64,000 bases of DNA, taken from Macrostomum lignano. Taxonomy: Eukaryota. The notes beneath the pieces are model-generated. The model searched no databases. It was given only the letters and a program-made list of their open reading frames with translations, and was not told the DNA's origin. Each line of letters opens with the position of its first letter. Within the stretch, counting starts at the first letter, position 1. The stretch is taken from positions 1 through 64,000 of the forward strand of contig NIVC01001356.1 in NCBI GenBank assembly GCA_002269645.1, read 5' to 3'. Both the position numbers and the translations under genes were made by a program. Shown piece after piece: positions 1-64,000 of the stretch.

Positions 1-129
1 CATCGACTCAATTTTATAGAGCAGCCCAGTGCTGACCGACTTTTTGCAGTTACTCTGCATAAGCCCGATATTGTCGGCGGATCAATTCAATCAGTCCTAC
101 AGTTAACTTGCCCTGCTGGATTATTATTG

Positions 130-690
130 AAGCATTTCAAAGGTTCAAACAGACCATCTTTCTGCCTTTTCACACCCTTCATCCGCCTCTTCACACCTCC
201 ATCTGCTTCTTCACACATCCTCCATCCACCTTTTTCACGCCCTCCATCCGCCTTTTCACCCCCCTCATCAGCCTCTTCACACCCCCATCTGCTTCTTCAC
301 ATCCTCCATCCACCTTTTTTTACACCCTTGCATCCAGCTTCTCACACCCTCTATCAGCCGCTTCACACCCTCATCCGCTTCTTCACATCCTCCATCCGCC
401 TTTTCACACCCTCCATCAGCCTTTTCACACCCTCCATCAGCCTTTTCACATCCTCCATCAGCCTTTTTCACAACCCTCCATCTGCCTTTTCACAACCCTC
501 CATCTGCCTTTTCACACCCTCTATCAGCCTCTTCACAACCCTTCATCAGCCTTTTCACACCTTCATTGCTTTTGCACACCCTTCATCAGCCTTTTCACAC
601 CCTCTACCAGCCTCTTCACAACCCTCATCAGCCTTTTCACACCCGTTAATCTCGCTTTCATACCCTTAGTTTGCCTTTTTCACAACCCCA
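130..690. repeat. Degenerate ~21 bp minisatellite (CTTTTCACACCCTCCATCAGC)
   Basis: Unit recurs throughout; explains ORFs 108..710, 127..669 and 277..471. Confidence 0.85.
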
Positions 691-1319
691 TTACTTTTAC
701 ATCTCCCTAGAACAGATAGAAAAAGATGACATGCTTATATAGAGCAGTAGTAAACTTCATTAAAAAATCATAATCAGTGTTATTAATATTTTTCTTTGAC
801 CTTAAGCTACACGAAGAGTCAAAGAGTCAATCATAAAAAATGGTTTCGGATGAACTTTAGGACTAGTTTTCAATAAATTTACTGTGGCAAGAAAGCATTG
901 ATAATCAAATACAGTTTCAAATTTCTAACACTGCTTCTGACAAGCAGATCTGCACTGCCATGCGAGGGCATTGTTTTCTTTTTAAAAAGGAGAAAGCAAC
1001 TTTTGCAGCAGCAACTTGCAGGGGAAATGGAAACTCGGAAAAAAGGAGAGAAAAGAGCGAACGGGTCAGTTGTTAATGCGACATCAGTTCGGCCAGCCAT
1101 AAGTCTTGAATTTGGTGTCAACTGACAGCCAGTGCTTTCGGTTTGGTTGGCCTTTTCGGCTTGCCAGCGAGAAAGACGACTAATGCCAAGATTGAAAGCA
1201 GATTTGTCAGCTATGCATTCGCCAGGTCTGCAGCTGATGGGGCAGTTTGTGTTCCATAGTAGCGTGCGGTGGTTACAGGCTTCACAACGGACAGGGGAGA
1301 GGGTGGGAGAAAAATAGGG

Positions 1320-2900
1320 GAGAGAAGTAGAGAGGGAGAGAAGTAGACAAAGAGAAGTAGAGAGGAAGGAGAAGTAGAGGGGAAAAGTAGAGAGGGGGAA
1401 GTAGATAGAAAAGAGAAGTAGAGAGGAGGGAGAAGTAGAGAGGAGGGAGAAGTAGAGAGGAGGGAGAAGTAGAGAGGAGGGAGAAGTAGAGGAGGGAGAA
1501 GTAGAGGAGGGAGAAGTAGAGAAGTGGAGAAGTGGAGAGTGGCAGAAGTAGAGAGCAGGAGAAGTAGAGGAGGGAGAATTAGAGAAGTGGAGAAGTAGAG
1601 AGTGGCAGAAGTAGAGAGCAGGAGAAGTAGAGGAGGGAGAATTACAGAGGATGCACAAGTAGAGAAAGAGAGGAGCAGTAGAGAATTTGAGAAGTAGAGG
1701 AGGGAGAAGTAGAGAAGTGGAGAAGTAGAGAAGTGGGAGAAGTGGAGAAGTAGAGAAGTGGGAGAAGTGGGGAAGTAGAGAAGTGGAGAAGCAGAGAGGG
1801 GAGAAGTAGAGAGAGGGAGAAGTAGAGAAGTGGAGAAGTAGAGAGTGGGAGAAGTAGAGAAGTGGAGAAGTAGAGAGTGGGAGAAGTAGAGAAGTGGAGA
1901 AGTAGAGAGTGGGAGAAGTAGAGAAGTGGAGAAGTAGAAAGGGGAGAAGTAGAGAGTGGGAGAAGTAGAAAAGTGGAGAAGCAGAGAGGGGAGAAGTAGA
2001 GAAGTGGGGAAGTAGAGAAGTGGAGAAGTAGAGAAGTGGGAGAAGTGGAGAAGTAGAGAAGTGGGAGAAGTGGGGAAGTAGAGAAGTGGGGAAGTAGAGA
2101 AGTGGAGAAGTAGAGAAGTGGGAGAAGCAGAGAGGGGAGAAGTAGAGAAGTAGGAGAAGTAGAGAAGTGGGAGAAGCAGAGAGGGGAGAAGTGGAGAAGT
2201 AGAGAAGTGGGAGAAGTGGGGAAGTAGAGAAGTGGAGAAGTAGAGAAGTGGGAGAAGCAGAGAGGGGAGAAGTAGAGAAGTGGGAGAAGTAGAGAAGTGG
2301 GAGAAGCAGAGAGGGGAGAAGTGGAGAAGTAGAGAAGTGGGAGAAGTGGGAGAAGTGGAGAAGTAGAGAAGTGGAGAAGTAGAGAAGTGGGAGAAGCAGA
2401 GAGGGGAGAAGTAGAGAAGTGGGAGAAGCAGAGAGGGGAGAAGTAGAGAAGTGGAGAAGTAGAGAGTGGGAGAAGTAGAGAAGTGGAGAAGTAGAGAGTG
2501 GGAGAAGTAGAGAAGTGGAGAAGTAGAGAATGGGAGAAGTAGAGAAGTGGAGAAGTAGAGAGGGGAGAAGTAGAGAAGTGGGGAAGTAGAGAAGTGGAAA
2601 AGTAGAGAGTGGGAGAAGTAGAGAAGTGGGAGAAGCAGAGAGGGGAGAAGTAGAGAAGTGGGGAAGTAGAGAAGTGGAGAAGTAGAGAAGTGGGAGAAGT
2701 GGAGAAGTAGAGAAGTGGGAGAAGTGGGGAAGTAGAGAAGTGGAGAAGTAGAGAAGTGGGAGAAATGGAGAAGTAGAGAAGTGGGAGAAGCAGAGAGGGG
2801 AGAAGTAGAGAAGTGGAGAAGTAGAGAGTGGGAGAAGTAGAGAAGTGGAGAAGTAGAGAGTGGGAGAAGTAGAGAGGAGAAGTAGAAAAAGGAGAGAAAG
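1320..2900. repeat. Purine-rich minisatellite (GAGAAGTAGAGAAGTGG-type, ~16-17 bp variants)
   Basis: Direct reading; produces the low-complexity minus-strand S/P/L ORFs. Confidence 0.9.
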
Positions 2901-3347
2901 AGAGGGAACGTGAGATGAGAATTAGTGGTGGTATGTAAGGTGAGAGAGTGCAGGCTATCAGCGAGAGCAGGTCAGTCAGTGAGTCACTGACAGAGAGGAA
3001 GTAAAAAGTGTAAGTGGCGCGGAGTCTGCAGCTGGCAGCCCTGGGCAGGCTACGGTTCGGCATTGCCATAAATTTCGCCTTATCACCGTAGCAGTGTGAG
3101 GCTCACGGGACTGGAAATGAATGAGCAGGGATGAGTTAGGAGTTGCGGTCTAGCGGTGAGTCCGCCTGCAGTTGCTTTATGCTGAGCGAGTTGGTATTTT
3201 CGGTCTCAGCACTGCCTGCCTGAGTTAGGGCTGAATATAGGGCTGAGATACTCAGCAGTGTTAAAGTTTAATGCTGCTTTAATTTATGTTCATTAATAGC
3301 ATTAGCTTTCCACAATTCATTGATGAGCTTGCATGGCCTTAATTCTG

Positions 3348-3422
<75 letters not shown>

Positions 3423-3423
3423 G

Positions 3424-3489
<66 letters not shown>
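3348..3489. repeat. (TATC)n microsatellite, left block
   Basis: Near-perfect tetranucleotide run. Confidence 0.95.
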
Positions 3490-3785
3490 CATACATGCGC
3501 AACCTCCAAAATTCGGTCGGCCGTGCGACTTAGTTTTAACAAAAATGCGACGTAGTTTTTGGCCAAAAATGCGACTTACATGTAAAAAACCCTAGAGCAA
3601 AATTAACGCAACTTTGGGTAAACGGCAGGAGTAACTATGACTGTCCTATTAAGGCAAAATGCCTCGTCAGCTACTTAGTACTACTACTTGGGTATTTTTT
3701 GGGTTGGCATTTTCGCGATTTCCTTGGTTGGCCACCAAATCAGTCGGCCAGATTGGCCGACTCGGCCGACTGTTGCGTATGTATG
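3490..3785 (+). mobile_element. ~296 bp TIR-bounded non-autonomous element with a 28S rRNA-derived core (copy 1), embedded in (TATC)n
   Basis: 5' end CATACATGCGCAAC versus reverse complement of 3' end CATACATACGCAAC. 3' hairpin GTCGGCCA-GAT-TGGCCGAC. Core 3616-3679 resembles 28S GGGTAAACGGCGGGAGTAACTATGACTCTCTTAAGGTAGCCAAATGCCTCGTCATCTAATTAGT. Homologous copies at 58592 and 61528. Confidence 0.7.
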
Positions 3786-4930
<1,145 letters not shown>

Positions 4931-5036
4931 TCTATCCAATACAGTCCCTCTACTAAACTATTCAGTAGTAAGATAAGAGTTGTGTAGTTAAAAAAATCCT
5001 CAACGATAACCCAACCCGCCCTCCAATTTAAACCAG

Positions 5037-5437
5037 GCGAGCCGCACGGCAGCCGCTACATGTCTCTGCCAGTCGGAGCGTCCCGAGCTCGATCCCCGGT
5101 CGGATGCAGCTGCTCCAGCATCATGGAAGAAGATCCGCTGCTTTCGCAACAGCAGCAGCAGCAGCAGCACGAGAACATTCCTTTGACGCTTAGCGGCGCA
5201 GGCTGCAGCACCTTCAGCCGGCACCAGCACCATCAGCAGCCGGTGCTTAACTTGCTCGAGGACCCGCAGTTCAACCAGGTGAAACTGGTTGGCCGCTCGC
5301 CAAATCGCTTGCCGCCAATCGCCGGCAGCCGCTCGGCAACGCCCCAGCAACCGTTGCTAAGCAGTTTTGGCGGCAACCAGACCCAGAACTCTGGCGGTGG
5401 CGGCGACGGCGCCGGCTCGGGAACTGCTGCGGTCTAA
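5037..5437 (+). CDS. Probable terminal coding exon of an unidentified gene (Q/G/S-rich)
   Basis: Acceptor AAACCAG|GC at 5036/5037; open frame EPHGSRYMSLP...GSGTAAV* with GC-rich codons and a short polyQ; no recognisable domain; upstream exons not identified. Confidence 0.55.
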
Positions 5438-5554
5438 CAGACGCCATGTGCTGTGAAATTCAGGACTTGATTGAGTTGATTCGTGCGACTAAGGGTTTTA
5501 GATATCATTTTTAGGTCGCGGTGACTGCAAATTACTGAGATTTAAGGTGAGATT

Positions 5555-6345
5555 AAGGGAGATAGATGCATCTAGAGATAAGCGAAAACTGTGGGAGATA
5601 AAGGGAGAGACAGTGAGAGATGAAGGGAGAGCCAGGGAGAGATGAAGGGAGAGACAGTGAGAGATGAAGGGGAGACAGTGAGAGATGAAGGGAGAGACAG
5701 TAAGAGATGAAGGGAGAGACAGTGAAAGATAAAAGGAAAAAACAGTGAGAGATGAAGGGAGAGACAGTGAGAGATGAAGGGGGAGAAAGAGGTGAAGGAA
5801 GAGACGGTTAGAGATGAAAGGAGATACAGTGAGAGATGAAGGGAGAGACAGTGAGAGATGAAGGAAGATAGAGTGAGAGATGAAGGAAGATAGAGTGAGA
5901 GATGAAGGAAGATAGAGTGAGAGATGAAGGGAGAGACAGTGAGAGATGAAGGGAGAGACAGTGAGAGATGAAGGGAGAGACAGTGAGAGATGAAGGGAGA
6001 GACAGTGAGAGATGAAGGGAGAGACAGTGAGAGATGAAGGGAGAGACAGTGAGAGATGAAGGGAGAGACAGTGAGAGATGAAGGGAGAGACAGTGAGAGA
6101 TGAAGGGAGAGACAGTGAGAGATGAAAGGAGAGACAGTGAGAGATGAAGGGAGAGACAGTGAGAGATGAAGGGAGAGACAGGGAGAGATGAAGGGAGAGA
6201 AAGAGGTGAAGGAAGAGACGGTTAGAGATGAAAGGAGATACAGTGAGAGATGAAGGGAGAGACAGTGAAAGATAAAAGGAAAAAACAGTGAGAGATGAAG
6301 GGAGAGACAGGGAGAGATGAAGGGAGAGATAGAGATGAAGGAAGA
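5555..6345. repeat. 22 bp minisatellite (GTGAGAGATGAAGGGAGAGACA)
   Basis: Many near-identical tandem units. Confidence 0.9.
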
Positions 6346-7124
6346 CAATTTAGAAACATTTCCGAATTTAGCGCAGTCTCCCCTCATTTATAGTACTTAC
6401 ATGTATAAACCGCAATATTTTCCATTGTTTGAAAAAAAACAAAGCTATTTTTGTTATAAAAAAGTAATTTTTCAAATTTTCATACCTATATACTCAAAAC
6501 CGCTTTTCAAACTTGCTCTAACAAAAATTTCAGTTTAATTTGCTTTTCTGCCCAAGTCTAAATTTTTCGCTTCTGCAAATGCTGCTACTAACAGTAATTG
6601 AATGTATTTTAATATTTTTATTGTTGTCACTAATCTGTCTGTGAACAAAAACAGCTGCTTTTAACTTTCATGCCGAATTGTGAAACTAGAAAAAATTCGC
6701 CCCAGACTCACCTAAAAAAGCATTTTTGTAAAGCCTTTGCATATAAGCGATTACTAAAACAGCATATCGCACTACTTAATCCTACTTCTATTTGATAGTA
6801 GTATAAAATGCGCATCAATATTGTTCTATTTGTATTGTGCTAGCTTATTGGCAATAATTTCTTTGGAAAAATGATTAAATTTTAGTTCAACTTAATTATG
6901 TGAATTAAGTGCATGTTTAATATTCGAATTCTCTAAGCTTAATTTTATGAACTTTTTGTCACCGCGCGTTTAAAGTTTAACCAATACAAACTTTTAAATA
7001 TACTGCCAATATAATGCTGACTCTGATACTGCAATAATTGCTTTTAACAGCTGCGTACCAGACTCTGCATGGAATAAAATATTTCCTTGCTATTAAAAGA
7101 TTTTTTTCTTTTTTCTTTGCTCAA

Positions 7125-7330
7125 GGACTCACGACTTGAGGGTTGTGGGTTCGATTCCCGATCCCACTGGAACAATTTGTGTCCCTGAGCAAGACACTTA
7201 ACTCTGCATTGCTTCAGTTCACCCAGCTGTAAAATGGGTGCCAGCATTAGCTGGGGTAATTGAGGCTGTGTGTGGCGACCCCCCTCCAGTCTTTGGACTG
7301 AACAGCCGTACGCAGCCTTCAGATGCGCTG
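7125..7330 (+). mobile_element. 5'-truncated tRNA-derived SINE with a CORE/Meta-type central domain
   Basis: Pol III B box GGTTCGATTCC at 7148-7158, followed by TGTGTCCCTGAGCAAGACACTTAACTCTGCATTGCTTCAGTTCACCCAGCTGTAAAATGGG (7178-7238), which resembles the CORE (MIR-type) domain. No A box; 3' boundary approximate. Confidence 0.7.
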
Positions 7331-7364
7331 CGCAATAGCTGCGGCTGAGCTGTCGGTTGCACAT

Positions 7365-8090
7365 CTGCCCATTAGTAGATCCTCAGATCCTCAAATCCTC
7401 AGATCCTCATCCTCAGATCCTCAAATTCCCTGATTCTCAAATTCTCAAATTCTCAGATCCTCAAATCCTCAGATTAATTAGTCCTCAAATCCTTAAATTC
7501 TCAAATTCTCAGATCCTCAAATCCTCAGATGCTCAAATCCTCAGATTAATTAGTCCTCAAATCCTTAAATTCTCAAATTCTCAGATCCTCAAATCCTCAG
7601 ATCCTCAAATCCTCAGATGCTCAAATCCTCAAATTCTCAGATCTTCAGATCCTCAGATGCTCAAATCCTCAAATTCTCAGATCTTCAGATCCTCAGATGC
7701 TCAAATCCTCAAATTCTCAGATCTTCAGATCCTCAGATGCTCAAATCCTCCAATTCTCAGATCCTCAAATTCTCAGATCTTCAGATCCTCAGATGCTCAA
7801 ATCCTCCAATTCTCAGATCCTCAAATCCTCAGATCCCCCAATACTCAAATCCTCAGATCCCGAATTCTCAGATCCCCCAATACTCAAATCCTCAGATCCC
7901 CGAATTCTCAGATTCTCAAACTCTCACATCCTCATTCTCAGATCTCAAAATTCTCATCCTCAAATCCTTAGATGCATGAATCCTCAAATCCTCAAATTCT
8001 CAGATCCGCAATTGCTCAAATTCTTAGACCCTCAGATCCTCAGGTCTTTAGATTCTCAAATCCTCAATTTTTAGAATTCTTCAGACCCCA
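7365..8090. repeat. Degenerate CTCAGAT/CTCAAAT-based minisatellite
   Basis: Short 8-9 bp subunits (TCCTCAAAT, TCTCAGAT) in variable higher-order units. Confidence 0.85.
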
Positions 8091-8624
8091 TGCTGATCTG
8101 CCAAACCCATTATATCCCAATTTTCTCCCAAGAATTATCCCGTCATTCATTTTCCTTGCGAGATTCCCCATTCCATTTTCACGACCCCATCGTTCATTCA
8201 GCCATGCAGTTTATCGTTGTGCCGGTTTTAAAGTGAATGGGATTCTATTCCCAAAGCGATCAGACTCTGTTGCAGTTGTGGCAGAACTCTAAAAGTACAC
8301 CACACACTGGCTCGCGCCTGCAGTGTGACATGGTTACTAAAAATTTTTTTCGCTCTATCGAACTGAAACTCTGAACCAAACAGCGAGTCATGCCTCTCCC
8401 GCGCTCTGTGACAGCTCGGTAATACGCGAGTAGAAAATTTATGACTCAAAAATAACTGGAGCGAATCAAAAATGGGGTGCCGGCAGTCCAGTGTAGTGGA
8501 GCATGGACTTCAATCATTTGACTACTGTCACGACTGCATTGATCGGTATTGTGAATAAATAGTCAAAGCTGTGTCAGATGCATCGATCGGTATTGTGAAT
8601 AAATAGTCAAAGCTGTGTCAGATA

Positions 8625-9700
8625 GAGACATGATTTTGTGTCAGATAGAGCCTCATTTTGTGTCAGATAGAGCCTCATTTTGTGTCAGATAGAGCCTCAT
8701 TGTGTCTGCAGATAGAGCCTCATTTTGTCTCAGATAGTGTCTCATTTTGTGTCAGATAGAGCCTCCTTTTGTGTCAGATAGAGCCTCATTTTGTGTCAGA
8801 TAGTGTCACATTTTGTGTCAGATAGAGTTTCATTTTGTGTCAGATAGAGCCTCATTTTGTGTCAGATAGAGCCTCATTTTGTGTCAGATAGAGCCTCATT
8901 TTGTGTCAGATAGTGTCTCATTTTGTGAACGATAGAGCCTCATTTTGTGTCAGATAGTGTCACATTTTGTGTCAGATAGAGTTTCATTTTGTGTCAGATA
9001 GAGCCTCATTTTGTGTCAGATAGTGTCACATTTTGTGTCAGATAGAGTTTCATTTTGTGTCAGATAGAGCCTCATTTTGTGTCAGATAGAGCCTCATTTT
9101 GTGTCAGATAGAGCCTCATTTTGTGTCAGATAGTGTCTCATTTTGTGTCAGATAGAGCCTCATTTTGTGTCAGATAGAGCCTCATTTTGTGTCAGATAGT
9201 GTCACATTTTGTGTCAGATAGAGTTTCATTTTGTGTCAGATAGAGCCTCATTTTGTGTCAGATAGAGCCTAATTTTGTGTCAGATAGTGTCTCATTTTGT
9301 GTCCGATAGAGCCTCATTTTGTGTCAGATAGTGTCTCATTTTGTGTCAGATGGGGCCTCCTTTTGTGTCAGATAGAGCCTCATTTTGTGTCAGATAGAGC
9401 CTCATTTTGTGTCAGATAGAGCCTCATTTTGTGTCAGATAGAGCCTCATTTTGTGTCAGATAGAGCCTCATTTTGTGTCAGATAGAGCCTCATTTTGTGT
9501 CAGATAGAGCCTCATTTTGTGTCAGATAGAGCCTCATTTTGTGTCAGAGGGTAGGTTATTTAAGTCAGATAGAGCCTCATTTTGTGTCAGATAGAGCCTC
9601 ATTTTGTGTCAGAGGGATCGGTTATTTGTGTCAGATGGACCTATTACTTGTGTCAGATAGAGGCATGACTTGTATCAGGAAATGAATAGTTTGTGTCAGA
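8625..9700. repeat. 22 bp minisatellite (TTTTGTGTCAGATAGAGCCTCA)
   Basis: Dozens of tandem units, preceded by a ~45 bp direct duplication at 8535-8625. Confidence 0.92.
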
Positions 9701-10679
9701 TAACTGAATACCCGCTGCCAAACAGCTTCAATAACTTTGTCTCAGTGACAGAAGAATACATGAAAACTTAGATAATGTTCAAGACTGCAAGCTCTCTCTA
9801 TGTGCTGTCAATCAAATTATAAGAATGGCATTCTCTAAGAGTCGCTCCTGCCCCCCCGCAGTTTAAAAGTACAAGTCAACAAAAAGCTTCCAATACTTTC
9901 TACAGAGAATAAATTCTCCTCATTACTAAATTAGTTTCCTCTTAATCTCTTCTGATTATGGGATCGCAGATCTATAAACAGAATGCTCGATAATTTGACT
10001 CTGCACTGTACTGTACTGTATTTGCGTGGAGGGTTTGGGTTCGGGCAGTTAGGGAGTTCTCCCCCAGGCACTGAGATGCATGCGATGTACAGCCAGTCGC
10101 GTTGATAGCAGTACAGGGGGACAAAATGTACACGCGCAGTAACCCCCTTCTCGCCTTGAATCTTCCTCACCCTCCCGAGTTCCTCCCTTCTCGACTCAAT
10201 CTAATCTCTCTCTCCCCTGAACTGTACATTGGAGAATCTGTTTGAGAGGCTAGAATTTGAGTTGGAAGGGCGAGGGCCTGAAAATTCCTAATTCTCTATT
10301 CCCAATATAGTGAAGCTCCGTGTGTTTTTATAACTTGCTGCTTGGGCAGGTCAAACTGCAAAGTCAGAATATCTCTTGTAATAACTTGTTAAAAATACGA
10401 GGTTGAATTTGTGCGCGATTTGTTTAATTCTACATTCTCTTTTATCTATAGAGAGGCGACGACAAACAGATAACTTCTTCCGGTGAGATTGCTGTTCTTT
10501 TTTTATTGCTTTCGTATTTTCTTGCTAGTTGGCGAAAATTCTGCACCGGAAATTGCTTTGAACTGCCGCAGTTGCTTGTTTGTGCAGACGGGAAGTACCA
10601 GTAGGTAGAATAGAAGCGGTTAAACTACCTGTATAGGCATCCATTTGCCTGCATGGCAGTGTAGATATGCTATCTGTTT

Positions 10680-10749
10680 TGTGTGTCTGTGTCTGTCTGT
10701 CTGTCTGTCTGTGTGTCAGTCTGTCTGTCTGTCTGTCTGTCTGTCTGTG

Positions 10750-10820
<71 letters not shown>

Positions 10821-10821
10821 G

Positions 10822-10900
<79 letters not shown>

Positions 10901-10927
10901 ATGTCTGTTTGTCTGTCTGTCTGTCTA

Positions 10928-11004
<77 letters not shown>

Positions 11005-11013
11005 GTGTCTGTG

Positions 11014-11068
<55 letters not shown>

Positions 11069-11077
11069 GTGTCTGTG

Positions 11078-11120
<43 letters not shown>

Positions 11121-11181
11121 GTGTCTGTGTGTGTGTCTGTCTGTCTGCCTGTGTGTCTGTCTGTCTGTGTGTCTGTCTGTG

Positions 11182-11224
<43 letters not shown>

Positions 11225-11237
11225 GTGTCTGTCTGTG

Positions 11238-11292
<55 letters not shown>

Positions 11293-11302
11293 GTGTCTGT
11301 CA

Positions 11303-11376
<74 letters not shown>

Positions 11377-11432
11377 GTGTCTGTGTGTGTGTCTGTCTGT
11401 CTGTCTGTGTGTCTGTCTGTCTGTGTGTCTGC
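10680..11432. repeat. (GTCT)n/(GT)n microsatellite
   Basis: Direct reading; source of the SVCL and QTDR ORFs. Confidence 0.95.
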
Positions 11433-11886
11433 CCATGACTGTCCCGATACTGTAAGCCCCTTCTCATTATCACCCATTATCTCATAGCCTGTTTCTCTTG
11501 CACCGCATTTTACAACAGGCTCTGATCACAATTGCAAATTGTAAAACAGGTTCACTCCAACCGCGCCAGGAGACCAGAGTTAACAGGGGCGGCAAGTGCG
11601 CAGAACAACCCCACCTCTCCTCCCGATTCGCAATTTGCAGGTATTCATGCAGATTGTGGAATTAAGATTGTGGACAGGTTTTGGCGCACGAGCGTCAAAG
11701 AAGACAAACAAAGTTTTTGTAGATGTGTGGGGTAGCGGGTCATTACAGGCAGGTCAGGCCTATAAAGTTTAGGTTTACCACTGCGGCGGGACATGCACCA
11801 TTAAGCAAGAACTGTTGTGACATTGTGCAATATTAATTGAACTTCAGTCTCCTGAAGTAAATATTGTGATTGCCGATTTTGCAACA

Positions 11887-12629
11887 ATGTCGCTCAGTGC
11901 GTCGCCTTACTTGGCTGGGCAGCCCAGGTGAGGTTCGCAATCCTCTGGATTCAGGTCCATCAGACCCTCAGGTCCCTCAGACGCTCAGGTCCCTCAGACG
12001 CTCAGGTCCCTATGACCCTCAGGTCCCTCAGACCCTCAGGTCCCTATGACCCTCAGGTCCCTCAGACCCTCAGGTCCCTCAGACAATCAGGTCCCTATGA
12101 CCCTCAGGTCCCTCAGACGCTCAGGTCCCTCAGACCTTCAGGTCCCTATGACCCTCAGGTCCCTCAGACCTTCAGGTCCCTCAGATCCTCAGGTCCCTCA
12201 GACCCTCAGGACCCTCAGACCCTTACTCCAAATCCAAACCCTCAGGTCCTCAAATTCTTAAATCTTCAGGGCCTCAGACTCTTACCCTCAGGCCAGTGTG
12301 ACTACTCATTCTCCCCCATCTTTCGATCCCCATCGCTCGCAGATCCCAATCCATGATGGAGCCGCTGCACGAGTGCCAGACGGAGGCGGACCAGCAGATT
12401 CTGCAGAATCCTCCCCATCAACGACCGCATCAGCAGCCCCATCATCACCTGCCTTACCTGCACCGTCAGCGAGACTATTCAACGACCTCCTCGGCGAGTC
12501 AGATTGGCAGCGGCGTCAGTAGGAGCAGCTCGCGCGTTTCGTTTGCCACTTCTCAGCGAGACAGCAGCAATCTGGACGATGTGCTGGAGCAGCTGAACAC
12601 TGAGCTGGGCAGCTTGCGGAAGCAGCACG
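11887..12629 (+). CDS. Two coding exons (11887-11927, 12343-12629) of a low-complexity protein; possibly the N-terminal part of the RhoGAP gene
   Basis: ATG 11887 ... CCCAG|GTGAGG (phase 2) joins CTCGCAG|A TCC CAA TCC ATG in frame: MSLSASPYLAGQPRSQSMMEPLHEC...LDDVLEQLNTELGSLRKQH. Donor GTAGGC at 12630. High GC3. The frame is open upstream of the ATG, so earlier exons are possible. Confidence 0.6.
11950..12290. repeat. 17 bp intronic minisatellite (CCTCAGGTCCCTCAGAC)
   Basis: Fills intron 11928-12342. Confidence 0.85.
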
Positions 12630-12654
12630 GTAGGCCGGATCCAAGTTTGGTGAC

Positions 12655-13590
12655 AGACAACCACCTCATTAAAATAGACAACCACCTCATTCAAATAGAC
12701 AACCACCTCATTCAAATAGACAACCACCTCATTCAAATAGACAACCACCTCATTCAAATAGACAACCACCTCATTCAAATAGACAACCACCTCATTCAAA
12801 TAGACAACCACCTCATTCAAATAGACAACCACCTCATTCAAATAGACAACCACCTCATTCAAATAGACAACCACCTCATTCAAATAGACAACCACCTCAT
12901 TCAAATAGACAACCACCTCATTCAAATAGACAACAACCTCATTCAAATAGACAACCACCTCATTAAAATAGACAACAACCTCATTCAAATCGACAACCAC
13001 CTCATTCAAATAGACAACCACCTCATTCAAATAGACAACCACCTCATTCAAATAGACAACCACCTCATTCAAATAGACAACCACCTCATTCAAATAGACA
13101 ACCATCTCATTCAAATAGACAACCACCTCATTCAAATAGACAACCACCTCATTCAAATAGACAACCACCTCATTCAAATAGACAACCACCTCATTCAAAT
13201 AGACAACCATCTCATTCAAATAGACAACCACCTCATTAAAATCGACAACCACCTACTTAAAACAGACAACCGCCTACTTAAAATATTCAACCACCTATTT
13301 AAAATAGACAACCACCTCATTCAAATAGACAACCACCCCATTAAAACAGCCAACCACCCCATTAAAACAGCCAACCACCCCATTAAAACAGCCAACCACC
13401 CCATTAAAACAGCCAACCACCCCATTAAAACAGCCAACCACCCCATTAAAACAGCCAACCACCCCATTAAAACAGCCAACCACCCCATTAAAACTGTCAA
13501 CCACCCCATAAAAATAGACAACAAGTTAATTAAAATAGATAACTACCTACCAAAAAGACAACCATCTCGTCAGGATAGACGACCAATTAA
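12655..13590. repeat. 21 bp intronic minisatellite (GACAACCACCTCATTCAAATA) grading into a related unit
   Basis: Translates as IDNHLIQ repeats, then KTANHPI repeats. Confidence 0.92.
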
Positions 13591-14274
13591 TTAAAATTGA
13601 CACCAGCTTCCAACCATAATAATCAAACCTATGGGTATTAAAAAAAACTTTTAAAAATTACTTTAAAAAAGTTACTCACTAAAACATGCTTTAGTACTAA
13701 TAGTAAACGTTTCTGCAGCTAATTTCAATAATAAACTTATAGCTTCAATACAATATTAACGTTTCTGCAGAGAACTTGCACTGCAAAGTGAAATCAATGC
13801 TTAAACTACATGTAGCAATAAAAATCTGTTCTCTCCCAGAGCTGACTCATGCACGGTATCGATACAATCAATGTGCAGCCATATTTAGTGTAGAAGAACA
13901 TTAGTAACCATTGCATACAGTTCAATGTAGCAAACTATACTGTTAGCTAGCAATAAAATATAGCTGTTTGCGCACCCCAGAATCGATAATGTGTTGGCCA
14001 ATTTATTAAATCAGAGAAGCCTACATAGCAATATATAATATATGGATTAATCTCTAAGAGGGCACATTTAAGCCTAGAGAGAGACTAAGCAGAACCGCAT
14101 TTTCCGACTGTTACTGTAGACTTTATTTTGCAGAATTAAATATTTAACTAATAATGATGCCACGGGACAGGGCTGAGCGCTCTCAGCCTGTGCTCATTAG
14201 TAAGTGCTCAGCATTTTATTTATTGGCTTGTTTTTTCTAATCATTTATGACGTCCAGGAGGCTGGCGACTTCTC

Positions 14275-14750
14275 ATCTGTCTCTCCCTCTCCTCTCAGTG
14301 TCTCCCCCTCTCCTCTGCGTGTCTCCCCCTCTCCTCTCAGTGTCTCTCCCTCTCCTCTCCGTGTCTCCCCCTCTCCTCTCAGTGTCTCCCCCTCTCCTCT
14401 CAGTGTCTCTCCCTCTCTTCTCAGTGTCTCTCCCTCTCCTCTCCGTGTCTCCCCCTCTCCTCTCCGTGTCTCCCCCTCTCCTCTCAGTGTCTCCCCCTCT
14501 CCTCTCCGTGTCTCCCCCTCTCCTCTGCGTGTCTCCCCCTCTCCTCTCTGTCTCTCTCTCTCCTCTCCGTGTCTCTCCCTCTCCTCTCCGTGTCTCTCCC
14601 TCTCCTCTCCGTGTCTCTCCCTCTCCTCTCAGTGTCTCCCCCTCTCCTCTCCGTGTCTCTCCCTCTCCTCTCCGTGTCTCTCTCTCTCCTCTCTGTGTCT
14701 CTCTCTCTCTCTCCTCTCAGTGTCTCTCCCTCTCCTCTCCGTGTGTCTCC
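14275..14750. repeat. 21 bp CT-rich minisatellite (CTCTCCTCTCAGTGTCTCCCC)
   Basis: Translates as 7-aa SPLSVSP repeats. Confidence 0.88.
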
Positions 14751-15052
14751 CAGCAGTAGTAGTGGTTTGTTTTGCAATTACTTTAATAGCACAATCAGCT
14801 TCCCATTGTATTGAAATGATGAAGGATTAAATTTTGAAGGAAGTATTTAAAATGTCTATGGCCAGAAGCTATTCTTGCAGTTCCAATAGAAGCTGACAAT
14901 AAATATTAGTATTAACTTAAATTAACCTGCTATGCTATACGAAGTAAAAAATTCCTTGAGATCCGTTTCGTGACCGGAAATGACAAAGTTAGACGGTTCA
15001 ATGGTCAGTCGGGAGAGCTGCTGAAGCGCTACATACTACTGTCATCCGCGCG

Positions 15053-15344
15053 ATGCCATGGTTGCACAAGTCGAAGAAATCCAGCAAAGCCTGCAGTTTC
15101 GGCGACTGTCCCGCAGCGGGCAAGAGCGGCAAAGTGCCGCAGGCGGCGTCGCCTCAGCAGCAGCTTCATCAGCCAGCTGCTTCTCACGATGAGCTCCAGG
15201 CAGCGCTGCACAGCGTGCTGGAGGCGCTGCGGAACCTCACAGAGAAGCAACGGCAGGGGCCGCCAGCGTCGCCACCTCAGCATCAGCCAGAAGCTCCTCA
15301 GCGTCGCCACAGGAGCTCCCAGGAGAAGAAGCTCGCAGATAAAA

Positions 15345-15375
<31 letters not shown>

Positions 15376-17458
15376 GCCGGAGCCCCCGCCAATTTCTGGC
15401 GAGACATTTCGCAACCTGCAGAACTACTTCAGCCGCATCAGCAGCCGAGGCCGGAGCTCCACCGAGGCTGCCGTCGCCGTCTCCATTGAGGAGAGCGGCA
15501 CGACCTTCGGCACCGACCAGCTCGACCCGCCCAGCTCCGCCAGCCGGTTGCGCCGCCGGAACTTCCGCCCGACGCGTCGGCAGCTGCTGCCACCGGAGGC
15601 CGACATCGTCAGCGGCCTCACCAGCGAGGACCTGCAGGCGTCGGACGCCAGTGGCGATGGTGACAAGGACGAAACCGCAGCCGATGACGCCACCGAGCGC
15701 CATGACGGCTCGCCAACGCGCCGATGCTTCCGGGGCGAGCTGATCGAAGCTGACGTCACTCCGGAGCGAGCCAGGTCCATCAGGAGCCCGCAGCCGCCGA
15801 CCCTGACAGCCCTCGGTTGCAGCGTTGTGACTCACTGCGGCTGCCCATCACAGCAGCCCGCAGCGATCCTGCTGATCCGCCAGGAGCCTTCGGTCTGTCG
15901 GCCGCCAGCCAGAGCCCCGAACCAGCAGCTGTCGCAGTGCGATGAGCAGCACAGGTGCAGCACCAAGAGCCTGCTCATCCGGGATGCAGTGCCAGAGGCG
16001 CTAAAGCCTCCAACTGAGCCGAGCGTTGCTGAAGCTGCTGAGAAGTCGGCGGACTGCGGCGTCGCTCCCTGCAGTACAGCTTTGAACACCTGCGCTGACG
16101 GAGACTCAATTAGCAAGACCGGCACCGGCTGCTCGACTGAGGCTGCTGATGCTGCTGATGAGGATGGCGAGGATGATGAGACCGACAGAAGCGGGAGCGA
16201 AGATGAAGATGGCGGCAGTGAAACTGAGGCTGGCAGCGCAGTGAACGGAAACACCGGTGCCTGGATGGGCTGCCGTGAGGCTGGCAGTGCAGTCGGTGCC
16301 AACGGAAACACCGGTGCCTGGACGGGCTGCCGTGAGGCTGGCAATACAGTCGGTGCCAACGGAAACAACGGTGCCTGGATTGGCTGCCGCGCTGGCGGAC
16401 CTCAGAACCCGCTGCAGGTGCACAGCGTGATCGAGTCAAAGCTCCTGGAGAGCGCCTGCGAGTCGTTTCCACCGACTGAGGCGGAGCTGGCGGCCCCGAG
16501 CAGCTCGAACGCGGTGGACTCGGAGCTGCCGCGATTCGGCAAAGTCGAGCTGCCGCCGGAGCCGCCCAGAACCGCTGAGCTGGGCTGCAACTCCAGCGGC
16601 AGCGCGAGCAGCGCCACGACGCTCGAGGTGCTGGACAACGGCAACGATGACTGCGACACCGAGGCTGGAGAGGGCGGCTCCTGCTGCACTTTCGACCCCG
16701 GCAAGAGCTCCGGGTTCGCTCAGCTGCTGCTCACCCTGGACCGAGCGCAGCGCCGTCTCGAAGGTCTGGCGCCGTCCGCTGTGCCGCCTCCGTCTGGAGA
16801 CTCGGCGGAGCCGCCCGTTGCGCCTGCGGCTCCGCAGCAGCAGCAGCAGCAGCAGCAGCGTCTGTACAAGCAGCGCGCGTCGGTGCAGACGCTGAACCAG
16901 ATGCTGCAGCGCTCGCCTTTCGTCTGCCGTGGGCGCGACAGATCGCCATCGACAGATGAAACCCAGCAGCAGCAGCAGCATCAGCAGCAGCAGCATCAGG
17001 AGCAGCAGCAGCAGCATCATCAGTATCAGCAGCAGCAGCAGCAGCAGCATCAGCAGCAGCAGCATCATCAGCATCAGCAGCAGCAGCATCATCAGCAGCA
17101 TCAGCAGCATCATCAGCATCAGCAGCAGCAGCAGCATCAGCAGCAGCAGCATCAGCAGCATCAGCAGCAGCAGCATCAGCAGCAGCAGCAGCAGCAGCAG
17201 CATCAGCAGCAGCAGCAGCAGCCATGGCAACCCATTCAACGACAGTCTCCAACTGCCTGGCAAAAGAGCTGCTGGACATTGTACCAGCAATTGTCTTGTC
17301 AGCCACAGCTCAGCGACCTGAACCAGAGCAACCCGCAGTCAGAGAAGCTCATCGTCACTACAGCCACGTCTCTGATGACGCTGACACAGAGTCTGCAGCG
17401 CTGTGTGCTCCAGATTGAAGCAGCCGTGAGCAGGCTGAATGGCAATAGCATCAGCTGA
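15053..17458 (+). CDS. Large coding exon (~800 aa), disordered, with polyQ/H tracts; possibly part of the RhoGAP N-terminus
   Basis: Continuous ORF of mostly non-repetitive, GC3-rich sequence; open upstream to 14993; ends TGA at 17456-17458. Connection to the 24502 exon not resolved. Confidence 0.65.
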
Positions 17459-17839
17459 GTGAAGCAAGCAGATATTCTCATCAAGGTAAACTCAACAGGT
17501 GACCCTGCCTGATATTAATGAGCTTTGATGAAGCCTTGGCAACAGCCCATGCTTATTTTCCATAACCTCGCTTTTGAGGAAATTTTTATGTCAAGAAAGT
17601 CAAAACGCATGCAACTACTTACAAGTAGCCAATTGTTGCCACTCAACTGCAGTTATTTTTGCATTAATACAAAACTTATGCTCTTAAGATGTCGCGTATT
17701 CGCAATGCCAGACAACATCAGAGTTGTACTCAGATTCAGTACAAGTAATACACTTGAGTTTGTGCGTTGGTACAGCCTCCATCTGTGTGCCTAGTATTAG
17801 AAATACCTAATATTTATGTTCTTATACTTAATAGAATCT

Positions 17840-18650
17840 GAGGGTGTAACTTCAGGCCCCTCAAGGATCTAAGGGTGCAGCTTCAGGCCCCTGAAGGATC
17901 TGAGGGTGCAGCTTCAGGCCCTGAAGGATCTGAGGGTGTAGCTTCAGGCCATTGAATGATCTGGAAGTGTAGCTTTAGGCCCCTGAAGGATCTGAGGGTG
18001 CAGCTTCAGGCCCCTAAAGGATCTGAGGGTGCAGCTTCAGGCGCCTGAAGGATCTGAAAGTGTAGCTTCAGGCCTCTGAAGGATCTGAGGGTGCAGTTTC
18101 AGGCCCCTGAAGGATCTGAGGGTGTAGCTTCAGGCCCCTGAAGGATCTGACAGTGCAGCTTCAGGCCCCTGAAGGATCTGAGGGTGTAGCTTCAGGCCCC
18201 TGAAGGATTTGAGGGTGTAGCTTCAGGCCCCTGAAGGATTTGAGGGTGTAGCTTCAGGCCCCTGAAGGATTTGAGGGTGTAGCTTCAGGCCCCTGAAGGA
18301 TCTGAGGGTGTAGCTTCAGGCCCCTAAAGGATCTGAAAGTGTAGCTTCAGGCCCCTGAAGGATCTGAGGGTGTAGCTTCAGGCCCCTAAAGGATCTGGAA
18401 GTGTAGCTTTAGGCCCCTGAAGGATCTGAGGGTGCAGCTTCAGGCCCCTAAAGGATCTGAGGGTGCAGCTTCAGGCGCCTGAAGGATCTGAGGGTGTAGC
18501 TTCAGGCCCCTGAAGGATCTGATAGTGTAGTTTCAGGCCCCTGAAGGATCTGAGGGTGTAGCTTCAGGCCCCTGAAGGATTTGAGGGTGCAGCTTCAGGC
18601 CCCTGAAGGATTTGAGAGTGTATAGCTTCAGGCCCCTAAAGGATCCGAAA
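17840..18650. repeat. 31 bp minisatellite (GAAGGATCTGAGGGTGTAGCTTCAGGCCCCT)
   Basis: About 25 tandem units. Confidence 0.92.
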
Positions 18651-18836
18651 GCATAGCGGAACAAAGACTTAAATCGTTTCAACAAAGATTTATTCCCCAA
18701 CAAATTGCGAATTCCGTAAGTGCATTTGTACTTTAATATATTTTACTGAAGGATAATATACGGCATAGCAAAAAACTAAGAAAAATAGAATACATGTCCG
18801 TAGATAGCTACTTTTTATTGTTTTTTAAGTAGCGTT

Positions 18837-21800
18837 TCAGAAATCTTCCCCCTTCAGGGAGGCAGATGTTGGTCGTTCGTCCGCAGCTTCTTGATTGTCT
18901 TCATCACTCATCTCGACCTTCCCTCTGCCTCTGCCATCAAGCTTCAAGTTCGCAGTCTTATTTTCTATTCTGTCCTCTTCATTTATGTCGTCCATAACCT
19001 GGCCACGGACACTTTTGTCCGGCTCAGTCACCGAGCTCTTCAGAAACTGAAAGGCTGCGACGCCGGTCAGAGCCTGGGGTGATTTTATCGTGGCGTTAAG
19101 AGACTGCTATGAGAACAAATAACAACTTCTCAAAATTTAACAGTAATCATCTCTAGTGTCGCTTTTAATACCTACTTCAGTTTTACTCTCAATCTCAGTC
19201 TCAGTCTGAATCTCAGTCTCAATCTCAATCTCAGTCTCAGTCTCAGTCTTCAATCTCAGTCTCAATCTCAATCTCAATCTCAGTCTCAGTCTCAATCTCA
19301 ATCTCAGTCTCAGTCTCAATCTCAATCTTAGTCTCAATCTCAGTCTCAATCTCAATCTTAGTCTCAATCTCAATCTCAATCTCAGTCTCAGTCTCAGTCT
19401 CAGTCTCAGTTTTAGTCTCAATCTCAGTCTCAATCTCAGTCTCAGTCTCAATCTCAGTCAGTCTCAGTCTCAATCTCAGTCTCAGTCTCAATCTCAGTCT
19501 CAATCTCAGTTTCAATCTCAATCTTAGTCTCAATCTCAATCTCAATCTCAGTCTTAGTCTCAGTCTCAATCTCAGTTTTAGTCTCAATCTCAGTCTCAAT
19601 CTCAGTCTCAGTCTCAATCTCAGTCAGTCTCAGTCTCAATCTCAGTCTCAGTCTCAATCTCAGTCTCAATCTCAGTTTCAATCTCAATCTCAGTCTCAAT
19701 CTCAGTCTCAATCTCAATCTCAATCTTAGTCTCAATCTCAATCTCAATCTCAGTCTCAGTCTCAGTCTCAATTTCAGTCTCAATCTCAGTCTCAATCTCA
19801 GTCTCAACCGTGTACGAGTACATTGGCGTCAAAGTGAGATGAGTTACCGGTCCAAAGTCTCAAAAACCTAGACTTTTTTAAAATATTCCTGTGAACTTCC
19901 CTCAGTCTCACAAAAACTCATCAGACCAGTCTGTTATAACTTATTAACTTATTATTAATGCTGTTCCCAGACCTAAAAAGTACAGATGAGGCCAGACTCA
20001 CATAAACCAGAATCACTGCGGCGTGAGCTCCACTGTAAATGTACAGCAGGGTTCGCATCCTCTTCGTGATCAGATCCAGGCAGTCCTGAAATTTAACAGG
20101 CTACTATAACACTATCTATAACAGGCTACTGTAACACTACAACAGGCTACTGTAACACTGCAACAGGCTACTGTAACACTACAACAGGCTACTGTAACAC
20201 TTTCTATAACAGGCTATTGTAACACTATCTACAACAGGCTATTGTAACACTATCTATAACAGGCTACTGTAACACTATCTATAACAGGCTACTGTAACAC
20301 TATCTATAACAGGCTACTGTTACACTATCTATAACAGGCTACTGTAACACTATCTATAACAGGCTACTGTTACACTATCTATAACAGGCTACTGTAACAC
20401 TATCTATAACAGGCTACTGTAACACTATCTATAACAGGCTACTGTTACACTATCTATAACAGGCTACTGTAACACTATCTATAACAGGCTACTGTAACAC
20501 TATCTATAACAGGCTACTGTTACACTATCTATAAGAGGCTGCAGAGCAGTGTTACAGGCCATTAACCTGAGCATGAATGGCGCCCCGTTTCCGGGCCTTC
20601 TCCATATTGTAGATGCCAGTGCAGTAGCCAGTCGCACTGGGGGCACTGATCAGTGTACCCTTGCCCCTGTGACCGCTTAGTGGTTGCACAGCGGTGCAGC
20701 AATGAACTGGTAGCAGAATTCGCTCAGATTTTCTATTAACATGATCTAACTTCAGCTGGCCAACTACTTCGTGCTTTTTTAATAGCTGTCTGTGCCAGGT
20801 TGAGTGCTTGAACAGGTTGTCGGAGTGATCTGCTCCAACCCAGTTGCAGCACAGCTCCTGTAGGTGTTTTTACGGAGGTATCTAAGGTAAACAAACATTG
20901 CTAGGGGAATAAAAACTACCGTTTCTAAGGTGAGCATTAGTTGATAGGGGAATTAAAAAGCTCGCGTATCTGAGGTTAACATTCGTTGCTAGGGAATTAA
21001 AAAGTGCCCGTTTCTAACGTAAACATTCGTTTCTAAATGTAGGGATTTAAAAACACTCCTTGTCTAAGGTTAACATTCGTTGCTAGGGAATTAAAAACTG
21101 CCCGTTTCTAGTGTAAAAATCCGTTGATAGGGAATTAAAAGCTGCCCGTATCTAAGGTTAACATTCGTTGCTAGGTAACTGAAAACTGCCCGTATCTAAG
21201 GTTAACATTCGTTGCTAGGTAACTGAAAGCTGCCCGTATCTAAGGTTAACATTCGTTGCTAGGTAACTGAAAACTGCCCGTATCTAAGGTTAACATTCGT
21301 TGCTAGGTAACTGAAAGCTGCCCGTATCTAAGGTTAACATTCGTTGCTAGGTAACTGAAAACTGCCCGTATCTAAGGTTAACATTCGTTGCTAGGGAATT
21401 AAAAACTGCTCGTTTCTAGTGTAAACATCCGTTGCTAGGGTATTAAAAGCTGCCCGTATCTAAGGTTGACATTCGTTGCTAGGGAACTGAAAACTGCCCG
21501 TATCTAAGGGTAACATTCGTTGCTAGGGAATTAAAAACTGCCCGTTTCTAGTGTAAACATCCGTTGCTAGGGAATTAAAAGCTGCCCGTATCTAAGGTTA
21601 ACATTCGTTGCTAGGGAACTGAAAACTGCCCGTATCTAAGGTTAACGTTCGTTACTAGGTAACTGAAAACTGCCCGTATCTAAGGTTAACATTCGTTACT
21701 AGGGAATTAAAAGCTGCCCGTATCTAAGGTTAACATTCGTTACTAGGGAATTAAAAGCTGCCCGTATCTAAGGTTAACATTCGTTGCTAGGTAACGGAAA

Positions 21801-23515
21801 ACTACCCGTATCTAAGGTTAACATTCGTTGCTAGGTAACTGAAAACTGCCCGTATCTAAGGATAACATCCGTTGCTAGGTAACGGAAAACTACCCGTATC
21901 TAAGGTTAACATTCGTTGCTAGGTAACTGAAAACTGCCCGTATCTAAGGATAACATCCGTTGCTAGGTAACGGAAAACTACCCGTATCTAAGGTTAACAT
22001 TCGTTGCCAGGTAACTGAAAACTGCCCGTATCTAAGGGTAACATTCGTTACTTGGGAATAAAAAACTGCCCGTATCTAAGGTAAAAATCCGTTGCTAGGG
22101 TAATTAAGAATTTCCCGTAGCTGATGATAAACATTCGTTGCTATAGGGAGGGTGGGTTAAACACTACCCATATCTGATGTAAGCATTGATTACTAAGCTG
22201 ACAACTAAAAATGATATTACTAATAAATCTAATATCAAAAGTTAGATGCTTGCAGCATGGCACCTTCTCAGCAAAGCTGTTAACCGCTTTGGTAAAACGG
22301 ATACCCGTGGAGTTGGCGGTGCTGCCGTAGTAGTCCATGGCCTGCCGCATGGCGGTCTCGGTGATTTCGTGAGTCCGAGTGCAGGAGATCAGCATTAGCG
22401 AAATGAGAAGTATTCGGCTGAGAAAGTCAATAGTGATGCCGATCAGAAGCTGGAAATATAAGGGAGATGCTTTTGGTCTGAACGGAATTAATGACAAATA
22501 GCTGCAGGCTCAGGTTAAATAGTTTGGTAGAGAGGAAGAGTGAGAGAGAGAGATGGAGAGGGGAGAAGGAGAGGAGGGAAAGGAAAAAGGGGAGAGAGGG
22601 AGGGGGGAGATGGAGAGAGGGGGGAGAGAGGGTAAGAGAAGGAGAAAGAGGAATAGAGAGAGAGAGAGAGAGGGGGGAGAGAGGGAGAGAGAGGGAGAGA
22701 GGGGGGAGAGAGGGAGAGAGAGAGAGGGGGAGAGAGGGAGAGAGAGGGAGAGAGAGAGGGAGAGAGAGAGGGAGAGAGAGGGAGAGAGAGGGGGGAGAGA
22801 GGGTAAGAGAAGGAGAAAGAGGAATAGAGAGAGAGAGAGAGAGAGGGGGGAGAGAGGGAGAGAGAGAGAGAAAGGGGGGGAGAGAGGGAGAGAGAGAGAG
22901 AGAGGGAGAGAGAGGGGGAGAGAGAGAGGGAAAGAGAGGGAGAGAGAGGGCGAGAGAGGGAGAGAGAGGGAGAGAGAGGGAGAGAGAGGGGGAGAGGGTG
23001 AGAGGGAGGTAGAGATAGAAAGAGAGAAGAGAAGGTAAAGGGAGAGTAGGGAAGGAGAGTGGGAGTGAGGGAGGAGAAAGATGGAAGAGAGAAGAGGGAG
23101 AAATGGTGGGAGAAGGGGAGAGGCACAGAGATGGGGTAATGGAGAGAGAGACAGTGAAGCTAAGAAACAGCTGGGCATCAAAGCAGGTGCCCAGATGTGC
23201 TAGTATAGCCGCAATGAATAGAATGAGAACCTTTCCCCCAGCCAGGTGACAGACCAGCGATATGACGAGCCTGCTGACCACACAGAAGCCAACAATGCCG
23301 CAGACTCCCAGTAACAGTCCGAGTACGCCCAGAATTATTGAGAGCACGCTCTGAGAAAAACTCCTAGTCGATGTTGCCGCAGTGGTGAACTCTTTTGATT
23401 CGCGATTGAGCTTTAAAAAATTGACCAGATCGAATATTAACATGGCAGCTGCGATGACGATCAAAAGGAAGCTTAGAAATATCAGGGCTGCTCCAGATCG
23501 TTTTAGCGAGGCCAT
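18837..23515 (-). CDS. Tetraspanin-family protein, 5 exons, 352 aa
   Basis: Exons 23515-23255, 22449-22264, 20857-20567, 20085-20002, 19073-18837; all introns GT-AG and phase 0; spliced frame has no stops. Four hydrophobic segments; large loop with CCN (for CCG), PVHCC, YC and DC; acidic tail ending KGEDF. The exon 1 donor (GTCTGT) is the least certain. Confidence 0.82.
19190..19808. repeat. (TCTCAG/TCTCAA)n hexamer array in tetraspanin intron 4
   Basis: Source of the RL and ET repeat ORFs. Confidence 0.92.
20095..20535. repeat. 25 bp minisatellite (AACAGGCTACTGTAACACTATCTAT) in tetraspanin intron 3
   Basis: Fills nearly the whole intron. Confidence 0.9.
20880..22140. repeat. 44 bp minisatellite (GCTAGGTAACTGAAAACTGCCCGTATCTAAGGTTAACATTCGTT) in tetraspanin intron 2
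   Basis: About 28 units, more degenerate at the edges. Confidence 0.92.
22525..23150. repeat. GA-rich polypurine tract in tetraspanin intron 1
   Basis: Direct reading. Confidence 0.9.
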
Positions 23516-23739
23516 TCGTGTTCTGTGTTGTCCAGTTAGTTGTTATAAAAAGGAAGAATAGTCACAATAAATACACAAGTAGTATTGACTTTTTTAAAAT
23601 ATTCAGCTAGTCCAGACACGGGTTCTGTTCATAGACATCGATTTAGTACCCTTTTTAGTCCAGATGCTGGGTGCTTTGGTGCCCTTGCGTCTTAAGTCAA
23701 ATCGTTTTTCTGAAAAAACTAATTAATAAGCTAATATGC

Positions 23740-24440
23740 ACAAGCCTTCCCCTGAACTCTATCTCTCTGCCCCCCAATGTACACATATCCTCAAGAACTT
23801 TAACCCCTCTGCCCTTATATGTACACAACAAGCCTTCCCGCAAACTCTATCACTCTGCCCCCAATGTACACATATCCCCCAGAGCTTTTACCCCTCTGCC
23901 CTTATGTGTACACAACAAGCCTTCCCGCAAACTCTATCACTCTGCCCCAATGTACACATATCCCCCAGAGCTTTTACCCCTCTGCCCTTATATGTACACA
24001 ACAAGCCTTCCCGCAAACTCTATCACTCTGCCCCAATGTACACATATCCCCCAGAGCTTTTACCCCTCTGCCCTTATATGTACACAACAAGCCTTCCCGC
24101 AAACTCTATCACTCTGCCCCAATGTACACATATCCCCCAGAGCTTTTACCCCTCTGCCCTTATATGTACACAACAAGCCTTCCCGCAAACTCTATCACTC
24201 TGCCCCCAATGTACACATATCCCCCAGAGCTTTTACCCCTCTGCCCTTATATGTACACAACAAGCCTTCCCGCAAACTCTATCACTCTGCCCCCAATGTA
24301 CACATATCCCCCAGAGCTTTTACCCCTCTGCCCTTATATGTACACAAGCCTTCCCCCAAACTCCATACCTCTGCCCCCAATGTACACATATCCCCCAGAG
24401 CTTTTACCCCTCTGCCCTTATATGTACACAAGCCTTACCC
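23740..24440. repeat. 86-87 bp tandem repeat built from two related ~43 bp halves (TGTACACA...CTCTGCCC)
   Basis: AATGTACACATATC recurs at 23776, 23863, 23949 and 24035 and continues. Confidence 0.9.
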
Positions 24441-24501
24441 GAATCAAAATCTAGGAAAAGAAAAATCTAAGAACTAATCCAACCGATGAATTTACTCGCA
24501 G

Positions 24502-30103
<5,602 letters not shown>

Positions 30104-30264
30104 GAGTTCACTGATTCATTGGCAGAAATAATTAACACACGAGCTATTTACTATTCTTTTGAATTTTGAAATCAGCTGAGGACCTTTGCGAGATGTGGGT
30201 TAAAAGAGATCTATAGGCCATGAAATTGAATACTTTATATCGATTGAGACTAGACCAGAAGACA

Positions 30265-30550
30265 GAAGGAGAGGAGAGGAGAGGGGAGAGAAGAGAGGAG
30301 AGGAGAGAGGAGAAGAGAGGAGAGAAGAGAAGAGAAGAGAGGGGAGGAGAGAGGAGAGGAGAGAGGAGAAGAGAGGAGAGAAGAGAAGAGAAGAGAGGGG
30401 AGGAGAGAGGAGAGGAGAGGAGAGGAGAGGAGAGGAGAGGAGAGGAGAGGAGAGGGAGGAGAGGAGAGGAGATGAGAGGAGAAAGGAGGAAAGAAAAGGA
30501 GGGGAGCGGAGAGGAGAGGAGACGGAGGAGAGGAGAGAGGATAGAAGAGG
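30265..30550. repeat. GAGAG/GAGGA polypurine tract
   Basis: Direct reading. Confidence 0.88.
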
Positions 30551-31254
30551 GGAGAGTGCAAGCAGACAAAGGCAGAAGTGCAAAACAGCCACACTTACAT
30601 GCAAGTAGTCCGTGGTCAGCCACCTCACAGATCAGTATCACAGAGTTAGAAACTATTATTAGAAAACGTGGAAACCCCCAAAACCAGAGACAGTTGCTGA
30701 TTAGGAAAATATTTATTGAATTTCACCAACTACCAGTGCGTATCGCTCTAATTATTGTTTTTATTGAACTGCATAACCTCTGTACAATCTGTCTGGCTAA
30801 TTTTGCTTCCAGTTCCGCGAGTCTGTCACACTGCCAGCATAGTCATTTTTTTCGCTTTTAAAATAAATAAATTCGAAATTTAACAGACCGACAATCCTCT
30901 GCTGCAATAATCATAGTTTTTGCAACTCACAATATCGCTGAATTTCTCTGTGTAAATAACAGCTTGCATAGTTGCCAATAATGAGATATATTACATTATA
31001 TAACATTTAAAACTGTTAAGATTTTTATTTATTTACCGGTAGGAAAACATTTTTATTGTTTTTTTCCTGAAACCAAATTCTGCTTTTTATAGAAAAGACG
31101 TGCTTTAATCAAGTTTAAGTACCGCTTTATACTACTAAGCTAGTTCGTGTCAAGTAGTATTTGCGCCTCAAGATTTACTCGTTAATTAATAAATAAATAT
31201 TAATTATTTTTGTTCTCATCAATTCCAACGGTAACGCCTGTTCTCTGTGAGTCT

Positions 31255-32560
31255 TACATTTGTCCTGTCAATGTCCTCTCTGTGTCCTGCCAATGTCCTC
31301 CCTGTGTCCTGCCAATGTCTTCCCTGTGTCCTTCCAATGTCCTCCAGCTGTGTCCTTCCAATGTCCTCCCTGTGTCCTTCCAATGTCCTTCTGTGTCCTT
31401 CCAAAGTCCTCCCTGTGTCCTTCCAATGTCCTCCTTGTGCCCTTCCAATGTCCTCTCTGTGCCCTTCCAATGTCCTCTCTGTGTCCTTCCAATGTCCTCT
31501 CTGTGTCCTTCCAATGTCCTCCCTGTGTCCTGCCAATGTCCTCCCTGTGTCCTTCCAATGTCCTTCTGTGTCCTTCCAAAGTCCTCTCTGTGTCCTTCCA
31601 ATATCCTCCCTGTGTCCTGCCAATGTCCTCCAGCTGTGTCCTGCCAATGTCCTCCCTGTGTCCTTCCAATATCCTCCCTGTGTCCTTCCAATATCCTCCC
31701 TGTGTCCTGCCAATGTCCTCCCTGTGTCCTTCCAATGTCCTCCCTGTGTCCTTCCAATATCCTCCCTGTGTCCAGCCAATGTCCTCCCTGTGTCCTGCCA
31801 ATGTCCTCCCTGTGTCCTTCCAATGTCCTCCCTGTGTCCTGCCAATATCCTCCCTGTGTCCTGCCAATATCCTCCGTGTCCTGCCAATGTCCTCCAGCTG
31901 TGTCCTGCCAATGTCCTCCCTGTGTCCTACCAATTTCCTCCCTGTGTCCTTCCAATGTCCTTCTGTGTCCTTCCAAAGTCCTCCCTGTGTCCTTCCAATG
32001 TCCTCCTTGTGTCCTTCCAATGTCCTCTCTGTGTCCTTCCAATGTCCTCCCTGTGTCCTTCCAATATCCTCCCTGTGTCCTTCCAATATCCTCCCTGTGT
32101 CCTTCCAATATCCTCCCTGTGTCCTGCCAATGTCATCCAGCTGTGTCCTGCCAATGTCCTCCCTGTGTCCTACCAATTTCCTCCCTGTGTCCTTCCAATG
32201 TCCTTCTGTGTCCTTCCAAAGTCCTCCCTGTGTCCTTCCAATGTCCTCCTTGTGTCCTTCCAATGTCCTCTCTGTGTCCTTCCAATGTCCTCCCTGTGTC
32301 CTTCCAATATCCTCCCTGTGTCCTTCCAATATCCTCCCTGTGTCCTGCCAATGTCCTCCAGCTGTGTCCTGCCAATGTCCTCCCTGTGTCCTGCCAATGT
32401 CCTCCAGCTGTGTCCTGCCAATGTCCTCCCTGTGTCCTGCCAATGTCATCCCTGTGTCCTGCCAATGTCCTGCCTGTGTCCTTCCAATATCCTCCCTGTG
32501 TCCTTCCAATATCCTCCCTGTGTCCAGCCAATGTCCTCCCTGTGTCCTGCCAGTGCCATA
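31255..32560. repeat. 22 bp minisatellite (GTGTCCTTCCAATGTCCTCCCT) with 19 and 25 bp variants
   Basis: Source of the Cys/Pro-rich pseudo-ORFs in several frames. Confidence 0.93.
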
Positions 32561-33524
32561 CCCGTGTCATTTCTGTGTGCCTTCCAGTGTCATCTTTTAA
32601 GTTATCTGGCATACACGTGTCATTCCTCTCATACCTGTGTCATCCTTACGTAGTTTTGGGAGTTTGTGAACTCCAGTATAATTAAACTAAGTTAATCTAA
32701 TGAAAATCAGAACATAAAAAGAGTCTAATAAACAGTCGAAGTTCTCACGCACTGGCTCTGGGAAGTGAGCTAGAGGACGAGAGGGGAGAGGAGGAAAGGA
32801 GGGGAGTGGAGAAGAGGGGAGCGGAGAGGAGGGGAGAAAGGAGGAGAGGAGGGGAGCGGAGAGGAGGTGGGCGAAGAGGAGAGGAGAGGAGGGGAGAAGA
32901 GAAGAGAGAGGGGAGGAGAGGAGAGGAGAGGAGGGGAGATGAAAGAAAAATGGGAGAAAAATACAACACTAATACACAGGATGAATCCCATTCATGCCAA
33001 AGTATCCTCAATGACTTGATGACGTCAACAATGATGAATCCTGAAGACCCGGTTAGTGACATGTCCCTTTTATCACGGAAATTGGTGAAGACCAAAAAAA
33101 AACAAAAAAACAAGAAAACTTCTCAACTTCTCAAAAATTTTAAGATTTTGCAAACCACAAAAGTTTTGCTGAATAAAAAAAGTGTACAAAAACGCTAAGT
33201 TGATCGTGTAAAATTGTGTATTTTTATAACTTCTACTGGCCTTTATAAATAGAAAAAAGCAAATCATCTATACAACTTCATATTTTTATCAATGTAATGT
33301 ATACATAAAGTTGATGAACCTGTAAACAATAAAATACGCGTTTTCTTCTACTGACAGTAGCAATATAAGATTTTTGAAATAGAAATTTATATGGAAGACA
33401 ATAGATTTTAAAAATATTTATAAAAGAAACTATGCATAACTAAGGAACGTATTCGTATTATTTTTTAGGCCAAATACGGAGAGAGAATGTTGTAAATACT
33501 ACTTTCATATTGCTAACGCGTGAT

Positions 33525-34670
33525 AGATAAGGAGATGGGGTGTTAGATAAGCAGATGGGGTGTTAGATAAGGAGATGGGGTGTTAGATAATCAGATGGGG
33601 TGTTAGATAAGCAGATAGGGTGTTAGATAATCAGATGGGGTGTTAGATAAGCAGATGGGGTGTTAGATAATCAGACGGGGTGTTAGGTAAGCAGATGGGG
33701 TGTTAGATAATCAGACGGGTGTTAGATAATCAGATGGGGTGTTAGATAAGCAGATGGGGTGTTAGATAACCAGACGGGGTGTTAGGTAAGCAGATAAGGG
33801 TGTTAGATAAGCAGATGGGTGTTAGATAATCAGATGGGGTGGTAGATAAGCAGATGGGGTGTTAGATAAGCAGACGGGGTGTTAGGTAAGCAGATGGGGT
33901 GTTAGGTAAGCAGATGGGGTGTTAGATAAGCAGATAAGGGTGTTAGATAAGCAGAAAGGGTGTTAGATAAGCAGATGGGTGTTAGATAATCAGATGGGGT
34001 GGTAGATAAGCAGATGGGGTGTTAGATAAGCAGATGGGGTGTTAGGTAAGCAGATGGGGTGTTAGGTAAGCAGATGGGGTGTTAGGTAAGCAGATGGGGT
34101 GTTAGATAAGCAGACGGGGTGTTAGGTAAGCAGATGGGGTGTTAGGTAAGCAGATGGGGTGTTAGGTAAGCAGATGGGGTGTTAGGTAAGCAGACGGGGT
34201 GTTAGGTAAGCAGATGGGGTGTTAGGTAAGCAGACGGGGTGTTAGGTAAGCAGATGGGGTGTTAGGTAAGCAGATGGGGTGTTAGGTAAGCAGATGGGGT
34301 GTTAGGTAAGCAGACGGGGTGTTAGGTAAGCAGATGGGGTGTTAGGTAAGCAGATGGGGTGTTAGATAATCAGACGGGGTGGTAGGTAAGCAGATGGGGT
34401 GTTAGGTAATCAGACGGGGTGGTAGGTAAGCAGATGGGGTGTTAGGTAAGCAGACGGGGTGTTAGGTAAGCAGATGGGGTGTTAGGTAAGCAGACGGGGT
34501 GTTAGGTAAGCAGATAGGGTGTTAGATAATCAGATGGGGTGGTAGATAAGCAGATGGGGTGTTAGATAAGCAGACGGGGTGTTAGGTAAGCAGATGGGGT
34601 GTTAGGTAAGCAGATGGGGTGTTAGATAGCAGATGGGGTGTTAGATAATCAGATGGGATGTTAGATAATC
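33525..34670. repeat. 20 bp minisatellite (GTTAGRTAAGCAGATGGGGT)
   Basis: More than 50 units. Confidence 0.93.
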
Positions 34671-34726
34671 GGCTTATTGCTCCAGTAAAATCGCTACAAA
34701 AGTTCCAAAGAAGTATGTGAAAGGTT

Positions 34727-35695
34727 CTAAATATGGTAGTTAGGCTTGTACATCTGATCAAATCGTCCCAGATGCTTAGCAACCAGCTCGTCAATCAGGA
34801 GGCTGTCCGCCTCATCAAAGTATCCACGCCAGTCGCCAACCTCGCCGCGTCGATAAAAACCGGTGCCCCGACCTTCGCCCTGGGCAAACAGGTGGCCCAT
34901 ATCGCTGCCTCGGTCGCGCCTCATCCGGTCAAATCCAACGGCATCGCAGATTCCAGTCAACAGCTCCTCAGTGAGCTCGGAAGCACCTTCCGGCATCAAG
35001 AATCGATCGAGTTTTCGAATGACCTCAGCTGGATTCGCTTTCAACTGCTCGTACTCAACTAGGATGACCCGATCAGCTGGCAGCTCTCCGCTAGCCAGAG
35101 AGGCAAGCAGCATCTCATTGTGCTCAAAATACGAACCACCATCCAAAGTGCCGGGCACAAAGAGACCTTTTAGAAAGGCTTGAAATTTACCACTGTACTT
35201 GTAATCGGCAATCCGAGTGTAGTGATGATACAGCGATACAGCCACATCCTTTGGATTCCTAATTGGGCAGATGATCTTAACGCCATTAGACTGCAAAATC
35301 TGCTTTGGCAGAAGCGGCCAAGGCAGGTGACAATTCAACAGCCTTGGAGACGGTTGCGCATTCAAGACTGGCAGCTCAACAAACTCAAGCATCAGCTTCT
35401 CCTTGTTCACCGGACGCTGATGGCACTGCCGGCTGAGCAGGAAGTGGCAGATCTCGTGCAGCCAATGGGTGCCGCATTTCAGGTAGGCCCAGATCAGCAC
35501 ATCATCTTGGCGAGGCTGGAATTCGCTTGGACAGTGCAGCTTTTCTAATCTGTCTTCGATTCCCGTGAAGTCAACGACATAGTAACCGCGCCACAGGCGG
35601 CATTGAACTTCGTTGGCGTCTGTGTCTTTGCGAGTCACTTTGCCTTCGATCGGGGCGCCAGTTTGCGGGTCTAGATGGGGCGATTTTGTCGCCAT
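34727..35695 (-). CDS. Cytosolic (SULT1/2-like) sulfotransferase, intronless, 322 aa
   Basis: 5'-PSB loop AYLKCGTHW, PRLLNCHLP with the catalytic His, 3'-PB motif RNPKDVAVSLYH, and C-terminal RRGEVGDWRGYF. Confidence 0.95.
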   Translation of the reverse strand: MATKSPHLDPQTGAPIEGKVTRKDTDANEVQCRLWRGYYVVDFTGIEDRLEKLHCPSEFQPRQDDVLIWAYLKCGTHWLHEICHFLLSRQCHQRPVNKEKLMLEFVELPVLNAQPSPRLLNCHLPWPLLPKQILQSNGVKIICPIRNPKDVAVSLYHHYTRIADYKYSGKFQAFLKGLFVPGTLDGGSYFEHNEMLLASLASGELPADRVILVEYEQLKANPAEVIRKLDRFLMPEGASELTEELLTGICDAVGFDRMRRDRGSDMGHLFAQGEGRGTGFYRRGEVGDWRGYFDEADSLLIDELVAKHLGRFDQMYKPNYHI

Positions 35696-35984
35696 GGCAA
35701 CTGAAGCGATCGGGAAAGGGTCTGGCTTGGATTTAGCAGGTTCTGCTTATAAACTCTGAGACTCGTAGAAACCAGAGCTAATTATATTGGGAGTATCGTA
35801 TTTCAGGTTTATTCACAGCTTTGCAATAATAATTACCATTATTACAATTGCTGTAGAAGGGTGGAAGAAGTTAAAGGTAGATGATATAAGATCTAGGTTA
35901 CATAGATATGGAGGTACACATGGCAAATAGGATAGATTAGGGAGGAGATGAAGTGTTATATTAATAGATAAACGGATTGCGGTG

Positions 35985-36430
35985 ATAGATAAGGAGATGG
36001 GGCTTTAGATAAGGACATTGGGTGTTAGATAAGGACATTGGGTTAGATAAGGACATTGGGTTAGATAAGGGCATTGGGTGTTAGATAAGGACATTGGGTT
36101 AGATAAGGACATTGGGTTAGATAAGGACATTGGGTTAGATAAGGAAATTGGGTTAGATAAGGACATTGGGTGTTAGATAAGGACATTGGGTTAGATAAGG
36201 ACATTGGGTTAGATAAGGACATTGGGTTAGATAAGGACATTGGGTTAGATAAGGAAATTGGGTTAGATAAGGAAATTGGGTTAGATAAGGAGAGGAGGTG
36301 TTAGATAGGAAGATAGGGTGTGAGATAAGAAAATGGGGTGTTACATAAGGATATAGGCTGTTGGGCAAGGACATCGGGTGTTAGATAAGGAGTTAGGCTA
36401 TTAGATAAGGAAATGGAGTGTTAGATAAGG
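35985..36430. repeat. 18/20 bp minisatellite (GGTTAGATAAGGACATTG)
   Basis: Shares the GTTAGATAAG core with the 33525-34670 array. Confidence 0.88.
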
Positions 36431-36876
36431 ATATTCGGGTGTTAAATAAAGATGAATGACATAACTTAAGGAAAGGTTCGCTAGATGCGTTCTTTATAAA
36501 AAAGCAAGCAAACAAGTAGATAATTATTACTGTAACATATAATGATAAGCTGTTACTGAAGCTGGAGCCCACTGAAAGTAAAGCAATGGTTTTTTTTAAA
36601 TCCTCAACTTGGGATAAGCGCTGATACAGTATATTTATAGTACAAATTTATTAAATGGCGTACAAAGTGAGGCACGTGCCGCAAACTGAACAGTGCAAGC
36701 TGTTGCCAAGAATATTACAAATTTTTAGAGAAAAAAAGCAAAAATTATGGAAATTGCACACAGACTTATGGCAAAGCAGCCTATTGGTTGTCGGTGAGGG
36801 CTGGTGAGATTATTTTTGAAAAAAATTAATGAAATAAATTGCAAATAAACAAAATTTTTAAAGCGCTCTTTTGCCG

Positions 36877-36881
<5 letters not shown>

Positions 36882-36968
<87 letters not shown>
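36882..36968. repeat. (CT)n microsatellite
   Basis: Perfect dinucleotide run. Confidence 0.97.
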
Positions 36969-36972
<4 letters not shown>

Positions 36973-37149
36973 GCTTGAGTTCAAAAGTTGGAAATGCAAG
37001 TTCTTGAAATAGGCTTGAACTGAATATATGCTAGTTTAATGTGTTGTTAATCTGTTTGCTAAACAAAAATATTCAGTTAGTGCAATCAGAGCCATAACGA
37101 ATAAAAGTGAATTCCTAGATTATCAGTTCCAAATCCTTGATCATGATAT

Positions 37150-37420
37150 ATCCCAGTTCACACTGATCCCAAATATAGATATATACACGAATCCCAATTC
37201 ACACTGATCCCAAATATAGATATATACACGAATCCCAATTCACACTGATCCCAAATATAGATATATACACGAATCCCAATTCACACTGATCCCTAATATA
37301 GATATATACACGAATCCCAATTCACACTGATCCCAAATATAGATATATACACGAATCCCAATTCACACTGATCCCTAATATAGATATATACACGAATCCC
37401 AATTCACACTGATCCCTAAA
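37150..37420. repeat. 41 bp tandem repeat (CCCAATTCACACTGATCCCAAATATAGATATATACACGAAT), ~6.5 copies
   Basis: Period of 41 measured between 37193 and 37234. Confidence 0.93.
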
Positions 37421-38169
37421 TATACATTAATCCCCAAAAACAAGAGTCCCTGTACACGTTTCTAAATAAATAAATTAATATTTCAAACACACTTTGACTC
37501 TTCTCACATTGCACTACTCTCAGTAAAGATATTGGCGACTTATTAATGAAAAATATTTTTCTTACGAAAAAAAAATTAAAATTGAATACAAACATAAGAA
37601 CGTCTCTCAGTGATCTCCTGTTGGCAAGCCTTGTTATAAGACAGCTTCTGTGTGTGAGTTGAGTTTTAGCGAGTCGATATTGAAAGACACCGCTTACTAA
37701 CGCCATTAGCTGAGGGTGTTAGGGACGCAACGCAAATAGAAACACACGGATCGGTTGTATAATCTCCGATTCAAATATTTTTTGTTCAAATCAGATCACA
37801 GATATTTTTTACAAAAAAACCGCACAAATTGAAAATAACTGATTTGGATCGAAAGCTTATAAAATGGCATTATAACACAATTCTGTGAGCATAGTCACAA
37901 TCTGTTCGAGCGCAAAATTAAAAAGTAAAAAAATTTATAATATTTTTAAGAATGACAATGAAGTGTATTTGAAGGGCAGTGAAGCTGCAAGATGTGTTTC
38001 GTGTAAAAGCAAATAATTTAGTAGCGAGAAAAGCTATTTAGAAAATAAAATTGCTTTTTTATAAATTAAAACACCTTCAGCATCATTATTATATGCGTTT
38101 ATAAGCTTAGAAGATATAGAACGCGCTGAAAATGATTAACTACATCGAGCAGGATCTCAGGAAGAAAGA

Positions 38170-38630
38170 GAGTGAAAAGGGATTGAGGGAGAGTGACGGA
38201 GGGTGAGAGAGGGTGAGGGAGAGTGAGAGGGTGAGGGAGAGTGAGAGGGTGAGGGAGAGTGAGAGGGTGAGGGAGAGTGAGAGGGTGAGGGAGAGTGAGA
38301 GGGTGAGGGAGAGTGAGAGGGTGATGGAGAGTGGAAGGGTGAGGGAGGGTGAGAGGGTGAGGGAGGGTGAGAGGGTGAGGGAGGGTGAAGGAGGGTGATG
38401 GAGAGTGGAAGGGTGAGGGAGGGTGAGAGAGGGTGAGGGAGGGTGAGAGGGTGAGGGAGGGTGAGAGAGGGTGAGGGAGGGTGAGAGGGTGAGGGAGGGT
38501 GAGAGAGGGTGAGGGAGGGTGAGAGAGGGTGAGGGAGGGTGAGAGAGGGTGAGGGAGGGTGAGAGGGTGAGGGAGGGTGAGAGAGGTTGAGGGAGGGTGA
38601 GAGGGTGAGGGTGAGAGGGTGAGGGTGAGG
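38170..38630. repeat. GAGGGT/GAGAGT hexamer-based purine array
   Basis: Direct reading. Confidence 0.88.
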
Positions 38631-38828
38631 GAGCTGTTCAGAAGAGACATGCAGAAAACACAGGCAGTCCAGCACAAACTGAAAGTAAAATCAGACCAAG
38701 CCAAGAGATTTTACATTGAGACGTAGAGGATAGTCGCACAGAGGGGGGGACAAACAACTATGAGCCAGTTCAGGCTGAGCCGCATAATAAAATAGGATAG
38801 CTGAACAACTGACTCGCTAGCTCTACAT

Positions 38829-41800
38829 TCACTCGCTCGAACCTACATTAAAATCATAATCCTGATCGTTTAGCAGCGACTCGATGTAAGCCTCCTCAGG
38901 CCAAGGAAAATCCGAATCGAGCATAGCTCCCGGCAGCTGGCTGTCCGGGATGGGGCACCAGCGGTAGCCCAGCCAGTGCGACACCTTGCCGTAGGGGTCC
39001 GCGCCCACCGCCGAGTCGCCTCCTTCGCCAGTGTCTCGGTAAAGACAGCGTTCGGGTACCTGGGCAGGTGAGGGGGCTGTCTGTCATATGTGTCTCATTG
39101 TGTCTGTCATATGTGTCTCATGGTGTCTGTCATATGTGTCTCATGGTGTCTGTCATATGTGTCTCATGGTGTCTGTCATATGTGTCTCATGGTGTCTGTC
39201 ATATGTGTCTCACGGTGTCTGTCATATGTGTCTTATGGTGTCTGTCTCATGGTGTCTGTCTCATTGTGTCTGTCATATGTGTCTCACGGTGTCTGTCATA
39301 TGCATCTCACGGTGTCTGTCATATGCATCTCACGGTGTCTGTCTCCTCTGTCTCATGGCATCTGTCTCCTCTATCTCATGGTGTCTGTCTCCTCTGTCCC
39401 ATCTGTCTCATGGTGTCTGCCCTATCTGTCTCACAGTGCCTATACAGATGGCATCGATGTTCATCCCCACATGCAACGCTCATCATCCATCAGATTCCCA
39501 ATAATCCAACCTCCAACTTGAGCAGCTCCGGTCCACGCAGCGCAGCCAAGCCCACAATGGTATGCGCGCTGACGCAATAGCCATAGACAGCCAACTCTTC
39601 AAGCCTCGGGCACATCCAAGCTATCATCATGAGCGGATCTGGGCGACCCCGGCTCCAAGGCAGGGTCTGCCGACAGCAACAACCGATGTCGTTCATGCTC
39701 TCCACTAGTCTGAGACAGCGCAGCCGGTGAGAGTGCCTGGCGCACACGAAATCAAATAGCGTAGGCGGTAGGCGCTGGCAAAAGTACATGCGTAGGCGGG
39801 TAAGCGGCAGATCGGCAGGCAGGATCGAACGAAAATGTTGCATAGCGCTTGGCGAGTGAAGCTAAAAAACAATTAAAAGGGTAAACGGCGTGAGTATGAA
39901 TGGCTTTTAATGTATAGGCTAAAACCTCGTCATCTAATTAGTGTCTAAAAACATCCAGTTACCAAGGTAACAGTAGCTTCGCAGCCAATTTCGCCTAGAG
40001 CGGCCCAACTACGAATGGCCAGTGCCGGCATCGACGAGGTGACGTCATTGTGGACAAACAAGGACAGATGACGCAATAGACCGCCTCGTGCGAGAGACGC
40101 CACCAGCTCCTCCGACACCTTGAAATTGATAAAATCGAATTATATCACTTTTAAAATAAGAGTAATAAATATATTTAAGGTCTATCACTGGCCCCTTATC
40201 TCAGCTCAGGTAATCGAAATTTCAAACTCTTATCTCAGCTCAGGTAATCAAAATTTCAAACTCTTATCTCAGCTCAGGTAATCAAAATGTCTAACCCTAA
40301 TCTCAGCTCAGGTAATCAAAATGTCTAACCCTTATCTCAGCTCAGGTAATCAAAATGTCTAACCCTTATCTCAGCTCAGGTAATCAAAATGTCTAACCCT
40401 TATCTCAGCTCAGGTAATCAAAATGTCTAACTCTTATCTCAGCTCAGGTAATCAAAATGTCTAACCCTAATCTCAGCTCAGGTAATCAAAATGTCTAAAT
40501 AACCCTTATCTCAGCTCAGGTAATCAAAATGTCTAAATAATCCTTATCTCAGCTCAGGTAATCAAAATGTCTAACCCTTATCTCAGCCCAGGTAATCAAA
40601 ATGTCCAATCCTTATCTCAAGACAGATTACGAAAATGCCAAACCTGATTCAAGTCCAGACTCAGCCTCGTCAGCCTGAAGCATCTCAGCAAGCGGTTGTC
40701 GATGAATGGCACACGAGAACTGATTGGATCAGATCGCAACGAAGCAAGATGCAGAGATTTCAGGCACCTGTGCTGCTGCAAATGGTGCAAAAGTTTGTTC
40801 TGCCAACCATCAAAGCAGTCAGTTAGGCCCAGTGACAGGTGACGCAGTTGATGCGAGTGACAGATGAGGGACAATAGGCTGCGACAGAGTCTGCGTGGTT
40901 AGGATTAAAAAAGGGAAAGTATTACATTTACATATTCACAATAACTCATATTTACATGAACCTTTAAAATCATAGGATTTCAAGTCTTCTATCGTTGGCA
41001 AAATTTGATTAAATCTGTAAACATAAAATCTGTAGACTTCTGCAACTTCTGTTGGTCAGAGAGGTTTAGCAGTGTAAAGGGTTGGGTAAATATATTGATA
41101 TATACCTGATTGTAAACTTTTTGATTGATACCAGCTGGCATCCTTGGTTTGTAATTTGATATACCTGGCATACCATGCATGATACATACCTAGCATATCA
41201 GAAGCATCTATTTACTACCAAAGATGACTTCAAGGTGCACCTATTATTATGAGGTATAAAGCCAATCTTCCTAGATTAGTATGGAGGCTATGCCATTGAC
41301 AAATATGCAAAAGTAAGCCTCAGGTATATTCTATTGATTGTTGCTACACGATGAGATAATTTTATACTATGCATTACCTAGAATGTCTGCTAACCAATAT
41401 TCTAATGATCTACACTGGAGCCTCATCCCTGAGAGCTAGGCCTACTCTAGGCCAATGTCATCAAATTCTACTAGGCCATTGCCTATAGACTCTAGGCTAT
41501 AGTGCACTATCCCTCTGGTCTTAACCTTATTGCAACCAAGCAACTATGCTACAACCAAGCCAATATTAACATTTTGATTGACTACCTTATTGTTGACTTG
41601 CAAGCACTTGCATTAACCCCTTAAGCTACTGCTATTAGCTTGTAATTGTTAGAAATATTATATTTTTAAGATCTTTTAGACTCAAGATATATAGTTCTGA
41701 GATAATTAAAATTTAATCAAGATTTGAGATTAAGCCTAATTAGCATATCATAGGTATGTTTATACTATTCTATCAATGCTAATACTAGTATTTATCTCAT

Positions 41801-43514
41801 AATCATAGTCTTATAATGATAATAATAGAAGAAAAACAATTATATAATATTAAGCTTATTAATAATCACTTGATATATATCAAACATAAATATACTAATG
41901 ATAGTCCCAAATTATAATACTATTGTCCACATAATGAGACACATAATTAAATGGTCACATAGTCAAATCTTGACTTTTTTGAGATCTTGAAACCCCCTTT
42001 CTTGAATATGCTGTTTTCTCAACAATTTTGAGGTGTGCATAAGGGTTTTTTGTCCTTGATCTATATGCAATAAGACTTCACACATAGCAGTATATGCAAA
42101 AAAAATTTTGGCATGCAGCCATGTGCAAAATGGATTTGGAAATAAAATAGAGGTTTGGATTTTGCTAGACTGTGGAAATTTGTAATTGGCAATGTCTTAA
42201 TTTAATTTTTTTTGATAACTTTAATTACAACATTTTTTAAATAATTGTAATATAATTTTTTTTTAAATTTGTAGCAAAATAAAAGACAAAAAAATAATCC
42301 AATCTATAGAAAAGAATAAATTTATTTTGTTTAAACAGGCTTTGCTACTTTTACTTAAGCAAATTGTTAAAAAATATGAGCACATTTTTGTTTTCAACTT
42401 TTTCTGCTAGTCTTGCATGCAGCATATAATGCAGATGAGGCCCTTGGTGTGCGGCATGCAGTGCATATGAGATTTTTGAATAATCTCAACATGCTGCATG
42501 CAAGGTCAAAAAGTTTCATGGTGTACATGGAATATCTTTGGAACTATAGCTTGAAACCAAGATTGAGATTAAGAAAATGCCAAGATCTTGATGATTGAAA
42601 TCAAGATTGAGATCTTGTCTAACCCCTAATTGCCGCTTGCCTTTTTTACTTGTTCTAGAAAGTGTATATATAAAAGGTCTTAGACTTTTTATTTCTTAAT
42701 TTATAGAAATGACAGTAAAAAACAGAATAAAAAAGTTACAAAAAACTTATAAATAGTAAAAACATAAATCTATTTAAATAACAAAATGCAAGCATTTAGA
42801 TCTACATTATCAATATAACATTTGACAACTATATTTATGATATTTAGAAAATAATTTTAGTATAGGCCTACAAAATAAAATGATTTTTTTCCAAAAGCTT
42901 CAAAAATGTTTGGCTAATAACTAAATGTTAGTAGAAGCCATTATTAGCATTAAGAATTAAGACTTACTATATGTTATATAGTATTTTTTATTATAGCACT
43001 GACATAAAGTTTTGTGGTTAAACTAAAAATGCATTTCCAAAGGTCAGTAGGAAAAGGTATGATAGGCATAGCCATAGGCCTATTGTTGAACAAACCTTTG
43101 CATTGTGTCGCATGAAGACCATTCAGAAGTAGCCAATTGAAGACCAGAATTAGAAGGTCTCAGTGAGAATGATTTCAAACCATCACCATTAACTAGAGCA
43201 CACGCAGTTGCAATTTCGTACAAAGACTCAATACAACCTTCACAGTGTGAATTGAAGTGAACTGTAAGGTGTTGAACAGCTCTTAATGACATAAACTTGT
43301 CGAATTTATGAAGAGAAGCACGGTGATTTTCAAAGCAATCCTGAGCAAAATCTACATAAGCAGATCGCCATATTCTCTTAACAGTGTAGGAAGCTCGACG
43401 CCAGTTATAACACACAAGACCAAAGTTTCTCGCATCAGTGTTTGGCAGTAAACATAACACTTGCTGTAAGACGTTGTGTGGCAGCAGTTCCCATCTGCCT
43501 TGCAAACTTTGCAT
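38829..43514 (-). CDS. FBXO33: FBXO33-like F-box protein, 5 exons, 467 aa
   Basis: Exons 43514-43096, 40890-40644, 40118-39963, 39861-39511, 39059-38829 with consistent phases. N-terminal F-box WELLPHNVLQQVLCLLPNTDARNFGLVCYNWRRA. The segment PDPLMMIAWMCPRLEELAVYGYCVSAHTIVGLAALRGPELLKLEV matches the conserved C-terminal block of FBXO33 as I recall it. Confidence 0.85.
39078..39440. repeat. 23 bp intronic minisatellite (GTCTGTCATATGTGTCTCATGGT)
   Basis: Fills FBXO33 intron 4. Confidence 0.88.
39879..39943 (+). other. 28S rRNA-like fragment inside the 101 bp FBXO33 intron 3
   Basis: GGGTAAACGGCGTGAGTA...CCTCGTCATCTAATTAGTG matches both ends of the 28S helix 69-71 segment; the middle is diverged. 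Confidence 0.6.
40190..40620. repeat. 34 bp intronic minisatellite (TTATCTCAGCTCAGGTAATCAAAATGTCTAACCC)
   Basis: About 12 units in FBXO33 intron 2. Confidence 0.9.
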
Positions 43515-43833
43515 TGCCTAAGAATCCAGCGACGGTTGAAGACAATGGTTTTCAAGTTAGTGCAAGCAAATAGGTGTAAGATTGGCTGACTTTTTAGTTT
43601 TTAGATTTTAAAGCGAGCAGCACATCGATTTGTGTAAATACAAAAAGATAACGCTCGCTACATCTACTGCTTCATTTTTACTTTCTTCTTGGAAAGAAAA
43701 AAGTTAAAATCCTCATCAAGAATGTTATTACATTAAAACATAAATTACATATCTAATGGCTTTTGTAGGTTGTAATTTGCAAAGTAACCTAAAAAAGTAT
43801 GCCAATATATTATATATATTTAAGAACTAACAC

Positions 43834-44880
43834 ATGGACTGCAGTAGGCAATCGAATCTCTGTGCAGCGGCTTTTGGCAGAAGGCCGCACAAGGGCATGT
43901 ACATGTGCAAGGTGGACCTGAGCCAGGCCTACAGTTCCTGCGCCATTCACCCAAGTGACCACTGCCTCACCGGCCTGAAGTTCACGGTTGAAGGCGATGT
44001 TGAGCCGACCTACATGGTGGACGCCCGGCTGCCGTTTGGTGCAGCAGCGGCATCTGTCAGTGCAGCTTCTTTCAGATTAGCAATGCCATTCGGTTCATGA
44101 TGCTGAAGCGCAAGTTTTACAACTTCGAGGTCTACATGGACGATTTCGGCTTCGCGGGGTCGCTGACTGATTGCTGGCTTTTCTACACCGAGCTGACGCA
44201 GCTGGTGCAGAGGCTGCATGGGCCTGACTGTCTTGAAGAAGTGCGTGCAGCCGACTCAAGAAATGTGCTTCCTGGGCATCCATCCAGTTCAATACTCTGT
44301 CAGGACTCATGAGCTTGCCAGGATCCAAAGTCGAGAAGAGCTGCAGGTCAGCCTTGATCAGTGCTGTGCGATGCGGCAGATCTCCAACAAGCATGCATGA
44401 GCTGCAGAAAGCTGCAGATGGGCAAGCTCAACTGGGCCTGCCAGGTGATTGTCAACGGCCGGCCTTTCTTGCGCAACCTGATCGACTGCGTCAGCAACAA
44501 AGGATCGGCTGTTGGTAGATAACCAGTTAAAGAGCATCCTTGTCTAGTGGAAGCTGTGGCCTTGCGGCAGTAGCGAGGTCGTGAGATTTGGCCCACGTCC
44601 AAAAGACCGGTTGCCATGGAGACGGACGCCTGCCTTGTAGGAGCGGCAGCTATTTTGCGTGACCCGGCCGGCTTTGACTGGTGCTACCTGAAATGGGATG
44701 TCGATGCTGGTATGGCGTCTTCAGCGAGTGCTGCATCAACTACAAGGAGGCTGCTGCAGTCCTGCTGGCCTTGCTGCTCTGGCGCCATCAGCTGCGCAAC
44801 TGCCAGGTCGCCGTCTACTGCGACGACGCCGCTGCCTGCGCGATAATCAACAAGGGTCTTCCACGGAGTCCCGGTTGCTG
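43834..44880 (+). pseudogene. Degraded DIRS/Ngaro-type (tyrosine-recombinase retrotransposon) RT-RNase H fragment
   Basis: Frameshifted pieces: KVDLSQAY, HPSD, LPFG, YMDD, QPTQEMCFLG; RNase H TDACLVG, INYKEAAAV.LALLLW, CDD...IINKG. No recombinase ORF seen. Confidence 0.82.
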
Positions 44881-45539
44881 CAGCTGCTGCATACAACCGT
44901 TGCTTAAACGGTTGCAGTTGCTTATTTTGCGGGTTAACTTTTCTCTCCAGTGGGCCGTTTTAGAGTTTTTTGCATTTGTTGAATAGAAAAGCTGTGGTAT
45001 CAAATTCCCGTTTTTGTTATTTCATCGTTAAATTTTATTTTTACTACGCATTTTGACACCTGGTACAAATCAAGGTACCAAACATGTAAAATTTTAGATC
45101 AATTCTTTATCGAAACTCGACATCCAACTGTTCCCCGGACCTGACTCAACTCGATCGCTTCGATCGTAACTGTAAACTGTAGTAATGGAGCTTTTGTCTA
45201 TAGCAAGGGTGACAAAGCGGCATTTAATTTGGTCCAACAAGCATCAATTTTTGGTCCAAACGCGTGAGCCATTGGACAAATTTGTAGTGATCCGCTAATT
45301 GGTGTTAGGCGTCGCACTTTGTCAGCAGTCGCCCTTGCCCTCGCCCTCGCCCTGGGTTGCTGTCTGCCGCTGGTCAGCTTCCTGCCTCCCTCCTTTTGTC
45401 TGTCTGTTGCTGCTCCCTTCCCTCGTTTTGCCCGTTTTGCCCCTTGTTTCTCAGCCCTCAGCTTCTCTGCTGTGGGCTGTCTCTGTTTCGCTCGGTCTTT
45501 GTTTCCCCTGTCATGTGAGCGAGTCACATGACAGATCCT

Positions 45540-46218
45540 CTGTTCTTTGAGTCCTAAAGTGCAGTAAACATGTTTACTGCACTTGTTGGCCCTGTTTACC
45601 GGGAGAGTCACATGCTTTCGGCCCCCCTCCCTTTTCTAAGGAGAGGAGTGACTCATGTTGCTAAAAATAGCAACTGAGTCACAGCCATGTGCACTCTGCC
45701 GGGAGACCCTCAAGTGACGTCAGTTCTAAAAATAGAACAAGTCACGAGGTCTTCCGCGCGCTTGTACCCTGTCCGAGATTCTCGAGTGACGTCAGTTCTA
45801 AAAATAGAACAAGTCACGAGGTCTTGTGCGCGGGTGTTTTCCGGCTATAAATAGGACCCCTCTCCCCTTGTTTCCGTCAAGGAGTTTTCAGCTTTGTGTC
45901 AGTTTCTGCTTGGTGTCTGTTCTGTCCAACCTCGAGTTCCACGTCCGCGTGTGACTAAGTCCTGAGTGTTCGAGTCTTTGCGTACATTGATTCTGTTCCT
46001 ATTGATCCGACTGAGACCCGACCAAGCCAACCCAAGCCTACGAGAGGCTAACTCAGCCCTCCCTCTACCATCCTAGCCCGGCAGGTACTGCTGACGAGAC
46101 GCCTTGTACGTTGCGCTCTAAAATCTGCACGCTGTGCTGTGTTCGTTGACTTCATTATTTCGTTCCGACGGGAAGCTCACCTCACCGAAGGCCGAGACCT
46201 GAAGGAACTGGTGGCAGC
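45540..46218 (+). mobile_element. LTR-like sequence A followed by a tRNA-Leu primer binding site; internal region lost
   Basis: Enhancer repeats and TATA at 45846, then TGGTGGCAGC at 46209-46218, complementary to the 3' end of tRNA-Leu(AAG/TAG). The 5' boundary is uncertain and may be near 45180; no CA immediately before the PBS. Confidence 0.55.
45648..45854 (+). promoter_or_regulatory. Cluster of AP-1, CRE and MEF2 consensus sites plus TATA box
   Basis: TGACTCA (45649) and TGAGTCA (45675); TGACGTCA twice; CTAAAAATAG at 45661, 45726 and 45798; CTATAAATAG at 45845; 41 bp direct repeat with 72 bp period. Confidence 0.65.
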
Positions 46219-46299
46219 ACTACCTACGCTACTGAGAGAGTTGAGAGAACTTCCCTTTGAAGAGGCTCGAGACTTAAGGTAATCTTAAGTGCCTAACCG

Positions 46300-46720
46300 G
46301 GAAGAAACCCCATTGTACTTCAAATTCTTGCCTTCTTGCAACCCTCTGCGGGTTGTTGCATACAGTTGGAATGTCAGCGTCTCTACCAACAAGTTTCAGT
46401 CGCTTTTCCAGAGCTCTGCAGATAGCCGAAATCTGATAACCAACTGGAACTGTTCCTTCAACTTCTGCTGCATTTTCTGCAATATCAACAAAGGGTTCGT
46501 CTTAACTGCATCGAGTAGCAGTTGGAACTGAGGCTTCAGCAACTTGCCTTGGCGATTGCCACCTTTCACAGTCGACTTATGCTATGTCAGCAGTGGTTTC
46601 AACACGCGCTGATGGATGCTGCAAACCATCTTTCTTCTACGAGCGTATATTCAGCAACTTTGCAATGTCCTTTGGGTGTTCACAGAGGTTCTCAACAGAG
46701 TGCTTCGATCACAAGCCATG
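46300..46720 (-). pseudogene. Degraded Tc1/IS630-like transposase N-terminal fragment
   Basis: Minus-strand pieces KDIAKLLNIR (HTH-like), GGNRQGKLLKPQFQLLLDAVKTNPLL, AICRALEKRLKL, CNNPQRVARRQEF, with stops and frameshifts. Confidence 0.5.
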
Positions 46721-47212
46721 GTGGCATACGTTTGACAACCTAGCATGGTTCAAAATTCTGAGGCTGATCTTGCTCCTCCGCAACAGTTGCAATTGAAGCT
46801 ATGGACCAAATTGATGCTTCTAGGACTATTAGGTGCTATATTAATCGATGCATTCTGGAGCCTTATCAACTCATAGAAGCATTTTATGGTATATTGGGTT
46901 GTTCGGTGATCCAATGTTACTAATTTTGTCACTGAACAACTACAATGCACATTGAATTAAATATCGTATACAAGCGTATAAGAAAAATTGATGGGTTCGG
47001 CCTTTTTAAGCCTGTAGCTTCGGGCCTCAGAACTCAGAAATGAATCTCTTAGAACTCTTGCCTCTCACTCCTGTCAGATGGTCAGCCCCATGGTAGCTAG
47101 ATTGTGGGCAAGCGTGGGCAAGCAGCAAGGTCCTATAGCTAGGAGAAGACAGCGAGAGACAAGCAGGGAGAATTTGAAAGTTAGAGATTAGCTAATCCAC
47201 AGATTAACTAAC

Positions 47213-49072
47213 CCGCTGCCACCAGTCCGTGCGCACCGGCTCACCAAACCAGAGCTATCGAAATCGGACTTCCGACTAGAGGGGCACTGCACTTACCTGC
47301 CATCTAGTGTCTTATAGCTGTCTATCTCGAAGTCATAGCCGAATAGAAGGGACACTGCTGGGACTAAGATCGCATTGGCCATGCAGGGACAGAGAGGACT
47401 TCTGCAGAGGGGTCTTGCGTGGCGAGCCTTTATAACACTACTAAATGTACTTCTTTATTACCAAATTCCCAGAAGTACATGTGCAAGTACACGTAACTGC
47501 ACACCTTTAGCGCTAAATGTGTTAACACGTCGACAGATAGCGATGATGCAGATGCATTGTCACCTTCGGAGACCCTTAGCCTAACATTTAACCTGTTCTA
47601 GCCGCTTAGCTGCCTGAGACTGCACGAACGCACCAGTCTGGCACTTGATTTGCATGTTTATCATGATTACACAGATCGACTGATTGACTGGGAACTGTGC
47701 CGCTTCCGGTCTGCTGTGACCTTTGCCTCTAGATCTAGTCGCTCATCTCAGCTGGCATTGCGAAAAAGAAAGAAAACGCTAAGTCTTTGACTTCCAGATT
47801 AAACTTTCTCGCTTAATTCACAATCCTAAACGCCTTAGATTGAGTCGGAGCGAATAGCTACTTTTAGTATTATACGGAACTTCTGCCTCGAGTTTGGCAC
47901 ACGAAAACAAGTAAGCAAAAGTGCAAATCCTATCAGACTACCTAGGAAGGGGTCAGACAAAGGGTGCACCCAGTTAAGCAGCTCAGAAAAAAGAATCTCA
48001 CCAAACCAATCAGAGGACCTAACCGCCGGTAGCCAAGAATTTCACAGAGACCGAAACGCTCGGACGGGATGCTGGTGATGCTGATCTTAACTGACGAGCG
48101 CCGCAGTTGTTCTTCGCTTGCCGGGTGCTGTCGCTGCTCTTAGATTACGACCGGGAAGTCACGGGCGATGCTGTTCAGGGGGGACTTAACCGTTGAAGTC
48201 GAAGCTGATGAGAGACGACGACCAAAGCTAGGGAGACGGAATGTCAGGAAGTTGACCAGGCAGGGGGCGATGGCCGGGGGGAAGGGGGATCACGAGTGAC
48301 CACGGCCGAAAGTAGGGGGGGGGAACAAGTAAAGGTTTTCGAGCGCGGGCCGACATGCCGCCTTTTATAAGATCTCACGCGGCCGATTTGTTATAGCGAG
48401 CGCCGAATTTTCCTATTGGCTGAGGGCCTTTGTTAAAATCGGCGCCGAATTTTCTGATTGGTCGAGCCGGGGGCGGTCAGGTCGACTCTGATTGGCTGAG
48501 CTCAAGACCCCGAAACCCACCCCACCAGGTGGGCTCCAGACCCCAGGGAAGTTGACAGGTGCAGTCATAAATCATAAAGAAACCGAATAAAAGTCACTTG
48601 TCTATACATCCAGGCGCCGGAAGTGACTGCAAAAAGCCCATAACTCAAAGGAAAAGGGTAATAGAGCGAGTGGGAAGGAGACTGGAAAGACCTCTGCGAC
48701 CCAGACAGGCTGGAGCCAAAAGTGACAGCTAGACCGCAATAAATCACTAAAAATAGTGAAAAATTCACAAATCGGGGGTCAGAATGAGATGAACATTCCT
48801 CCCAGACTTAGTGTCGCCTGTCTAGACTGTTAGAGGTCAATCCGCCTCAGAGGTCAATCCGCCGTAAACAACCCAAAAATAGAATCCTAGGAGAAGTACA
48901 TTAAGTCCCTAACATAATTAATGGTAATGTCATAAAATAGTATAGGACTCAGCCTAGATGAGAGAATAGAGAGAAAATCCTAAGCTAGCCTACTGACAGT
49001 AGATTAAAAAGCACATCGAAGCTAAATGTGCGGTTTTAAGATTTAAAAAAGGTGTGTCCTCAGCTCATCACA
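47213..49072 (-). mobile_element. LTR-like sequence B with tRNA-Leu PBS, opposite orientation to A and unrelated in sequence
   Basis: Minus strand begins TGTGATG at 49072, contains a CCAAT/GC/TATA promoter and ends at PBS TGGTGGCAGCGG (47224-47213). No gag/pol ORF follows. Boundaries inferred. Confidence 0.5.
48363..48495 (-). promoter_or_regulatory. Minus-strand Pol II promoter: TATAAAA, three CCAAT boxes, GC box
   Basis: Plus strand shows TTTTATA 48363-48369, ATTGG at 48415, 48457 and 48491, and GGGGGCGG near 48470. Confidence 0.65.
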
Positions 49073-49678
49073 ATTAATTAACGATGGTAATTAATTCTCA
49101 ACAAATAACTCCGCAAGCTCCGTACCGACGCGACTGGAACCGTCAGCCAACTGCTTGGGCCTGTCGAGACATCGCATCCCCGTTTCTCTCTCTCATTAGG
49201 CTGCGCTGCTGTCCCACAATGCAGAATTTTAATTATTGGCAAATGCGCCCAAAAGAGAAAATCATATCTCATATCTTGTCTCTAATCTGCTCCGACTATC
49301 TAGTGCCGCATCGGCACACCACCAGCGAGTGCCAAAGCTGTGAAATATTGCCAGCAATTAAACAGATCGGCTGCAAACGGTGACAGGCATCGCAGGAGCG
49401 CTGAATTCTGAGTGTATTAGGACATAAGCGCGTGCGGCCTGTGGGCAGTGGCATCCCAACGACCGTGACAATCTATTCAAAGTTTTGTAGGATAATTAAT
49501 TAAAGCAAAAACTTGGAGCCTCAAATCGACTAAATACTATATGTAGGCAGCAGAGCTAAATTCTTCATTGTTTTTTATGAGCTAATTTTATCCAAAAGTG
49601 TAGACATAACATTAAACAGAGCTTTAAAAAGCTATTCGGTTTTGGTACAGCCCTACACTAAAGAGTTCGCTGAGTAGA

Positions 49679-52600
49679 ATGAAATCAACCGCGAGCAGCA
49701 GCTCCGGGGCATCAGAGAGACCCCGCTCAGCCGTGCGTTAGTTCTGTGGCTACACGACCGCCCACGGCCTGGGCCGCTTCTCCGAGCAGTCTACCTTTTT
49801 CGGCAGGCTCATCTGGGTTTCTTTTCTGCTGAGCACCTACGGCGGCTTTGTCTATCACCTGTACACCCTGTTCGACAGGTTTGCCCAGGCTCCTGTGCTC
49901 ACCACAATGACCGTGTCCTCGCTGCCGTTCCAGTTCCCGGATGTGTACATCTGCCCGACGCAGGCGAACACCATGAGCAAGGCCATTACGTCTCTGACCG
50001 ATTATGGAGTTACCAACGTGGAGTTTCTTACCAAGAGAACCATCGACGAGAAGATTGGCTTTTACGATTTTGACCTTAAAAGCAGTGGCTTCAACCAGAT
50101 GACGTGGGCACTGCTGAGCGTCCTGGAAAGCACGGAGGAGTCACTAATGGCGAAGTTTCAGTTTCCAGCACGTGGTGAGCACTCTGCTATTTGAAGATAC
50201 TTTGTCAGTGCAGCATTCTATATATCAGAGCTCTTATCTGATAAGATCCCTATTCAATATAGAGAAGTTGAATTGCTTTAGGCTTTGAGCAGATCGGGCT
50301 GCATCAAATGCTTTCCTTAAAAAATTGTTAGAGAACCAATCCGAGTGTCGGACAACGCTCTCAGGCGAGGAATACTCTGGCAACGTGAGTTCAGCGGTTG
50401 TCTACGGATTTGCCACCATGACAGTCACGTCCGTGAACACCTCGGCATTCGAGCCCAGTCCGTATAGAGCGCTTAGGTCGTGCATACCATGGAATGATGC
50501 AGCTCGGATGCTGCATAGTACAAGCGCCAGCCTAGCCAACAGGCTGCTAACACTCAACTTTTCCGACGACGAGTCCCGCTGTCGCTCGCCGCCCGGACTG
50601 CCGCTGTCTGAGCTTCTGCCGTTTGCATCTCGTGAGTCAAAGAAAATTCAGAGATGGGAAAGCTCTAACAAAAAATAAAGCATCGCGCGTTGCTGATTTT
50701 CCAGGACCAACGTTACGGCTTATCGGCTGCTTCCCAAAAAAGACTGTGGATGCAATATTTCCTGTCTGCTCAGAGCTTCAAATCATCACTTATGAATCCT
50801 GCGCCGAATGCTGCGCCAGACTCAATTTCCCGTACGTGGCCCTCCAGCCCCTGTCGTGCCGATGCGGCTTCAGCATCAGCGGCATCAGGAATAGGTCCGA
50901 CACGTGCGACAGTTATTGCAAGAACGATGGCACAAGAGTTTGCGGCTCAGCTACTAGCGCTACGGTTCTACAGATTCGGGACAATGGTGAGTGAATCATT
51001 CAATCATGTAGGCCCGAGTTCGGAGAGCATCAGGAGGCATTTTAACCAACAGCTCAGATCCTATAGATCGTCTGTATTCGTCTGTATTCGTCTAGTTTCT
51101 TATTTCATGTTTTTAGCATCAAAGGCGCTGCACATAGGAAACTTCAGCCAGTTGACACCGCAGGCGTACGGGCCCTACTGCTTCTTTAGAGATGAGATTG
51201 GCAAGCTGAATGCCGGCTTCTGTGAAATCCCCTTTTGCCGAATTTGTAAGTCCAACCCGCCGCAGTGATGAACTTCATCGCCAAGATCTCGAGAAAATTA
51301 GCTTCTAGGCTCAAACTGCTCACTTTTCAGCCAACTCGAAGACCTACGACTGCGCCGTGAGCTCATCTGACAAGCATGTAGAGCAGCTGCAGCTCTCTCG
51401 GTACACGGGACGGACGAACGTCACCGCCTCCGGCAGACGATGCATGCCTTGGAGTAAATTGCCGAGAATCGAGGAGCTGGTTAAAACGCGCAGTCAGTAC
51501 CGCCTGTTCACTTGAAGCTCTCACAGTCTAGAAAAAATGCATTCTCAACTTGAATTCCTACCTTCATGCAGTATTCGCCCTGGCTGAGGCTTTTAAAAAT
51601 ATCTACATCCGAGTTCCCGACGAAATCGAGAACAGCGAGGACAATTTCTGCCGCTCGGCGAGCATTGTGGTCGACTCTGTCCCATTTTGGGACGAAACTA
51701 TGATAATGTGAGTTCAAAACTGAGTTAGTGACAAATCTTTGTACTAGTTCCAATCTTTTCTTCCATCTTAGGCGACGCAGCGTCGTTAGCTCAAGCGTGC
51801 CAATTTGCATCCCAGAAGACTTTCTCGTCGGGTTTGTGACACCGATGATCTTTGGTTTCGTCACATTTTTTGAATTGGCGGTAGAGACCTGCGATATACC
51901 GAAGTGCTGTGAGTTTTGAGCCTTTTAGAGAAGCTAAAATTAGGACAGGCTATATTGACTGTTCGAATTTAACCTGCATTTTAGACACCACGGCCCCCAG
52001 CGTGACTCGCGCTATCAGCGACTCGGTCGGCAGCCACCTGCTGGCTCGCCAATTCGGCAGCGACCTCGGCGTCAGCCTCGCTGAGTGCAGCTTTGCTGGT
52101 CAGAAATGCACCAAGGAGGACTTTGTGAACTTCGCCCACCCGCAGCTGGGCATGTGCCACCAGTTTCTCAAGCAGCGCTTCACCGCCAACATGAGCAGCA
52201 CGCAGCTGGCAGAGAGCCAGCTGTCAGTCAAGTACTTCACGGACTCGACAGACGCGAAGGGACAGACGTTGTCAAATATTGACAAGCTGACGCGGGTGGT
52301 GCGAGGAGGCCGCAATGCTGATGCCAGACAGACGGCATTCAAGGTGAGTCTTTGACGGCTGCTTACACTGACACTGAACAGTGCTCACTCTCATACTGAA
52401 CAGTGCTCACTCTCACACTGAACAATGCTCACTCTCACACTGAACAGTGCTCACTCTCATACTGAACAATGCTCACTCTCACACTGAACAGTGCTCACTC
52501 TCATACTGAACAGTGCTCACTCTCACACTAAACAGTGCTCACTCTCATCTGAACAGTGCTCACTCTCACACTGAACAGCTGAACAGTGCTCACTCTCATA

Positions 52601-54216
52601 CTGAACAATGCTCACTCTCACACTGAACAGTGCTCACTCTCATACTGAACAGTGCTCACTCTCACACTAAACAGTGCTCACTCTCATCTGAACAGTGCTC
52701 ACTCTCACACTGAACAGCTGAACAGTGCTCACTCTCATACTGAACAGTGCTCACTCTCACACTGAACAATGCTCACTCTCACACTGAACAATCACCTGAG
52801 CCTCCATTGCGAACTTGAAGGCCGTCATCGTACCGGAGGGATCCTTCCCATGGGCTTCAAAGAGCATCGACGTGGCCACGGCTCAGCGCATGGACGTGCA
52901 GCTTAGCTTGAACAAGTACTCGAAACTGTCCAGCGCATCCAGGCCCTGCGCGGAGACCACAGAACCGGTCACATATCGACTGCCGTCCTGGAACATGCCA
53001 CCATCGAATGAAAATTTCAAGTACTAATCTGTATCCTGCTTTGGGGAATTAACCTGTGCTAACTTGTGCTAATATCGTTATTACGCTATGAATTCATTTA
53101 CGTCGTACTAATACTAACCTTGGCTCCAGAATTGATTGGGCCGCAAAAAGGATCATTTCAACCAACGGCTGGACACGGAAACTGTCGATGCTGCGCGAGA
53201 CGCTGCTGAACAACAGCGGCCCAAGGTTAGTAGTGCCAGCAGGTGAAGTGCTCCTGAAGTTATTGTTAACTGCGGAAACTGTCACAACAAACGAAAAGTA
53301 CTTCGCAATTTCAGCATCCTGACCGATGCGGGCCGCCTGTTTGACATCCCCGATCGAGACGACTGTGTCAACACCTACGTCGTGCAGGCCTTCATCGACA
53401 ACTGCGGATGTCTGCCGTCGATTCTCCCTATCAAAGACGAGCTGCTCGCCAATTTCAGTTACTGCTTCAACATCAAAGATGCTGATAACATTTCTGACGA
53501 CACCGAGAGGTGCTACATTGATCAAATGTCCCGGATTACACAATATCAATATGAGGCTACAAAACTCTGCAAGCCGCTGTGCAGCACCTTCGAATACACC
53601 AGCCGCTTCATCCCCTACGTCTGGCCGAACCTGCATTTCATGCAGTCGTTCGAGTTCCTGAGGCAGCTGGCTTCCGACTTCGGTTACCGGCACAACATCA
53701 GCCGGCTGAGGGGTGTCTCCAGCCTGTACTATGCATATCTGAGAGCTCAGAGACTCGCAGACACGCCAGTTAGCAAAATCAGCAGCGCCGAGTCTCAGAG
53801 CTTTGATGTGGAGCTGACGGCGCTGGAAAACCGGCTGGCTCAGCTAACCGTCCAGGCTGAGCGGCCATTCGGCCAGGAGGTCTCGGAGGAGCCGGCCTAC
53901 CCCGCCAAGAACCTCCTGGCCGACATTGGAGGTAAGAAATCATTTTGAGTGGTTTTGGCATCGGCAGCGCGAATTCCGTCAGTTTCAATCGGATTGCTTT
54001 TCAGGCGCCCTGGGTCTCTGGTCCGGCATCTCCATTCTCACTGTCTGCGAGTTGCTGGAGCTCTTCATCTACCTGGGGCAGGAGCTGGTCCTGAGGATGC
54101 GGCGACAGCCCTCCAAGAGGCAGCCAGGAGACAACAACGAGCCTGACTTACCGTCTAAGGTAGAGATGGAGTCGGAGATGAACGCGGCTGAGAATGAAAG
54201 AGTAACTCATTTTTGA
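49679..54216 (+). CDS. DEG/ENaC (ASIC-like) channel subunit with kringle-WSC-kringle insertions, 12 exons, ~1041 codons, in-frame TAG at codon 21
   Basis: Exons 49679-50174, 50332-50631, 50705-50986, 51117-51245, 51331-51492, 51572-51707, 51772-51908, 51985-52343, 52821-53020, 53130-53225, 53315-53931, 54005-54216; all GT-AG with matching phases. Motifs: TTAHG, TM1, FPDVYICP, CSFAGQKC..DF....LGMCHQF, NCGCLP, C.KPLC, TM2 LLADIGGALGLWSGISILTVCELLE. Confidence 0.9.
52373..52792. repeat. 22 bp intronic minisatellite (CTGAACAGTGCTCACTCTCACA)
   Basis: Fills channel intron 8. Confidence 0.92.
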
Positions 54217-55519
54217 TTGAAGAGAAATCCTTGCTAAAATTCTGGGGCAGTCAGTGCACGGACGAATGGAGTAGAAGGACGCTGCTCTTCCTAATCAGGA
54301 AAATTTTCTGCACCCTCAAAATACACTAGCTACCGTACATAGGGAATCGGAATTCCCAGCACTAGGTTAGTCACCTTCTGGATCTCCACAGTAGCGTAGC
54401 CACAAACACTTTGATGCTTGCTTTATTCACCATCCAAAATTCCACAAGCCGATAAAATATCTTAGCGCTTAGTGCTGAGAATCTGGTGTTTTTTTACCTC
54501 ACTGAATGCGTTTTTGTGCCGGCAACCTGCAGTGATAGTGTGTTGCTTTATTTTGCAGCGCCCTTCCACTTAGGAACAGACCGTGAATGAATGTTAAACT
54601 GGATCGCAGATTGCTTATTTAATCTGTGAAAGGCAAAATGAGCTTCAGTGATTTTTGCTAATTCGCATGCTTGAATCGCTGATATTACACAATATTACAT
54701 CATAACCTTATCGCATTATGATACACTACATTATTACTTTATGATATCATAGCATGATATTCTCCGGTCACTACATAATCTTATTATTGCGTTATCAAAT
54801 TATTAAATGATGATATTATCACATAACAAGATCATCATATAATACATTACCTTTTCGCTTAAACGATACTGGCCTTGCGATTTTCACATAATTAAATACG
54901 AGTTTCATTAAGTGTGCCCAAAACCGCGTCCTTTGTCAACACTATTCTTCTTTAGCTGTCCATAGAATGAATGAAACACCGGAAATTTTGCAGTTCACTC
55001 TCAGAACTGAATGTAAGCGCCACGAATAAAAAGCTGCTTTGCCTCCATTTCACAGATATTTTTGTTATTGCATTGCAAGTATATAATCCTATTAATTCGA
55101 AAAAATCTTTTTCAGCTGACACAAAAAAGTTTTTAAAAATTGCTGCAGTGACAAAGCTGAGCTGCTGAGCAAATTTTTTCGAATTAAAAATTGTTAAAAA
55201 ATTTTGCTTCCTGAAGCGGCTCGCATGCGGCGAGATGAAGACCGCTTGTCCTTTAATAATGTGCTGCGGCTGGGCCTTTTACGGCTCCAGTTTATTTGGG
55301 CCATAGACAGTTGAGCAGCAGTGGCTGGCTCTGTCAAAAGTACATGTGTCCACTACACAACTCCCCCAGAGCCAGACAATGTGCTCTTGCATTGTGCTCG
55401 CTGGGAGCTCAGCTGCTGTGGTAAACGGCTGGGTCAGCTGCGGTTACTTTGCCACTGGAAGCGATGGAACGCAATGGAAGCGACTGGGTTAGAAAAGGGT
55501 CACCGAGCTGTATGTATGC

Positions 55520-55785
55520 TCAGTCTGTATTCCGAGCATCAGTCTGTATTCTGAACTTCAGTCTGTATTCTGAACTTCAGTCTGTATTCTGAACTTCAGT
55601 CTGTATTCTGAGCTTCAGTCTGTATTCTGAGCTTCGGTCTGTATTCTGAGCTTCAGTCTGTATTCTGAGCTTCGGTCTGTATTCTGAGCTTCGGTCTGTA
55701 TTCTGAGCTTCAGTCTGTATTCTGAGCTTCGGTCTGTATTCTGAGCTTCGGTCTGTATTCTGAGCTTCAGTCTGGGATTCTTCAA
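55520..55785. repeat. 19 bp minisatellite (CAGTCTGTATTCTGARCTT)
   Basis: About 13 units. Confidence 0.92.
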
Positions 55786-56269
55786 AGCTTCAGTCAAATT
55801 ACATGCACTATTTACTTGTACATTGAACTCAAGTAGTGTAATTGGTGCGTGTACACTGTAGAATCAAATGCAATGCGTCACATAGTTTAAAGTGTCGTGT
55901 TGGACCACTGTTATGTAACTATAAATTTCCTTACGTGACCACTAAGTTCGAATGCATCCATCAATCACATACGACCAGTGTCAAAAAGAACGTCCTGTCA
56001 ATACCGTGCATATTCCTCTAACTAACGGCTTACGCGCAAACCGATATATCAAATGCGTGTACAGTAGACCAATTACATGTAGGCAATCGTTTTGCCTCAT
56101 CACACCAAACCGTTGAACCTTTAGCCTCATCAAATTTGAACTTAATATTGTATATGCTGCACCGAATATGAACCTACTGGCTTTCAAAATGTCCTAAATA
56201 AACGAGACCTATGGTCGAGAAGTTAGCCTACAACCTCCGCTAAGACTTGGTGACCCGGGAGCAATTAAC

Positions 56270-56690
56270 CTTCTTCAAGGAGGCATGCACTTTTACGAGT
56301 ACAAACATGGGCTGCAGTTTGCAACAGTTTGTGCTATCACCCGCTATGCACACCTACTGCGTCTCCCTGTCCCTCAGCTAATTCGGGTCGACGTCCGACT
56401 TCGTGGCCGGCGCGGGCGCGCCCCCTGCCACCCGTCCTGATGATCACGCTCAAGACTTCTTAGAGCAGCTCTCTTTGAGCATATGGAGGCAACAGCGCAG
56501 CGTGACACATTGGTCGCCCTCGGAGACCTGAACGCTGTTTTGCGTAGGTCCAATTCAAGCGGTCACTAGCTGCTCGTGACGCCGCGTGAGAATGGCGACA
56601 CCAAAGGGGTAGAGGACATCTGGCGAGGCAGGAAATGGTGTCGGCCAACACCCGCTTCCGCAAGCCACCTTGTGGACTGACGAAATTTGT
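56270..56690 (+). pseudogene. Degraded non-LTR retrotransposon AP-endonuclease fragment (RTE-like)
   Basis: RDTLVALGDLNA (56522-56536 encodes GDLNA) and MVSANTRFRKP in different frames. Confidence 0.5.
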
Positions 56691-56758
56691 GACCTGCAAA
56701 CGGAGACGGTGGAACTCGCATGCGCGAATAAAACTGATTCATCGTCTGTTCTGTCTTA

Positions 56759-57065
56759 CCCGCATAGCAAAATTACGTATCCAATAGAAAGTGGGACGTC
56801 TCCAATACGTAACTTTTTTGGTTGCAGGAGCGTCCTTGATACGTATCCAATTTTTATGATCCTCTAAAGAAGCTCGTTTCTACAAAAATGGTGAACAGAT
56901 AATGCTTGTAATTTTATTGATTATTTATTCCACCATTTTTGTAGAAACGAGCTTCTTTAGAGGATCATAAAAATTGGATACGTATCAAGGACGTTCCTGC
57001 AACCAAAAAAGTTACGTATTGGAGACGTCCCACTTTCTATTGGATACGTAATTTTGCTATGCGGG
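56759..57065. mobile_element. 307 bp foldback MITE with 135 bp TIRs and TTA target-site duplication
   Basis: Arms 56759-56893 and 56931-57065 are reverse complements with one mismatch; 37 bp spacer; TTA on both sides. Confidence 0.88.
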
Positions 57066-57584
57066 TTAGCACAGAAAAGCCGAGACTGCTACATACCCTG
57101 TTACGCAAGTGACCTTGAGTCACGCGACCAATGTATGATCAACTTTATTTAGCATCTGACCTTGAATCACGGCGCTCGCTTGATTTTCAGGTCCAAATAA
57201 GTAAGTTGCCCCACGCTAATGACGTGATTCCCATGTTCCTTACGGAGGTCTTCACGCATAACAATACAGGCTAGCTGAGCTTAACTCTTCCACCACAGAA
57301 CTTACACGGAATGCTCAATCAGCGATTTAATGAAATTAAACTGCGTAGAAATAGATATGCGTACAAACTACTAATCCGGTGAAGAAACATAAGTAGCCAT
57401 AGACTAATACTCAAGTGTGTAGCACAAGACCACCTGATTTATTAAGTCAGTAACCAGAAACCATGCAGCAATCGAAACGTGAAACGTAGAAACCATGCAG
57501 TTAAACTGGAGCACAAAAAGTTTTGAATAGATGCAACTCAAAAAGTTGGATAAAAAACGGTGAGGTGTCATTAAAGCACTGCCA

Positions 57585-58200
57585 TTAGTTGCCAACGTTC
57601 ATTCGCAAAAATTTCTTGCTCACTGCGTCTGCGCCGAACACTTGCTTCCTCTTCCTTTGCCTTTGAGTTTCCCGTCGCTGATTGCTGCAACAATGGTGCA
57701 GCCGTAGGCGGCAATACAGCGCTGCAAAGCTGATTGCACAACTTACCGAATGGGACTCAATGTGCAGATTGAGAGCGGGCTGAATCGCTGCAGCAAATTT
57801 TCGCTGAAGGTCTTTGCCAACGCCTTTCTGTTGGAAATAGGATTTGTCACTGCCAAGAAAGATTTGCTCCATGATCCTGACGGCAGATACCAATTTGTCA
57901 CTTGGATAAGTCAGACTGGACTCTGCGATGCTCTTAAAATTGATGAAGAGTCTGCAGGAATTATCAGCAGTCTGCAATTCTGACGTGCATTCGCCGCATG
58001 GAGCATTCAAACAGCAAGTCAGATGTCTGCGTAGCAACCAGCCTGCAACATAAGAAAGCTTCTCATCTTCGATTCCATTTCCATCTGACTCAAGCAACTC
58101 AGAAAAATTAGAATCTGAGGTGACTTCGCACAACGAAGTTTGACTGTCGACATTCTGGTGCTGTTCGCAGTTTCCTGCTGGCTGCGCCACACATTTTCGC
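57585..58200 (-). pseudogene. P-element/THAP9-like transposase C-terminal fragment
   Basis: GNCE, LSYVAGWLLRR, C..C...L and LTYPSDKLVSAV..MEQIF resemble the C-terminal domain of P transposases. No THAP domain, catalytic core or TIRs found; could be an exon of a spliced or domesticated gene. Confidence 0.55.
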
Positions 58201-58591
58201 GGGTTGGACACGGCGCTGGATGGCCTCAAATGTATTAATGCAAAAATAGAAAAAAACAAATTTTGTCCAGCAAATGACAGGCGTAGATTCATGGAGTGGA
58301 AACAAAAATTTCACTGCAGGGATGGTCATTGGCTGAACAGGGAAATGTTTCCGACAAAGGAAAAATAAAAAATTAACGTGCAAATTTGAATCGGATAGTT
58401 ACGAATGAATAAATAGGATTTAGTGAATTCAATGGCATAAACAGAGGTGGCTTAACCTTAAGTCTACTTAAGTCGTCCTTGGGCAAAAGCTAGCTTGGCT
58501 TATTTAATTGGCTACTACTGTACTGTTCATACATGGCTTAAAATATAAAAGCTAATAATTATAGTACTTAATGATAATTGATAACTATAAT

Positions 58592-58895
58592 CATACATAC
58601 ACAAGCGCAAACCCCCTGATTTACATACTGGCACTGGCCGCGCATCTTAGGCCTACTTTTTGACCAAAAATGCAACTTTACCTATGAAAACCTAACTTAA
58701 GCAAAAATTCTTGTAATTTTGGGTAAATCGTGTTAGTAACTATGACTATATTGTTAAAAGGCTAAATGCCTCATCATATAATTAGTACTGTCTGTATTTT
58801 TTTGGTGTTCATTTTTGTGACTTACCTTGGCTGGGTGGCGCCTGGGCCCCTCACTAGCCAGCTAGATTGGCCATGCTGGCTGGGTGGGTATTGTA
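58592..58895 (+). mobile_element. 28S-core TIR element, copy 2, interrupted near its 3' TIR by the mariner (remainder at 60208-60215)
   Basis: Starts CATACATACACAA; shares CCAAAAATG.ACTT...AGCAAAA..TTGGGTAA with copy 1; core at 58721-58786; 3' hairpin AGCCAGC...GCTGGCT; reconstructed end TTGTACATGTATG. Confidence 0.65.
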
Positions 58896-60205
58896 CGAGG
58901 GTCACTCAGAAAGTCTTTAGCCTGAGTAGGATCCACGAGACGTAGAAGCATGAAATTTGTCTATGGTAAAGACCAACTTTTAAAAGTATCGCAGCAAAAA
59001 TTTCAAACAGAAGCAGCCACTTTTGAGTCCACTGCAGCGAGTTAAAGTCAGTTCAACCCCTGAGTTCTTCAATTCAACAATGAAGCTGGAAAATCGCGAC
59101 TTCAGAGCAATGATGTACCTGCACTTCAAGCAAGGCAAGTCGCCGGCCGAATCGTATCAAACTTTACAGAACGTTTTCACCCATGTATGTCCTTCATACG
59201 CAACCGTCAAAAACTGGTTCGCTGAGTTTCGCCGAGGTCGAGAAAGCCTCGAAGATGAACATCGATCCGGGAGACCCTGTGACGCAGTGACTCCAGAAAA
59301 TATCTGCGCTGTGTCCAGCATGATTGCCGCTGACCGGCGAGTGACCTACCAGCAGATCCAGCAGGAGATCGGTATTGGATCGGGGAGTGTGCACGCCATT
59401 ATGCACGAACACCTTGGAGTGCGGAAGCTGGCTTCCCGGTGGATCCCCCATCAGCTGTCGGACGTGCAGAAGGACACCAGGGTGGCTTGGTGCCGATTCA
59501 TGCTGCAGAAATTCGAATCCGGGACCAGCCGGCGTATCTGGGACATCCTCACGGGCGATGAGACCTGGATTTATCAATACGACCCCGAAAGCAAGCGCCA
59601 GTCAGCCATGTGGACCTTTGGAGACGAGGACAGCCCCACAAAGTTTCGACGCAGCCGGAGTGTCGGCAAGCAGATGGTGGCCTGTTTCTTCATGCGCACT
59701 GGGCATGTGGCTTCCGTTTCACTTGAAGATCGCCAGACAGTCACCGCTGACTGGTACACAACGGTTTGCCTGCCCAAGGTCTTTTCTGCTGTGAGCCAGA
59801 GGCGCCCAAGGTGCGGAATGCGTGGGGTGCTTCTGCACCACGACAACGCCAGCGCGCACACGGCGGCTCAAACTCTGGAGTTTCTGGCTGACTGTGGGGT
59901 CCAGCTGATGACTCACCCTGCTTACAGTCCAGACCTGGCACCGTGCGACTTTTTTCTGTTTCCGAAGTGCAAGGAGATTCTGAAGGGCCAGGTTTTTTCT
60001 TCACCGGAAGAAGCTGTAAATGAGTTCAAAAACATCATCGAGGAGCTCCGGGATGAGGATTGGCGGCATTGCTTCGACAGCTGGTTTCACAGGATGCAAG
60101 CCTGTATCAATGCCGGTGGAGAGTATTTTGAGCACTTGTAGTCGTTTTTTAGTTCATTTGTTGCTGTTTTCGTGTTCAGGCTAAGAACTTTCTGAGTGAC
60201 CCTCG
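58896..60205 (+). mobile_element. Full-length mariner transposon (1310 bp), irritans-like
   Basis: TA duplication at 58894-58895 and 60206-60207; 30 bp TIRs CGAGGGTCACTCAGAAAGTCTTTAGCCTGA, 28/30 identical. The subfamily call rests on the CGAGGG TIR start and is inference. Confidence 0.96.
59080..60141 (+). CDS. Mariner DD34D transposase, intact, 353 aa
   Basis: WIPHQL, TGDETW, HDNA and YSPDLAPCD motifs; 34 residues between the second and third Asp; no stops. Confidence 0.96.
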   Translation: MKLENRDFRAMMYLHFKQGKSPAESYQTLQNVFTHVCPSYATVKNWFAEFRRGRESLEDEHRSGRPCDAVTPENICAVSSMIAADRRVTYQQIQQEIGIGSGSVHAIMHEHLGVRKLASRWIPHQLSDVQKDTRVAWCRFMLQKFESGTSRRIWDILTGDETWIYQYDPESKRQSAMWTFGDEDSPTKFRRSRSVGKQMVACFFMRTGHVASVSLEDRQTVTADWYTTVCLPKVFSAVSQRRPRCGMRGVLLHHDNASAHTAAQTLEFLADCGVQLMTHPAYSPDLAPCDFFLFPKCKEILKGQVFSSPEEAVNEFKNIIEELRDEDWRHCFDSWFHRMQACINAGGEYFEHL

Positions 60206-60276
60206 TACATGTATGACAAATTCTACATATCAAAATCTTACTAAGTTTAGATTTTGTGCTAGAAAGGTTATTTTAA

Positions 60277-60669
60277 CGAAGAGCTTGCGTGCACGGCCGC
60301 CGTTCACGTAAGCTCAGAATTGCGTGCACGGCAGAGCTATATCTTATAGGCTTATACAGTAAGTCATATACTATTCGAATTAATATTCAAGTTAACAAAA
60401 AACAATGAATTAAGATTACATTTGCAGTCCATGGTGTACGGGGGATAAAACGTTATAAAACAATATAGTAAAAATATTTTTTAATTAGGTTTGCCAATGC
60501 CAATGCGTGGATTTAAGGGCCCCAGTCCCGGCCAATTGCCGGCTGCCGTGCACGCAATTACAACACTAGGTGTACGGCTGCATACATGCAAATAAAGCAC
60601 TAGGTAGATAGCCGCCGTGCACGCAATTCTGAGCTTACGTGAACGGCTGCCGTGCACGCAAGCTCTTCG
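60277..60669. mobile_element. ~393 bp MITE-like element with ~55 bp TIRs and repeated GCCGTGCACGCAA subterminal motifs
   Basis: CGAAGAGCTTGCGTGCACGGC.GCCGTTCACGTAAGCTCAGAATTGCGTGCACGGC is inverted at 60615-60669; TSD not clear. Confidence 0.72.
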
Positions 60670-61527
60670 TATTTCGTATTTTTAAACCATTTTAAACATT
60701 CTTTAAACTAAGTATCTTTAAATAGCACAATAAATAAATAAATAAAATTATATATGTTATGTTATAAACAAAGGCAAAAGCCTATGTTATAAACATAGGC
60801 TTTTGCCTTTTGCTTTATATTATATTATATTATATTATAATGCCTAATAGAGTATAAATTTATAATATATTAAAGTATCTCTAAAAACCCTATTTAACTA
60901 TATAGAGATGACTTAACCTTATTTTTCCCAAAAATTTTTTCTATATCTTTGGACAAATATAAAAAACCTAACTTTATAGCCTATTCATATTTTTATAAGT
61001 ATTTAGCTAAAAGAACTATTATTGTAAATAATATTTAAATAAATCTTTCTTTAGCTGTTAGCAATTTACTGTTTAAGCTTAGTCTTTTGGATCAAGGTAG
61101 GCCTAAATAATTTTTTCTATTTCAATATTATATATTTTAGGCCTACTACTGTTTCTAATATATTAAGTCTAATATCTATTTCACCAAAGTATTATTTGAT
61201 TTTTTGTTAAAGGTTATAAAAAATAATCAAAGAACCATTTTTTATGCTTTTCATGTTTCCAAACAAAACAAAACCATGTGTTACATTTGTAAAAATGTGA
61301 CTTCACTTTTGGTTAAAAATAATTATGGACTATTGTATCTGGTAAGTAACAATGTTTTGACCTAAAGTATTTAAGTTTGCTTTTTTTAGTTTTATATATT
61401 CATATTATTTAATATGGTAAATGAAACATAAAAAAGTTAAAACTTGCCAACTAAGCTTCAACAAACTATCAACTAAGAGGGTATATGTATACTACCTAAG
61501 GATGAGTCATTAAACATTAGCTAACAC

Positions 61528-61702
61528 CATGCATGCACAACCTCCCCCCCCCCCTAATTTACACTGGCCTTGCAACACATTTTTTAAACCAAAAATGTGA
61601 CTTACCTAATGGAAGAACCTAAGCAAAACTCAACTTTTGGGTAAGTAGCTGGAGTAACTATAACTGTATTATTAAGGCTTCATTCCTTGTCATCTAATTA
61701 GT
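61528..61702 (+). mobile_element. 28S-core TIR element, copy 3, 3'-truncated
   Basis: CATGCATGCACAACC start, shared CCAAAAATGTGACTT and AGCAAAA blocks, core at 61639-61702. Confidence 0.6.
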
Positions 61703-61764
61703 ACTATGTAGCACCTAGATGCAGATGCTAGGACAAATAAAGAACACAATTCTCAATTCCACAG

Positions 61765-63541
61765 GCAAGACAGCGAAGTCGACTTTTGTCAAGCAGCAAT
61801 TTGACCAGCGCCTCTGGCATCGCCTGCGGGCCTCCCTCCGCAACCGCCTGCGACCTACCCCAGCTGCCAAGACAAATTCGTCGACCATGGCTATCAAATT
61901 CTACTACTATTAGTAGTGCAGAAGTTCGCTCTAGATTCATTGAACATTTCTCATCTGGTAGTTCTTCGTCGAAGCTCCAGCACACTGTGGTGCCATCGTC
62001 CTCCGTGATTGCACGCGAAGGCGAGGGCTCGTTCTTTATCAATGCCGGAATGAACCAGTTTAAATCGAGAATATTAGGCGAACCTAATGCTAAATTTGCC
62101 GGTGTAAATCGAGCTGTTAGTGCACAGCGTTGTCTCCGAGTTGGCGGTCGTCAGCACAATGATTTAGAATCGGCTGGTCGTGATGGAAGCCATCACAGCT
62201 TCTTTGAGATGCTCGGAAATTGGTCGTTTGGAGATTATTGGAAACGGGAGGCCTGTAGCATGACTTGGAAGTTTCTTACTGAGGTGAGAATTATTGTCTT
62301 TTTTAAATTATTAGTTCTTACTGCTTTGAGTTGATTCAAAGTTCCAAGGCTCACCAACCCTGATTTCTCAGAATCCTTGATCCTGGGCCTTCCAATCGAG
62401 ATTTCTTAGAATCGTTGATCCAGGGCCCAACAACCCAGATTTCTTAAAATCATTGATCCAGGGCCCACCAACCCAGATTTCTTAAAATCATTGATCCAGG
62501 GTCCTCCAATCCCAATTTATTAAAATATTGGATCCAGGGTCCTCCAAATCTAATTTCTTAAAAGCATTGCTCCAGGGTCCACCAACCCTGATTTCTTAGA
62601 ATCATTATTGATCCAGGGACTACAACCCTGATTTCTTAGAATCGTTGATCCTGGGCTCTCCAATCCAGATTTCTTAGAATCGTTGATCCAGGGCCCACCA
62701 ACCCAGATTTCTTAAAATCATTGATCCAGGGTCCTCCAATTCTAATTTCTTAAAAGCATTGATCCAGGGTCCACCAACCCTGATTTCTTAGAATCATTAT
62801 TGATCCAGGGACTACAACCCTGATTTCTTAGAATCATTATTGATCCAGGGACTACAACCTTGATTTCTTAGAATCGTCGATCCAGGGTTTTCTAATCCTG
62901 TTTTCTAGAATCGTTGATCCAGGGTCCTCCAATCTTGATTTCTTAGAATCGTTTATCCAGGGCCCACCAACCCAGATTTCTTAGAATCGTTTATCTAGGA
63001 CCCACCAACCCAGATTTCTTAGAATCGTTGATCCAGGATCCACAAACCCTGATTTCTTAGAATCTTTAATCCTGGGTCCACCAACCCTGATTTCTTAGAA
63101 TTTACCAAGCAACCCTGATTTTTACCAAGCAAAATGAAATTGCCCCCACAGACGATGAAGCTGCCAGCTTCCCAGCTCTATGTCACCTATTTCGGCGGCT
63201 GCCCGGAGCTCGGTCTGCCTGCAGATTCCGAAACTCGCGACATCTGGTTAAGCCTCGGTGTTAGCGACCAACGCCTGTTGCCATTCGGAATTGAGCACAA
63301 TTTCTGGGAAATGGGCGACACCGGGCCCTGCGGCGTGAGCACCGAAATTCATTTTGATCACGTTGGCGGCCGGTGCGCCAGGTGTTTTGTTAATACTGCG
63401 GTGCCGGACGTTGTGGAACTGTGGAATCTTGTGTTTATGGATCGGTTGAGAACTGCTGCTGGTAAAACGGAATTGAAGAGTCTAGGAATGAGAACTGTTG
63501 ACACTGGTATGGGTTTGGAACGGCTGACGGCTCTTATGCAG
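61765..63541 (+). CDS. AARS2: Alanyl-tRNA synthetase, mitochondrial type, partial (exons 61765-62283 and 63152-63541; continues beyond the window)
   Basis: FINAGMNQFK, QRCLRVGG.HNDL, HHSFFEMLGNWSFGDY, ETRDIWLSLGV, NFWEMGDTGPCG, VELWNLVFM, VDTGMGLERL; Arg/Ser-rich N-terminal extension. Start codon unresolved. Confidence 0.9.
62350..63110. repeat. ~38 bp intronic minisatellite (GATCCAGGGCCCACCAACCCAGATTTCTTAGAATCGTT)
   Basis: Fills the AARS2 intron. Confidence 0.88.
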
Positions 63542-63654
63542 GTGAGGTTGACGTTATTGTTCGGGATTAGCTTTAAGAGTACAGGGTTTATGATCTTTGT
63601 TCCCCATCAGAATTTTAGATTTCTATAATCTGTTTTACTCAGAATCCCAGGTTG

Positions 63655-64000
63655 TTGTTTTTGTTTCACTTAGAATCCTAGCTTTTCATACAATCTTTGT
63701 TTCACTCAGAATCCTAGCTTTCCAGACAGTCTTTGTTTCACTCAGAATCCTAGCTTTCCATACAGTCTTTGTTTCACTCAGAATCCTAGCTTTCCATACA
63801 GTCTTTGTTTCACTCTGAATCCTAGCTTTCCATACAGTCTTTGTTTCACTCAGAATCCTAGCTTTCCATACAGTCTTTGTTTCACTCAGAATTCTAGGTT
63901 TCTCTACAGTCTTTGTTTCACTCAGAATCCTAGGTTTCTCTACAGTCTTTGTTTCACTCAGAATTCTAAGTTTCTCTACAGTCATTGTTTCACCCAGAAT
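63655..64000. repeat. 36 bp intronic minisatellite (GTTTCACTCAGAATCCTAGCTTTCCATACAGTCTTT)
   Basis: Translates as 12-aa repeats; runs off the window end. Confidence 0.9.

What the first reader, a model, noticed from the sequence alone, without database searches (positions are those of the whole stretch)
49679..54216. DEG/ENaC channel carrying two kringles and a WSC domain in its extracellular finger region
Seen: six exons (50332-51908, ~380 aa) lie between the FPDVYICP strand and the CSFAGQKC motif. They encode kringle 1 (ECR..GEEYSGNVS..SCIPW..RCRSP / GPYC..FCEIPFC), a WSC domain (LIGCF..ITYESCAECC..FPYVALQ..SCRCG..CDSYC..VCGS) and kringle 2 (YDC..YTGRTNVTASGRRCMPW..DNFCRS..VPIC..TCDIPKC). 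Established: this position is the variable finger domain, which holds the protease-cleaved inhibitory region in ENaC and the peptide site in FaNaC. Kringle plus WSC is the ectodomain pairing of Kremen receptors; WSC domains are linked to glycan binding and kringles to protein/lysine ligands. Inference: a cation channel gated or modulated by a macromolecular ligand (glycan, protease or secreted protein), built by exon shuffling. I do not know of this architecture being characterised.
Basis: partly seen in the sequence, partly recalled or inferred. Interest (0 to 1): 0.88.

Follow-up and report, generated by a model that had tools for sequence, protein, structure and literature searches.

The report
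Flatworm sodium channel with kringle-WSC insert
This flatworm (Macrostomum) gene encodes a DEG/ENaC-type sodium channel subunit with a 380-residue kringle/WSC/kringle module inside the outer "finger" region that controls gating in related channels; the layout is undescribed and seen only in this genus, and this copy has a stop codon at codon 21.

Summary
A 12-exon, + strand gene (49679-54216, all GT..AG, phases consistent) encodes a 1041-codon DEG/ENaC subunit (Pfam ASC 130 bits). Exons 2-7 (50332-51908, 382 aa) lie between FPDVYICP and CSFAGQKC.

They encode a kringle whose Cys3-Cys4 loop is interrupted by a single-exon WSC domain, then a second, enlarged kringle. WSC passes Pfam's threshold. 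Both kringles fall below it, but match genuine kringles in profile-profile comparison (98% probability).

The insert evolves under purifying selection (dN/dS 0.15-0.47). Six or more Macrostomum lignano paralogs have it, four of them from RNA-seq-based transcript models. An exhaustive profile search of 1.84 billion proteins found the full module nowhere else. I found no paper on it.

- WSC is nested inside kringle 1, not placed between the kringles.
- The window is M. lignano or a sibling species, and the gene is an unannotated paralog.
- Codon 21 is an in-frame TAG, so this copy may be a recent null.

Exon shuffling is well supported. Gating by a macromolecular ligand is untested inference. 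Verdict: a new variant of a known channel family, of moderate to high interest.

The parts
49679..50174 (+). Exon 1: start ATG, cytoplasmic N-terminus, FCGYTTAHG (HG motif), TM1, FPDVYICP strand, first part of the finger
   Evidence: aligns to FaNaC and PPK26 TM1/beta1; 73% nt identity to the M. lignano paralog exon
49739..49741 (+). In-frame TAG at codon 21 (the paralog has CGG = Arg here)
   Evidence: It is the only stop in 1041 codons. It also creates an AG just before TTC TGT GGC
50332..50631 (+). Exon 2 (phase 1-1): kringle 1, N-terminal part (Cys1, Cys2-x-x-W, Cys3 'RCRSP'), with a 23-aa extra loop
   Evidence: dN/dS 0.15
50705..50986 (+). Exon 3 (phase 1-1): complete WSC domain, nested in the Cys3-Cys4 loop of kringle 1
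   Evidence: Pfam WSC 37.9 bits, above the 27.8 cut-off; PDB profile hits to yeast Wsc1 (E 1.7e-9) and Kremen1 WSC (E 3e-8); a single exon in paralogs too
51117..51245 (+). Exon 4 (phase 1-1): linker plus kringle 1 C-terminal part (GPYC = Cys4, FCEIPFC = Cys5 and Cys6)
51331..51492 (+). Exon 5 (phase 1-1): kringle 2, Cys1, YTGRTNVTASGRRCMPW (Cys2)
   Evidence: Pfam Kringle E 1e-5; PDB tPA K2 E 3e-4; hhalign 98.2%
51572..51707 (+). Exon 6 (phase 1-2): kringle 2 middle part, long loop and NFCRS (Cys3)
51772..51908 (+). Exon 7 (phase 2-1): kringle 2 C-terminal part (PIC = Cys4, hydrophobic loop FLVGFVTPMIFGFVTFFEL, TCDIPKC = Cys5 and Cys6)
51985..52343 (+). Exon 8: return to the channel body (last finger helix region, CSFAGQKC, beta-ball); the most conserved exon
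   Evidence: 84% nt identity to the paralog
52360..52790 (.). 22-bp minisatellite filling intron 8
   Evidence: The corresponding intron of the paralog is only about 45 bp, judged from tblastx coordinates (L001 about 7263-7309)
52821..53020 (+). Exon 9: extracellular domain
53130..53225 (+). Exon 10: extracellular domain
53315..53931 (+). Exon 11: Cys-rich thumb/palm region up to the pre-TM2 'LLADIGG'
   Evidence: (ASC best stretch 780-991)
54005..54216 (+). Exon 12: TM2 (ALGLWSGISILTVCELLE, GIS filter), C-terminus, TGA stop
   Evidence: the GIS motif is as in FaNaC1

Best explanation
SHOWN. The locus is one gene for a DEG/ENaC channel subunit. It belongs to a multigene subfamily so far seen only in Macrostomum. 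In this subfamily the finger region (between the post-TM1 strand and the CxFxGxxC strand) carries a 380-aa, disulfide-rich, N-glycosylatable module. The module is a kringle split by a nested WSC domain, followed by a second, enlarged kringle.

The module was assembled by exon shuffling. It is made of symmetric phase-1 exons, and WSC is a single phase 1-1 exon dropped into an intron inside kringle 1. It has since been kept under purifying selection across paralogs that are only 35-60% identical.

INFERRED. As in other DEG/ENaCs, the protein should form a trimeric, Na+-selective, amiloride-type pore, since the HG motif, DIGGxLGL and the GIS filter are intact. Three kringle[WSC]-kringle modules would then sit on the outer upper corner of the trimer. 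[quoted passage not shown]

The most likely role of the module is to bind an extracellular macromolecule: a glycan through WSC, and a protein or matrix partner through the kringle scaffolds. This would couple binding, or force transmitted through such a tether, to finger movement and gating.

The copy in this window carries TAG at codon 21. As assembled, it is either a very recent null allele or pseudogene, or it needs a different 5' end.

My confidence in the architecture is about 0.9. My confidence that the module regulates gating through a macromolecular partner is about 0.35.
For: - Gene model with consistent phases, and only one stop in 1041 codons.
- ASC 130 bits; WSC above its cut-off.
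- Kringle identity: hhalign 98% for both kringles against 72 genuine kringles; all six cysteines align in register for K1, and the K2 alignment begins after Cys1. PDB hits are almost all kringles.
- WSC profile hits Wsc1 and Kremen1.
- Cysteines and motifs are invariant across 7 paralogs.
- dN/dS against the closest paralog: K1N 0.15, WSC 0.47, K1C 0.23, K2 0.19, channel remainder 0.32.
- Exon structure is conserved, and WSC is a single phase 1-1 exon in P0001 and in the distant P0011.
- The M. lignano GenBank models containing the insert derive from RNA-seq transcript assemblies (PMC5730564).
- The insert position maps to the finger alpha1-alpha3 region of FaNaC, and that corner drives gating (PMC11026163).
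- Eight N-x-S/T sites in the insert fit an extracellular location.
Against: - No functional data exist for any member.
- The in-frame TAG at 49739-49741 means this copy may not make a protein.
- This paralog has no counterpart among annotated or expressed M. lignano proteins (best hit 59%).
- Both kringles fail Pfam's gathering threshold.
- The AF2 models were poor (pLDDT 50 and 68) and Foldseek gave no kringle or WSC match.
- In the tPA alignment, the stretch after Cys3 where plasminogen-type kringles carry the lysine-site aspartates (position recalled from memory) reads CRSPPGLP in K1, so the partner cannot be guessed from plasminogen-type kringles.
- K2 is about 60 aa larger than a normal kringle and has a strongly hydrophobic loop.
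Confidence: 0.6

Rival explanations
1. This copy is a recently inactivated pseudogene or null allele of the subfamily. The architecture is real, but nothing is made from this locus.
For: TAG at codon 21 lies in a conserved position (R or Q in paralogs). There is no in-frame ATG before TM1 ends. No protein more than 59% identical exists in a collection that holds both M. lignano annotations, although the neighbouring sulfotransferase is there at 98%.
Against: The other 1040 codons are open, all 22 splice sites are canonical, and dN/dS is about 0.3, so any inactivation is very recent. The syntenic Mlig_3_7 contig ends before the gene, so missing annotation may be an assembly gap. The TAG could be a base error or a heterozygous variant. 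The TAG also creates an AG acceptor, and the Macrostomum spliced leader ends in ATG (PMC8629364). Trans-splicing at 49741|49742 would therefore give M-FCGYTTAHG in frame; this is speculative.
Confidence: 0.3
2. The module is a matrix tether for mechanotransduction rather than a receptor for a diffusible ligand. WSC and the kringles would anchor the finger to extracellular matrix or cuticle-like glycans, so that displacement pulls the channel open.
For: From my own knowledge, not tested here: DEG/ENaC mechanosensors in C. elegans rely on extracellular matrix partners; yeast Wsc1 and polycystin-1 are WSC-bearing mechanosensors. The WSC profile's best PDB hit is the Wsc1 sensor domain. The insert sits in the gating-coupled finger.
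Against: There is no expression, localisation or physiological data. Nothing in the sequence distinguishes tethering from ligand binding.
Confidence: 0.2
3. The module has no role in gating. It serves folding, trimer assembly, trafficking or surface anchoring, or it is an autoinhibitory plug removed by proteolysis, like the ENaC inhibitory tracts.
For: The same finger corner holds protease-binding sites in ENaC. Loops within the module are long and variable. WSC is the least constrained part (dN/dS 0.47).
Against: All 22 cysteines of the module and several motifs are kept in paralogs down to about 35% identity. That argues for a folded, functional surface rather than a disposable peptide. I did not look for conserved dibasic or furin sites.
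Confidence: 0.15
4. Gene-model artefact: exons 2-7 belong to a separate secreted kringle/WSC gene lying in a long intron of the channel gene.
For: None beyond the absence of RNA data for this exact locus.
Against: Reading phase is continuous across all junctions. The insert has no start codon, signal peptide or stop codon. The same order is present in six or more paralogs, including RNA-seq-derived transcript models. Introns are only 64-157 bp.
Confidence: 0.03

Closest known systems
FMRFamide-gated sodium channels (FaNaC; PDB 7yvb, 8on7) and the DEG/ENaC superfamily in general
   Same: Pfam ASC 130 bits. The best PDB sequence matches are FaNaCs (E 4e-14 and 2e-11). Shared features are the HG motif, the FP-V-IC strand, CxFxGxxC, DIGGxLGLWxGIS and the GIS filter. 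The finger alpha1-alpha3 region is the hypervariable, gating-coupled region.
   Different: The channel core is very divergent: a word-seeded search found only Macrostomum relatives. The finger carries a 382-aa three-domain module instead of three short helices. No peptide, proton or other agonist is known.
Kremen1/2 ectodomain (Kringle-WSC-CUB; PDB 5fws/5fww)
   Same: It is the known case of a kringle and a WSC domain packed together in one ectodomain (PMC5014086, listed). The WSC profile hits Kremen1 WSC at E 3e-8.
   Different: In Kremen the domains are in series and are followed by CUB and one TM helix. Here WSC is inserted inside the kringle's Cys3-Cys4 loop, a second kringle follows, there is no CUB, and the host is a two-TM channel. 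The kringle profiles' best PDB hits are tPA, HGF, ROR1/2 and prothrombin, not Kremen. Common origin is not shown.
[quoted passage not shown]
   Same: They are a precedent for a DEG/ENaC subunit that has acquired an extra extracellular adhesion-type module (PMC10424705). They too are uncharacterised and gave no currents in oocytes.
   Different: The module type differs (EGF rather than kringle/WSC) and the lineage differs. I did not check the position of the EGF domains.
ENaC finger inhibitory tracts (GRIP domain)
   Same: Lineage-specific extra sequence in the same external corner of the trimer, which holds ENaC's protease-binding sites and regulates gating.
   Different: The ENaC insert is a short beta-strand region released by furin or prostasin. 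It is not a set of autonomous disulfide-rich domains.
Invertebrate multi-kringle proteins (e.g. P0038, P0040, P0099, P0132)
   Same: They are the closest kringle relatives. They share the motif style CRxTxxGxEYxGxxNxTxSGxxCxxW ... NFCRxP ... PWCF ... CDIPFC, and already have longer loops than vertebrate kringles.
   Different: They are tandem kringle arrays of 72-104 aa per domain, with no WSC insertion and no channel.

Membership tests
DEG/ENaC (Pfam ASC, PF00858) | Match to the ASC profile above the curated cut-off | tested here: met
   130.3 bits against a 23.6 cut-off, three stretches split by the insert
DEG/ENaC (Pfam ASC, PF00858) | Two TM segments with an N-terminal HG motif, a post-TM1 FPxVxxC strand, pre-TM2 DIGGxLGL and a TM2 GxS filter | tested here: met
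   FCGYTTAHG, FPDVYICP, ADIGGALGLWSGISILTVCELLE; the GIS filter is as in FaNaC1
DEG/ENaC (Pfam ASC, PF00858) | Uninterrupted reading frame in this copy | tested here: not met
   TAG at codon 21, 49739-49741; the rest of the frame is open
DEG/ENaC (Pfam ASC, PF00858) | Trimeric amiloride-sensitive Na+ channel activity | not testable with these tools
   Needs heterologous expression
Kringle (PF00051) | Match to the Pfam profile above the gathering score | tested here: not met
   K2 26.2 bits and K1 (WSC removed) 18.5 bits against 34.3. Kringle is the only family hit recurrently, in 6/7 and 5/7 paralogs
Kringle (PF00051) | Six cysteines in canonical order with the YxG, CxxW, CRxP, P[WY]C and CxIPxC motifs | tested here: met
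   Invariant across 7 paralogs for both kringles; K1 aligns in register with tPA K2 from Cys2 to Cys6
Kringle (PF00051) | Profile-profile homology to genuine kringles | tested here: met
   hhalign 98.4% (E 1e-14) for K1 and 98.2% (E 3e-14) for K2, against 72 kringles from proteins scoring 150-296 bits on Pfam Kringle; controls 0.1-0.2%
Kringle (PF00051) | Compact triple-loop fold of about 80 aa | tested here: inconclusive
   The domains are 120 aa (WSC excised) and 143 aa. AF2 pLDDT was 50 and 68, and Foldseek found no kringle
WSC (PF01822) | Match to the Pfam profile above the gathering score, plus the conserved cysteine set | tested here: met
   31.1 and 37.9 bits against 27.8; ten cysteine columns invariant across paralogs; PDB profile hits to Wsc1 (E 1.7e-9) and Kremen1 (E 3e-8)
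WSC (PF01822) | Carbohydrate binding | not testable with these tools
   Needs a glycan array with recombinant protein
Kremen-type receptor | Serial Kringle-WSC-CUB ectodomain on a single-pass membrane protein | tested here: not met
   WSC is nested in kringle 1, there is no CUB hit, and the host is a two-TM channel

The most novel reading that the evidence does not exclude
The kringle[WSC]-kringle module makes these channels direct ionotropic sensors of an extracellular macromolecule. Either a glycan or protein from mates, prey, microbes or matrix acts as the agonist, or the module is a built-in matrix tether that turns the channel into a self-contained mechanosensor. Either would be a gating mode not known in the DEG/ENaC superfamily. 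It would also be an unusual case of one disulfide-rich domain nested in another being recruited into an ion channel.
Probability: 0.2. Interest if true: 0.85.

Novelty: new variant of a known kind. Interest (0 to 1): 0.6.

Why it matters
DEG/ENaC channels are known to respond to protons, peptides, bile acids, proteases and force. All of these act through small sites on the channel's own ectodomain. Here a whole lectin-type domain and two kringles have been grafted into the finger, the part that starts the gating movement in FaNaC.

If the module controls gating, it shows how exon shuffling can give an ion channel a new class of stimulus. It would also offer a natural template for engineering ligand-gated channels.

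The host genus is practical to work with. M. lignano has transgenesis, RNAi, in situ protocols and RNA-seq resources, and intact paralogs (e.g. Mlig006056.g1, Mlig007204.g1) are available for oocyte work.

The finding also shows that database annotation ('WSC domain-containing protein') hides both the channel context and the kringles.

Tried and rejected
- Structure of the P0001 insert. AF2 with a 5-sequence alignment gave pLDDT 50. Foldseek against PDB gave only noise.
- Structure of K2 alone. AF2 with 7 sequences gave pLDDT 68 and again no kringle match. The alignments are too shallow, so I treat the fold test as inconclusive, not negative.
- Spliced window protein.
- Rfam on the whole window. 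No hits. The 249-bp element that is 90% identical to L001 is therefore not a known RNA gene.
- Species identification with the alanyl-tRNA synthetase exon. Uninformative: the best hits were about 50% identical and none was from Macrostomum. The sulfotransferase ORF settled the question.
- Ortholog assumption. I first treated P0001 as the ortholog from another species. I rejected this after finding 90-97% nt collinearity with M. lignano contig NIVC01000223.1. P0001 is a paralog, and the dN/dS values are paralog against paralog.
- A tiny 9-nt intron (GTGCGTTAG) removing the TAG. I considered this and rejected it as too short.
- Stop-codon reassignment. I considered it only briefly and have no evidence for it; no sense TAG appears elsewhere in this gene.
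- Literature. Searches for ENaC with kringle/WSC, for Macrostomum with ENaC, for the M. lignano gene IDs, and for 'amiloride-sensitive sodium channel' with 'WSC domain' found nothing relevant.


Full report
**What is in the sequence**

Three-frame translation and splice-site reading of 49600-54300 give a 12-exon gene on the + strand. The exons are 49679-50174, 50332-50631, 50705-50986, 51117-51245, 51331-51492, 51572-51707, 51772-51908, 51985-52343, 52821-53020, 53130-53225, 53315-53931 and 54005-54216.

Every intron is GT..AG, and introns are 64-157 bp, except intron 8 at 477 bp. The phases join into one 3126-nt reading frame that ends at the TGA at 54214-54216.

Codon 21 (49739-49741) is TAG, just before the conserved FCGYTTAHG motif. 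The closest paralog has CGG (Arg) there and another has Gln. It is the only stop in 1041 codons.

**Domain content**

Pfam gives ASC at 130 bits. WSC scores 31 bits in context and 38 bits alone, above its 27.8 cut-off. Kringle scores only 26 bits (K2) and 15-18 bits (K1), below the 34.3 cut-off. I therefore tested the kringle call in other ways.

- Alignment of the window protein with six paralogs shows all six kringle cysteines invariant in canonical order in both units. The YxG, CxxW, CRxP, P-[YW]-C and C-x-[IV]-P-x-C motifs are also present.
- Profiles of K1 (with WSC excised) and K2 searched against all PDB sequences return kringles almost exclusively: tPA K2, HGF, ROR1/2, prothrombin, plasminogen and neurotrypsin. 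The weak K1 list also includes chance talin matches. E is 3e-4 for K2 and 0.11 for K1.
- Profile-profile comparison against 72 kringles gives 98.4% (E 1e-14) for K1. It gives 98.2% (E 3e-14) for K2. The 72 kringles were cut from invertebrate multi-kringle proteins that score 150-296 bits on Pfam Kringle. K1 aligns from Cys1 to Cys6; the K2 alignment runs from the YxG motif to Cys6.
- The control, WSC against kringle, gives 0.1-0.2%.

The WSC profile hits the yeast Wsc1 sensor domain (E 1.7e-9) and human Kremen1 WSC (E 3e-8).

Structure prediction did not help. Models from 5-7 sequences had pLDDT 50 and 68, and Foldseek returned noise.

**Arrangement**

The order along the gene and the protein is:

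1. K1 Cys1-Cys3 (exon 2)
2. WSC (exon 3)
3. Linker and K1 Cys4-Cys6 (exon 4)
4. K2 (exons 5-7)

WSC is therefore nested in the Cys3-Cys4 loop of kringle 1. It does not lie between the two kringles.

- With WSC excised, the stretch after Cys3 aligns with tPA's CRNPDGDA and reads CRSPPGLP in K1.
- From memory, that stretch carries the lysine-site aspartates in plasminogen-type kringles, so classical lysine binding looks unlikely.
- K2 is about 60 aa larger than a normal kringle. In this copy it has a strongly hydrophobic 19-aa loop.
- The insert has 22 cysteines and 8 N-x-S/T sites.

**Position in the channel**

With the insert removed, the protein aligns to FaNaC structures on both sides. FPDVYICP matches the post-TM1 strand. 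TRAISDSVGSHLLARQF...CSFAGQKC matches the last finger helix and the CRFNREEC/CHYAGHRC strand. The insert therefore lies inside the finger alpha1-alpha3 region.

The FaNaC1 structural paper shows that these helices form the FMRFamide pocket. Their movement starts gating.

The pore motifs are intact (ADIGGALGLWSGISILTVCELLE, with a GIS filter as in FaNaC1).

**Origin by exon shuffling**

Exons 2, 3, 4 and 5 are all phase 1-1, and WSC is exactly one such exon. The same boundaries and phases hold in the M. lignano paralogs P0001 (L001 5503-5790) and P0011 (L002 4594-4896). Those two are only about 35% identical to each other. Insertion of a symmetric WSC exon into an intron within kringle 1, before the paralogs diverged, is the simplest reading.

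**Is the insert really coding and spliced in?**

Nei-Gojobori dN/dS between the window gene and its closest paralog:

| Region | dN/dS |
|---|---|
| K1N | 0.15 |
| WSC | 0.47 |
| K1C | 0.23 |
| K2 | 0.19 |
| Rest of the channel | 0.32 |

dS is about 1.

Four of the M. lignano proteins with the insert are GenBank models of assembly Mlig_3_7: Mlig006056g1, Mlig013355g1, Mlig034226g1 and Mlig007204g1. That annotation was built from genome-guided RNA-seq transcript assemblies with TransDecoder ORFs (PMC5730564). In paralogs, therefore, the kringle/WSC exons are part of the channel mRNA. I have no RNA evidence for this particular locus.

**Organism and status of this copy**

- A single-exon sulfotransferase ORF at 34727-35695 (- strand) is 98% identical to M. 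lignano Mlig009372g2.
- Window positions 24.4-43.8 kb are collinear with Mlig_3_7 contig NIVC01000223.1 at about 90-97% nucleotide identity. The match includes non-coding DNA and shared minisatellites.
- The gene order is the same: RhoGAP-START, sulfotransferase, F-box.

The window is therefore M. lignano (another haplotype, homeolog or assembly) or a sibling species.

The channel gene is not the ortholog of P0001. It is 59% identical at the protein level, dS is about 1, and the neighbours differ (L001 has zf-U1 and RPL22e upstream). It is an additional paralog with no counterpart in the protein collection.

The syntenic Mlig_3_7 contig ends about 1.65 kb past the fetched stretch, before the position where the channel gene would lie. 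Its absence from annotation could therefore be an assembly gap rather than lack of expression.

Taken at face value, the TAG makes this copy a very recent null. One speculative rescue exists. The TAG creates an AG at 49740-49741, and the 35-nt Macrostomum spliced leader ends in ...TTGCATG (PMC8629364). The leader is conserved in the genus. Trans-splicing there would read ATG-TTC-TGT-GGC..., that is M-FCGYTTAHG, in frame.

**Distribution and novelty**

A profile of the insert was searched with HMMER, without prefilter, against 1.84 billion cluster representatives. It matched over its full length only in P0002, P0003, P0005, P0008 and P0011. It matched partially in P0010, P0013 and P0029. All of these are M. 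lignano proteins. The remaining hits are multi-WSC or multi-kringle proteins.

Only the top 150 of 1538 hits are listed. Channels elsewhere with just one of these domains are therefore not excluded.

Full-text searches found no paper linking DEG/ENaC with kringle or WSC, and none mentioning these gene IDs. The nearest conceptual precedent is the C. elegans EGAS group ('EGF plus ASC domain'), which is also uncharacterised (PMC10424705).

Kremen shares the kringle and WSC pairing, but in series, with CUB, on a single-pass receptor. The kringles here are closer to tPA, HGF and ROR kringles than to Kremen's.

**Mechanism**

Shown:
- A DEG/ENaC subunit with an intact pore signature.
- A conserved, selected, extracellular kringle[WSC]-kringle module in the finger.

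Inferred:
- The protein forms a trimeric Na+ channel.
- The module binds a macromolecule, with a glycan for WSC the most likely.
- Binding, or force through that link, moves the finger and biases gating.

Alternatives are a pure matrix tether for mechanosensation, an assembly or trafficking or autoinhibitory role, and, for this locus only, a dead copy. None can be separated with sequence tools.

**Verdict**

This is a new variant of a known channel family, restricted so far to Macrostomum, and open to experiment in a tractable model animal.

Noticed in passing
window 1-64000 (e.g. 1321-2898, 3778-4936, 8614-9662, 12655-13568, 20878-22143, 25059-26486, 31261-32552, 33520-34668): The window is very rich in long mini- and microsatellite arrays: 51 TRF rows with score of 200 or more, and units of 4-192 bp. 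Several are shared in position with the syntenic M. lignano contig L003 but differ in copy number.
   Followed up: partly
window 52360-52790: Intron 8 of the channel gene is almost entirely a 22-bp minisatellite (about 19 copies, with a 139-bp higher-order unit). The corresponding intron of the paralog in L001 is only about 45 bp, judged from tblastx coordinates.
   Followed up: partly
window 7125-7371 and L001 19114-19355: A 249-bp non-coding element is 90% identical between the window and the unrelated M. lignano contig carrying P0001. It lies next to a tandem array (7377-8067). There is no Rfam match. It is probably a dispersed repeat.
   Followed up: partly
window 43834-44986 (+): Frameshifted remnants of a retroelement lie between the F-box gene and the channel gene. 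They include reverse-transcriptase motifs (KVDLSQAY, YMDDFGFAG) and an RNase H-like stretch (AVYCDDAAACAIINKG). The start of the syntenic Mlig_3_7 stretch (L003 1-1155) has no long match to the window.
   Followed up: no
window 34727-35695 (-): An intact single-exon cytosolic sulfotransferase gene (Pfam Sulfotransfer_1, 145 bits), 98% identical to M. lignano Mlig009372g2. This match identified the source organism.
   Followed up: yes
window 26985-28043 (+) and 43080-43514 (-): Exons of a RhoGAP(-START) gene and of an F-box gene, in the same order and orientation as on M. lignano contig NIVC01000223.1.
   Followed up: partly
window 59023-60141 (+): A 372-aa ORF with Mos1/mariner HTH domains and a partial DDE transposase domain: a mariner-type transposon copy.
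   Followed up: no
window 61786-62334 and 63134-63628 (+): Two exons of a class II alanyl-tRNA synthetase gene (tRNA-synt_2c, 141 and 87 bits), separated by a 38-bp-unit minisatellite (62343-63101). The best database hits are only about 50% identical, and none is from Macrostomum.
   Followed up: partly
window 51826-51882 (protein aa 519-537): The Cys4-Cys5 loop of kringle 2 contains a 19-aa stretch, FLVGFVTPMIFGFVTFFEL. Its Kyte-Doolittle mean of 1.9 is higher than that of either TM helix. Paralogs have aromatic-rich but less hydrophobic loops here.
   Followed up: no
window 15053-17458 (+): An 801-aa open frame with long poly-Q/CAG tracts (16964-17222) and no Pfam match. It may be a low-complexity coding exon or a chance ORF in GC-rich repeat DNA.
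   Followed up: no

What the first reader, a model, noticed from the sequence alone, without database searches (positions are those of the whole stretch)
50332..51245. WSC domain inserted inside kringle 1 as a skippable symmetrical exon
Seen: exon 2 has kringle Cys1-3 (EC, SC.PW, RCRSP) and exon 4 has Cys4-6 (GPYC, GFC, IPFC). The 282 bp WSC exon lies between them, flanked by phase-1 introns and divisible by 3. Established: kringle disulfides pair 1-6, 2-4 and 3-5, so the fold must close around the insert; phase 1-1 exons are the classic shuffling unit. Inference: a domain-in-domain insertion, where skipping exon 3 would give a frame-preserving WSC-less isoform and could act as a ligand-specificity switch.
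Basis: partly seen in the sequence, partly recalled or inferred. Interest (0 to 1): 0.72.

Follow-up and report, generated by a model that had tools for sequence, protein, structure and literature searches.

The report
WSC domain nested inside a kringle
A flatworm sodium-channel gene (DEG/ENaC family) carries, in its outer "finger" region, a kringle domain split by a complete WSC domain on its own exon; the nesting is real and conserved in relatives, but nothing suggests the exon is skipped as a switch.

Summary
Exons at 50332-50631, 50705-50986 and 51117-51245 have GT-AG borders and phase-1 introns, with lengths of 300, 282 and 129 bp. The middle exon is a bona fide WSC domain (Pfam 35-38 bits, cutoff 27.8).

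The flanking exons match the N part (positions 1-59) and C part (61-84) of a kringle profile. The break falls in the Cys3-Cys4 loop. No shuffle out of 2000 reaches these scores.

The host gene (about 49679-54216, 12 exons) is a DEG/ENaC channel. K1[WSC]-K2 sits in its finger domain.

At least five paralogue groups in Macrostomum lignano share the architecture, down to 33% identity. Two M. lignano loci have the same phase 1-1 WSC exon.

Cysteine counts are conserved at 3 + 10 + 3. All three canonical kringle disulfides join the N half to the C half, so the halves should close around the insert. AlphaFold models were only moderate, and I could not measure closure.

The skippable-switch idea is unsupported:
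- No relative lacks the WSC.
- The splice sites are strong and the introns short.
- Exons 2, 4 and 5 are equally symmetrical.

Verdict: a real, conserved nested domain. It is a new variant of known kinds and moderately interesting.

The parts
49679..49741 (+). Possible original 5' coding end: ATG plus 19 codons, then an in-frame TAG (49739-49741). Relatives have Gln or Glu at that position.
   Evidence: The TAG is followed directly by FCGYTTAHG. ttag|TTC could also act as a spliced-leader acceptor.
49742..50174 (+). Exon 1: HG motif, TM1, beta1 (FPDVYICP) and the first finger helices of a DEG/ENaC channel. It ends in phase 1.
   Evidence: Pfam ASC scores 130.6 bits for the whole model. Residues 1-80 align to FaNaC 75-151.
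50332..50631 (+). Exon 2, 300 bp, phase 1-1: N half of kringle 1 (Cys1-Cys3). It carries a 27-residue extra loop between the Y.G motif and Cys2.
   Evidence: It matches kringle profile positions 1-16 and 21-59 at 14.2 bits, with 0 of 2000 shuffles reaching that score.
50632..50704 (+). Intron 2, 73 bp, phase 1, GTGAGT...CAG.
50705..50986 (+). Exon 3, 282 bp, phase 1-1: complete WSC domain with 10 cysteines.
   Evidence: Pfam WSC 35.3-37.9 bits against a cutoff of 27.8. The best solved-structure match is yeast Wsc1, 7pz2, E 0.011. There are 10 conserved Cys columns.
50987..51116 (+). Intron 3, 130 bp, phase 1, GTGAGT...TAG.
51117..51245 (+). Exon 4, 129 bp, phase 1-1: C half of kringle 1 (GPYC, GFC, IPFC = Cys4-Cys6).
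   Evidence: It matches kringle profile positions 61-84 at 15.9 bits, with 0 of 2000 shuffles reaching that score. The only PDB profile hits are plasminogen and ROR1 kringles.
51331..51908 (+). Exons 5-7 (51331-51492, 51572-51707, 51772-51908): kringle 2. It has no inserted domain but long Cys2-Cys3, Cys3-Cys4 and Cys4-Cys5 loops. It is flanked by phase-1 introns, with internal introns of phase 1 and phase 2.
   Evidence: Pfam Kringle 26 bits. My own kringle profile gives 37.4 bits. A PDB profile search hits HGF, prothrombin and tPA kringles at E 1.8e-5.
51985..54216 (+). Exons 8-12 (51985-52343, 52821-53020, 53130-53225, 53315-53931, 54005-54216): the rest of the DEG/ENaC ectodomain, TM2 (GLWSGISILTVCELLE) and the stop codon.
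   Evidence: FaNaC, ENaC and ASIC chains match residues 898-997.

Best explanation
Exons 2-4 encode one kringle whose Cys3-Cys4 loop carries a complete WSC domain. Together with a second, uninterrupted kringle (exons 5-7) it forms a 382-codon block, K1[WSC]-K2. That block is itself flanked by phase-1 introns and lies inside the finger domain of a DEG/ENaC cation channel. The channel belongs to a family found so far only in Macrostomum flatworms.

Shown here: the exon borders and phases, the WSC identity, the colinear kringle match of the two halves, the conserved cysteine counts, and conservation of the architecture and exon structure in distant paralogues.

Inferred: the WSC exon, a class 1-1 module, entered an intron inside the kringle by exon shuffling before the family diversified. 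The kringle closes around the insert through its three N-half-to-C-half disulfides. The first and last strands of the WSC fold are neighbours in one antiparallel sheet, so the domain can sit on a loop.

Inferred function: the WSC is a constitutive part of a composite kringle-WSC binding head placed on the gating-coupled corner of the channel. I expect the head to bind an extracellular protein or glycan and so gate, tune or tether the channel. Specificity would be diversified through paralogues rather than by exon skipping.
For: - Exon borders and phases.
- WSC identity: Pfam 35-38 bits, above the cutoff. The AlphaFold model of the P0002 homologue matches Wsc1 at TM 0.64, probability 1.00, and Kremen1 at probability 0.99.
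- Kringle halves: the profile match comes in three colinear pieces (1-16, 21-60, 61-84) across the intact exon 2-4 protein. It scores 22.2 bits with the WSC in place and 25.7 bits without it. Shuffles reach at most 8.1 bits.
- Multi-kringle proteins of an ostracod align across the exon 4 to exon 5 equivalent as a kringle end followed by the next kringle start, E 3e-13.
- Cysteines are 3 / 10 / 3 / 6 in K1N / WSC / K1C / K2, in conserved columns across members. Canonical kringle pairing is 1-6, 2-4, 3-5, as in Kremen1 (PMC5014086), so each half alone would leave three unpaired cysteines.
- The same order K1N-WSC-K1C-K2 occurs in P0001-P0003 and P0010-P0012; fragments P0014 and P0030 fit it.
- The WSC exon is phase 1-1 in two M. 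lignano loci, 276 bp in L001 and 300 bp in L002.
- Finger location: residues 80-535 replace about 35 residues of FaNaC. The finger helices alpha1-alpha3 form the peptide pocket and move on gating in FaNaC1 (PMC11026163).
- In Kremen1, kringle and WSC form one rigid ligand-binding face (PMC5014086).
- The K1 halves are as conserved as the channel core (46-47% against 51%), whereas WSC and K2 are the variable parts (32%).
Against: - Pfam's Kringle model does not reach its gathering score for either kringle: 14.6 bits for K1 without the WSC and 26 bits for K2, against 34.3.
- A profile of K1 without the WSC finds PDB kringles only at E about 1.
- The AlphaFold models are moderate at best, with pLDDT 52 and 66.5 and pTM 0.40 and 0.59.
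- Foldseek aligned kringles only locally, over 25-27 columns at E 0.3-0.6.
- The model puts two helices between Cys2 and Cys3, which is atypical for kringles.
- This copy has an in-frame TAG 21 codons after the candidate ATG, so it may not be expressed as drawn.
- No functional or expression data were examined.
Confidence: 0.65

Rival explanations
1. One reading: exon 3 is a regulated cassette exon. Skipping it yields a WSC-less channel isoform with a different ligand specificity.
For: Skipping keeps the frame, and the joined halves still score as a kringle at 25.7 bits. Symmetrical 3n exons are well suited to frame-preserving skipping (PMC8001218). Some M. lignano gene models (P0004, P0005, P0009) lack exactly the neighbouring exon-4 equivalent, so exon-level variation or mis-prediction does occur in this family.
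Against: No WSC-less sequence was found among any relatives, in 5.8 billion clustered and 1.84 billion representative proteins. The acceptor tttccag|G and donor |gtgagt are consensus sites, and the flanking introns are 73 and 130 bp. Exons 2, 4 and 5 are equally skippable. The 10 WSC cysteines are conserved across paralogues. No RNA reads could be checked.
Confidence: 0.08
2. The two cysteine-rich flanks are not one kringle. They would be degenerate remnants that fold separately or pack onto the WSC as a new composite fold, with only motif-level resemblance to kringles.
For: Pfam scores are sub-threshold and the PDB profile hits are at E about 1. There is a 27-residue insertion, and helices are predicted in the N half. 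Foldseek found no global kringle match. Profile-profile similarity of K1 to K2 is weak, at probability 9%.
Against: The three-piece profile match is colinear and far above shuffles. All kringle landmark motifs appear in order. The 3 + 3 cysteines are invariant, with an even count in the insert. Exon 4 plus exon 5 aligns like a kringle-to-kringle junction of multi-kringle proteins. Both halves have the better pLDDT values in model 2, 79-91 and 69-84.
Confidence: 0.17
3. This particular copy is a recently disabled pseudogene or carries an assembly error. On that reading, the architecture is real in the family but this locus makes no channel.
For: An in-frame TAG lies at 49739-49741, between the only upstream in-frame ATG and the conserved FCGYTTAHG, at a position where relatives have Gln or Glu.
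Against: The remaining 3063 nt over 12 exons are open, with all splice sites intact and conserved motifs present. The M. lignano spliced leader ends in ATG (PMC8629364). Trans-splicing at ttag|TTC would give ATG-TTC-TGT in frame and bypass the TAG.
Confidence: 0.1

Closest known systems
Kremen1/2 ectodomain (kringle-WSC-CUB)
   Same: It has the same two module types next to each other. In Kremen1, kringle and WSC pack rigidly and together form the DKK1-binding face (PMC5014086). Kremen1 chains are among the top structural matches of the homologue model.
   Different: In Kremen the WSC follows a complete kringle, whereas here it sits inside the kringle's Cys3-Cys4 loop. The host is an ion channel, not a single-pass receptor. 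There is no CUB domain. No specific sequence relationship to the Kremen WSC was detected.
DEG/ENaC channels with elaborated finger domains (FaNaC peptide pocket, ENaC inhibitory tracts, MEC-4 extra cysteine-rich region)
   Same: The channel core is the same: Pfam ASC 130.6 bits, with FaNaC as the best solved relative. The extra sequence lies in the finger alpha1-alpha3 region, which is the divergent, gating-coupled corner (PMC11026163).
   Different: Those fingers are elaborated by family-specific sequence. Here about 380 residues of recognisable mobile extracellular modules (two kringles and a WSC) are inserted. I found no paper that mentions kringle, WSC and degenerin together. The ENaC and MEC-4 comparisons rest on my own knowledge.
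Class 1-1 module exon shuffling (Patthy)
   Same: The WSC exon, each kringle as a whole and the whole K1[WSC]-K2 block are all flanked by phase-1 introns and have lengths of 3n. This is the diagnostic signature described in PMC8001218.
   Different: Shuffled modules normally land between domains. Here one landed inside another small disulfide-bonded module.
Known nested insertions in small disulfide-rich modules: laminin L4 domain inside a laminin-type EGF repeat, and integrin beta PSI / hybrid / beta-I nesting (from my own knowledge, not tested here)
   Same: A globular domain sits on a loop of a small cysteine-rich domain, and long-range disulfides close the host domain around the insert.
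   Different: The folds and hosts differ. I know of no kringle described with an inserted domain.

Membership tests
Kringle domain (Pfam PF00051) | Score at or above Pfam's gathering threshold (34.3 bits) | tested here: not met
   K1 without the WSC scores 14.6 bits, on the C part only. K2 scores 26 bits.
Kringle domain (Pfam PF00051) | Six cysteines with the landmark motifs in order (C..G..Y.G, C..W, CR.P, GP.C, C.IP.C), colinear with a kringle profile | tested here: met
   All motifs are present. A profile from 72 unrelated kringles matches positions 1-16, 21-60 and 61-84 in order. It scores 22.2-25.7 bits, with 0 of 2000 shuffles reaching that. The six cysteines are invariant in the family.
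Kringle domain (Pfam PF00051) | Kringle fold closed by 1-6, 2-4 and 3-5 disulfides | tested here: inconclusive
   The AlphaFold models of homologues are moderate (pLDDT 52 and 66.5) and no coordinates were available. Foldseek gives only local kringle matches. Cysteine parity of 3 + 10 + 3 fits closure.
WSC domain (Pfam PF01822) | Score above the gathering threshold (27.8 bits) over the full model length | tested here: met
   35.3-37.9 bits over profile positions 2-81 of 82, and 31.1 bits in the full protein.
WSC domain (Pfam PF01822) | WSC/PAN-like fold with conserved disulfide cysteines | tested here: met
   The homologue model matches Wsc1 (7pz2) at TM 0.64, probability 1.00, and Kremen1 at probability 0.99. 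There are 10 conserved cysteine columns, the canonical 8 plus 2. The canonical number comes from PMC5014086.
DEG/ENaC channel (Pfam PF00858 ASC) | ASC profile match, HG motif, two transmembrane segments, and a G.S-type motif in TM2 | tested here: met
   ASC scores 130.6 bits. TAHGL, TM1 and GLWSGISILTVCELLE are read directly from the model. FaNaC, ENaC and ASIC chains match.
DEG/ENaC channel (Pfam PF00858 ASC) | Intact open reading frame from a start codon | tested here: inconclusive
   An in-frame TAG follows 20 codons after the ATG at 49679. A spliced-leader ATG could supply the start.
Class 1-1 shuffled module | Domain borders coincide with introns of the same phase (1-1), and exon length is 3n | tested here: met
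   The window exon is 282 bp, the L001 exon 276 bp and the L002 exon 300 bp. All are phase 1-1.
Alternatively spliced cassette exon | Transcripts both with and without the exon | not testable with these tools
   No read or transcript data for this species were available. Indirectly, no WSC-less relative exists in the protein collections searched.
Nested (domain-in-domain) insertion | Host domain sequence continues on both sides of a complete guest domain, and the arrangement is conserved in homologues | tested here: met
   One search shows the host profile break at positions 60/61. Searches show the same order in 7 full members, down to 33% identity.

The most novel reading that the evidence does not exclude
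The kringle-with-WSC head, plus kringle 2, acts as a receptor or tether module that gives this DEG/ENaC family a gating input not known in the superfamily. The input would be binding of, or pulling by, an extracellular macromolecule such as a matrix glycan or a secreted protein, transmitted through the finger to the pore. The fast-evolving WSC surface would set partner specificity in each paralogue.
Probability: 0.2. Interest if true: 0.75.

Novelty: new variant of a known kind. Interest (0 to 1): 0.5.

Why it matters
This would be a clear natural case of one mobile extracellular module inserted by exon shuffling inside another small disulfide-locked module. The genomic footprints are still visible: phase 1-1 exons nested at three levels, with WSC inside kringle, and the kringle block inside the channel finger.

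For ion-channel biology, it puts recognisable protein- and glycan-binding modules on the gating-coupled corner of a DEG/ENaC channel. This occurs in a tractable regeneration model genus. It offers a testable route to new ligands or tethers for this superfamily.

It also shows that domain annotation by standard profiles misses split domains. The public records name these proteins only "WSC domain-containing".

Tried and rejected
I therefore used M. lignano homologue segments plus single window exons as alignment rows.
- AlphaFold run 1 (P0001 segment, 7 rows) was too poor to use, at pLDDT 52. Its Foldseek matches were weak.
- Run 2 was better, but Foldseek, being sequence-order local, cannot align a kringle split by about 100 residues.
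- A PDB profile search with K1 minus the WSC gave only E about 1.
- hhalign of K1 against K2 was weak, at probability 9%, so I make no firm claim that K1 and K2 are tandem duplicates.
- A second alignment-based protein search added only one further sequence to that search's results (P0014, already seen).
- An attempt to identify the species from the neighbouring alanyl-tRNA synthetase exon found no Macrostomum hit; the best match was 57% identical. The window's species is therefore not settled. The closest channel relatives are M. lignano proteins at 52-63% identity.
- A literature search for kringle + WSC + degenerin found no paper with all three terms.
- I considered a Kremen-derived origin for the kringle-WSC pair, but no sequence evidence supports it.
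Full report
**What is at the coordinates**

The window is eukaryotic. On the + strand, three open segments at 50332-50631, 50705-50986 and 51117-51245 are bounded by AG acceptors and by GTGAGT or GTAAGT donors. They read through in one frame with phase-1 junctions. Their lengths are 300, 282 and 129 bp.

Exon 2 holds SEC, RSCIPW and SRCRSP. Exon 4 holds GPYCFF, GFC and IPFC. Exon 3 alone hits Pfam WSC at 37.9 bits (E 2.1e-9, cutoff 27.8) over almost the whole model. Its best solved-structure relative by sequence is the yeast Wsc1 sensor domain.

**The gene around it**

A hand-built model of 12 exons (49742-54216, 3063 nt, all GT-AG, no internal stop) encodes a DEG/ENaC channel. Pfam ASC scores 130.6 bits. 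The model has the TAHGL motif, TM1, FPDVYICP, CSFAGQKC and a TM2 reading GLWSGISILTVCELLE.

The closest solved channels are the FMRFamide-gated channels 7yvb and 8on7. In those alignments, residues 5-80 pair with FaNaC 75-151 and residues 535-578 pair with FaNaC 186-227. About 420 extra residues therefore sit in the finger region.

Exons 2-4 (kringle 1 with the WSC) and exons 5-7 (kringle 2) make up that extra block. The block totals 1146 bp, which is 382 codons, and phase-1 introns flank it on both sides. The nesting therefore has three levels: the channel finger contains K1-K2, and K1 contains the WSC.

**Are the two flanks one kringle?**

Pfam's Kringle model is weak here. It gives 14.6 bits for exon 2 plus exon 4, on the C part only, and 26 bits for kringle 2. 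Both are below the 34.3-bit cutoff.

A profile of kringle 2 from four family members does find HGF, prothrombin and tPA kringles in the PDB, at E 1.8e-5. The same test for kringle 1 without the WSC gives only E about 1, although its only three hits are kringles.

I then built a profile from 72 kringles taken from unrelated multi-kringle proteins that the representative search had returned. Results against that profile:

| Query | Score (bits) | Profile positions matched |
|---|---|---|
| Exon 2 | 14.2 | 1-16 and 21-59 |
| Exon 4 | 15.9 | 61-84 |
| Joined halves | 25.7 | not itemised |
| Intact exon 2-4 protein | 22.2 | 1-16, 21-60, 61-84 (three colinear pieces) |
| Kringle 2 | 37.4 | 8-60 and 67-84 |

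None of 2000 shuffles per query exceeded 8.1 bits. The profile breaks exactly between CR.P.G and GP.C, which is the Cys3-Cys4 loop.

Ostracod multi-kringle proteins also align across the exon 4 to exon 5 equivalent, as the end of one kringle followed by the start of the next.

**Conservation**

All named relatives are Macrostomum lignano proteins. They fall into at least five groups: P0001/P0010, P0002/4/5/9, P0003, P0011/P0014/P0030, and P0012/P0051. Identity to the window protein runs from 63% down to about 33%.

Every member that covers the region has the order K1N-WSC-K1C-K2. Cysteine counts are 3, 10, 3 and 6 in conserved columns.

In two M. lignano genomic loci the WSC is again a single phase 1-1 exon at the same positions. 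It is 276 bp in L001, which encodes P0003. It is 300 bp in L002, which encodes P0011, and a 123-bp phase 1-1 exon for the C half follows it there. The insertion therefore predates the diversification of the family.

No relative outside Macrostomum turned up among 1.84 billion representative proteins. UniProt names these proteins only "WSC domain-containing", and one kringle 2 fragment "Kringle domain-containing".

**Structure**

- Model 1 (P0001, 7-row alignment) was poor, with pLDDT 52.
- Model 2 (P0002 K1N-WSC-K1C, 12 rows) reached pLDDT 66.5 and pTM 0.59. The N half scored 79-91 and the C half 69-84.

For model 2, Foldseek matched the WSC part to Wsc1 (TM 0.64, probability 1.00) and to Kremen1 (probability 0.99). 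It matched the C half locally to the factor XII and tPA kringles, over 25-27 columns at about 2 Å.

The argument for closure is indirect:
- Canonical kringle disulfides are 1-6, 2-4 and 3-5, as in Kremen1 (C32-C114, C55-C95, C84-C109; PMC5014086). All three join the N half to the C half.
- The insert has an even number of cysteines.
- The WSC sheet order is beta1-beta5-beta3-beta4-beta2 (same paper). This places its first and last strands side by side, the geometry needed for a domain borne on a loop.

**The isoform idea**

Skipping exon 3 does keep the frame. But skipping exon 2, 4 or 5 does so too. The symmetry is what exon shuffling leaves behind (PMC8001218) and is not specific evidence for regulation.

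Exon 3 has a pyrimidine-rich CAG acceptor and a GTGAGT donor. GT[G/A]AG and CAG are the most enriched cis-splice motifs reported for M. lignano (PMC8629364). Its flanking introns are 73 and 130 bp.

No WSC-less relative was found. What does vary in public gene models is the small exon for the C half. It is missing from P0004, P0005 and P0009 in a way that corresponds to a precise exon skip. That would leave three unpaired cysteines, so I regard it as more likely a missed exon than a functional form. Read data are needed to settle both points.

**How it most likely works**

This section is inference. In FaNaC1 the finger helices alpha1-alpha3 form the peptide pocket and move on gating, and this corner is the divergent regulatory site across the superfamily (PMC11026163). 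In Kremen1, kringle and WSC form one rigid face that binds DKK1 (PMC5014086).

In plasminogen-type kringles the Cys3-Cys4 loop carries the acidic residues of the lysine-binding site (my own knowledge). The WSC therefore sits on the kringle's usual ligand face.

Across paralogues the K1 halves are as conserved as the channel core (46-47% against 51%). The WSC and K2 are the most variable parts, at about 32%, or 25% for the WSC without its cysteines.

I therefore read K1 as a conserved scaffold that presents a diversifying WSC surface. Together they would form a binding head for an extracellular protein or glycan, one that gates, modulates or tethers the channel. Specificity would vary between paralogues rather than between splice forms.

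**Comparison and novelty**

All the parts are known kinds: DEG/ENaC, kringle, WSC and class 1-1 exon shuffling. Nested insertions in small disulfide-rich modules also have precedents, such as laminin L4 inside an LE repeat and the integrin beta PSI/hybrid/beta-I nesting (my own knowledge).

What I could not find described is a kringle with an inserted domain, or a DEG/ENaC channel carrying kringle and WSC modules. I rate this a new variant of a known kind, of moderate interest.

**Limits**

- The species of the window is not established.
- This copy has an in-frame TAG between the candidate ATG (49679) and the conserved N-terminus. Trans-splicing of the spliced leader, which ends in ATG (PMC8629364), at ttag|TTC (49741/49742) would bypass it. 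This is untested.
- No expression, splicing or functional data were available.

Noticed in passing
window 49679-49745: An ATG at 49679 opens the channel's reading frame, but codon 21 is TAG (49739-49741), directly before the conserved FCGYTTAHG. M. lignano relatives have Gln or Glu there. This could be a nonsense allele or an assembly error. Alternatively, ttag|TTC is a spliced-leader acceptor; the M. lignano leader ends in ATG, which would be in frame.
   Followed up: partly
P0004, P0005, P0009 (M. lignano gene models) compared with P0002: These models lack exactly the C half of kringle 1, the equivalent of window exon 4, with the junction residue expected from a precise phase-1 exon skip. 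That leaves three unpaired cysteines. It is either a missed 123-129 bp exon or a real skipped form.
   Followed up: partly
window 51772-51908 (exon 7): The Cys4-Cys5 loop of kringle 2 is 27 residues instead of about 11. In this copy it is strongly hydrophobic (DFLVGFVTPMIFGFVTFFELAV), almost like a membrane segment. Paralogues are less hydrophobic there.
   Followed up: no
window 52360-52790: A tandem repeat of a 22-bp unit (139-bp higher-order unit, about 19 copies) fills most of the 477-bp intron 8 of the channel gene.
   Followed up: no
window 1-40700, many sites (for example 1321-2898, 3778-4936, 10690-11431, 25059-26486, 31261-32552, 33520-34668): The first 40 kb are unusually dense in long micro- and minisatellite arrays: dozens of arrays of 0.3-1.6 kb with units of 4-90 bp. 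These create many spurious long ORFs.
   Followed up: no
window 59023-60141 (+): An intact 372-aa ORF resembles a mariner/Tc1-type transposase with an N-terminal helix-turn-helix region. I identified it by eye only.
   Followed up: no
window 61741-63625 (+): Exons of an alanyl-tRNA synthetase gene (FFEMLGNWSFGDYWK motif). The best database matches are only 57% identical, AARS2-like, and none is from Macrostomum.
   Followed up: partly
window 34727-35695 (-) and 26985-28043 (+): There is a 322-aa intronless ORF with sulfotransferase-like motifs. There is also an exon with a RhoGAP-like motif (LYLRELPE) interrupted by an AGAC repeat. I identified both by eye only.
   Followed up: no
window 44200-45000 (+): Overlapping open frames here resemble the RNase H / polymerase region of a retroelement. 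I did not examine them.
   Followed up: no
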